In this document: positions 1 to 32,000 of the stretch, one piece after another
Layout of the letters: each line of letters begins with the position of its first letter
Numbering within the stretch: position 1 is the stretch's first letter
Assembly: GCA_004284765.1 (NCBI GenBank)
Contig: NQJD01000014.1
Span: forward strand, 1 to 32,000
DNA from: Candidatus Electronema aureum
GTDB taxonomy: Bacteria; Desulfobacterota; Desulfobulbia; Desulfobulbales; Desulfobulbaceae
Length of the DNA stretch: 32,000 nucleotides
Direction of reading: 5' to 3'
Notes under the pieces: model-generated
What the model saw: only the letters and a program-made list of their open reading frames with translations
What the model was told of the DNA's origin: nothing
Databases searched by the model: none
Program-made: the position numbers and the translations under genes

Positions 1-187
1 AGTATGCGAAGATGTCCTTATCACATTCGAGTTTGAAATACTCGCCGCAGATTTCCATAGTGATGACTTCTTCATCTGTTAAGGCAGGGTTAAATCCGCC
101 CCGCCGCAGCCGACATTGCTGCCTGATGACACCGTATTGTTCACAGACAAGCAGAAAGACAGCAATAACAAAATCGTCTCGATCCAT
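1..187 (-). CDS. DDE transposase, N-terminal fragment (gene continues past the left window edge); IS982/IS4-superfamily-like
   Basis: The ORF is open-ended, so it is absent from the ORF track. My translation of the minus strand from the ATG at 185-187 is MDRDDFVIAVFLLVCEQYGVIRQQCRLRRGGFNPALTDEEVITMEICGEYFKLECDKDIFAY... An AAGGAG lies 7 nt upstream. The ...RGFxPxL[ST]DEEVITMEI.GE... pattern is what I recall from N-termini of IS982-type DDE transposases. The family call is from memory only. Confidence 0.5.
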   Translation of the reverse strand, partial: MDRDDFVIAVFLLVCEQYGVIRQQCRLRRGGFNPALTDEEVITMEICGEYFKLECDKDIFAY

Positions 188-321
188 TGGCGCACTCCTT
201 GTGAATAGGGCTTAGATACCAATATTCTACAGGATGCGCCCAATGGATCGGGCATCTTTTTTAAGAGTTGCACATTAGGTGAGACTTCTATATTTTCCCG
301 GAACTGTCAAACTTCGGGAGT

Positions 322-340
322 CCCCCGGCAGAGCCGGGGG
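322..340. other. GC-rich hairpin CCCCCGGC-aga-GCCGGGGG, followed on the plus strand by TTTACTTGTTT
   Basis: A perfect 8-bp inverted repeat read directly from the sequence. It lies between the Uma2 ORF and the transposase start. It could be a terminator or an IS-end structure; the function is not established. Confidence 0.35.
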
Positions 341-441
341 TTTACTTGTTTAAATTATAACTGTAAGTTCTCTAAATAACCGTCCCAGTCCTCGCAGTAT
401 CGATTTACGATTTCCAATGCAGCTTCGATAGACGTAGCGAT

Positions 442-915
442 TCAAGAAATAACTCTGATCTTGTTTGGAAAGGAGAACACCAACTCAGATTTTGCTAACT
501 CTCCATAGCTTGAGAAAAAATTAACATTTCCATCTTCATCGCATATCCAACATTCTATGGCACCTGCTGAAAAATAAAGTTGCCTTTTCTCTTCCATTTC
601 ATATTTTGTGTTGCTTGAAGATACGACTTCTATGCAAATTTCAGGGGCAATTGAGCATTCTGTTTCACGCTCAATAATCTTGAAGCGTTGTTCCGAACAC
701 CAAGCAATATCTGCTACTTTCGTTCCTTTCTTTGTTTGAATGGCACATTCAGGAAGAACGATCCCATGCTCTGGCAATAATCGGGAAATTTTCCCTTGAA
801 ATGCTGAATGATATATCTTAACTGGAGACATGACGATTTGCCCGATTTCGTTCAGTTCGATCTTGAAAGGCAAGTTCTGCAAACTTGGATGATCGCACAC
901 TTCTTGCCACTGCAT
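442..915 (-). CDS. Uma2 family (DUF820) restriction-endonuclease-like protein
   Basis: This is ORF 442..987. The likely true start is the internal ATG at 915 (MQWQEVCDH...). Supporting motifs are FKIELNEIGQIVMSP, KVADIAWC and APEICIEVVSSSN...EMEEKRQLYFSAGAIECWICD, which match the PD-(D/E)xK-like Uma2 pattern as I remember it. The segment is AT-rich relative to its neighbours. Confidence 0.6.
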   Translation of the reverse strand: MQWQEVCDHPSLQNLPFKIELNEIGQIVMSPVKIYHSAFQGKISRLLPEHGIVLPECAIQTKKGTKVADIAWCSEQRFKIIERETECSIAPEICIEVVSSSNTKYEMEEKRQLYFSAGAIECWICDEDGNVNFFSSYGELAKSELVFSFPNKIRVIS

Positions 916-1035
916 AGTATAATACCCTATTAAATGATCGTCGTGATCGGCAAACAGTCCAGGCAAGCTATTCCGCCGCCGCCTCATGCTACTCGAGCAT
1001 TTTCTCTTTTCGGTCGGGACGGAATAACTGACTAC

Positions 1036-2043
1036 TCAGAACTGCCGGAGAAAGCGCAAATCGTTCTCGTAATAAAGGCGGATGTCGTCAATGCCGTATT
1101 TGAGCATGGCGATGCGCTCCACGCCGAGGCCGAAGGCGAAGCCGGAGAACTTCTCTGGGTCGTAGCCGACCATCTTCATCACCGCTGGGTCAATCATGCC
1201 CGCGCCGAGGATTTCCAGCCAGCCAGTCTGCTTGCAGACCCGGCAGCCGCTGCCCTTGCAGATCACGCAGGCAATATCAACTTCCGCGCTGGGTTCGGTA
1301 AAGGGAAAAAAGCTGGGCCGGAAGCGCAGGGGCAGGTCGCCTTGGAAAATGCGGCGGGTGAAAAGCGTCAGCACCCCTTTCAGATCGGCGAAGGAAACTT
1401 GGCGGTCCACCAAGAAGCCCTCGACCTGATGGAACATCGGGGTGTGGGTGATGTCGGAATCGCAGCGATAGACCTTGCCTGGTGCGATATAGCGCAGAGG
1501 CGGTTCCTGCTTCTCCATGATCCGCGCCTGCATCGGCGAGGTATGAGTGCGGAGCAAAATGGAATCAGAGACATAGAAGGTGTCGTGCATGTCTCTGGCC
1601 GGATGATGGGCCGGAATGTTGAGTGCCTCGAAGTTGTAATGGTCGGTCTCAACGTCCGGGCCTTCAGCCACGGCAAAGCCCATCCCCTCGAAGACGGCGC
1701 AGATTTCCTCCATCACCTGAGTGACGGGATGGAGTTTGCCGGAGGGAATGAAGCGGCCCGGCAGGCTGAGGTCAAGCTGCTGCTTGACCGTTTGCGAGCC
1801 TGCTTCCAGAGCCTCTTTCTTGGCCTGAAAGAGACGTTCCACGTCCTGCTTGACCGTATTAGCTAACTGACCCAAGCGAGGCCGGTCTTCTGGCGCGGCC
1901 TGAGCAAGCTGCTTCATAGCATTAGCCAGCAGACCTTTCCGGCCCAGATACTTGACCCGAACTTCCTCCAGCCCGACTTGATCGCTGACTGAATGCAGAG
2001 ATGCTTCGGCCTCAGCCTTCAGTCCCCGCAGCACCTCTTCCAT
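1036..2043 (-). CDS. pheS: phenylalanine--tRNA ligase alpha subunit
   Basis: 335 aa. Class II aaRS motifs are present: [16 protein letters not shown] and [32 protein letters not shown]. The gene sits in the conserved rplT-pheS position. Confidence 0.95.
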
Positions 2044-2045
2044 GT

Positions 2046-2399
2046 TTACGCGGAAGGTTGGGCAGCTTTAACGACCGCACCAAAGGCTGACGGATCAACA
2101 ATTGCCAGATTGGACAGTACCTTGCGGTCCAGCTCAATCCCTGCCAGGCCCAAGCCATGAATCAACTTGCTGTAGCTGATACCGTTCAGCTTGGCGGCGG
2201 CACTGATGCGGGTGATCCATAGGGCGCGGAAATTACGCTTATTGGTGCGCCGGTCGCGGTAGGCGTAGCAAAGAGCGCGATCAACGGCCTCAGCAGCGGT
2301 ACGGAACAGACGGCTTCTGCCGCCACGGAATCCTTTGGCTAAGGTCAGAACTTTATTTCTTCTGCGGCGGGCCTTAAACCCGCGTGTGGCGCGTGGCAT
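2046..2399 (-). CDS. rplT: 50S ribosomal protein L20
   Basis: 117 aa. The sequence [35 protein letters not shown]... is a typical L20. Confidence 0.95.
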
Positions 2400-2447
2400 A
2401 GTAATTGCACTCCGTTATTGTGTTGCTAAAAATTCTTCAAAAACTGT

Positions 2448-2645
2448 TTACAGATAAGGCAGCATCCGCCGTACGTTTTTGGTATCTACCGCATCTAAGA
2501 TGCCGTTCTGCCGAATCCGCCGCTTCCGCTTCGTGCTTTTTGAAGTCAGGATGTGAGAGCCAAAGGCTTTACCGTGGCGGACTTTACCAGTGGCGGTCAG
2601 CTTGAATCGTTTTGCCGCTCCTCGGTGGGTTTTCATTTTAGGCAT
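2448..2645 (-). CDS. rpmI: 50S ribosomal protein L35
   Basis: 65 aa. The sequence [22 protein letters not shown]... is a typical L35. Confidence 0.95.
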
Positions 2646-2715
2646 AATCTTCTCCTTGTATGATGCAGGCTACAACGCCTGCGCTCGGATGGTTGCTGTT
2701 TTTACTCAATAACGC

Positions 2716-3264
2716 TCAGGGTTTTGGCCCAACAAACATAATCATGAACCGCCCTTCCATTGTTGGTTCCTGAAGGATGGCACAATCTTCTCGCAGGGCA
2801 TCAGCGATTTTTTTAATCGCCTCCATGCCCACGGTTTGGGCATGAACAATCTCCCGGCCCCGAAACTGCATGGTTATTTTGACCTTGCTTTTCTTTTCAA
2901 CAAATTTCAGGATGTTCTTAATCTTGAAATCCAAATCGTGTTCTTCAGTTTTGGGCCGAAACTTCACTTCTTTGGTTTCGATGACCGTTTGCTTCTTTTT
3001 CGCTTCCTGCTGCTTTTTCTTCAGCTCGTAGCGATATTTGTCGAAATTCATCACCCGGCAGACCGGCGGGCTGGCCTTGTCTGAAATTTCAACTAAATCT
3101 AAGCCCTGCTCCAAGGCCATCTGGCGGGCTTTCGCCGAGGACATCACGCCGAGCTGCTCGCCCTCCGGCCCAAGCAGCCGGACTTCAGGATAGCGGATGT
3201 CGTCGTTGATTCTGACTTTAATTTCCTGCTGCGAACCTTTTTTGGGCTTCCGTTTGTTATCCAT
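2716..3264 (-). CDS. infC: translation initiation factor IF-3
   Basis: 182 aa. The RINDDIRYPEVRLLGPEGEQLGV motif is present, along with the C-terminal domain EVKFRPKTEEHDLDFK. The start codon at 3262-3264 is ATG. Confidence 0.9.
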   Translation of the reverse strand: MDNKRKPKKGSQQEIKVRINDDIRYPEVRLLGPEGEQLGVMSSAKARQMALEQGLDLVEISDKASPPVCRVMNFDKYRYELKKKQQEAKKKQTVIETKEVKFRPKTEEHDLDFKIKNILKFVEKKSKVKITMQFRGREIVHAQTVGMEAIKKIADALREDCAILQEPTMEGRFMIMFVGPKP

Positions 3265-3276
3265 TATCTCCGTCTG

Positions 3277-5211
3277 TCAGACTGCTCGTTCTTCGCATTC
3301 CCGGCGCACCAAGGCCGAGAACTCCTGCGGTGACATGGGCGGCAGGTTTTCACCGCTGCGTTTGCGCACCGTGATCATGCCGTCCTGCATCTCCCGGTCG
3401 CCAGCGATCAGCATGTACGGCACCTTCATCAGCTGGGCCTCCCGGATTTTGTAATTGAGCTTTTCGTTGCGCAGGTCGGCCTCGACACGGATGCCCGCCT
3501 TGCGCAGCTCGGCCAGCACCTTGCCGCAATACTCGCCTTGGCTATCGGTAATGTTGAGTATCCGGGCCTGCTCCGGGGCCAACCAGAGCGGGAAGGCTCC
3601 GGCGTAATGCTCAATCAACACCCCGATAAAACGCTCCAGCGAACCCATCAAGGCGCGGTGGATCATGATCGGCTGATGCTCCGCGCCATCCTGTCCGGCA
3701 TAGCTCATACCGAAGCGTTCCGGCAGGTTGAAGTCCACCTGAATGGTGGAACACTGCCACGAGCGACCGAGCTGGTCTTTGATCTTGATGTCAATTTTCG
3801 GGCCGTAGAACACGCCCTCGCCAGGATCAATGGAATACGCCAAACCCTTTTTGTCCATCGCCTGCTGGAGTGCCCGCGTGGCCAGCTCCCAATTTTCATC
3901 GCTGCCAACGTATTTGGCCGGACGGGTCGAGAGATAAACATCATATTCGCTGAAGCCGAAGGTCTTGAGGACGTGCAGGTTCAGGTCAATGATGTTGAAA
4001 ATTTCCTCTTCAAGCTGATCAGGGCGGCAGAAAATATGCGCATCATCCTGCGTGAAGCCGCGCACCCGCATCAGGCCGTGCAGCGCACCTGCCCGCTCGT
4101 AGCGATAGACCGTGCCCAGCTCGCACCAGCGGATGGGAAACTCGCGGTAGCTGTGCGGCTCGGATTTATACACCCCGATGTGGAAGGGGCAGTTCATCGG
4201 CTTGAGCTGATAGGCGACCTCGTCAATGTCCATTGCCGCATACATGTTCTCGGCATAGAAATCCAAGTGCCCGGAGGTCTTCCATAAATCTTGGCGGGCG
4301 ATGTGCGGGGTGCAGACGAGCTGGTAGCCGTTTTGGTAATGGGCATCCTTCCAGTAATCCTCGATCAGCCGCCGCAGCAATGCGCCGCGTGGCTGCCAAA
4401 GAATCAAGCCCGGCCCGATCTCATCCTGAATGGTGAAGAGCTTCAGTTCCTTGCCCAGCTTGCGGTGATCGCGCCGCTTGGCCTCTTCAATTCGCTCCAG
4501 ATACTGCTTCAGCTCTTTCGGATCAAAAAAGGCAGTGCCGTAAATTCTGGTCAGCATGGGGTTCTTTTCATCGCCCCGCCAGTAAGAACCAGCTACGCGC
4601 AACAGCTTAAAACTTTTCAGCCAGGAGGTGTCGGGAATGTGCGGCCCCCGACAGAGATCAATGAACTCGCCCTGCTGGTAGAGAGAGACAACTGTCTCAC
4701 CCTTTGCCTCTAAATCTTTGATCAGCTCGACTTTGTAGGTTTCGTTTTGCTTGGCAAAGAAATCAACCGCCTCAGCAATCGGCAATTCGCGGCGTGAGAA
4801 AGACAGAGCAGCTTTAACGATGGCCGTCATCTTTTCTTCAATAGCTGCAAAATCGTCTGGGGTGAAGGCAGGTTGCCGATCAAAATCGTAATAGTAGCCG
4901 TCCTCGATAGCCGGGCCAATGGTAACTTTTACATCTTGGCCAAATAGCTCTTTGACTGCCTGCGCCATGATATGGGCTGCCGAATGGCGCAGGATATGCA
5001 GAGCTTCTTCCGACTCAGCAAAGATCAGCTCCAGCGCGGCATCTTCGCGCAACGGTGCGGACAAATCAAGCACCTTACCATTACAGCGCACCGCGATAGA
5101 TTGCTTGCGCTGCTTGCCAGAGACCAGCTCTTTGAGCGCGTCCTGGGCAGCAATGCCGACCGGAAAGGTTTTCGCTTCGCTGCCGGATATCGAGACTGCA
5201 ATCGAGGTCAT
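3277..5211 (-). CDS. thrS: threonine--tRNA ligase
   Basis: The track ORF starts at a TTG (5229); the ATG at 5211 (MTSIAVSISG...) is more plausible. The protein has an N-terminal TGS-like region, class II motifs (FRVRGFTQDDAHIFC, YGPKIDIKIKD) and a C-terminal anticodon-binding domain. Confidence 0.95.
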   Translation of the reverse strand: MTSIAVSISGSEAKTFPVGIAAQDALKELVSGKQRKQSIAVRCNGKVLDLSAPLREDAALELIFAESEEALHILRHSAAHIMAQAVKELFGQDVKVTIGPAIEDGYYYDFDRQPAFTPDDFAAIEEKMTAIVKAALSFSRRELPIAEAVDFFAKQNETYKVELIKDLEAKGETVVSLYQQGEFIDLCRGPHIPDTSWLKSFKLLRVAGSYWRGDEKNPMLTRIYGTAFFDPKELKQYLERIEEAKRRDHRKLGKELKLFTIQDEIGPGLILWQPRGALLRRLIEDYWKDAHYQNGYQLVCTPHIARQDLWKTSGHLDFYAENMYAAMDIDEVAYQLKPMNCPFHIGVYKSEPHSYREFPIRWCELGTVYRYERAGALHGLMRVRGFTQDDAHIFCRPDQLEEEIFNIIDLNLHVLKTFGFSEYDVYLSTRPAKYVGSDENWELATRALQQAMDKKGLAYSIDPGEGVFYGPKIDIKIKDQLGRSWQCSTIQVDFNLPERFGMSYAGQDGAEHQPIMIHRALMGSLERFIGVLIEHYAGAFPLWLAPEQARILNITDSQGEYCGKVLAELRKAGIRVEADLRNEKLNYKIREAQLMKVPYMLIAGDREMQDGMITVRKRSGENLPPMSPQEFSALVRRECEERAV

Positions 5212-5234
5212 GCTTCCTGCCGATAACAAACTGT

Positions 5235-5299
5235 AAAAAGGAAATCAAAAAAGGAAAGGCTAACAAGCCAGACGCTGTTTCATCTGACTTTTAGCCTTT
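5235..5299 (-). terminator. Intrinsic terminator between tRNA-Val and thrS
   Basis: Minus-strand reading: AAAGGCTAAAAGTCAGA-TGAAACAGCG-TCTGGCTT(G)TTAGCCTTT. This is a 17-bp stem with one bulged G, followed by CCTTTTTTGATTTCCTTTTT. Confidence 0.6.
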
Positions 5300-5319
5300 A
5301 TATCCTATTGCTTAAAAAT

Positions 5320-5394
5320 TGGTAGGCACGGGCGGTTTCGAACCGCCGACTTCTACCGTGTCAGGGTAGCGCTCTCCCACTGAGCTACGTGCCT
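5320..5394 (-). tRNA. tRNA-Val(GAC): tRNA-Val, anticodon GAC, with encoded CCA
   Basis: Folded by hand as AGGCACG-TA-GCTC-AGTGGGA-GAGC-G-CTACC-CTGACAC-GGTAG-AAGTC-GGCGG-TTCGAAA-CCGCC-CGTGCCT-A-CCA, 75 nt. All four stems pair, and the anticodon loop is C-U-GAC-A-C. Confidence 0.9.
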
Positions 5395-5579
5395 GCTGCA
5401 AGATTTTTCTCTATTGTTTCTCAAAAACGTGCTGACTGTCAGACTCACCACGCTCTCATAAGCGTTGGAGCATATTACGCCATCGAAAACAGAATGTCAA
5501 TTACCAATAAACCGGGGTGCCTGTCAAGGAAAATAAGAGCAGATGCGCTTCATTTTCTGGCAGCAAGGAGGTCTCGTGG

Positions 5580-5663
5580 ATGTATTTATTTGTTGCGATG
5601 AGCAGTTACTCAATCTCTGCTCTGCAATTTTATGCTGAAACATTGATGACAGAACTCGTTTAA
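5580..5663 (+). CDS. Possible 27-aa small ORF (MYLFVAMSSYSISALQFYAETLMTELV)
   Basis: A perfect Shine-Dalgarno AAGGAGG at 5565-5571 lies 8 nt before the ATG at 5580. The ORF sits in the 350-bp gap upstream of the rhomboid gene. There is no homology evidence. Confidence 0.2.
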   Translation: MYLFVAMSSYSISALQFYAETLMTELV

Positions 5664-5752
5664 CTCTCCAAAATTGCAAACAGTTGACGTATTCAGGAAC
5701 ATGTCTTGCCTTCCCCTTGACCATTCTCTTCGCCGCACTTACTGTATGACGG

Positions 5753-6709
5753 ATGAACCAGAACGATTCTGCCGGACAATCCGGTGGCACAGCTGAGGTA
5801 GAGCTTGCCGATCCTTGGGTTTTGGCCGCCAAAGTCGATGCAGCTGATCTGCACGATCTTTCTTTAGTGCTGAGTGCGGTCGGCATTGATCATCAGCTCG
5901 ACCGTCGCAGCGGGGTCATCACAGTTCGCCGCAGCCGCAGCGAACGAGCTATGTTTGAGCTGCGGACCTTCCGCGAGGAAAACCACAATTGGCCGCCGCC
6001 AGATGTCCTTCCTCCTCCCTTTGTTCGCACCGGTAGCCTGCCCACTCTATTGATGTTCGTCAGCCTGATCTTGTTCCACGCCATCACCGGCTCTTGGCTA
6101 TCTGATAATCCTTGGTTCCAAGCCGGAGCCGTGAGTAGCCAAGCCATTCTGGAGCAGAGCCAGTGGTGGCGGTTGCTCACCGCCCTCACGCTTCATGCTG
6201 ACCAAGGCCATTTAGTCGGCAACTGCGTGATCGGTGGGGTTATGGTGCATCTGCTTTGCAAAACCATCGGCTCAGGCACAGCTTGGTTGGCCATGTTGCT
6301 CTCTGCCTGCCTTGCCAACTACCTTAACATCGCTTTGCGCGTTGATTCTCACTATTCGGTGGGCTTCTCCACGGCTGTTTTCGCGGCCATCGGCATCTTC
6401 TGCGGGCGGCAGCTTCTTGGTGGTTCCTTGATTCGTCAGCTGATTGTACCGATAGGAGCCGGGGTTGGTCTTCTTGCGATGCTCGGCAGTGGCAACGAAG
6501 GCGGGCGAACCGACCTCGGTGCGCATCTTTTTGGGTTGATCTGCGGATTAGCCTGCGGCCTGCTGCTCCAGCGAGCAGGGTTAGATGAGCAAGGCGACCG
6601 CAGCAACCTCCAGAAGACGCTCTTTGCCGCTGCCCTCGTGCTGATTACCGTCTGCTGGCTGCTGGCTATCGGAGCAGCAGGGCCGCAGGAATTCAGAAAA
6701 TACTTGTAA
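5753..6709 (+). CDS. rhomboid family intramembrane serine protease
   Basis: 318 aa. A soluble N-terminal domain is followed by about 6 TM segments. Rhomboid signatures are WRLLTALTLHADQGHLVGN, the catalytic-Ser motif GFSTAVFAAIG and the catalytic-His motif GAHLFGLICG. Confidence 0.8.
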   Translation: MNQNDSAGQSGGTAEVELADPWVLAAKVDAADLHDLSLVLSAVGIDHQLDRRSGVITVRRSRSERAMFELRTFREENHNWPPPDVLPPPFVRTGSLPTLLMFVSLILFHAITGSWLSDNPWFQAGAVSSQAILEQSQWWRLLTALTLHADQGHLVGNCVIGGVMVHLLCKTIGSGTAWLAMLLSACLANYLNIALRVDSHYSVGFSTAVFAAIGIFCGRQLLGGSLIRQLIVPIGAGVGLLAMLGSGNEGGRTDLGAHLFGLICGLACGLLLQRAGLDEQGDRSNLQKTLFAAALVLITVCWLLAIGAAGPQEFRKYL

Positions 6710-6794
6710 GACAGGCCAGTACAGTTTTAAATAGGCTAGCATCCGCAAATCCGAACATTTTCATCCGTCAATATCACATCAGACAAGGTAAACT

Positions 6795-7916
6795 ATGCCC
6801 ATGAGTGAGAATTCCCCCTGGGGAAAGAAGAAAAAACCGGCATCGCCCGAAGATTTTTTGGCTGATCTCATCCAGAAAATCCGCGATTTCTTCGAGGAGC
6901 AAAGCAAAAAGAAGGCCAAGAAGGAACCTACTCCTGAGGGCGACGGCTTCGACGGGCAGAAATTTCTCGCCGGAGCAGGCAAGATCGGGCTGATCATTGC
7001 CGCGATCGTGCTGCTGCGCGGGGTCTTCGCCTGCTTCTACACCCTCCAGCCCGGCGAGCAGGGCATTGTCCTCCGTTTTGGCAGCTATAATCGCACCGCT
7101 GATTCTGGTCTCAACTTCAAGATTCCCTACATGGAAGAGATGATCCGGGTCGATGTGGAAACCGTGCGCAAAGAGGAATTCGGCGTGCGGAAGACCACAG
7201 GCCATACCACGGACGACAGCGAGTCGCTGATGCTGACCGGCGACAAGAACGTGATTGATGTGGCCTGGATTGTTCAGTACAAGATCAGCGACCCGTTCAA
7301 GTTTGTCTTCAAGGTCAAAAACGTCGAGCAGGCGGTGCGCGACAACTCGGAAACCGTGATCCGGCGCATCGTTGGCAACATGGACTTCGACTACGTGCTG
7401 GGCAACCGCATCATGCTGGCGGACATGGGACGGCAGGAGCTGCAACGCGACCTCAACAAGCTGGAAACCGGCATCGACATTGTCACCTTGCAATTGCTGG
7501 ACATCACCCCGACAGACGAGGTCAAACCAGCCTTTAACGAGGTCAATGAAGCGGATCAGGACATGAAACGCTTGGTCAACGAGGCCGAAGAAACGTATAA
7601 CCGGGTCATTCCCAAGGCGCGCGGCTCGGCCTTGCAGACCATCGAAGAGGCGCGCGGCTATGCGGTACAGCGGGTCAACGATGCTAAAGGCGAGACCACC
7701 CGCTTCAAGGCGATTGCCGCCGAATACGCCAAGGCCAAAGATGTCACCCGGCAGCGCATGTACCTCGAAACCATGCAGAGCATCCTGCCCCAGGTGAAGC
7801 AGGTCTATGTCATGGACAGCAGCCGCCAATCCGTGCTGCCCTATCTCAACCTGAACGAGCCTAGCGCAGGCACTGCATCGCCGCTGCCGCCCGTTGACAA
7901 ACCTTTGAACCAATAA
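6795..7916 (+). CDS. hflK: FtsH protease modulator HflK (SPFH/band-7)
   Basis: 373 aa. The N-terminus NSPWGKKKKP... is followed by a TM segment and an SPFH domain (IVLRFGSYNRTADSGLNFKIPYMEE...). The partner gene hflC follows directly. Confidence 0.9.
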   Translation: MPMSENSPWGKKKKPASPEDFLADLIQKIRDFFEEQSKKKAKKEPTPEGDGFDGQKFLAGAGKIGLIIAAIVLLRGVFACFYTLQPGEQGIVLRFGSYNRTADSGLNFKIPYMEEMIRVDVETVRKEEFGVRKTTGHTTDDSESLMLTGDKNVIDVAWIVQYKISDPFKFVFKVKNVEQAVRDNSETVIRRIVGNMDFDYVLGNRIMLADMGRQELQRDLNKLETGIDIVTLQLLDITPTDEVKPAFNEVNEADQDMKRLVNEAEETYNRVIPKARGSALQTIEEARGYAVQRVNDAKGETTRFKAIAAEYAKAKDVTRQRMYLETMQSILPQVKQVYVMDSSRQSVLPYLNLNEPSAGTASPLPPVDKPLNQ

Positions 7917-7925
7917 CAGACCAGC

Positions 7926-8897
7926 ATGAACCAGCAGATTATGGAGTATCTCAAAAAGCCGCAGTTCCTGAATGGCCTCTACCTTCTGTTTGCCGCAGTC
8001 GCCGTGCTCATGATGCTCGACGGCTTTTATATTTTGCCTGAAAACAAGCAGGCGGTCATCACCCAGTTTGGTGCGCCGGTCGGTGAGCCGGTGATCAAGG
8101 CCGGGCTGAAGCTGAAAACGCCCTTCTTGCAGCGGGTGAGGCTCTTTGAGAAGCGGATTCTCATCTGGGACGGCGAGCCGAACCAAATCCCGACGAACGA
8201 CAAGACCTTCATTTACATGGACAACACCGCCCGCTGGCGGATCAAGGACGCGCTCCGTTTCCTCCAGGCAGCAGGCAGCGAGGAACGCGCCCAGACCCTG
8301 CTGAATGACATCATCAACGGTGCGGTGCGCGACATGGTCAATCAGAATGACCTCATCGAGATTATCCGTTCCTCAGACTGGAATCCGCAGTACGTTGTCG
8401 AGACTTCCTCGGCCAGCGACATGACAAAGAAACCCAAAATCGGTCGGGATAAAATCAGCAGGCTGGTTTTGCAGCAGGCATCCAAGGACGCGCTCAAATA
8501 CGGCATTGAGCTGATCGACGTGATGTTCAAGCGGGTGAATTATATCGACTCGGTGCGGGTAAAAGTATATACTCGGATGATCTCAGAGCGGAAGCGGATT
8601 GCCGCAGAGAAACGCTCAACCGGTGAAGGCCGCAAAGCGGAAATTCTCGGCAAGGTGGAGCGCGAGCTGAAGGAGATCACCTCGGAAGCCAAGCGGCAGG
8701 CCACGGAAATCCGGGGCAAGGCCGATGCAGAGGCATCGCGGCTGTACGGAGAGACCTACAGCAGCGATGCGGAGTTCTATTTCTTCCAGAAAAGCCTGGA
8801 AAGCTACCAGAGCATCATCGGCAGTAACACCTCGCTGGTGCTGTCACCCAAAGCAGACCTGTTCCGCTATTTAGAATCGCCTGCGGTGCGGCAATAA
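7926..8897 (+). CDS. hflC: FtsH protease modulator HflC (SPFH/band-7)
   Basis: 323 aa. It has an N-terminal TM segment, an SPFH domain and a coiled-coil region (RKRIAAEKRSTGEGRKAEILGKVERELKE). It starts 9 nt after hflK. Confidence 0.9.
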   Translation: MNQQIMEYLKKPQFLNGLYLLFAAVAVLMMLDGFYILPENKQAVITQFGAPVGEPVIKAGLKLKTPFLQRVRLFEKRILIWDGEPNQIPTNDKTFIYMDNTARWRIKDALRFLQAAGSEERAQTLLNDIINGAVRDMVNQNDLIEIIRSSDWNPQYVVETSSASDMTKKPKIGRDKISRLVLQQASKDALKYGIELIDVMFKRVNYIDSVRVKVYTRMISERKRIAAEKRSTGEGRKAEILGKVERELKEITSEAKRQATEIRGKADAEASRLYGETYSSDAEFYFFQKSLESYQSIIGSNTSLVLSPKADLFRYLESPAVRQ

Positions 8898-9015
8898 GTG
8901 CTGGGGCGTTGCGCAGAACCGGTCTGAAAATCAGCTGAACAGCCTGAGCGGGCTGATGAACAGAGTCTCGCTCTCCGAAAAACTGATCCCGGCATCTGTT
9001 CAACCGATCCCGCGA

Positions 9016-9050
9016 GCCGATGAACGGTATCTCAGGTACTGTTCATCGGC
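9016..9050. promoter_or_regulatory. 15-bp-stem hairpin GCCGATGAACGGTAT-ctcag-GTACTGTTCATCGGC
   Basis: Paired by hand: 13 Watson-Crick pairs plus 2 G-U pairs, with a 5-nt loop. It lies between hflC and the first HesB-like gene and contains two of the five TGAACAG/CTGTTCA heptamers clustered at 8936-9045. Confidence 0.5.
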
Positions 9051-9114
9051 ATGTTTGGCCCGTATTGACGATCATTGCGATCGCACGAAGTTATACATCT
9101 AGGAGAAAAAAAGA

Positions 9115-9510
9115 ATGCTGATCGTAACAAATCCCGCCATTGCCGCCATCAAGGAGCACCTGAGCCAGCACAGCATGGATTCCGCAGTGCGCATCACCAT
9201 GATGGGCGGCTGCTGCATTGGGGAAAACCTGCGTTTCACACTGGGCGAGACACAGCTGAATGACTTGGCCTTCACCGTTGACAGCGTCCTTTTTCTGATA
9301 GACCGCAATCTTGCTGCGCAATGCGGAGCCATCAAGGTGGATTTCGCCTCAGAATACGACCATTGCCAGTGCACCGGCCGCAACGGCGGCTTCAGCATCA
9401 GCAGCGAACGGTTCACATTTCGCTGCGGCGGCAAAGGCGGCTGCGAGCGGTGCACTGCCGCCTGCATGGAAAGGGCTGAGGATGCCTGCATCTGCGCGCA
9501 GGGGAGGTGA
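9115..9510 (+). CDS. Cys-rich HesB/IscA-like (Fe-S biogenesis fold) protein, copy A
   Basis: 131 aa, with AGGAGA 8 nt upstream. The topology resembles IscA: ...AAIKEHL...VRITMMGGCCIGENLRFTL...FLIDRNLAAQCGAIKVDF...GGFSISSE. However, it has GGCC, an HCQC insertion and a C-rich tail (RCGGKGGCERCTAACMERAEDACICA). There are 11 Cys in total. Confidence 0.55.
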   Translation: MLIVTNPAIAAIKEHLSQHSMDSAVRITMMGGCCIGENLRFTLGETQLNDLAFTVDSVLFLIDRNLAAQCGAIKVDFASEYDHCQCTGRNGGFSISSERFTFRCGGKGGCERCTAACMERAEDACICAQGR

Positions 9511-9569
9511 ACACCGCCGCCGCGCTCTGTTCTGCGGATGCAGCGACGCGAAAAACAGCGCAGCGTATC

Positions 9570-9638
9570 GTAGGAGCAGACCCCCGTGTCTGCCCAACAG
9601 CGATGGCAACCGGGCGAACACAGGGGGTCGCCCCTACA
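9570..9638. repeat. REP-like nested palindrome, copy 1 (double hairpin)
   Basis: Sequence: GTAGGAGCAGACCCCCGTGTCTGCCC-aacagcgatggcaacc-GGGCGAACACAGGGGGTCGCCCCTACA. It forms two local hairpins, GGAGCAGAC/GTCTGCCC and GGGCGAAC/G(G)TCGCCC. The outer termini GTAGG.GC...GCCCCTAC are also inverted. Confidence 0.8.
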
Positions 9639-9684
9639 GGATGTTGGCAGGGCTTGCGAACTGATACAATGAGGAGAAAAAAGA

Positions 9685-10062
9685 ATGCTGACTGTGACAA
9701 ATCCCGCCCTTGCTGCCATCAAGGAGCATATGCGTCAGCAACATATTGATTCCGCAGTCCGCATCACTATGATGGGCGGCTGCTGTAGCGGGGAAAATCT
9801 GCGCTTCACTCTGGACGAGAAGCAGCCTAATGACCTCAGCTTCACCTTGGACAGCATCACCTTTTTGATTGACCGCGAGCTTGCTGCACAATGCGGGGCC
9901 ATCAAGATGGATTTCGCCGCAGAATATGACCATTGCCCATGCAGCGGCCACAACGGCGGCTTCAGTATCAGCAGCGAACGCTCTTCATTCCGCTGCTGCG
10001 GCAAAGGTGACTGTAAAGTAGAGTGCGCCACGAGTGCTGTGGATGCCTGCAAGTGCGCATAG
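9685..10062 (+). CDS. Cys-rich HesB/IscA-like protein, copy B (tandem paralogue of 9115..9510)
   Basis: 125 aa, with GAGGAG upstream. Over about the first 105 residues it is collinear with copy A and mostly identical to it. The tail differs (RCCGKGDCKVECATSAVDACKCA). Confidence 0.55.
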   Translation: MLTVTNPALAAIKEHMRQQHIDSAVRITMMGGCCSGENLRFTLDEKQPNDLSFTLDSITFLIDRELAAQCGAIKMDFAAEYDHCPCSGHNGGFSISSERSSFRCCGKGDCKVECATSAVDACKCA

Positions 10063-10088
10063 AGATACGAAAAATGGTGCAGCGTATC

Positions 10089-10157
10089 GTAGGGGCAGAC
10101 CCCCGTGTCTGCCCAGCGCAGATGGCACCAGGGCGAACACAGGGGTTCGCCCCTACA
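10089..10157. repeat. REP-like nested palindrome, copy 2 (double hairpin)
   Basis: Sequence: GTAGGGGCAGACCCCCGTGTCTGCCC-agcgcagatggcaccag-GGCGAACACAGGGGTTCGCCCCTACA. The 26-nt arms are imperfect inverted copies of each other (21/26 by hand), and each arm is itself an 8-bp hairpin. Confidence 0.8.
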
Positions 10158-10315
10158 ATGGGTCGCTTGATCGAATAAATCGGTTGCATAACCAATATGA
10201 ACCGCAGCCGCTCTCTGTTCTGCGGGTGCAGCAATACGAAAAACGGTGCTGTTGGCTATGACAAGCGCATAACCGGCAGCGTTCAGCAGCACAACTCAGC
10301 TTCAGGAGGCCGCAA

Positions 10316-10789
10316 ATGCCCGACAATCCCAATCCTTCCAACCCTCCCGGCAATCCGCCGCATGTCCCGACCTTAGCCGACAAGCAGATTGACCTGTCGG
10401 CGTTTCAGCTGGTTGACTATGATCAGGAGGAAATCCGCAGCCTGCCCAAGCCGCACGCAGGTTTTGCTGAGACCACCCGCCAGGCTTTGTCCGTGTATCC
10501 CGATTTCGAGGCGGCTCTCCAGCTCGCTGAAGAGGATTTTGACCCGGATAACGTCGCGGAACACCTTAATCTGGCGGATCAGCTTGTTCCGTATGCCGAC
10601 TGGCTGGAGCGACGGGCCGAGCAGGTGCGCGAAACCCGCATGGTGCATCTCGCCGAAGCCTACCGGCCTGTGCTGAAATTGTATCAGCGGATTCAGGCGG
10701 CAGCTGAATTCGATCCGCAGGTGGGCTATGCCTTCGCCTTCCTCGCTGAACACTTCGGCACCGGCAAAAAGAAGAGCAAGAAGGAGTAA
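10316..10789 (+). CDS. hypothetical protein (Pro/Asn-rich N-terminus, acidic helical body, Lys-rich tail)
   Basis: 157 aa, with a strong AGGAGG 6 nt upstream. I recognise no family. Confidence 0.5.
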   Translation: MPDNPNPSNPPGNPPHVPTLADKQIDLSAFQLVDYDQEEIRSLPKPHAGFAETTRQALSVYPDFEAALQLAEEDFDPDNVAEHLNLADQLVPYADWLERRAEQVRETRMVHLAEAYRPVLKLYQRIQAAAEFDPQVGYAFAFLAEHFGTGKKKSKKE

Positions 10790-10818
10790 GGACGCAGCGT
10801 CAACAAGGAGAAACAGCT

Positions 10819-11064
10819 ATGGCAAAGGTGGTGACGCTCCGGCTGACCGACACGGAATATCAGCTCTATGCGCGGGCGGCCAAGGCGGTGCAGCGTTCGG
10901 TGTCCAATCTGATCAATCATCTTGCCCAGCAGAAGCTGGAGGAAGATATTTTTGCGGATCAGAGCGAGATGGATGAGATTCTCGGCAGCCCGGAGCTGGT
11001 GAACGCCCTCCAGCAGGGGTCGCAGGACGCGGCGCAGAGGAAAGGCGCGTTTGTCGATGTATAG
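10819..11064 (+). CDS. ribbon-helix-helix (CopG-like) type II antitoxin
   Basis: 81 aa, with AAGGAG upstream. The N-terminus MAKVVTLRLTDTEYQLYARAAKAVQRSVSNLINHL fits an RHH beta-strand plus two helices. The gene overlaps the downstream toxin gene. Confidence 0.6.
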   Translation: MAKVVTLRLTDTEYQLYARAAKAVQRSVSNLINHLAQQKLEEDIFADQSEMDEILGSPELVNALQQGSQDAAQRKGAFVDV

Positions 11065-11335
11065 AATCTTTGAAACCGAGGGCTTTGTGCATTCCCTTGA
11101 GCAAAATTTCGGCGGCCAGCAGGAAAAGATTAAGAAGAAGCTCCGTCAGTACGTCTATCAGCAGCTCAAGACCGCGCCCGCCTTTGGTCCCAACATCAAG
11201 CGGCTCCGCGAATGGGAGCCGCCGACGTGGAGATACAGGATCGGGGACTATCGCTTCTTCTACGAGATTGATGAAGAGGAGAAAATTGTCTCTATGACCT
11301 TGGCGGCGCACCGCAGCGCGGCGTACAGAAGGTGA
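11057..11335 (+). CDS. RelE/ParE family type II toxin
   Basis: The ATG at 11057 overlaps the antitoxin stop (ATGTATAG); the track start is a TTG at 11051. The sequence ...GPNIKRLREWEPPTWRYRIGDYRFFYEIDEEEKIVSMTLAAHRSAAY matches the RelE/ParE signature (yR.RiGdYRi.Y.id...v.i..v.hR..aY). Confidence 0.75.
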   Translation: MYRIFETEGFVHSLEQNFGGQQEKIKKKLRQYVYQQLKTAPAFGPNIKRLREWEPPTWRYRIGDYRFFYEIDEEEKIVSMTLAAHRSAAYRR

Positions 11336-11393
11336 GTGGCAGCATACGCAGGAGCAAAGGCCGCTCTTTTAAAACGAACAAGCGGAGGCTGGC

Positions 11394-11582
11394 ATGAATG
11401 CCGCACTGGAATTGCGCCCGCAATTCATCGTGGATGCGAAAGGACGGAAGAAAGCTGTTGTCATTCCCTTTGACGCATACGAAAAGCTGATGGAAGACTT
11501 GGCTGATCTGGCTGCCGCTGCCGAAGGACGGTGCGGAGCAGCACCAAGAGGGCGAACACAGGGGTTCGCCCCTACAAAATAA
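11394..11582 (+). pseudogene. Orphan Phd/YefM-type antitoxin-like ORF whose 3' end is supplied by a REP copy
   Basis: GGAGG lies upstream. The sequence MNAALELRPQFIVDAKGRKKAVVIPFDAYEKLMEDLADLAAAAEGR looks antitoxin-like. The last roughly 17 codons (RCGAAPRGRTQGFAPTK) read through the REP hairpin at 11550-11576. No toxin gene follows. Confidence 0.4.
11550..11576. repeat. REP-like element, copy 3 (single hairpin half)
   Basis: GGGCGAACACAGGGGTTCGCCCCTACA is identical to the right half of copy 2. Confidence 0.75.
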
Positions 11583-11686
11583 TCTAAAGAATCGATATCG
11601 CGACCGGAATTGGAGAGACGAGAATTTCTTTGTCCCTACCTTCAGCCCGGTCAGCGGCGCATTTTTTCAACCAAGAGGAGACAGCA

Positions 11687-12655
11687 ATGAGTTCATGTAA
11701 AAGTTCCTGCGGCAGCGGCAAGTCCAGCTGCGGATCACCAACTGACGCGCAGGCCCATTTGGCCCAGCAGGACATCGCCATCACCAAATCGCTCGGCAAA
11801 ATCAAGCACAAGATACTGGTGATGAGCGGCAAGGGCGGGGTCGGCAAATCAACGGTGGCGGTCAACCTCGCTTTAGGGCTGGCCGAGCGCGGCTGGAAGG
11901 TGGGTTTGATGGACGTTGACCTGCACGGCCCGGATGTCTGCCGGATGCTCAACCTCACCGGCAGCTTAGAGCCAGCGCAGAAGGCGAATGACCTCGTTGC
12001 GCCGCTGCTCTACAACGGCAAGGTGAAGGTGGTCTCGCTCGAATATATGATGAAAGACCGCGACGAGGCGATCATCTGGCGCGGGCCGCTGAAGATCCAG
12101 GCCATCCGCCAGTTTGTCTCTGACATGGACTGGGGCGAGCTGGATTATCTGATCGTTGACGCGCCTCCAGGCACTGGTGATGAGCCGCTTTCTGTGGCCC
12201 AAACCATGCCCAACGTGCAGGCAGTGGTTGTGACCACGCCGCAGGAGGTGGCCTTGGCTGATGTGCGCAAGTCGATCAACTTCTGCAAGACCGTGAAGAT
12301 GCCTATTGTCGGTGTGGTGGAGAATATGTCCGGTTTCGTCTGCCCTCATTGCGGCGAGACGGTCGATATTTTCAAGACCGGCGGCGGAGAAAAGACTGCC
12401 CGTGACTTTGATTTGCCCTTCTTAGGCAGAATTCCCATGGACCCGCGCGTGGTGATGGGCGGCGACAGCGGCACGCCCTATCTTTCCTCCGGCGCAGACA
12501 GTCCGGCGGTCAAAGCCTTTGCCGCCGTGGTCAGTGCAGTGGAGCAGCGGCTGCCTGCCAAGGGCATCAGCCTGAACATGGCCAGTTCCTCCACCTGCGG
12601 ATGCGGCTGTGGCAGCAGTTGCGCGCCAGAAAAAACCGAAACCTGCACCTGCTAA
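11687..12655 (+). CDS. mrp: Mrp/NBP35 (ApbC) family Fe-S cluster carrier ATPase with Cys-rich N- and C-terminal tails
   Basis: The start is taken at the ATG at 11687 (AGGAG 6 nt upstream); the track ORF starts at 11630. The protein has a deviant Walker A (MSGKGGVGKST), DAPPGTGDE and the FVCPHCG CxxC motif. The tails are MSSCKSSCGSGKSSCGS... and ...SSSTCGCGCGSSCAPEKTETCTC. Confidence 0.85.
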   Translation: MSSCKSSCGSGKSSCGSPTDAQAHLAQQDIAITKSLGKIKHKILVMSGKGGVGKSTVAVNLALGLAERGWKVGLMDVDLHGPDVCRMLNLTGSLEPAQKANDLVAPLLYNGKVKVVSLEYMMKDRDEAIIWRGPLKIQAIRQFVSDMDWGELDYLIVDAPPGTGDEPLSVAQTMPNVQAVVVTTPQEVALADVRKSINFCKTVKMPIVGVVENMSGFVCPHCGETVDIFKTGGGEKTARDFDLPFLGRIPMDPRVVMGGDSGTPYLSSGADSPAVKAFAAVVSAVEQRLPAKGISLNMASSSTCGCGCGSSCAPEKTETCTC

Positions 12656-12718
12656 ATCCGTCCGGTCAGGGGCGGTAGCGCTCCTGACCATCCTCTCTGA
12701 CCTCTTCCAGATTGTGTT

Positions 12719-13357
12719 ATGAAAATAGAGCAACTGACCGTCGGCATGATGAATGTCTGCTGTTACATTGTCTCCTGCGAGAAGACCGGCAAGGCTGCTG
12801 TGATCGATCCCGGCGGTGACGAGGGCAAAATTTTGGCTGCCTGCAAGAAAAGCGGGCTGGAAGTGATCTCTATTATCAACACCCACGGCCATCCTGACCA
12901 TGTCTGCGGCAACGGGCCGCTTCAGCAGGCCACTGACGCGAAGATTATCATGCACCGGGCAGATGCCGAATTCTTCAGTACCGAGGAAGCGCGGAGCTAT
13001 TTTGCCATGCTCGGCCTGCCGGAGTCGCCGCCTGCGGACATTTTAGTCGAGGACGGGAGCATCATCAGCATCGGCGAGGAGCAATTGACCGTGATCCACA
13101 CACCGGGCCACAGTCCAGGTGGCATGTGTCTGTATCATGCGCCGGATTGCTTCACTGGCGATACACTTTTTGTCGGCGGCGTGGGGCGAACAGACTTCCC
13201 GGGCGGCTCTATGAAGGAGCTGTCGCAGTCGATCAGCGAGCGGCTGCTGACTTTACCGCCGGAAACCATCGTTTGGCCGGGCCACAGCTACGGTGGTTCC
13301 AAATCCACCATCGGTAAAGAGGCACGGAGCAATCCGTATTTCAATTCGTATCTCTGA
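12719..13357 (+). CDS. MBL-fold metallo-hydrolase (glyoxalase II-like)
   Basis: 212 aa. Motifs present: THGHPDH, HTPGHSPGG and GDTLFVGGVGRTDFPGGS. Confidence 0.85.
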   Translation: MKIEQLTVGMMNVCCYIVSCEKTGKAAVIDPGGDEGKILAACKKSGLEVISIINTHGHPDHVCGNGPLQQATDAKIIMHRADAEFFSTEEARSYFAMLGLPESPPADILVEDGSIISIGEEQLTVIHTPGHSPGGMCLYHAPDCFTGDTLFVGGVGRTDFPGGSMKELSQSISERLLTLPPETIVWPGHSYGGSKSTIGKEARSNPYFNSYL

Positions 13358-13397
13358 GCGAGGCAACCTTACCTTGCCTCTACTGCATCAGCAACTT

Positions 13398-13426
13398 GAA
13401 AGGGCAGGCCCTTGGTCTGCCTTTTG
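13398..13426 (+). terminator. Putative intrinsic terminator after the MBL-fold gene
   Basis: The stem GGCAG/CTGCC (13403-13407 / 13417-13421) is extendable by A-T pairs and is followed by TTTT. A second 7-bp hairpin, GAGGCAA/TTGCCTC, lies at 13360-13380. Confidence 0.4.
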
Positions 13427-13555
13427 CATTGACAGCACTACCTGTTCAAACGAATTTCCCTGATCAACGCCCTGAAGATCGAATAAAAGAGTACAACACG
13501 TACAGTTCATCTGAGCAACTGAATCGCGTAATTCATAATTGAGTGAACTTTTCCA

Positions 13556-14857
13556 ATGAATTTCTCTGTGCTACATCTCTTTGCTGGCCTCTTTCTTCTT
13601 GTCGTCATCTTTTTTTCGGCAAAACGATCAGCATTTTGCATTCTCCGCAAGAAAGAAATCCAGCCTGATGTCGCCAAAGATGTAATGAAGATCCTTTCTG
13701 TCGCATTCTTTGTTGTTTATTTGTTTACCGCGTTGCTTTCATATCTGCTTCTTACTCCGCAGGTCGCAGAACCTTTCCGCACGATGCTATCTCCACCGGC
13801 AAATATCGCTCCTGCCGTGCCGATTGTTGCAATACCGCACGGGAAAATGGCAGCAGAGCAAGGCCGCGATGAACGGCAGCGGCTGCTTGCAGAAGAAACA
13901 GAGCTATTGATCAGAGCTGCGGAGGAACGCCATCAGCTTTTCAGTCAGAAAAGTCCCTACGTTGTTCCTGAAGGCATATCCGGGACTGAGGATAAATATA
14001 TCGTTCCACATGTTGAACAGCTTGCACCACCTGCTGCGCCCAATGAAAATGCACTTGCTGAGAACAAGATATCTGTCCAAGAATTGGTGGCATCCGCAGA
14101 AGGCATATCATCAATCTTGCCTGAGCAGCATCAGCACCCTTTACAGATTCCGGTGCAGTCTTCCGCAGAGCAAATTATTCCTCTACAAGAGCCTCCCTCT
14201 GCACCTGCTGCCAGCGAAATGAATTCACCTGCTCAGGTGGTTACTCCACAGCAGCAAGCGTTGCCTGAGATACTACAGCCTACTGCCACGTCAGCAGCAA
14301 TCCCCAAGGGAATAGATCAGCAGATTGCAATGACCCAACAGCAACCCGTTCAATCGCTGCCAGCAATACAAAAAGTGTCCTGCGAAGAGATAAAAGGATA
14401 CATGGACGATACTGATTATCAGGTGCTTCGTTCTGCCATAGCAAAACCGGCAGGTGTCGTTACACCTTGGAAAGGGCCAAATGGGGCATATCATGTCACC
14501 GCAGGAGCAATCAAAGGCAGTTGCAGAGAGTACAGCATTCAGGCAAACCTGTCGGAAAAATCCTTGCAGTGCCATGTCTCATGCGTCAGCAGTACCAGCA
14601 TTGCCGCACCAGCAAACAGCAGAATGATTCCTCAGCAAAGAAGTGATCAAGAAGTGATCCGCGATTCGATGAATAGCAGCGACCAAGATGCCTTTATTAA
14701 GGCTCTGACCTATCACGGCCCTGTTTCGTGGCGTAGCTTGAACGGCGTTTTCTATACAGTTGCTCCTGTCCGCCTTAATGGCCCTTGCAAGGTCTATCAT
14801 GTGCAGGCCAATATTCAAGGAAGAGTCTTTCAATACAATGAATCAAACTGCCAATAG
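13556..14857 (+). CDS. hypothetical membrane-anchored protein with a Q/P-rich linker and two copies of a Cys-containing ~65-aa domain
   Basis: 433 aa. There are two hydrophobic segments near the N-terminus. The two repeats are ...VVTPWKGPNGAYHVTAGAIKGSCREYSIQANL... and ...PVSWRSLNGVFYTVAPVRLNGPCKVYHVQANI... These loosely resemble the 'surface antigen' (W..p.tG..G.v.p...g..CReY) domain as I remember it. No convincing SD precedes the start, so the start is uncertain. The gene is lower in GC by eye. Confidence 0.5.
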   Translation: MNFSVLHLFAGLFLLVVIFFSAKRSAFCILRKKEIQPDVAKDVMKILSVAFFVVYLFTALLSYLLLTPQVAEPFRTMLSPPANIAPAVPIVAIPHGKMAAEQGRDERQRLLAEETELLIRAAEERHQLFSQKSPYVVPEGISGTEDKYIVPHVEQLAPPAAPNENALAENKISVQELVASAEGISSILPEQHQHPLQIPVQSSAEQIIPLQEPPSAPAASEMNSPAQVVTPQQQALPEILQPTATSAAIPKGIDQQIAMTQQQPVQSLPAIQKVSCEEIKGYMDDTDYQVLRSAIAKPAGVVTPWKGPNGAYHVTAGAIKGSCREYSIQANLSEKSLQCHVSCVSSTSIAAPANSRMIPQQRSDQEVIRDSMNSSDQDAFIKALTYHGPVSWRSLNGVFYTVAPVRLNGPCKVYHVQANIQGRVFQYNESNCQ

Positions 14858-14958
14858 CCAAAGATACTGAAAATCCTTGGTACTACCAAGACAACATCAT
14901 GTTTACCCAAGGACAGGGGACGCTTTTTTGCTCCATCTATGCGTTGCGCGGTAAAAAT

Positions 14959-15981
14959 TCAGTTTAATTCAAAGCGCACTGGTACCTTGACCCACATTTC
15001 TTTTCTCTTGCCACCAACAATGCCTGGGGTAAACCGCCAGCTGCGTACAGCATTGAGGGCAGCCTTGTCCAAAATGCCGTGACCGCTACTGGAAAAGGGG
15101 CGGAGATCAGCCACACGACCGCTGACATCAATCAGAGCTTCAATGGTGACCACGCCTTGCAGGCCGCGTCGCCGCGCTTGCGGCGGGTACTCTGGCGGTG
15201 GATTGCTGGCGTAGAGCGGCGCAGCCTCCTGATCGCCTGAACCAGCACCTGTGCCGGATAAACCGCCGGTGCGATTACGCTGTCCCACCTCGCTGCCTAA
15301 GCCACTGTCTGCATCACCAATGCCTGTTTTGGCCCCAGTCACGACTGAATGGCTTGCCCCCTTTCTCGAAGGAAAATCTCTACGTTGTACATCGTTACCT
15401 TGTGGAGAAGCAGGATGCGCAGCGTCCGAACCAGCCGCATTTCCTTTTTCCAAACCTACTTCTTTCAGAGAATTTACTTGAGGTTCAGGCGGCAGAGTCG
15501 CCAATGGCTTGAGAGAAGCCGAAGCAATTTTGGGTGGAGGAGACAGTCGCCGGATGATTTTTCCTTGCGCAGGCGGCAGAATCGCCAATGGTTTGGGAAC
15601 AGTCGAAGCAATTTTGGGCGGACGAGGCCGTTGCCGGGTAATTTTTCCTTCAGCGGGCGCGGGCGGCTGCATATCCAATGAATTGACCACACTCTTTACT
15701 TCAACTTGCTTCTTCTGAGCCGCCGGTTCGGCTGTTTTGACAGCATTACCGCTACCATTTTTCTGTTTTCCAGGGAGACGTACAGGCATGTTGATCAAAT
15801 TCATCATGACAACATTGTTCAACTTGGGTCTGCTGTTCGCCATATTTTGAAGAGCAATTGCTCCACCAAAAACAGCGAGATGCAAAATGACGGCTATGTT
15901 CAGAGGCCATTGCCATCTCAGGCGACCGTTTTCGCGTTGCTCCAGAAATGCCTGCCACTCGTCGTAATCTGTCCCGTTCAT
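14959..15981 (-). CDS. TonB family energy transducer
   Basis: The C-terminal domain PPPEYPPQARRRGLQGVVTIEALIDVSGRVADLRPFSSSGHGILDKAALNAVRSWRFTPG is present, with a Pro/Lys-rich spacer and an N-terminal TM segment. The start is taken at the ATG at 15981 (GAGGAG 7 nt upstream). The track start at 16053 is a GTG. Confidence 0.8.
   Translation of the reverse strand: MNGTDYDEWQAFLEQRENGRLRWQWPLNIAVILHLAVFGGAIALQNMANSRPKLNNVVMMNLINMPVRLPGKQKNGSGNAVKTAEPAAQKKQVEVKSVVNSLDMQPPAPAEGKITRQRPRPPKIASTVPKPLAILPPAQGKIIRRLSPPPKIASASLKPLATLPPEPQVNSLKEVGLEKGNAAGSDAAHPASPQGNDVQRRDFPSRKGASHSVVTGAKTGIGDADSGLGSEVGQRNRTGGLSGTGAGSGDQEAAPLYASNPPPEYPPQARRRGLQGVVTIEALIDVSGRVADLRPFSSSGHGILDKAALNAVRSWRFTPGIVGGKRKEMWVKVPVRFELN
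15486..15653 (-). repeat. 2 x 84-bp tandem repeat inside the TonB Pro-rich spacer
   Basis: CAGGCGGCAGA(G/A)TCGCCAATGG(C/T)TTG... recurs at 15486 and 15570. It encodes PPAxGKIxRxxxxPPKIASxxxKPLAxL twice. Confidence 0.8.
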
Positions 15982-16212
15982 TTTTCGCTCCTCTAAAAAC
16001 GGATTTACGGCAGCAAAAACTGGAGATTGCAAAAAGAACGGAATATCTGTCACGGACGGCTTCGGCTTGGCCTCTTATGGGAAAGCATTTCCGGCGGAAA
16101 GACACAGAGTATCAGTGTTGGTCAGGAAGACATTGCCGTTTTCGAGAAGCATAGAAAATTTAACCGCATCCATCTGTTTGGAGATTTATATTAACCACTA
16201 CAACAATTGCAT

Positions 16213-16325
16213 TAGACCTCTTGCATAAGCCGCAACTTGAGCAGGGGCGAAAATTTTTTCGCCCCTACATCGCACACATGCTTGGTGCAACCGCTGTGTG
16301 TAGGGACAGTTATGCAAGAGGTCTA
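16213..16325. mobile_element. 113-bp MITE-like element with 16-bp perfect terminal inverted repeats and nested internal hairpins
   Basis: The terminal repeats are TAGACCTCTTGCATAA (16213-16228) and TTATGCAAGAGGTCTA (16310-16325). Inside is AGGGGCGAAAA/TTTTCGCCCCT (16243-16266), which shares the GTAGGGGCGAA core of the REP family. A second pairing, CCCTACA(16263-16269)...TGTAGGG(16299-16305), is also present. The element is intergenic. Confidence 0.55.
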
Positions 16326-16349
16326 TTGTTATTTCATTGATCACTATTA

Positions 16350-16387
16350 CAAAACAAAAGCCTCCCAGAGGTACTGAGAGGCTTTTT
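16350..16387 (-). terminator. Intrinsic terminator of the mglB-mglA-acidic protein operon
   Basis: Minus-strand reading: GCCTCTCAG-TACCT-CTGGGAGGC (16382->16360), a 9-bp stem including one G-U pair, followed by TTTTGTTTTG. It starts about 10 nt after the stop codon. Confidence 0.75.
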
Positions 16388-16391
16388 ACTC

Positions 16392-19300
16392 TTAGTTTCT
16401 TCCTTCCATTATCTCTTGTCTCAGCCGATCAAATTCTTCCATCATCTCTAGCTTAAGCTGAGAAAATTTTTCCTGAATCAAACGCAGGCCGACATCCTCA
16501 GGACTGCTTTCTTTCGGCAGAGCTACTTTCTGTTGTTCTTTACTGAGAAGTATTTGCTCAAAGAAATCTCGCTGCCAAGCTGTATAACGGCTGATCATGT
16601 CGGCAAGCACAGCTGGTGTTTCCGCCTTGTTGAGTGCCGCAGCCAGCTCTTTGACAATTGCACTGCTGACCACCGTTCCCTGCGGGGTTTTAGCAAGCAT
16701 AACTACTGAGGAATCTATCAGATTAAGCACAATGGACTGGTGCGGCGGCAGAGAGTTTTCTTTTTGAGCCGCAACGGCCAGTTCAGATATTTGCCGCAAA
16801 TGATGCGCTGAAGGCACAGCCGTAAGGGCTACAGCAACAGCAGTGAGAGATGAAATTACCTCAGCTGCGCTTTCACTGCTGTTTTCAGCCGTGATTAGCT
16901 CTTCTTCATCAACATCATCAGGCTCAATTTCCTTTGTCGTCGATTCATCAGCATTGAATCTAAAAGGATCCTGCATCTCATCTTGACCGAACAAAGCCGC
17001 TGGTTCGCTCTCTGTTTCATATTCCTCACCAAGAAGGAGATCATCAGAATCCTCACCCGGTAGTATGGCAGAAACATCGACCTCCTTCCAAGTATCTTTC
17101 TCTACGTTGCTGTCAGCTTCAAAGGTAAAGAAAGCGTCGTCCTCAGTCTCATTCTCAGCGAGAATAGAGTTTTCTCCTACTGCCTCATCCAAACCAAACA
17201 ACCCGTCATCGTCAGTAGTAGATGTGGCTTCTTCATCAGGTGCAGTCTCATCACCCTCAGCAGCGAAGCGGAAGAAATCCTGATCGTCGTCGCTTTCCTC
17301 ATCATCAGGGGGTAAGGTGACAGGCTCCTCATCTTCAGAAAACTCTTCCTCTTCTTTAGAAGTCTCGCCTTTCATGTCAAAGGCAAAGAACGCATCGTCA
17401 TCCTCTTGGGCCGCATCCGTATCCTGACTATCAGCAGTAAGGGAATTTTCGTCCTGAGCTAAACCAAACAGCGCGTCATCATCGGTATTAGCTGAATTTT
17501 CTTCCGTAGATGCAGTTTCTTTACCCTCAGCAGCTAAACGGAAAAAATCCTGATCGTCGCTTTCCTCATCATCAAAGGACAAGGTTGCAGGCTCTTCATC
17601 TTTGGAAAGCTCCGCTCCTTCTTCTTTATCAGGCCCGCTGCTGCTGTCAAAGGCAAAGAACGCATCGTCATCGTCGGTATCAGCTACAGCCTCTTCTTCG
17701 ATGACTGCAAATTCGGAGGTGGAAAACATTTCCTCCTCTTTCTGCGCAGGTTCTTCGTCCAAGGCAGTTATGAATTCATCATCCAGCTCTGGCGTATCTG
17801 TATCTTCATCTGCTTGACGAACCTCTACTGCCGTTTCTTTTACCGCTGGTTCATCATCAAATTTGAAAAGAGAATCAAGTTTGTTCTTAATTTCAGCTGC
17901 TCGTTCTACATCAATGCCTGCTGCTGATGCAAACCCTTTGTCATCATCGTCATTGAGGTCAGAAACGGCAGCTATAGTCGCAGACTCAGTTTTTAGACCT
18001 TCTTTGACTTCATCGTCAAAGCTGTTGAAAAAAGAATCTAATCCGTCATCGCCCGGCGCATCTCTATCCGTTGACAAGGAAACTTCTTCCTCATCAGCAA
18101 AGGCTGCCTCAACTGATGACTCTTCATCAGCTATCTCATCCTGCTCGCCGAATATGTCATTATCAAATCTCAGCTCGGCAACATCATCCTCTTCATTTAC
18201 CGATGAAGCACTTTCCTCGTTTTCATCAACAAGTGCAGGCGCAATGAGAGTATCTTTTTCGTCCTGCAAGCCAAACATATTGTCGTCAAAACTTAGACTA
18301 TCCTCATTTTCTTCAACCGCTACTGCTGCTGTCTTCGGAGCATCCCCATCATCAAAGCTGAAGAAGGAGTCAAACCCGGAACCGAGTCCGTGTTCTTCCA
18401 CTTCATCTACCGCAAAATTCGTAGCTGAAGCATCTTTCGCTTCATCTTCTTCAGTCAAAGCAGCAGTCACAAGCGGCCTATCTGTTTCTTCCTTCTGCTC
18501 GTTGAACATATCATCGTCAACATTCAGTGTGTCGCCATGTTGTTCTTTAACTGCTATTGATGATATTGCTTTCTTGGGAGTATCAGTACGTTCTATTTCG
18601 TCGTCAAAATTAAAAAATGAATCTAACTCGTCATCCGCTTCATCCTCATCATCAAGACTATCCCCAACTGTTGAAAGGCGTTGCTCTTCATCAGAATCAG
18701 TCAAGATCGCAGTAACCAAAGTCTTGGCCGAGGGTTTTGCCGCTTTGCTGTCAAAATCGCCGCCTAGCTCATCGTCAAAGCTCAGAGTGTCGTCATCATC
18801 TCCGGTTGACAGCTTGGTCGAAGCAACACCTTCCAGTTCGTCATCAAAATTGAAAAACGAGGAATCAAGCGTATCATCCTCATCGTCATCATCAGGTATC
18901 TCGTCTAAAATTTTCGCCAAAGACTGTTTTTGTGGCTTTTGTGGTTCAGTAGGCGAGACACTGGCAGTGACTTTTGGCTTCGGTGCTTCTGCCTTCGGCT
19001 TTTCTTCTTCGTTGTCGCCAAAATTAAAGAATGAATCTAACTTTTCATCAAGTTCAGCAGCCCGTTCTCCGCCAAGACCTGTAGAAGCAAAGCTGTCGCT
19101 GAAACCGCCTTCCTCATCTTCATCGGCAAGCGCGGGCGTAACACCACCGCTGTCCGAGAACAGATCGTCGTCAAATTCGTCCTCATCATCCGCAGCGATC
19201 GTTGCTGGTTTGGCAGTTACAACAGTCGCTACTTTTGACGGAACTGGTTTTTCAGGCAGAACAGCGGCAGGTGGCGCATTGCTCTTCTGCGGTTTTGTCT

Positions 19301-20423
19301 CAGCTTCATCGTCATCAAAGGCGAAATCAAAATCCATTCCGTCATCATCGGCAAGAGCAGGTGAACCACCGAACTCTTCATCAGGCGCACCAAAATCATC
19401 TGCCAGCACATCTTCTTTCTCATCAGCAGCGGTATCCGGCTCCTCTTCAAGCTGCTCAGGAATATCCTCTTCTGCTTCTTCAGCAGTTTTGCTGGCCCCT
19501 GAACGAGCGATAACCTCTTTCAAAGAGTTCAGACTGCTGATTTGCTCCACCAGTATCTGCCGCCGTTGCTCTGCGCCCAGCTCTGGGCTTTCCAAGAGCA
19601 TTTTCAGGGCATCATAAAAAGAGTGGAGAATGGTGAAAGAATCAGGATGAGCGTTGGTCTTCTGTTCCCGAATGTAGGCACCGAGAGCCTGTAGCCCTTG
19701 AATCAGTACCTGCCCCTCAGTGTTGCCGCTCAGGTGGCTGCGTAGCTGCGTAGCTTCGGTGTTAAATTTTTCTAACCCCTCATCGGTAACTTCCCATTCC
19801 AGCCCTAAAATGGTGGCTTCCATGCTGCGTAACGGCGGCGGCATAGCAACTGCGGCCTCCTTCTGTTTTTGCAGGGCGGCTGGAGTAGTGGCAGTACCTT
19901 CTTCAATCTCTTCTGGCGCAGCTTCAGCAGTATCGTGGCTGCCTTGCGTCTTCTTCAGGGTGCTGATTTGAAACTGTAATACCTTGAACTTACGGATGTC
20001 CGCCTTGAGCATGGCGGTAATGCTGTCGCCGCTGATGTTGGGCGAGGAGATTATTTTTTCATAGTTGTGATAAAGAGTGAGGAGCAGCTTGATGGCGTTG
20101 GGATGCGCATAAGCACCTTCAGCCTGCATATATCTCCCCACATTTTCCATGCCTTGAAGATATATCTGCGCCACTTTGTCGTCCTTCCACATCGAACGCA
20201 GATTGGCCAACTCATCATTCAGCTCAGTCAGAATTTCTTCGGTAATGTCCCAGTCCAAAGAAAGAACGATCGATTTGAGACGAAGCAAGGGAGAATCCTC
20301 ATCATCCGTGAATTCAAATAGATCTACTTCTTCGGTGTCGAAGGATTCGTCCGCAAACTGAGTGAGGTCTTCAAATTCGTCGATTGAGGGGGCCATAATC
20401 TTGTTTGGACTTATCAGAGGCAC
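16392..20423 (-). CDS. 1343-aa hyper-acidic protein: duplicated N-terminal ~110-aa domain, ~875-aa D/E-rich disordered region with repeated FF-type motifs, helical C-terminal domain
   Basis: This is one uninterrupted ORF with a GTG start at 20423 and an alternative ATG at 20396. It lies 26 nt downstream of mglA on the same strand. No signal peptide is evident, and I recognise no family. Confidence 0.75.
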   Translation of the reverse strand: MPLISPNKIMAPSIDEFEDLTQFADESFDTEEVDLFEFTDDEDSPLLRLKSIVLSLDWDITEEILTELNDELANLRSMWKDDKVAQIYLQGMENVGRYMQAEGAYAHPNAIKLLLTLYHNYEKIISSPNISGDSITAMLKADIRKFKVLQFQISTLKKTQGSHDTAEAAPEEIEEGTATTPAALQKQKEAAVAMPPPLRSMEATILGLEWEVTDEGLEKFNTEATQLRSHLSGNTEGQVLIQGLQALGAYIREQKTNAHPDSFTILHSFYDALKMLLESPELGAEQRRQILVEQISSLNSLKEVIARSGASKTAEEAEEDIPEQLEEEPDTAADEKEDVLADDFGAPDEEFGGSPALADDDGMDFDFAFDDDEAETKPQKSNAPPAAVLPEKPVPSKVATVVTAKPATIAADDEDEFDDDLFSDSGGVTPALADEDEEGGFSDSFASTGLGGERAAELDEKLDSFFNFGDNEEEKPKAEAPKPKVTASVSPTEPQKPQKQSLAKILDEIPDDDDEDDTLDSSFFNFDDELEGVASTKLSTGDDDDTLSFDDELGGDFDSKAAKPSAKTLVTAILTDSDEEQRLSTVGDSLDDEDEADDELDSFFNFDDEIERTDTPKKAISSIAVKEQHGDTLNVDDDMFNEQKEETDRPLVTAALTEEDEAKDASATNFAVDEVEEHGLGSGFDSFFSFDDGDAPKTAAVAVEENEDSLSFDDNMFGLQDEKDTLIAPALVDENEESASSVNEEDDVAELRFDNDIFGEQDEIADEESSVEAAFADEEEVSLSTDRDAPGDDGLDSFFNSFDDEVKEGLKTESATIAAVSDLNDDDDKGFASAAGIDVERAAEIKNKLDSLFKFDDEPAVKETAVEVRQADEDTDTPELDDEFITALDEEPAQKEEEMFSTSEFAVIEEEAVADTDDDDAFFAFDSSSGPDKEEGAELSKDEEPATLSFDDEESDDQDFFRLAAEGKETASTEENSANTDDDALFGLAQDENSLTADSQDTDAAQEDDDAFFAFDMKGETSKEEEEFSEDEEPVTLPPDDEESDDDQDFFRFAAEGDETAPDEEATSTTDDDGLFGLDEAVGENSILAENETEDDAFFTFEADSNVEKDTWKEVDVSAILPGEDSDDLLLGEEYETESEPAALFGQDEMQDPFRFNADESTTKEIEPDDVDEEELITAENSSESAAEVISSLTAVAVALTAVPSAHHLRQISELAVAAQKENSLPPHQSIVLNLIDSSVVMLAKTPQGTVVSSAIVKELAAALNKAETPAVLADMISRYTAWQRDFFEQILLSKEQQKVALPKESSPEDVGLRLIQEKFSQLKLEMMEEFDRLRQEIMEGRN
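17154..17693 (-). repeat. 2 x 270-bp in-frame tandem duplication within the acidic ORF (residues 911-1000 / 1001-1090)
   Basis: The 25-mer gtcaaaggcaaagaacgcatcgtca occurs at 17376 and 17646. The protein segments ...DDDAFFAFD...EEP.TL..DDEESDD(D)QDFFR.AAEG.ET...DDD.LFGL... align along their whole length. Confidence 0.85.
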
Positions 20424-20449
20424 TGCATCAGCTGTCCATGCCGTTCCGT

Positions 20450-21055
20450 TTACAGAAGTTTTTTCTGCACCGATACTACGGTAAGAGAGATGATTTTTTT
20501 GAGAGTTTCCGGCACATTGTATCCAGTGAGCGCACTGGCCTCAAAATACGGTACTTTCAATTTGCTGTTCAGGTCTTGCTCCAGTACCGAAGTAGGCAGG
20601 ATAGGAATACCTTGATCGCGCAGATCGACCTTGTTGTATTGCATGACCAAAGGAATTTTGAAAATCGATTCCTTGTATTCTTTCAGGTTCTCGTGCAGCT
20701 GATTGAGCGAGCGGATATTTTTTTCTCGCATCGCCTCTTGGGCATCAGCAACAAAAACAAGACCGTCCACACCTTTTAGTACCAACTTACGAGTGGCGTT
20801 GTACTTAACTTGACCAGGTACAGTATACAGCTGGATTTTCAGCTCATAGCCTTTTATTTTGCCCATATCAAAAGGCAAAAAGTCAAAAAACAATGTCCGA
20901 TCGCCGTGGGTCTTCAGGCTGACCATCTCCGACTGAATCTGCTTGCTGAATTTCCGGTTGATGTATTCCAGATTGGAAGTTTTTCCTCCTCTTCCCGGCC
21001 CATAATAGACAACTTTTACTTGGACAATCTTTTCACGTAGATTTATGAAGCTCAA
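20450..21055 (-). CDS. mglA: Ras-like small GTPase MglA
   Basis: 201 aa, with a TTG start preceded by GGGAGA. The sequence is collinear with Myxococcus MglA as I remember it: MSFIN..REI..KIVYYGPG..GKT.NL.YI...; DRTLFFDFLP; LYTVPGQV.Y.A.RKL.LKGVDG.VFVAD.Q; IP.V.QYNK.DL. Confidence 0.9.
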   Translation of the reverse strand: MSFINLREKIVQVKVVYYGPGRGGKTSNLEYINRKFSKQIQSEMVSLKTHGDRTLFFDFLPFDMGKIKGYELKIQLYTVPGQVKYNATRKLVLKGVDGLVFVADAQEAMREKNIRSLNQLHENLKEYKESIFKIPLVMQYNKVDLRDQGIPILPTSVLEQDLNSKLKVPYFEASALTGYNVPETLKKIISLTVVSVQKKLL

Positions 21056-21110
21056 GGCAGTCTCCCGCTGGATGAATTAATGCTGTTGGTGAAGGTGTGA
21101 GAAAAAATCT

Positions 21111-21509
21111 CTATTTGCCCGCCCAGAGTCTCCGTATTTGCTCCAGGGCCTTCACAACGTTCAGCCTGAGAAAACCTAAGGAAATATGCTTTCCGAACAT
21201 AGTGATCAGAAGCAACTCGTCGTCAATTTTGGAGAAATGGATATTGCAGTCCGTGCCTTTGTGAAAAAGTAGGGAAAATTCCTGTTCACCTACTAATTTG
21301 GCCATTGCATCAACCGTGGCAAAGTTACCGGCTGCCAGAGCGGCAAAGGAATAGACATCGTACTTAGACGTGCCGTTGTCCTTTGCCGTGATGATGTTTC
21401 CTGCCATATCAATGATGATGACACAGTCCACACCGATTTTGATGAGCTGTTCAGACAGTATTTCATCAATTTTTTCAAGCTGTTCTTGGCTGACTACACC
21501 GTAGTTCAT
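21111..21509 (-). CDS. mglB: Roadblock/LC7 domain protein MglB (MglA GAP)
   Basis: 132 aa, with GAGGG 7 nt upstream. It resembles Myxococcus MglB: ...IIDMAGNIITA..., FAALAAGNFATVDAMAKLVGEQEF...FHKG, LGFLRLNVVKA. It lies immediately upstream of mglA, as in the classical mglBA operon. Confidence 0.85.
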   Translation of the reverse strand: MNYGVVSQEQLEKIDEILSEQLIKIGVDCVIIIDMAGNIITAKDNGTSKYDVYSFAALAAGNFATVDAMAKLVGEQEFSLLFHKGTDCNIHFSKIDDELLLITMFGKHISLGFLRLNVVKALEQIRRLWAGK

Positions 21510-21690
21510 CTGGTACCCTCATTCGCTTTACTTTGGTTGTCCGGCAGGTCTGGGGCCGACCGGTCTATCTCCATTTTTTGACTATACGCCAGATAATCAT
21601 ATATATGGAAGCTATTTTTGATCGACTTGCCAATTTTTCTTTTTTTGCGGCGTTCTGGCCGGAAAGCTGACAGGTGAAACATATACAAGG

Positions 21691-21719
21691 ATTGTCAACT
21701 CTACCTGTTATTTTGTCAA
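21691..21719 (-). promoter_or_regulatory. Candidate sigma70-type promoter for the mglB operon (TTGACA-17-GACAAT)
   Basis: Read on the minus strand: -35 TTGACA (21719-21714), a 17-nt spacer, -10 GACAAT (21696-21691). It would give a leader of about 180 nt. This is a pattern match only. Confidence 0.25.
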
Positions 21720-21792
21720 GGGCTGCGCTGAAGTCAATAGGTATTTCTACGCAACTGGACGGCACGCACGTACCGCCCAAACCTGCATTCGC

Positions 21793-22353
21793 CTACTGAG
21801 CTACGTTTTTTTGAGACATCGTGCGGATTCTGGATATCGTACCCAGATAAATTTTTTCCGAAACATCGTTAAGAATATGCTCAATCGCCTCATCCTCTGA
21901 GCTGGCCTGTTGGGCTACGGTGTTGTAGTCTTCAGTCCAGACTTGGTTTGGTTCCTCCCAGAGAATTTTGCCGCTCTTCATATCCTTCAGCACATAACGC
22001 AGAATCAGCTCAACCTTGACATCCGTGGTGCGGGCTGCGCCGCTCCAGCCGATGCTGGGCAGATGGATCGAAGTTATTTCGCCAGCCAGAATCATATCCG
22101 CACCTTCTTTCTCTTTAGTCAGGCTAATTTTGTCTGATTTCAAGAACCACGACGACAGTGAATTATACATCGTGCTGTCAATACCGAGTTTATCCGTGCG
22201 GTTGCTCCAAGTTGGCATATAGATTGATACCTCTGGCCCGTCATAGACAGAAGGAAAATAATAGCCGCCGCAGCCGCCGAGCAGGAGGGAGAGGCAGAGG
22301 ACAAACAGCAGCTTTGCGTAGGTTCTGTTCACAGTTGGCTCCTTCGGATTCAT
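21793..22353 (-). CDS. lptE: LPS-assembly lipoprotein LptE-like
   Basis: 186 aa. It has a signal peptide with the lipobox LLLGGC. The ATGA overlaps the leuS stop, and leuS-lptE synteny is conserved. Confidence 0.55.
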
Positions 22354-24848
22354 TTGATGACAATATTAACAAGTTTGTCTTTGACGACAATGATTTTTTG
22401 CACCGTCTTTCCCGCGATAAAGCTGATCACCTTTTCGTCGACCAGAGCAAGTTGTTTAATTTCCTCCTCACCGGTGGCTGCCGAAACAGTCAGGCGGCCC
22501 CGCAGCTTGCCGTTGACCTGCACGACAATGGTCAGCTCGTCTTCTTCTGCCGCAGCGGGATCAAAGCTCGGCCAAGTTTGCAGTTGCAGCGGCTGCGCAT
22601 GGCCGGTGAGCTGCCACATCTCCTCACAGAAATGCGGCACCATCGGGAAGAGGAGGAACAGCACGGTTTCGAGGGCCTCGCGCAGCACGCTACTGGCCGT
22701 CGGCTGGGCAGTTTCTGCGCTGATCTGATTGACTAATTCCATCACCCCAGAAATGGCAGTGTTGAAATGAAAATCCTTTTCAATGCTCTCGGTTACCCGG
22801 CGAATAGTCTGGTGCGTCTTGCGGTGCAGCTGGCGGTCAGCGGGAGAAAGAGTGCTGAGGTCAATCTGCGCAGTTCCGCCAGAGAAGCAGTCCAAACTGG
22901 AATGAATCAGTCTGAAAACCCGGCTGAGGAAGCGGAAGCAGCCTTCCACGCCTTGCGGGTTCCATTCCAGATCGCGCTCCGGCGGGGCGGCGAAGAGGGC
23001 GAAAAGCCGCACTGTGTCTGCGCCGTACTGCTGAATCAAATCATCAGGGTCAACCACGTTGCCCTTGGATTTGGACATCTTGGCCCCGTCTTTGATCACC
23101 ATGCCTTGGGTGAGCAGATTGGTGAACGGCTCATCAATGTGCAAATAACCGAGGTCACGCAATGCCTTGGTGAAGAAACGCGAGTAGAGCAGATGCAGAA
23201 TCGCGTGTTCCACGCCGCCGATGTACTGATCCACTGCCAGCCAATATTTGGCCGCGTCCTGATCCAAAACGCCGTCGTCTTTGCGCGGGCTGGTGTAGCG
23301 GGCAAAATACCACGACGACTCCATAAAGGTGTCCATCGTGTCGGTCTCGCGCTTGGCGGGCTGGCCGCATTTCGGGCATGCCGTGCTGTAAAACGCCTCC
23401 TGCTGATGCAGCGGCGCGTGGCTGCCGTAAGGCGGCGTGGTGCCGGGCAGAACCACCGGCAGCTGCTCCGCCGGAACCGGCACTGCGCCGCAGCTCTCGC
23501 AATGAATGACCGGAATCGGCGCGCCCCAGTAGCGCTGGCGGGAAATGCCCCAGTCGCGCAGCCGCCACGTGATGTGCGTCTTGCCAAAACCCTGCTGTTC
23601 CGCATGAGCGATGACCGCCTTTTTCGCCTCTGCGGAAGGCAGGCCGGAGAACATCCCGGAATCCGCCAAAACGCCGTCGCTCTCCCAGGCTGCCTCCATG
23701 CTCTCCGCGACCAGCCGCTGCTCAGGCTGCACCACCGGACGAATCGGCAGGCCATATTTGCGGGCGAATTCAAAATCGCGCTGATCATGCGCAGGCACGG
23801 CCATGACTGCGCCGGTGCCGTATTCCATCAGGACAAAATTGGCGACATAAATCGGCACCCGTTCGCCATTAAAAGGATTGACGCAATGCTTGCCGGTGAA
23901 AATGCCGTGCTTTTCCGGCTCTTGATCCAAGGCCATGCGCTGTTTTTCCAGCAAGGTCTGCTCGATGAAGCCGCGCACTGCCGCTTCCTGCTCTGTGCCT
24001 GCAATCAGCGAATCAATCAGCGGATGCTCCGGGGCCAGCGACATGAAAGTCACGCCGAAGATGGTGTCAGGCCGGGTGGTGAAGATGGTTATCTTTTCCG
24101 CGCTGTTCTCAACTTGGAAATCGCAGGCCAAGCCTTGGCTTTTGCCAATCCAGTTGCGCTGCATGGTGACCACTTTTTCCGGCCAGCCGCCCAGCTTGTC
24201 CAGATCAGCCAATAACTCCTCGGCATAGTCAGTAATCTTGAGGAACCAGCCGTACATATTCTTGGGTACAACTTGGCTGTCGCAACGCCAGCAGCAGCCG
24301 TCAATCACCTGCTCGCGGGCCAGCACTGTGGCGCAGCTTTCGCACCAGTTGACCGTGGTTTTCTTGCGGTAAACCAGCTCTTTCTCCAGCAGCTGGAGAA
24401 AAACGCGCTGCTCCCAGCGGTAGTATTCCGGGTGGCAGGTGGCGATTTCCCGGTCCCAGTCGTAGCTGAGGCCCATCGCCTTGAGCTGGCCGCGCATGTA
24501 GTCAATATTGCTGTAGGTCCACTGCGCCGGATGCACACCGTGCTTGAGGGCGGCGTTCTCAGCAGGCAGGCCGAACGCATCCCAGCCCATCGGATGAAGA
24601 ACGTTGAAGCCGCGCATCCGCTTGTAGCGGGCCACCACGTCGCCGATGGAGTAGTTGCGGACATGACCCATGTGGATGCGCCCGGACGGATAGGGAAACA
24701 TTTCCAGCACATAATATTTGGGCCGCTGCGGGTCCGCGCTGACTTTATACGGCTTTTCCGTCAGCCACTGCTGCTGCCATTTGCTTTCAATGGCCTTGAA
24801 ATTGTATTTTAACGCATCCTGCGTCTGAGTATATGTGCTGTTTTCCAT
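22350..24848 (-). CDS. leuS: leucine--tRNA ligase
   Basis: The start is taken at the ATG at 24848 ([28 protein letters not shown]...); the track ORF extends to 24956. Class I motifs are present: HMGHVRNY (HIGH-type) and KMSKSKGN (KMSKS). Confidence 0.95.
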
Positions 24849-24999
24849 GATCGTCTGTCTTTGAGCAGCCTGAATTAAAAAAATTGCTAACCGGTGCAGC
24901 ATACAATGGAGCTTTTCTTCTGCACAGCAAAAAATGTCATTATCCCGATTTACCACAAATCAGGAAAAAGAGCATTTTTTGTTTTCACCTTGACCCTTG

Positions 25000-25881
25000 T
25001 TAGATGCCTATCGGCGGCTCTAAATTAGAGTAGTTCTCAAAACTGGTGTATTCGCCGACAAAAGTCAGCTTCACCGTCCCTGTCGGGCCGTTGCGCTGCT
25101 TGGCGACAATCACCTCAGCAATCCCCCTGTTCGGGTTCTCCGGCGACTTGTTATAGACCTCGTCTCTGTAAATAAATAGAACTACATCAGCAGTCTCCTC
25201 AATTTCACCGCTTTCCCGCAGATCCAACATCGTGGGCCGCTTGTCGGTGCGGCTTTCCAAGCTGCGGTTGAGCTGCGACAGGGCCAGCACCGGCACATTC
25301 AGTGCTTTGGCCATCGCCTTGAGCGAGCGCGAGATTTCGCTGATCTCCTGATTGCGGTTTTCACAGCCGGAGGAACGGCTCTGCATGAGCTGAAGATAAT
25401 CAACCACCAGCAAGCCCAGATCGTGCTCCTCTTTCAACATTCTGGCCTTAGCTTGCATTTCCAGTACGCTGATGCTTGCTGTGTCATCAATAAAAAGCGG
25501 TGATTCAGTGAGCATCCCGGTGGCTCTGGTCAGCTTGGGCCAGTCCGATTCCATAAGATGGCCTGTGCAGATGCGATGAGAATCCACCTTGCCAATAGCG
25601 CAGATCATACGCAAGGCAAGCTGCTCTGCCGACATCCCTAGACTGAACACGGCGGTAGGCACTTTGCCGTCCACAGTGGCGTGCTGGACGATGTTCATTG
25701 CCAAGGCGGTCTTTCCTAAGCCCGGCCTTGCTGCGATAATGATCAGATTGGAAGATTGCAGCCCGGCAGTCATCCGGTCCAATTCATGATAACCAGTGGC
25801 CACGCCAGTGCGGTCAAAGGCTCTGAGCAGGATATTGGCCATCGGCTCAAAGCCCTGCTTATTGGTCTGTTCTTTTTTCAT
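25000..25881 (-). CDS. DnaB-like protein consisting only of the C-terminal RecA-type ATPase domain (intein-free paralogue of the adjacent dnaB)
   Basis: 293 aa, starting 6 nt after the dnaB stop. It aligns with dnaB residues ~173-397 plus 816-888 (roughly three quarters identical by eye). Walker A (ARPGLGKTA), Walker B (VVDYLQLM) and SQLNRSLESR are kept, but SLEMS has become SLGMS and SGAIEQDADV has become SGEIEETADV. The N-terminal domain is absent. Confidence 0.8.
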   Translation of the reverse strand: MKKEQTNKQGFEPMANILLRAFDRTGVATGYHELDRMTAGLQSSNLIIIAARPGLGKTALAMNIVQHATVDGKVPTAVFSLGMSAEQLALRMICAIGKVDSHRICTGHLMESDWPKLTRATGMLTESPLFIDDTASISVLEMQAKARMLKEEHDLGLLVVDYLQLMQSRSSGCENRNQEISEISRSLKAMAKALNVPVLALSQLNRSLESRTDKRPTMLDLRESGEIEETADVVLFIYRDEVYNKSPENPNRGIAEVIVAKQRNGPTGTVKLTFVGEYTSFENYSNLEPPIGI

Positions 25882-25887
25882 GATGCT

Positions 25888-28554
25888 TCAGCCGAATGAA
25901 TCCCCGTGCGGCGGCTCCCGGTCAGTGTAGTTCTCGAATGAGGTGTATTCGCCGACAAAAGTCAGCTTCACCGTTCCTGTCGGGCCGTTGCGCTGCTTAC
26001 CAACAATCACCTCGGCTATACCACGATTGGGGTTTTCTGGTGCTTTGTTATAAACCTCATCCCTGTAAATAAACATAATAACATCAGCATCTTGCTCTAT
26101 TGCGCCCGAATTATGACTGACAATACCGTCCGCTAACCAGCAAGCATTACCCGGTACGGTCAGATCAAAAACCTCTTCTTCGCCCGCAGGTTCAATCGCA
26201 ACGATCTTGTCCCAAAACAGATCATCTTGCGTCAGACTGAACAGCCATTCGTCATCCAAGTGTTTAGCATAACTCAAGACGCTTTCCCGCGATGGAGCAA
26301 ATTTGAAACTTGCTGTCCCGTTGTACGATCTGCCTCGCAATTCCGCCATCTGACGGGATGTTATGCCCTTCAAGCGCATCTGCTCACGAATATAGACAAA
26401 AATTTCCTCCGGCAGCGTATCAACGTTGGTATTGCTGACCGTGTGTTCAATCATGGCCGCAGCCTGTTCAGCAGGCTCTTTGCGCGGCCCGAATGCGCCG
26501 ATCTCCCGAAGGAAAATACGCTGCTGTTCCGCCCCAGAAACATCAGCAGTGAACCAACCTTGCGGACTTTCAGTCGTGGTGACATGCTTGATGCGTGCGA
26601 CAATGCCGAAACGCAGAAGCAGGGCGGCAACATCGCGGATCAGCAGTTCACTGGCAGTGCAGAAGTAGATGCGTGGCTTGTCCTTGCCAGCATGAATGCT
26701 GCCATCCGTCGCCCAGAGATGGCGAAGAAACAAGGTCAATTGTTTCTTAGGCAGCCGGAACACGCCCACAGGCAAATATTTCTCATGCGAACGCTGGCCG
26801 AAGATACCCAAATCCTTGAGCCATTTACCGACCCCCGCCGGATGCCAGCGGTTGCCGTTGCCGCTGATAACCAACTGATGCCAGTTTCCTCGTCCGGGCT
26901 GACGATTGACAGTGGAGCCGAACGCTTGTGCTGCTTCCGTGACCGCTTGGCTGTTCTCCTCGCTGGCTGTGGTATAGCGCAGCGGTTGTTTTGTAACATA
27001 GCTGCCATCACCAACCAAATGCGCCAGCAGGATAATTTCATGTTCAGGCCATGCAACCGTCTGCGGTGGTTCTGGTAGGTGGCGGGCAAGAGCGATGCGG
27101 TCGCCAATCTGAAGATCACAGGCATGTTTCCAGTCTGTCAATGAACGTAAGCGATGCTCTTTGGAACAACACAGGGTGCGTCCGCTGGCCAGCTGAATCC
27201 GCAAAATTTCCTTTTGACCGACAGACCAGACTAATTCAGCAGCGGCGCATTCTATCCTTCCGTCCTCCGTCATTGAAACGACAGAGGGTCTTTGCCCGAC
27301 CAAATCGCGAACAGGAATCCGACTGCCGTCGGCCAGCATGACCAAGGTGTCGCCGGTCACGCATTCACGCAAATCCGACATCATGGGTCGCTTGTCGGTG
27401 CGGCTCTCTAAGCTGCGGTTGAGCTGAGACAAAGCCACTACCGGCACGTCTAACTCTTTCGCCATTGCCTTAAGCGAGCGAGATATCTCACTGATTTCCT
27501 GATTCCGATTCTCAGAGCCGGAACGCCCCTGCATCAGCTGAAGATAATCCACCACTACCAACCCTAAATCATGCTCTGATTTCAGCCGCCGAGCTTTGGC
27601 CCGCATCTCCAAAACAGTCAAACCAGCAGTATCATCAATGTAGATCGGCGCGTCTGTAAGCATCCCCGTGGCCCTGATGAGCTTAGGCCAATCCGACTCT
27701 ATCAAGCGGCCTGTGCGAACGCGTTGCGCATCCACCTTACCTACAGCGCAGAGCATTCTCAGAGTCAGTTGTTCGGAGGACATTTCCAAGCTGAACACGG
27801 CGGACGGTATCTTATTGATTACCGAGGCTGTCTGCACAATGTTCATGGCCATCGCGGTCTTACCCATCGACGGTCGTGCCGCGAGAATGACCAAATCTGA
27901 AGGCTGTAGCCCAGCGGTCATCCGATCTAATTCCTCGTAACCAGTGGCCACGCCGGTAATATGCTCTTTGCGCTGAGAAAGGCGCGTCACCCGATCAAAA
28001 GCCTTAGGAACGATTCGAGCCATCGACTCGAACCCCTGCTTCTTACGGGCTTGAGCAATTTCAAAAATCGACTGCTCGGCTTTGTCAACCAGTGCGTCAA
28101 TGTTATCTTGGGCATCGTAGCAACGGGCTGCTACTTCAACGCTGGTTTGAATCAGTTTGCGCAGAACAGATTTTTGCCGGATGATATGGGCATGATGAAC
28201 CAGCGTTCCAACAAAGGGAATTACTTCGGTAAGCTGGGAGATGTAGGCATATCCTCCTGCCTTCTCTAACCGATTCTGATCACGGAGCAGATTGGAGACG
28301 GTAATCAGGTCGTGAGGCTGTCCTTTTTCAAACAGGGAAAGCATAGCCCCAAAAACGATCCGATGACCTTCTCGGTAGAAATCATCAGGCGCAAGCAGCT
28401 CAACAACTTTGAGCAGAGCTTGTTCCTGAATCATAATGGTACCGAGCAAAGCCTGCTCGGCTTCCACGTTCTGAGGCGGCAGACGGCCTGCTGCCGACTG
28501 TTCATGCCCGCTGCGGACGAAGGGAACGGAATAGTCAGACAACTGAGACATCAC
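25888..28554 (-). CDS. dnaB: replicative DNA helicase DnaB, interrupted by a 418-aa intein
   Basis: 888 aa in total. After removing the intein the extein is 470 aa. It contains ...PPQNVEAEQALLG..., ARPSMGKTA, SLEMS, VVDYLQLM, SQLNRSLESRTDKRPMMSDLRE|...|SGAIEQDADVIMFIYRDEVY. Confidence 0.95.
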   Translation of the reverse strand: MMSQLSDYSVPFVRSGHEQSAAGRLPPQNVEAEQALLGTIMIQEQALLKVVELLAPDDFYREGHRIVFGAMLSLFEKGQPHDLITVSNLLRDQNRLEKAGGYAYISQLTEVIPFVGTLVHHAHIIRQKSVLRKLIQTSVEVAARCYDAQDNIDALVDKAEQSIFEIAQARKKQGFESMARIVPKAFDRVTRLSQRKEHITGVATGYEELDRMTAGLQPSDLVILAARPSMGKTAMAMNIVQTASVINKIPSAVFSLEMSSEQLTLRMLCAVGKVDAQRVRTGRLIESDWPKLIRATGMLTDAPIYIDDTAGLTVLEMRAKARRLKSEHDLGLVVVDYLQLMQGRSGSENRNQEISEISRSLKAMAKELDVPVVALSQLNRSLESRTDKRPMMSDLRECVTGDTLVMLADGSRIPVRDLVGQRPSVVSMTEDGRIECAAAELVWSVGQKEILRIQLASGRTLCCSKEHRLRSLTDWKHACDLQIGDRIALARHLPEPPQTVAWPEHEIILLAHLVGDGSYVTKQPLRYTTASEENSQAVTEAAQAFGSTVNRQPGRGNWHQLVISGNGNRWHPAGVGKWLKDLGIFGQRSHEKYLPVGVFRLPKKQLTLFLRHLWATDGSIHAGKDKPRIYFCTASELLIRDVAALLLRFGIVARIKHVTTTESPQGWFTADVSGAEQQRIFLREIGAFGPRKEPAEQAAAMIEHTVSNTNVDTLPEEIFVYIREQMRLKGITSRQMAELRGRSYNGTASFKFAPSRESVLSYAKHLDDEWLFSLTQDDLFWDKIVAIEPAGEEEVFDLTVPGNACWLADGIVSHNSGAIEQDADVIMFIYRDEVYNKAPENPNRGIAEVIVGKQRNGPTGTVKLTFVGEYTSFENYTDREPPHGDSFG
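26110..27363 (-). mobile_element. DnaB intein with LAGLIDADG homing-endonuclease domain
   Basis: It starts with CVTGDTLV directly after ...SDLRE (Cys codon at 27363-27361). It ends with ...FDLTVPGNACWLADGIVSHN, followed by the +1 Ser (Asn codon at 26112-26110). The two LAGLIDADG blocks are LLAHLVGDGSY and FLRHLWATDGSI. The sequence resembles the Rhodothermus/Synechocystis DnaB inteins as I remember them. Confidence 0.9.
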
Positions 28555-28583
28555 CCCGGGGCGACAGCTTTTGCCTGCCGTCT

Positions 28584-28625
28584 GGAAAAAAGCTGCGGCT
28601 GCTGCTTAACGCGCAGTGCCGCAGC
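28584..28625 (-). terminator. Intrinsic terminator between rplI and dnaB
   Basis: Minus-strand reading: GCTGCGGC-(18-nt loop)-GCCGCAGC, a perfect 8-bp stem followed by TTTTTT. It lies about 30 nt upstream of the dnaB start. Confidence 0.6.
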
Positions 28626-28663
28626 GTACTTGAAGGAAAAACGGGGAAAAACTGCGAACAGCC

Positions 28664-29125
28664 TTATACGGTCTCGGCTGCGATCTCCTGCACCACCTGT
28701 ACCGTAATTTCCGAGGTCATCTGATAGCCAACCTTAACTGTCACTCTGGTCTCGCTGACGCTCTTAATCGGTTCTTTGAGCATGATTGCCTTACGGTCAA
28801 GCGTTACCCCCAGCTGCGCCAGCTGATCAGCAATATCCGCGTTGGTAACAGAACCAAAAAGGCGGCCTTCATTGCCGGTCTTGCGAGCCAGCACCACGGT
28901 CAGATTTTCTAACTGAGCAGCGAGTGCTTCGGCGTTTTTCTTCTCTTCTGCCAGACGCTTGGCAATAGCGGCCTGCTCTTTTTGGAGTCGAGCCAAGCTG
29001 GCTTTGTTGACGACCGCTGCCAAATCCTGGGGAATAAGAAAATTGCGAGCATAACCAGGCTTAACGTTGACAACTTCGCCTTCGCGGCCCAAGGTGTCGA
29101 TAGTTCTCTTCAATATGATTTCCAT
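28664..29125 (-). CDS. rplI: 50S ribosomal protein L9
   Basis: 153 aa. The sequence is MEIILKRTIDTLGREGEVVNVKPGYARNFLIPQ... Confidence 0.95.
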   Translation of the reverse strand: MEIILKRTIDTLGREGEVVNVKPGYARNFLIPQDLAAVVNKASLARLQKEQAAIAKRLAEEKKNAEALAAQLENLTVVLARKTGNEGRLFGSVTNADIADQLAQLGVTLDRKAIMLKEPIKSVSETRVTVKVGYQMTSEITVQVVQEIAAETV

Positions 29126-29153
29126 GATTGCATCCTCGTGGGTATTGACTTTC

Positions 29154-30122
29154 TCAGGAGCGGGTGGGCGGTTGTTCGTTCTGAGCCAGTTTGCGGAAGT
29201 CGGCCCAAGTGTCCGCCGCTCCTGTCACTGCCAGCAGAAGAAATCCATAACCCTGCGCCGCTACAAAAATATATAAAACAATCCGCCAGAAAGTCGGAAC
29301 ATTCCAGCGGTGCAACAGGTGGGCAAAAACAGCTGCCCCCTGAAAAAAATACAGCAGTCCTATAACTACAGCCAACGAATATCCGGTAATTTCCAGCCAG
29401 CCAGCACTGGTTATCGCCAAGATAATCGCCGCAATCAACAGCCAAACTACGGTATCCGGCAGCTGCCAACAACGGTATTCCGGCCAAGGTGCTTTATCTG
29501 GCTGAAATCTGCGGAGCAGACCGTTACCTACTACCATGTTCAGCCAAACAGTAAGCACCGCACTGCCAGCCAATAAACCGGGCAGCACTTTGGGTAAAAC
29601 AACCCGCATATCCGCAGCGGCAAGTTCAAACTCTTGGAGCAGCTCAACCGACACATTCTTCATGCTAGAGCCGTAGGCTTCCACGATCTGCGTCAGCAAA
29701 TTATTTAACTGTGCCAACAGACTGGTGTAGGGATTAACTCCAGTCAGCTGGCCGTACAGCAGCCAAAATATTAACCAGCTACTGCCAAGAACGGCCAAAC
29801 CTGCTCTACCAGCCGCTGCCGGAGTAACTTCATGCTGTGCGCTACGATGCAGGCTCCATGCCAAAGGCAGCAGCGTGAAGGAAAAAATCAACAATGCAGG
29901 CTCTCCCAGCAACATAGCACCTATTCCAGCGATAAGCAGACCGTTGCGTAGCTGAAACAGAGCCTTTTCTTCGGTACGCAGAAGAAAAAAAACTGGGATA
30001 CCCAGCAAGAGCTGCATCCAGCCCAGCAGCAGCGGAAAAGCTATCGGCAGGAGAAAAGACAGGGCTATCAACAGCACCTGCGCTGAGAAAAACCCTGCGC
30101 TCTCCTGCCTGCGGTGCAACAA
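29154..30122 (-). CDS. DUF2232 (YybS-like) polytopic membrane protein
   Basis: 322 aa with many TM segments. It lies between rpsR and rplI, the position occupied by yybS in Bacillus as I recall. The track start is a TTG, so the true start is uncertain. Confidence 0.5.
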   Translation of the reverse strand: MLHRRQESAGFFSAQVLLIALSFLLPIAFPLLLGWMQLLLGIPVFFLLRTEEKALFQLRNGLLIAGIGAMLLGEPALLIFSFTLLPLAWSLHRSAQHEVTPAAAGRAGLAVLGSSWLIFWLLYGQLTGVNPYTSLLAQLNNLLTQIVEAYGSSMKNVSVELLQEFELAAADMRVVLPKVLPGLLAGSAVLTVWLNMVVGNGLLRRFQPDKAPWPEYRCWQLPDTVVWLLIAAIILAITSAGWLEITGYSLAVVIGLLYFFQGAAVFAHLLHRWNVPTFWRIVLYIFVAAQGYGFLLLAVTGAADTWADFRKLAQNEQPPTRS

Positions 30123-30129
30123 AACGAAA

Positions 30130-30375
30130 TCAGTACTGCACTGTGCCAGAATACGGCAACAGAGCCAAATGCCGAGCGCGTTTAACAGCCTCGGTCAACT
30201 GCCGCTGATGGCGAGCGCAGGTGCCGTAAATCCGCTTAGGTACGATCTTGCCGCGTTCAGTAACGAAATTCCGCAGGAATTTTACGTCTTTGTAGTCAAC
30301 TTCCTGCATTTTTTCAGCGCAGAATCTACATACCTTGCGGCGGTGAAACACTTTTTTTGCTTTAGGGGCAGTCAT
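30130..30375 (-). CDS. rpsR: 30S ribosomal protein S18
   Basis: 81 aa. The sequence is ...[62 protein letters not shown]. Confidence 0.95.
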
Positions 30376-30400
30376 GATTAAATATCTCCTGTTAAATGGC

Positions 30401-30832
30401 TCAGGCCAGCTCGTCGGCAGCGTCTTGCATATCTACCAAGCCACCCTCATCGTCGCCGTTTTCTCTGCCTGCGGCGGCTTCAGCAGCCTTTGCAGCCAGC
30501 GCGGCAATCCGCTCCTTTTCCTGCTCAATACCCGCCGCGTCAATTTCTTCGGCTAATTTGATGGTCAGGTAACGCAACAGCCGGTCGTCAATGCGGAAGA
30601 TACGCTCCAATTCCTTAACGGTGGTTGCGGGCGCGGCGCAATTCATGCAAACGTAGTAGCCCTGCGATTCTTTTTTGATGTCGTAGGCCAGCTTTTTGAT
30701 GCCCCAGCGGCTGATGTCGATCACTGTGCCGCCGTCGCCGGTGATAATGGCAGCAGTGCGGTCAATGATTTCAGTGAACTGCGTGTCGCCCAAGCTGGGG
30801 CGCATAATCCAAGTTATTTCGTAATGACGCAT
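30401..30832 (-). CDS. rpsF: 30S ribosomal protein S6
   Basis: 143 aa. The sequence starts [16 protein letters not shown]... and has an acidic C-terminal tail. GAGGAGG lies upstream. Confidence 0.9.
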
Positions 30833-30893
30833 GATTCCTCCTCGTGGTCATGTGGCCCTCGCTGCGTTCCTTGTGGAGAGCGAGAAGGGAGTG

Positions 30894-30924
30894 AAAAATA
30901 AAAAATGACAGCCAGATTGCTGTC
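30894..30924 (-). terminator. Terminator-like hairpin plus U-tract inside the rpsF leader
   Basis: Minus-strand reading: GACAGC-AATCTG-GCTGTC followed by ATTTTTTATTTTT. It lies between the predicted promoter and rpsF. It could equally be the terminator of the upstream ABC gene. Confidence 0.4.
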
Positions 30925-30938
30925 TGATGAAATTGCGA

Positions 30939-30968
30939 AATATAGCATTGCCCCGGCGGCAGTGTCAA
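30939..30968 (-). promoter_or_regulatory. Candidate sigma70 promoter of the rpsF operon (TTGACA-18-TATATT)
   Basis: Minus-strand reading: TGTTGACActgccgccggggcaatgcTATATT, with -35 at 30968-30963 and -10 at 30944-30939. Confidence 0.45.
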
Positions 30969-30980
30969 CAGAAATAACCA

Positions 30981-32000
30981 TCAGCTGGCCCGATCCGCAG
31001 TGACCAGCTCGGCATACAACCCCTGCTGTTTGAGCAGCTCGTCATGGCTGCCCAGTTCGGTTAATCTGCCCTGAGAAAAGACCGCAATCCGGTCGGCTTG
31101 ACGAACAGTGGACAAACGGTGAGCAATCACCAGTAGGGTTCTGCCTGCAAAACCACTGCGCACGGCCTGCTCTAGCATTTGCTCGGCCTCGCTATCGACG
31201 GAGGACGTTGCTTCGTCGAGAATCAGAACAGCTGGGTCGCGGCAGAGGACACGGGCAAAGGCGAGCAGCTGTTTTTCACCAGCAGAAAGATCAAGGCCGC
31301 CTTCACCGATGCGGGTATCTAACCCCTGCGGCAGCCGGGCAATGAACGCATCTAAGCCAGTGCGGACCAAGAGCTGATAAATTTCTGAACGGTTCAGGTG
31401 AGTGTCTTGCCGGATATTGGCCAGTACGGTGTCTGGTTCAATTAGCGGGTCTTGCAGCACCAAGCCGATTTTGCGGCGCAAGGTTTGCGGAGCAAATTCG
31501 CGCAAATCGTGGCCATCCAGCAGAATGCGGCCAGCGGCAGGATCATAAAATCGAACTAAGAGACTAACTAAGGTTGTTTTACCCGCGCCGGTGGGGCCAG
31601 TGATGGCGATGGTTTCCCCGGCTTTGATGTGCAGATCAACCTCACGCAGCACAGTTTGGCTTCCTTCTCGCTCCCCGCCGTTTTCGTCCTCTTCCTGATA
31701 GGTAAAGCTGACCTGCTCAAAGCGGATATCGCCTTTAATTCGTTCACCATCTAAGGGTACGGCAGGCTCCATAATGCTGCCAGAGATATCGAGCAGCTCG
31801 AAAATCCGCTCTGCTGAAGCTAAGGCCGACTGCACCACCGAATATTTGCGGGCGATTTCCTGCATAGGCTGAAAAAAAAGGCGCATGTAGGCGAGAAAAG
31901 CGGTTAGCTCGCCCAGCGTCAGCTGCTGCCGTAGCACCTCGCCGCCGCCGTACCAAAGAACAGAGGCCGTAGCCAAGGCAGAAAGCACTTCGGTCAGCGG
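30981..32000 (-). CDS. ABC exporter (fused permease/ATPase, MsbA-like), C-terminal part; 5' end is beyond the right window edge
   Basis: Motifs present: Walker A GPTGAGKTT, signature LSAGEKQLLAFAR, Walker B LILDEATSSVD, H-loop IAHRLST. The reading frame stays open to position 32000 (...PLTEVLSALATASVLWYGGG). Confidence 0.85.
   Translation of the reverse strand, partial: PLTEVLSALATASVLWYGGGEVLRQQLTLGELTAFLAYMRLFFQPMQEIARKYSVVQSALASAERIFELLDISGSIMEPAVPLDGERIKGDIRFEQVSFTYQEEDENGGEREGSQTVLREVDLHIKAGETIAITGPTGAGKTTLVSLLVRFYDPAAGRILLDGHDLREFAPQTLRRKIGLVLQDPLIEPDTVLANIRQDTHLNRSEIYQLLVRTGLDAFIARLPQGLDTRIGEGGLDLSAGEKQLLAFARVLCRDPAVLILDEATSSVDSEAEQMLEQAVRSGFAGRTLLVIAHRLSTVRQADRIAVFSQGRLTELGSHDELLKQQGLYAELVTADRAS

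Follow-up and report, generated by a model that had tools for sequence, protein, structure and literature searches.

A large acidic protein encoded directly downstream of mglB-mglA in a cable bacterium, a candidate scaffold of the MglA polarity switch

Organization of the mglB-mglA-X locus

The window analysed is a stretch of 32,000 nucleotides (32 kb) from Candidatus Electronema aureum; Candidatus Electronema is a freshwater cable bacterium. On its minus strand, a sequence-only reading had placed mglB, mglA and a large ORF, here called X, and all three ORFs are present at the coordinates it gave. The features of the locus are as follows.

21691..21719, minus strand: promoter-like site TTGACA-17-GACAAT in the 283-nt lptE-mglB spacer (a pattern match only)
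21111..21509, minus strand: mglB, 132-aa roadblock/LC7 GAP without the acidic C-terminal helix of M. xanthus MglB
20450..21055, minus strand: mglA, 201-aa Ras-like GTPase, with a TTG start after GGGAGA
16392..20423, minus strand: gene X, longest ORF 1343 aa from the GTG at 20423
16356..16386, minus strand: intrinsic terminator that ends the three-gene unit (13-bp stem, 5-nt loop, T-run)

The gap between mglB and mglA is 55 nt, as originally read, and the TTG start of mglA lies 6 nt past GGGAGA. The start of X, on the other hand, needs to be revised. The ORF from the GTG at 20423 does exist, but the X orthologues and the public gene call P0024 (1334 aa) have MAPSIDEF as their N-terminus, and therefore the true start is likely to be the ATG at 20396, yielding a protein of 1334 aa. 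Consequently, the mglA/X gap, first given as 26 nt, holds for the GTG start but becomes 53 nt from the likelier ATG. Likewise, the terminator announced after X is present and carries a T-run, but its stem has 13 bp rather than 9, and it lies 5 nt past the stop codon rather than about 10.

No terminator-like site was found in either of the two intergenic gaps, as had been claimed, and the promoter-like site upstream of mglB matched the consensus at 10 of 12 positions in a consensus scan. With its short gaps, its single strong terminator after X and the promoter-like site before mglB, the mglB-mglA-X layout appears operon-like, and from gene order and anatomy we infer that the three genes are co-transcribed. 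The neighbours of the module within the window are housekeeping genes, with no pilus or gliding genes adjoining it, and Rfam and tRNA scans gave no match in or near the operon. A 584-aa ORF on the plus strand (17863-19617) was dismissed, being a Ser-rich shadow that lies antisense to the acidic codons of X.

MglA and MglB

Among bacterial models for front-rear polarity that can be switched, MglA/MglB is the one understood best, and its landmarks and partners are known almost wholly from Myxococcus. The MglA encoded here matched the Pfam Ras model (E 3e-11) and aligned end to end (residues 1-198) with M. xanthus MglA (PDB 6hjh, E 8e-51). The diagnostic residues quoted in the earlier reading were all found, namely GPGRGGKT, DRTLFFDF (with R53) and YTVPGQ (with T78 and Q82), and the three motifs are invariant in the MglA of 87 related loci. 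The P-loop, the Arg finger R53, Thr78 (Asp in Ras) and Gln82 in TVPGQ are those of a group 1 Ras-like polarity GTPase, a group whose definition includes a length of about 195-200 aa.

The MglB is a roadblock/LC7 GAP encoded directly upstream of mglA. It matched Pfam Robl_LC7 (PF03259, E 1e-6, 28.6 bits against a cutoff of 23) and M. xanthus MglB (PDB 6h5b_B, E 3e-16), and hit the NCBIfam MglB equivalog with E 4e-15 and 56 bits, which is under the curated cutoff of 200. The alignment with the M. xanthus protein stops at residue ~130 of 159, and the Electronema protein ends about 2 residues beyond the last roadblock helix. A Myxococcus-type Ct-helix, taken as a D/E-rich extension of more than 15 residues past the roadblock fold, is therefore absent (132 vs 159 aa). 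The MglBs inspected across the X family have 130-138 aa, every one without a C-terminal extension. An anticorrelation between MglB length and the acidic array of X was considered with regard to locus L005, whose MglB was called as 161 aa, and was rejected, because the additional residues stem from an overcall at the N-terminus and this MglB, too, has a short C-terminus.

Anatomy of protein X

Calculated on 1343 aa, X contains 13.8% Glu and 13.4% Asp (27% Asp+Glu), has a net charge of -270 and lacks Cys; from the ATG at 20396 it has 1334 aa, a mass of 146 kDa and a pI of 4.05. The following parts could be recognized, all on the minus strand.

20304..20384, minus strand: N-terminal acidic/aromatic peptide, residues 14-40, IDEFEDLTQFADESFDTEEVDLFEFTD
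19962..20294, minus strand: domain D1, residues 44-154, five-helix bundle (HMM E 7e-48, AF2 pLDDT ~90)
19506..19835, minus strand: domain D2, residues 197-306, second copy of the bundle (HMM E 1e-45, AF2 pLDDT ~90)
16869..19505, minus strand: acidic disordered region, residues 307-1185 (~880 aa), with ~14 aromatic clusters
17183..17675, minus strand: tandem duplication of ~270 nt (90 aa) in the disordered region, AFFAFD...FFRxAAEG...LFGL unit x2
16521..16868, minus strand: domain D3, residues 1186-1301, five-helix bundle (AF2 pLDDT >90)
16398..16499, minus strand: terminal amphipathic helix of 34 residues, 1309-1342 (AF2 pLDDT 81-92)

In the N-terminal peptide (AF2 pLDDT ~70), most columns are at least 70% conserved in alignment A1, and a regular expression matched it in 125 of 203 long family members. 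The N-terminal duplication noticed from the sequence was borne out, D1 and D2 being 26% identical (BLASTP E 5e-19). The C-terminal domain, earlier described simply as helical, is indeed helical and confidently folded, but resolves into a probable third copy of D1/D2 and a separate terminal helix. D3 has the same five-helix pattern as D1 and D2 in the AF2 model, and its comparison with the C-terminal third copies of three-domain relatives gave an hhalign probability of 82% (E 1e-5); D3 is thus probably a divergent third copy. It should be noted that this relation is visible only by profile-profile comparison, and that the last 175 aa of X gave no match when homologues were sought by a word-based method.

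The terminal helix is Glu-rich and conserved, and its hydrophobic residues are spaced by 3-4 in a heptad pattern; part of the helix is encoded by a 33-nt repeat (x2.2). The pattern ..F..L+....EF..L+.E. is kept in both the two-domain and the three-domain class of relatives. It is a candidate coiled-coil or oligomerisation helix.

No signal peptide, LysM domain or convincing transmembrane segment was found in X, whose N-terminus is acidic. Its sole hydrophobic window (residues 1185-1203, KD 1.71) is modelled as helix 1 of D3 with pLDDT >90.

The acidic region studded with aromatic short motifs was confirmed as such, with D+E amounting to 22-48% in each block of 50 residues, in addition to the ~14 aromatic clusters. 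The tandem duplication in this region is marked by direct repeats (D3, D6 and D7 in the numbering of the repeats) that are 75-80% identical and spaced by 267-270 nt. Two motifs of the disordered region are family-wide, motif A ("ELDxKLDSFFxFDD") and motif B ("TPALADEDEEGGF"). In X, motif A (LDSFFNFDD type) occupies five sites in the disordered region, a sixth match lying within the N-terminal peptide, and motif B (PALADEDEE type) occupies three. Among 198 proteins, motif A was observed 535 times against 85 in shuffles (6-fold) and motif B 489 times against 23 (21-fold); the regular expressions were written after examples had been seen, and most of the ~200 proteins counted were not used in deriving them.

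The X family and its linkage to mglBA

Relatives of the X domain are common, with about 1004 cluster representatives at 50% identity (E<=1e-3), and in the relatives examined they always occur with mglBA. Starting from the domain, mglB-mglA was found immediately upstream in 80/80 genome loci. Starting from MglA, X was present in 78/78 metagenome loci, i.e. those with enough downstream DNA, and mglB preceded mglA in 80/80. Even divergent members of the family (P0022, P0106, P0164, P0078 and P0171) directly follow mglB-mglA, and the divergent members are set in at least five different outer neighbourhoods. The outer flanks vary in general, leuS-lptE being confined to the cable-bacterium clade. 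A tonB-like gene downstream of X, with a weak match to the AgmX/PglI tail model, was rejected as a conserved partner because it is absent from every other locus.

With orthologues having conserved ends in more than 150 loci, X is not a chance ORF. We define the new family by three features: one or more copies of the ~110-aa five-helix 'LSLDWEI...AHP' domain, an amphipathic helix at the C-terminus, and a gene position immediately after mglB-mglA; X has HMM matches for D1 and D2, the conserved C-terminal helix and the synteny just described. In unicellular Desulfobulbaceae its members are 670-1100 aa long, as against 1275-2784 aa in cable bacteria. The minimal relative (246 aa) retains an N-peptide resembling the motifs, a single bundle and the C-terminal helix, which suggests that these form the core of the protein and that the acidic array is an expansion.

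The anatomy of X, its family and the obligate linkage to mglBA are thus established. The linkage shows functional coupling between X and mglBA, without specifying the role of X. According to a survey of the genes around mglA from 2014, MglA of groups 1, 4 and 5 has no conserved neighbour, and in the searchable literature we found no paper joining MglA with cable bacteria or Electrothrix, and no account of the module.

Searches for known families and folds

The folded domains of X fall in no characterised family in Pfam, NCBIfam, the PDB or Foldseek, as the earlier reading had anticipated. X gave no Pfam or NCBIfam match at E<=0.1, and single domain copies gave no consistent weak family even at E<=10. 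A sequence-profile search of the PDB with the X domain returned chance-level matches only (e.g. apolipoprotein, E>=0.46), and Foldseek against the PDB gave no match at E<=0.001 with either model. When the domain profile was used in a third word-based round, three new fragments were gained, with no informative names and no fused domains, and cluster look-ups of X relatives returned 'hypothetical protein' names only. By sequence, X appears to belong to an undescribed family, and it has the build of a multivalent hub. The claim that it fits no known MglA-partner architecture also stands: no REC, TPR or PilZ domain was found with Pfam and NCBIfam, and the only roadblock domain is that of MglB.

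Single X domains superpose loosely on CheA P1 (TM 0.61-0.64, target-normalised), and FAT/GIT1 bundles, which bind acidic amphipathic LD motifs, are also among the Foldseek matches. The Foldseek matches all had E >=0.04, and >0.1 for every CheA-P1/FAT-type bundle match, and none is significant; the resemblance seen in the models would be a generic bundle likeness only. An HPt identity was rejected, the CheA P1 matches having Foldseek E 0.4-2.8 and the Pfam Hpt model giving no match even at E<=10. In addition, the invariant His of X lies in the AHP motif at or before helix 4, whereas that of HPt domains is in the middle of helix 2, solvent-exposed and phospho-accepting.

Comparison with known polarity proteins

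The layout of X resembles that of PopZ, which builds the polar organising condensate of Caulobacter and consists of a short, conserved N-terminal interaction peptide, an acidic disordered spacer and a C-terminal helical oligomerisation region. PopZ has ~180 aa, lacks helical-bundle repeats and is not known to be linked to MglA. X also recalls FimV, HubP and TspA, which are large, highly acidic and repeat-bearing hubs that organise polar pilus, flagellar and chemotaxis machinery. In these proteins, a LysM domain in the periplasm is combined with a transmembrane segment and the FimV C-terminal motif. In contrast, X has no LysM match (Pfam, E<=0.1) and no TIGR03504/TIGR03505-type match (NCBIfam, E<=0.1), and it looks cytoplasmic; its likeness to HubP and FimV is an analogy only.

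By description, X may also be likened to RomR, which is functionally tied to MglA/MglB and combines a disordered region with an acidic helical C-terminus. In RomR, pole targeting is due both to a disordered linker, which varies between lineages, and to a Glu-rich C-terminal helix, which is conserved; RomR is present in only 26 of 60 MglA/MglB genomes (PMC3441718); the RomR-RomX complex binds MglA-GTP in an effector-like manner (PMC13408092). Unlike RomR, however, X has no receiver domain (no Response_reg match in Pfam or NCBIfam), carries three helical bundles of an undescribed family, is 3-7 times larger and far more acidic, and has its gene in the probable mglBA operon, to which romR does not belong.

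A possible role for X in the MglA switch

Because X follows mglBA in every relative examined, there is a strong case for considering it as the missing scaffold, or a missing partner, of the switch. We give roughly an even chance to the reading that mglB-mglA-X is one conserved polarity module, in which X is a cytoplasmic multivalent acidic scaffold of MglA/MglB; gene order and anatomy would point to such a role, and with it to physical interaction, localisation and an effect on motility. The bundles D1, D2 and D3 (confidently folded, pLDDT ~90) and the coiled-coil-like terminal helix would provide folded surfaces for binding and self-association, while the long acidic spacer would display arrays of the two family-wide motifs, along with the N-terminal peptide of similar flavour. 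The motifs might draw in MglA, MglB or the effectors of these proteins, or else bind to bundles on adjacent molecules of X. The outcome would be a concentrated polar or subcellular platform, with X acting in this lineage as a landmark or adaptor, as RomR-RomX do in Myxococcus or PopZ, HubP and FimV elsewhere. Against this reading, the bundles match no known interaction domain, and the extreme acidity could have a different use, for instance in binding cations or polyamines. The polarity module proposed in the sequence-only reading is supported: the linkage of homologues and the profile and fold searches, which could have refuted it, both came out in its favour.

The third gene is never separated from mglBA in one large lineage (Desulfobulbaceae and relatives, ~1000 sequence clusters), and X is a concrete candidate for how the MglA switch is anchored or tuned beyond myxobacteria. 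Its disordered array is roughly doubled or tripled in cable bacteria, which are filamentous gliders. X therefore also offers a handle on how motility is controlled in these bacteria. The two short motifs and the three bundles are of a size that suits direct assays of binding and prediction of structures.

A different role, which we consider rather unlikely, would be regulation of the MglA nucleotide cycle, the acidic-aromatic motifs of X filling the MglA allosteric pocket multivalently and in trans, thus tuning exchange, GAP action or MglA retention. In M. xanthus, this pocket binds the acidic C-terminal helix of MglB (...SDDDIDNLFSE), and basic alpha5 residues are reported to track with MglBs having an acidic Ct-helix (Baranwal 2019, PMC6785124). 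The sequence of the helix was confirmed from PDB chains; residues 147-157 (SDDDIDNLFS) have an acidic run followed by LF, as do many of the X motifs. In M. xanthus the Ct-helix is a single copy at the end of MglB, whereas here MglB, like all family MglBs inspected, lacks the extension, and the look-alikes, ~14 in number (e.g. DDDALFGL, DDNMFGLQDE, LDSFFNFDD and VDLFEFTDDE), are in X. The pocket is partly conserved: in 87/87 MglAs, K181 and I67 are invariant, position 182 is K or R and position 64 is M or L. However, Ser here takes the place of K185, which is one of two lysines with a demonstrated role, the likeness is a short low-complexity pattern (an acidic run plus LF) that may be due to chance, and many MglBs devoid of the Ct-helix have no known substitute.

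It is also unlikely, to a comparable degree, that X is an effector or adaptor through which MglA-GTP acts on a machinery for motility, be it type IV pili or a gliding apparatus, in the manner of SgmX or AglZ of Myxococcus, and not a landmark of the switch as such. Such a function would agree with the obligate linkage to mglA and with the presence, near distant-relative loci, of TPR, Zn-ribbon and MshEN-domain proteins and of a PilC-type T2SSF gene. Moreover, gliding is documented for cable bacteria (PMC12163305), and the length of X in these filamentous gliders is 1.3-3.3 times that in unicellular relatives. Nevertheless, the neighbours of the module in the window are housekeeping genes rather than pilus or gliding genes, X has no TPR, PilZ or long coiled-coil architecture, and known effectors are usually unlinked to mglBA.

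A more elaborate version of the scaffold reading, which must be regarded as speculative and distinctly improbable, would have X as a new class of GTPase-coupled polarity hub, a self-associating and possibly condensate-forming acidic scaffold, whose arrays of acidic-aromatic motifs bind the MglA allosteric pocket in trans and replace both the MglB Ct-helix and RomR/RomX. In cable bacteria, the array would then have grown two- to three-fold in length so as to organise or synchronise front-rear polarity and gliding reversals among the cells that are joined end to end in the filament.

Very little credence can be given to X as a passenger on the mglBA transcript with an unrelated task, e.g. buffering cations or polyamines in the cytoplasm, mimicking nucleic acid or filling space as a structural element. 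Its extreme composition (net charge -270, pI 4.05), the fast evolution of the length of the disordered region and the duplications at the DNA level could be read in this way, but X stays with mglBA in more than 150 loci while the outer neighbours change, and its three folded domains, two specific motifs and both termini are conserved.

Finally, it is hardly credible that X is a FimV/HubP-type pilus-assembly hub: JGI and NCBI do label some partial homologues 'pilus assembly protein FimV', and X, like FimV and HubP, is large and very acidic, but LysM, the FimV core and C-terminal models and any Pfam or NCBIfam match at E<=0.1 are missing, no signal peptide was recognized and the only hydrophobic stretch is modelled as helix 1 of D3; the label most likely reflects compositional matching.

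Organization of the mglB-mglA-X locus

The genes mglB and mglA and that of X, the large acidic protein encoded directly 3' of them, were all found where the sequence-only reading had placed them; a tandem duplication inside X is listed with them:

21509-21111, minus strand: mglB, 132 aa, roadblock/LC7 protein
21055-20450, minus strand: mglA, 201 aa
20423-16392, minus strand: open reading frame of X, 1343 codons
17183-17675: tandem duplication of 270 nt within the acidic array of X

As had been reported, no terminator-like sites were seen in the mglB-mglA and mglA-X gaps; a promoter-like TTGACA-17-GACAAT lies 5' of mglB, and the arrangement appears operon-like. The terminator proposed beyond X was recovered, but its stem is of 13 rather than 9 bp, with a T-run, and it lies 5 rather than about 10 nt past the stop codon. 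Likewise, the open frame of X stands, with GTG 20423 as its first in-frame start; however, translation more likely begins at ATG 20396 (1334 aa), because MAPSIDEF is the N-terminus of the orthologues and of a public gene call. The neighbours of the module are housekeeping genes (pheS, infC, thrS, rhomboid, two SPFH proteins, Mrp-type ATPase, lptE, leuS and an intein-bearing dnaB).

The mglA product, translated from a TTG located 6 nt 3' of GGGAGA, aligns over its full length with M. xanthus MglA structures (6hjh, E 8e-51). The diagnostic residues recognized earlier, i.e. the P-loop, the intrinsic Arg53 (DRTLFFDF) and Thr78/Gln82 (YTVPGQ), are indeed retained and are invariant in 87 related loci; judged by its sequence, mglA is a true orthologue of M. 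xanthus MglA. MglB matches Pfam roadblock/LC7 (E 1e-6) and PDB MglB (E 3e-16), and ends directly after the roadblock fold; the acidic extension of ~27 residues that M. xanthus MglB has at its C-terminus is therefore absent. In the seven loci inspected (the window and the relatives' loci L004, L005, L090, L091, L093 and L094), MglB is 130-138 aa long and devoid of the acidic C-terminal helix, and the partner MglAs still have K181 and a basic residue at 182.

Predicted structure of X

X (146 kDa, pI 4.05) contains 13.8% Glu, 13.4% Asp and no Cys, with a net charge of -270. The AlphaFold2 model of residues 1-320, built with 23 homologues, predicts two five-helix bundles, D1 (residues 44-154) and D2 (197-306), with pLDDT ~90 and a disordered linker between them. 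They are 26% identical (E 5e-19), which bears out the suspected duplication of the N-terminal domain. The peptide IDEFEDLTQFADESFDTEEVDLFEFT, well conserved in close relatives, precedes D1. The C-terminal part had been read as a helical domain; in the AlphaFold2 model of residues 1159-1343 (pLDDT 85) it is helical, but it consists of a five-helix bundle, D3 (1186-1301), and a separate 34-residue terminal helix with hydrophobic spacing of 3-4. The DNA coding for this helix (16403-16473) contains a 33-nt unit repeated 2.2 times, an 11-residue duplication (EKFSQLKLEMM / EEFDRLRQEIM). Many relatives show a recognisable third D1/D2-type copy at exactly the position of D3, and profile-profile comparison of the window-type C-terminal domain with these copies gave a probability of 82% (E 1e-5); D3 is probably a third copy. 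This gives the predicted order N-peptide - D1 - D2 - acidic array - D3 - terminal helix.

The acidic array (residues ~307-1185) agrees with the ~875 residues of motif-studded acidic disorder described earlier: Asp+Glu reaches 22-48% per 50-residue block (one block, 1151-1200, extends into the start of D3), and about 14 aromatic clusters are present. Two motifs recur family-wide, distant three-domain members included: A, roughly E-x-(K/R)-L-D-S-F-F-x-F-D-D, and B, roughly T-P-A-L-A-D-E-D-E-E-G-G-F. In 198 family proteins, A was observed 535 times vs 85 expected from composition-preserving shuffles (176 proteins), and B 489 times vs 23 (186 proteins). VDLFEF of the N-terminal peptide also matches A. 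The exact SFFxF version of A is confined to the cable-bacterium clade. The 270-nt duplication shows how the array grows. As modelled, X combines an acidic array that bears the motifs with three folded bundles and an amphipathic helix at the C-terminus. A 584-aa Ser-rich plus-strand ORF (17863-19617) was rejected as a gene, being an antisense shadow of the GAx/GAA codon bias in the acidic region.

A new protein family linked to mglBA

No match to X was found in Pfam, NCBIfam or PDB sequences, and Foldseek against the PDB returned nothing significant for its bundles, so that the folded domains fall into no characterised family in these searches, a point on which the sequence-only reading had made its proposal depend. 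An exhaustive profile search retrieved 1004 cluster representatives at E<=1e-3, of which 823 also pass E<=1e-10. The 150 top-ranked ones are 257-1401 aa long with 15-36% Asp+Glu, and at least 19% among those of 550 aa or more. The closest genome match over the domain is Candidatus Electronema nielsenii (99%). X belongs to a new protein family.

Synteny with mglBA was found in both directions. In 80 genome loci retrieved through the domain (Electronema, Electrothrix, Desulfobulbus, Desulfogranum and related metagenome-assembled genomes), mglB-mglA lies directly upstream wherever upstream sequence exists, with MglA identity of 82-99%. Conversely, in 80 metagenome loci retrieved through MglA alone, mglB precedes mglA in 80/80, and every one of the 78 whose sequence extends 250 nt or more downstream contains the domain. 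Divergent members examined singly (a 246-aa one-domain protein, three-domain proteins of 580 and 1243 aa, a 561-aa member and a fragmented copy) occupy the same slot with unrelated outer neighbours; conservation is limited to the three-gene core, and the flanks vary. The X gene is genuine and conserved, and never separates from mglBA.

A 2014 survey of prokaryotic Ras-like GTPases described group 1 MglA without a conserved neighbourhood (PMC4316618), and no paper joining MglA with cable bacteria or Electrothrix was found in the searchable literature. While the MglA/MglB polarity module is a known system, its three-component form with X is apparently undescribed.

Among complete orthologues, length differs with lifestyle, and the variation sits between D2 and D3, i.e. 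in the acidic array.

Length of X by lineage
Cultured unicellular D. rhabdoformis, D. alkaliphilus, Desulfogranum japonicum, D. marinum, D. mediterraneum: 833-980 aa
Related Desulfobulbaceae metagenome-assembled genomes: 670-1106 aa
Electronema (seven complete loci including one MAG): 1275-1472 aa; window 1334-1343
Electrothrix: 1421, 2081, 2268 aa
Candidatus Electronema halotolerans: 2784 aa, 34% Asp+Glu

The orthologues of 2081-2784 aa (34-35% Asp+Glu) come from some cable bacteria: Ca. Electronema halotolerans (locus L015, X at 9863-18250) and Electrothrix (L024 and L061). The label 'partial' is attached to most of the publicly available copies, apparently as a result of breaks within the acidic array in short-read assemblies.

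Possible role of X

We infer that X serves the MglA/MglB switch as a multivalent scaffold or partner in the cytoplasm; no export signal or anchoring domain is detectable in it. D1-D3 and the terminal helix would offer surfaces for docking and self-association, and the motif arrays could either bring in MglA, MglB or effectors or tie X molecules to one another, so that the mglBA-X module would be concentrated at a defined site. Such a role would be comparable to that of RomR-RomX in Myxococcus: RomR has two parts that each target the pole, a disordered linker that varies and an acidic helix at its C-terminus (PMC3441718), and the RomR-RomX complex binds MglA-GTP (PMC13408092).

In M. xanthus, the C-terminal helix of MglB (SDDDIDNLFS in the PDB chains) docks into an allosteric MglA pocket to which alpha5 contributes K181 and K185 and the beta2-beta3 loop L64 and I67; this helix controls both exchange and polarity (PMC6785124). 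Since the family MglB lacks this helix, X carries numerous acidic-LF/FF motifs, and MglA keeps K181, basic 182, I67 and M/L64 in 87/87 loci, X might supply the pocket ligand in trans. However, the K185 position is Ser, and we consider the idea unlikely because the motif likeness is short and low-complexity.

Known identities do not fit X: some fragments are labelled 'FimV', but X has no LysM domain, no match to FimV models and a cytoplasmic look; RomR is rejected for lack of a receiver domain, SgmX, AglZ, FrzS and PlpA for lack of TPR, REC and PilZ domains, and CheA-P1/HPt or FAT-type bundles because the loose structural likeness of single bundles is not significant. X accordingly fits no known MglA-partner architecture (Pfam, NCBIfam) and has no detectable HubP/FimV anchoring domain, as first noticed. 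The observation of the sequence-only reading is confirmed with minor corrections, and its interpretation of X as a candidate effector, landmark or scaffold of MglA is supported within the reach of sequence analysis.

In distant relatives, genes after or near mglB-mglA-X (L005 8763-9803; L093 7754-9638; L094 11834-12553; L091 1-218) encode TPR, Zn-ribbon, weak roadblock-like, MshEN-domain, PatA_N (PATAN) and PilC-type T2SSF proteins; these neighbours hint at a pilus/polarity context.

Other genes in the window

Just 3' of X, a 364-aa TonB_C protein (14959-16053, minus) has two Pro-rich internal repeats (PPPKIAS..KPLA.LPP) and a weak AgmX/PglI tail-model match; its gene is not conserved beside the module in other genomes. 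A 433-aa ORF (13556-14857, plus) combines a hydrophobic N-terminal segment with a long Pro/Gln/Ala-rich region; it matches no Pfam family, and its NCBIfam SpmX match is chance-level (E 0.035). Two adjacent SPFH/Band-7 genes (6795-8897, plus; an HflK/HflC-like pair) lie 3' of the rhomboid protease gene (5753-6709). The dnaB ORF (25888-28554, minus, 888 aa) contains an intein with a LAGLIDADG homing-endonuclease domain (residues ~406-815), and directly 3' of it, with an 8-nt overlap, a separate 293-aa ORF (25000-25881, minus) encodes a second complete DnaB_C domain.

Follow-up and report, generated by a model that had tools for sequence, protein, structure and literature searches.

Directly behind the replicative helicase gene dnaB of Candidatus Electronema aureum lies a second, intact gene, termed dnaB-C, that encodes the C-terminal part of DnaB alone, and we propose, tentatively and at slightly less than even confidence, that its product binds nucleotide, does not hydrolyse it in this genome, and acts on the DnaB ring as a DnaB-like subunit. 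Comparison across the genus establishes the anatomy, single origin and distribution of this copy, the purifying selection on it and its mosaic gene conversion. DnaB is normally a single-copy homohexamer in which the N-terminal domains form a primase-binding collar, while the linker holds the rings together, with the linker helix of each protomer docking on the docking helix of its neighbour. The window, the 32,000-nt stretch of DNA that was analysed, contains the following elements of the locus:

25000..25881, minus strand: dnaB-C paralogue, an intact ORF of 293 aa encoding a shortened linker and the RecA (C-terminal) domain of DnaB
25882..25887, minus strand: dnaB/dnaB-C spacer of 6 nt; conserved junction ggcTGAagcatcATGAAAAAAGAACAGACC with an A7 run
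25888..28554, minus strand: dnaB, the full-length replicative helicase gene with one intein; Pfam domains DnaB, DnaB_C, Intein_splicing and LAGLIDADG_3
26110..27363, minus strand: LAGLIDADG intein of 418 aa (aa 398-815), inserted between DLRE and SGAIEQ in the ssDNA-binding loop of DnaB

As the dnaB stop codon (TGA) occupies 25888-25890 and the dnaB-C start codon (ATG) 25879-25881, the two genes are separated by a 6-nt spacer. A first-pass annotation, made from the letters of the window, had described an intact 293-codon ORF at this distance past the dnaB stop, collinear with the RecA-like domain of spliced DnaB, sharing long identical runs with it and missing both the N-terminal domain and 11 linker residues (VTRLSQRKEHI), and all of this was borne out. 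The predicted protein gave a full-length match to DnaB_C (PF03796, E 3.6e-105, profile positions 1-255 of 255), while the DnaB N-terminal domain (PF00772) was found by Pfam in the adjoining dnaB and not in the 293-aa dnaB-C. Alignment to spliced DnaB begins at the linker and is collinear, with 225 of 292 residues identical (77%). The description of the DNA at the 3' ends as near-identical proved overstated: over the last 30 aligned codons identity is 88% and pS 0.38, and no 90-nt window of the copy in this genome rises above 84-88% identity to its own dnaB. The adjoining dnaB matches PRK07773 (NCBIfam) with 986 bits. dnaB-C scores 395.1 bits on TIGR00665, above the equivalog cut-off of 385.25, so that databases label it 'replicative DNA helicase' and genomes seem to contain two dnaB genes. 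As the full dnaB next to it is the only other DnaB of the genome, dnaB-C cannot be the replicative helicase. It matches DnaB of Geobacillus stearothermophilus (Bst) with an E value of 1e-92, and its closest relatives are the chromosomal DnaBs of Desulfobulbaceae (70-79% identity). The exact dnaB-C protein was also found on a 2.94-Mb contig. An assembly artefact was considered and rejected, as the same protein stands on that contig, the junction recurs in independent assemblies and 23% of residues differ from dnaB.

The residues of dnaB-C that bear on its function were mapped as follows:

25810..25851, minus strand: linker helix remnant FEPMANILLRAFDR; the second half of the helix and the connector (VTRLSQRKEHI) are deleted
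25708..25722, minus strand: Walker A / P-loop GLGKT; G56, K57 and T58 are invariant columns
25636..25638, minus strand: Gly82, codon GGG, where motif H1a of DnaB has its catalytic Glu (SLEMS to SLGMS); aligns with Bst E241 in FSLEMS
25540..25542, minus strand: Trp114 of the docking helix (DWPKL); invariant column
25183..25212, minus strand: SGEIEETADV signature; A226E, Q229E and D230T, immediately past the ssDNA-binding loop (RESG), at the counterpart of the intein site of dnaB
25093..25101, minus strand: K261-Q262-R263, the lysine and arginine fingers of the beta-hairpin, retained; AKQRNGP aligns with Bst K418/R420 (2r6a/4esv)

Retention of Walker A, Walker B and SQLNR, and the changes from SLEMS to SLGMS and from SGAIEQDADV to SGEIEETADV, had been noted in the first pass and hold. 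GKT, Walker B (VVDYLQL, with DYLQL), the motif H3 Gln (SQLNR), KQRNGP and DWPKL are all invariant columns. Glu stands at motif H1a in 113 of 113 full-length relatives; the seven dnaB-C copies have SLEMS in four cases, Gly in two and Ala in one. Loss of the catalytic Glu (3 of 7 copies: G/G/A) is lineage-specific and not a property of the dnaB-C family. Positions 226, 229 and 230 are A, Q and D without exception in 21 of 21 full-length relatives, and E, E(D) and T in six of the seven paralogues. Nearly every lineage has its own indel or duplication in the linker, with the linker helix full-length in five other copies and cut short in this genome and in its relative F1. Each copy has 10-15 replacements at the 153 columns of the C-terminal domain that are invariant in full-length relatives, among them replacements near catalytic or DNA-binding residues that differ between lineages, such as E82G/A, R52S, P53L, Y162C and E223K/D. 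An AF2 monomer model built from a 28-sequence alignment reached a moderate pLDDT of 68.8, with the first 42 residues below 50, and gives a RecA-like alpha/beta fold and nothing more. Trp114 matches, by motif and not by structural alignment, Trp291 of V. cholerae DnaB, a conserved residue of the published LH-DH interface, and the roles of the finger residues K418 and R420 are taken from PMC8421360 and bioRxiv 2024.11.09.622779.

When relatives with and without the intein were surveyed for a tandem copy, at least six further lineages of Candidatus Electronema proved to carry the same copy behind dnaB, and in four of them dnaB has no intein. Seven distinct copies were counted, the window, the incomplete assembly G092 and two metagenome contigs being repeat sightings of the same copies. 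The ORF is unbroken in all seven, despite a dS between paralogues (par-par) of 0.36-1.5. The junction TGA-(6-8 nt)-ATGAAAAAAGAACAGACC is common to six of the seven lineages (G000, F1, G088, L034, L039 and L038), with the start MKKEQT(N/K)KQ encoded at it; L036/L037 has lost the A-run and starts at the next Met. No good Shine-Dalgarno sequence was seen before the dnaB-C ATG. The copy is absent from six of the nine other species-level genomes of the genus, where leuS directly follows dnaB, and neither a scar nor a remnant was found in these six, which indicates that the copy is dispensable. In a tree of the 5' segment the paralogues lie on one side of a branch (support 68/68) and in a tree of the signature segment six of the seven group together (94/92), while in the middle segment the copies pair with their own dnaB; the segment trees place the copies inside Electronema dnaB. 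dnaB-C is old and arose once, within Candidatus Electronema, a genus of freshwater cable bacteria, when the linker and RecA part of dnaB was duplicated in tandem.

Searches for further members added little to this distribution. A DNA signature scan of genome contigs matched only G088 (UBA5173) and G092 (Electronema sp. JC), a looser signature pattern gave three matches among metagenome contigs, all unrelated, with no new family members, and a protein search with the N-terminal 45 residues of dnaB-C returned none either. Most genomes in a 400-genome scan of the phylum gave one match; claims on tandem copies are confined to the genus. A 292-aa 'CTD-only' protein (P0080, genome G014) was rejected as a paralogue, being the only dnaB of its genome, split by an in-frame TAG. 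Membership of a phage clade of RecA-core-only proteins was likewise rejected, given the Desulfobulbaceae DnaBs as nearest relatives and the position of the copies in the trees.

The copies are under purifying selection that is 3-5 times weaker than that on dnaB. Omega between copies (par-par) is 0.07-0.21 overall; in stretches not overwritten by dnaB it is 0.22 for G000-F1 (Fisher p 1e-8 versus neutrality) and 0.285 for L034-L039 (p 3e-4), against 0.046-0.073 for dnaB at equal divergence. Gene conversion from the adjoining dnaB has repeatedly overwritten the middle and 3' end of the copies: columns 158-290 of the L034 copy are 99-100% identical to its own dnaB, columns 178-268 of the F1 copy 93-97%, and the 3' ends of the L036 and G088 copies 96-100%. 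The direction of conversion observed was from dnaB into the copy, and the A226E/Q229E/D230T patch persists though conversion tracts stop beside it. The copy of this genome reaches at most 84% identity to its own dnaB across 90-nt windows and shows no recent conversion tract, yet pN relative to that dnaB is 0.13 and pS 0.69. The earlier argument that the open frame is not that of a decaying pseudogene was upheld, with omega at 0.07-0.29 and the copy present in at least six other lineages; a dN/dS near 1 together with absence from all relatives was looked for and did not occur.

The copy is independent of the intein in dnaB. The intein boundaries were set from the spliced alignment and from the empty site in F1, both LAGLIDADG motifs are intact and intein omega is 0.04-0.2. 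Between G000 and G088 the intein has a dS of 0.17 versus 1.36 for the exteins, which indicates that the present intein arrived recently, and a C-extein tract of about 120-150 nt beside it is 92-100% identical between the two. A copy born of aberrant repair of a homing-endonuclease cut, or kept in reserve, intein-free and resistant, as a spare of the C-terminal half of dnaB or a template for its repair, would fit the mobility of the intein in the genus, this tract and the intact motifs. It would also fit the copy itself, in which Pfam and the alignment found no intein: the copy is uninvaded in both intein-bearing genomes that have it, and about one third of the 30 bases flanking its site differ from the susceptible, intein-less dnaB alleles. 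We nevertheless consider such an origin or role highly improbable. The copy stands behind an intein-less dnaB in F1, L034/G092, L036/L037 and L039, one of them a 96%-identical relative of this genome, and inteins are present in all six genus genomes that lack it, so that a genome can live with them without the copy; conversion was observed from dnaB into the copy, and a spare lacking the N-terminal domain could not stand in for DnaB. The suggestion in the first-pass annotation that the copy is a by-product of intein homing therefore found no support, given the four lineages with intein-less dnaB, the single junction and the recent intein. Its further suggestion of a site immune to the endonuclease is compatible with the data but not needed, as the site diverges through amino-acid replacements at invariant positions, not silent changes, and these are conserved in intein-free genomes. 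The DNA there reads as first quoted, CTG CGG GAA followed by AGC GGT GAA ATT in the copy versus TTG CGT GAA followed by TCG GGC GCA ATA in dnaB, but the AGC Ser codon is not specific to the copy: AGY is used by five of the six full-length dnaB alleles from relatives that have no intein, and TCN by five of the six intein-bearing ones.

Two further explanations were weighed against a role on the DnaB ring. In the one we regard as unlikely, but take most seriously, dnaB-C is a nearly neutral leftover, a tandem partial duplicate without a function of its own that looks constrained mainly via conversion from the strongly selected dnaB and is heading for loss by recombination between the two direct repeats. 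Large and recent conversion tracts (L034, F1, L036 and G088), the pairing of copies with their own dnaB in the middle segment, scarless absence from six genus genomes, the variable linker, key residues altered differently by lineage and an omega several-fold above that of dnaB all favour it. Conversion would not, however, account for an omega significantly below 1 (0.22-0.29) where it has not reached, nor for the copy of this genome, which keeps an open frame and a pN far below pS without a conversion tract; moreover, the copies have conserved the three signature replacements and their start region, the opposite of what conversion from dnaB would produce, and none of the seven is broken. That dnaB-C is instead an autonomous RecA-core motor, whose own hexamers would unwind or translocate along DNA for repair or recombination, outside the replisome, seems to us very doubtful. 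Although all catalytic motifs including the Glu are present in four of seven copies and five lineages have the full linker helix needed for ring formation, the Glu is lost in this genome and two other lineages and the helix is shortened in this genome and F1. The changed patch adjoins the ssDNA-binding loop, whose residue E223 is K or D in two copies, and tight linkage to dnaB with ongoing exchange fits a partner better than an independent enzyme. An N-terminally truncated form of mycobacteriophage Wildcat gp80 still unwinds DNA in vitro, with altered ATP dependence (Bhowmik and Das Gupta 2015, PMC4523182), and speaks for such a motor.

Under the proposed role on the DnaB ring, we infer that the gene is expressed and that its product contacts DnaB and binds nucleotide without hydrolysing it. 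dnaB-C would most likely be co-transcribed with dnaB, its translation most likely restarting 6-8 nt past the dnaB stop; between the two genes neither a terminator nor a convincing promoter was found, and the best promoter match inside dnaB-C (9/12) is no more than expected by chance. The protein would bind nucleotide but, in this genome, not hydrolyse it (E82G), and would associate with the DnaB ring at its C-terminal tier, whether as part of a mixed ring or docked onto the ring, and may there modulate ring opening, loading or unwinding without itself being a helicase. We count in its favour the single origin, the unbroken ORF of all seven copies, the purifying selection, the constraint specific to the paralogues at positions 226, 229 and 230 and the lack of transcription signals separate from those of dnaB, and also that GKT, DYLQL, SQLNR, KQRNGP and DWPKL, the parts needed to sit in a DnaB ring according to the roles assigned in papers, are retained. 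Counted against it are the dispensability of the copy, its weaker constraint than dnaB, the variable linker and the differing hits at key residues, as well as the poor Shine-Dalgarno sequence, the first start lost in one lineage and the moderate AF2 model. The ATPase-impaired subunit or regulator raised in the first pass thus stands as the best reading for this genome, but not for the family as a whole, since SLEMS is kept in four of seven copies. A role as replacement helicase loader was rejected because the genome has a DciA gene elsewhere. Regions of dnaB-C that would yield tryptic peptides unique to it include SGEIEETADVVLFIYR, SLGMSAEQLALR and the N-terminus. Supplements of cable-bacteria expression papers held no DnaB or helicase rows, and the literature searched did not mention cable bacteria together with DnaB.

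Compared with DnaB of E. coli, G. stearothermophilus and V. cholerae, dnaB-C has the complete RecA domain, P-loop, Walker B, SQLNR Gln, lysine and arginine fingers and docking-helix Trp, but lacks the N-terminal collar domain and differs in its shortened linker helix, the Glu to Gly change found here and A226E/Q229E/D230T. In idea only, a ring that combines full-length protomers with shorter or non-hydrolysing ones would resemble T7 gp4 or the alpha subunit of F1-ATPase. The 56- and 63-kDa forms of T7 gp4 arise from one gene, the short form from an internal start, and the short form is catalytically active; the alpha/beta arrangement of F1-ATPase is obligatory and universal, and a nucleotide-binding, catalytically silent ring subunit gives its arginine finger to a neighbour. 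dnaB-C, in contrast, is a separate gene that is dispensable in most of the genus, and its co-assembly is putative. RadA/Sms and KaiC are likewise DnaB-like RecA cores recruited to other tasks, and dnaB-C matches both models weakly; they are very distant (E 1e-4), whereas dnaB-C is a recent derivative of dnaB, and the RadA-like gene of this genome lies elsewhere, on contig C11, and is 22% identical. The truncated DnaB-family proteins and mycobacteriophage RecA-core-only proteins of PMC4523182 share a RecA core without the DnaB N-terminal domain, but are engineered fragments or distant phage proteins, whereas dnaB-C is a natural chromosomal gene nearest to the dnaB of its own genus, in tandem with it, and has lost the catalytic Glu in this genome.

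We think it quite unlikely that Electronema has a two-component replicative helicase, in which a dedicated form of DnaB, reduced to the RecA domain and non-catalytic, is built into the DnaB ring or caps it; the linker helix missing from dnaB-C of this genome would then make a built-in 'cracked' interface. Were this so, dnaB-C would be the cell's own regulator of helicase loading or fork progression and a possible handle on how growth and replication switch between the cells of one filament. If dnaB-C is instead a nearly neutral leftover, the locus chiefly illustrates how an essential neighbour can, through conversion, keep a duplicate healthy-looking. In one genus and on one essential gene, the locus combines scarless loss, two mobile inteins and a tandem duplication subject to mosaic gene conversion. 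A selected DnaB protomer without an N-terminal domain, encoded behind dnaB, would be a natural experiment on the RecA tier acting alone, on the effect of inactive protomers on a hand-over-hand ring motor and on the control of ring opening.

On the minus strand of the window the gene order is rpsF, rpsR, a gene for a DUF2232 membrane protein, rplI, dnaB, the copy and leuS, where the copy is a short paralogue that encodes the C-terminal RecA domain of DnaB.

Features of the dnaB-copy pair in the window
25888-28554, minus strand: dnaB, encoding an 888-aa protein
26110-27363, minus strand: dnaB intein (aa 398-815), removed before the copy was aligned with DnaB
25888-25890, minus strand: dnaB stop codon TGA, separated by 6 nt from the ATG of the copy
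25000-25881, minus strand: the copy, an open frame of 293 codons

Pfam searches identified DnaB, DnaB_C, Intein_splicing and LAGLIDADG_3 domains in the 888-aa product; the copy protein covered the DnaB_C profile over 1-255 of 255 positions (E 3.6e-105) and had no DnaB N-terminal domain. Aligned with the intein-removed DnaB, it is collinear from the linker through the C-terminus (identity 225/292). No additional DnaB was found in the genome beyond these two, the sole other match being a RadA-like gene at 22% identity. The details read from the sequence by the first-pass annotation were all present, including the missing linker residues VTRLSQRKEHI, the retained GKT, DYLQL and SQLNR motifs, the quoted codons, and the replacement of SLEMS by SLGMS and of SGAIEQDADV by SGEIEETADV, but its description of near-identical DNA at the 3' ends was overstated, the identity over the last 30 codons being 88%. 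As the copy protein scores 395.1 bits on NCBIfam TIGR00665, above the equivalog cut-off of 385.25, and public databases list its relatives as 'replicative DNA helicase', automatic annotation counts two dnaB genes.

The closest protein matches to the copy belong to Candidatus Electronema and further members of the Desulfobulbaceae. A search of 5.8 billion clustered proteins returned seven short-form clusters of 290-349 aa (P0001, P0002, P0003, P0005, P0007, P0018 and P0030), whose contigs have the common order rplI-dnaB-copy. The copy is real, as first proposed, and beyond that proposal it belongs to a small family of tandem DnaB paralogues that have only the RecA domain and occur in a restricted lineage, Candidatus Electronema. 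One 292-aa candidate, P0080, was rejected because its genome has no other dnaB and the gene is interrupted by an in-frame TAG.

State of dnaB ahead of the copy in other lineages
L034: 468 aa, intein-less
L036/L037: 474 aa, intein-less
L035 ('Desulfobulbus sp. F1', hereafter F1): intein-less, with a frameshift in that assembly
L038 and L039: the contig carries only the dnaB 3' end
G088 (UBA5173): two inteins
G092 (Electronema sp. JC): intein-less; the assembly breaks inside the repeat

The intein-less call for G092 rests on a match of its full-length DnaB to P0004 across the available 5' part, the same pair occurring in L034, while the 3' part in L039 covers the intein insertion site between DLRE and SG and has no intein there. 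F1 is 96.3% identical to the window across 3.6 kb. The survey of relatives suggested in the first pass found the copy behind dnaB genes both with and without inteins, and absent from six species-level genomes of the genus (G087, which is closed, G089, G090, G091, G093 and G094), where leuS or another gene directly follows dnaB and no remnant of the copy was found in the dnaB 3' spacers. In two of these (G093, L048 4690-5120; G091, L047 3640-4165) the 400-500 nt dnaB-leuS spacer holds an array of a ~20-nt unit (..GCCGA..AAGGAGTT..) and then the same array in inverted form (..AACTCCTTT..GGC..), a pattern suggestive of a long, imperfectly palindromic repeat element. In other genera of the family, the only dnaB of G014 (GCA_024280455; L017 and L040) and G100 (L022) is broken at one common position that separates the N-terminal domain from the linker (after ALVD and before AE(K/Q)TIFEIAQ), once by an in-frame TAG and once by a 1-nt loss within an A-run; because leuS is also split in L040, the break there is possibly an assembly error.

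The copy family has a single origin. The junction ggc-TGA-agcatc-ATGAAAAAAGAACAGACCAAxAAGCAGGGC is common to the copies, giving the start MKKEQT(N/K)KQ(G/D), except in L036/L037, where the A-run is five A's shorter and the next conserved Met has to serve as the start. For the 5' part of the domain, segment trees place the paralogues on the same side of a branch (support 68/68); in the segment around a three-residue signature described below, six of seven cluster (94/92), and both groupings are nested within Electronema dnaB sequences. When a tree is built from the N-terminal domain of DnaB, a region without counterpart in the copy, copy-bearing genomes are scattered across three subclades within the genus; so either the copy dates back to the origin of the genus and was lost several times, or homologous recombination carried it between species. 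Scarless deletion by recombination between the two direct repeats, as we infer, fits the clean absences. The family is dispensable.

Gene conversion from dnaB keeps overwriting parts of the copies. In sliding windows, the L034 copy is 99-100% identical to its own dnaB over alignment columns 158-290 and the F1 copy 93-97% over columns 178-268, and the last 30 codons are 100% identical in L036 and 96% in G088. Mid-segment trees pair the copies of L034 (99/95) and G088 (94/94) with their own dnaB, and that of F1 with the dnaB of the window genome, G000 (100/99), which stands in for the near-identical frameshifted F1 gene left out of the trees. Conversion has affected the window's copy least; it reaches at most 84% identity to its own dnaB in any sliding window.

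Might the copy then be a leftover sustained by conversion? The proposed dN/dS comparison with the spliced dnaB gave an omega of 0.07, not near 1, at saturated synonymous sites (pS 0.70); values between copies across the whole domain were 0.07-0.21, and between dnaB genes 0.03-0.16 (median near 0.07). Unconverted stretches gave 0.22 for the G000-F1 copies (30.5 non-synonymous differences/392 sites versus 36.5 synonymous/124 sites; Fisher p 1e-8) and 0.285 for L034-L039 (p 3e-4), versus 0.046 for dnaB of G000-F1 and 0.073 for L036-G087. Since these values lie well under neutrality, the copy is under real purifying selection beyond what conversion explains, 3-5 times weaker than that on dnaB. In each copy, 10-15 of the 153 domain columns that do not vary among 21 full-length relatives carry replacements. 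The family is selectively maintained, and we regard the leftover explanation as unlikely, albeit the strongest of the rivals.

Few positions separate copies from dnaB (D45N, A61S/M62L, I71N, V78I, D195N, A226E, Q229E/D and D230T). The clearest are A226E, Q229E/D and D230T, invariant in 21/21 full-length relatives and changed in 6/7 copies. The exception, L038, reads SGAIEQDSDV and clusters with full-length dnaB in this segment; here conversion seems to have restored the dnaB type. In an alignment with Geobacillus stearothermophilus DnaB, the patch directly follows RESG (R381/E382/G384), which we take to be the ssDNA-binding loop of the BstDnaB-ssDNA structure. Three conserved residues next to this loop form the signature of the family.

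In the same alignment, Gly82 of the window's copy occupies the position of the catalytic glutamate E241. The loss of this residue reported in the first pass holds for the window's copy and not for the family: the glutamate, present in 113/113 full-length relatives, is kept in F1, G088, L036 and L038 and replaced by Gly (GGG) in G000 and L034 and by Ala (GCG) in L039. The copies' own linker is unstable across lineages, with deletions in G000 and F1, a duplication in G088 and a partial second linker in L034 and L039. Loss of the glutamate and half of the linker are traits of the window genome's lineage, not of the family. K261 and R263 align with K418 and R420, the lysine and arginine fingers (PMC8421360; bioRxiv 2024.11.09.622779), and the docking helix (DWPKL), to which the linker helix of a neighbour and the loader DciA bind (PMC13696075), is invariant, including its conserved Trp. 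Judged from these residues, the window protein seems capable of binding nucleotide and of presenting fingers and docking helix to neighbours, and incapable of hydrolysing ATP itself or of reaching a neighbour with its linker. An autonomous motor, for which the copies retaining the glutamate speak and against which its loss in the window's copy speaks, we consider improbable. An AF2 monomer model of no more than moderate quality (pLDDT 68.8) contributes nothing further to this reading.

A role tied to the intein seems slightly less probable still. Within the genus the intein is an active mobile element, and there is evidence that it has recently moved between species (window 25903-27363 versus L041 of G088 and L035 of F1). 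All six copies of the DLRE-SG intein keep both LAGLIDADG motifs (omega 0.04-0.2); between G000 and G088, dS is 0.17 for the intein versus 1.36 for the exteins, and a C-extein tract of ~120-150 nt beside it is 92-100% identical; F1 has an empty site exactly at the window's intein position. The serine codon noted in the first pass (AGC in the copy, TCG in the dnaB exteins) tracks intein status in full-length genes (window 26107-26109; TCN in 5/6 intein-bearing and AGY in 5/6 intein-less alleles), AGC being the intein-less state and TCN looking like a short co-conversion footprint that travels with the intein. As the equivalent site in the copy differs strongly from susceptible alleles, and the copy is intein-free in both genomes having copy and endonuclease, resistance to the endonuclease is plausible; yet the distinguishing changes are amino-acid replacements conserved in intein-free genomes too. 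A second dnaB intein lies inside Walker A (SMGK, then AQPLD...VVTHN, then T(A/S)L) in L041 (G088), L044 (G087), L045 (G089), L046 (G090) and L049 (G094). Its first residue is Ala, not Cys/Ser, so it may be of class-3 type; it is long with an endonuclease-sized insert in G088 and G090, somewhat shorter in G087 and much shorter in G089 and G094. Across the genus, dnaB is found with either intein, with both and with neither; that of the window has no Walker A intein.

No terminator-like site was found in the dnaB-copy interval, and a promoter scan near the copy gave a sole match of 9/12, inside the copy and at chance level. The distance of 6-8 nt from dnaB stop to copy start across copies suggests translational coupling, but no clear Shine-Dalgarno sequence stands ahead of the start. 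In the window the copy's ATG leads into an A7 run (25870-25881; ATGAAAAAAGAA), a homopolymer that could render the long N-terminus slippage-prone in expression. With about even confidence, and ahead of the alternatives, we favour the view that in Candidatus Electronema the copy would act as a DnaB-associated, nucleotide-binding modulatory subunit.
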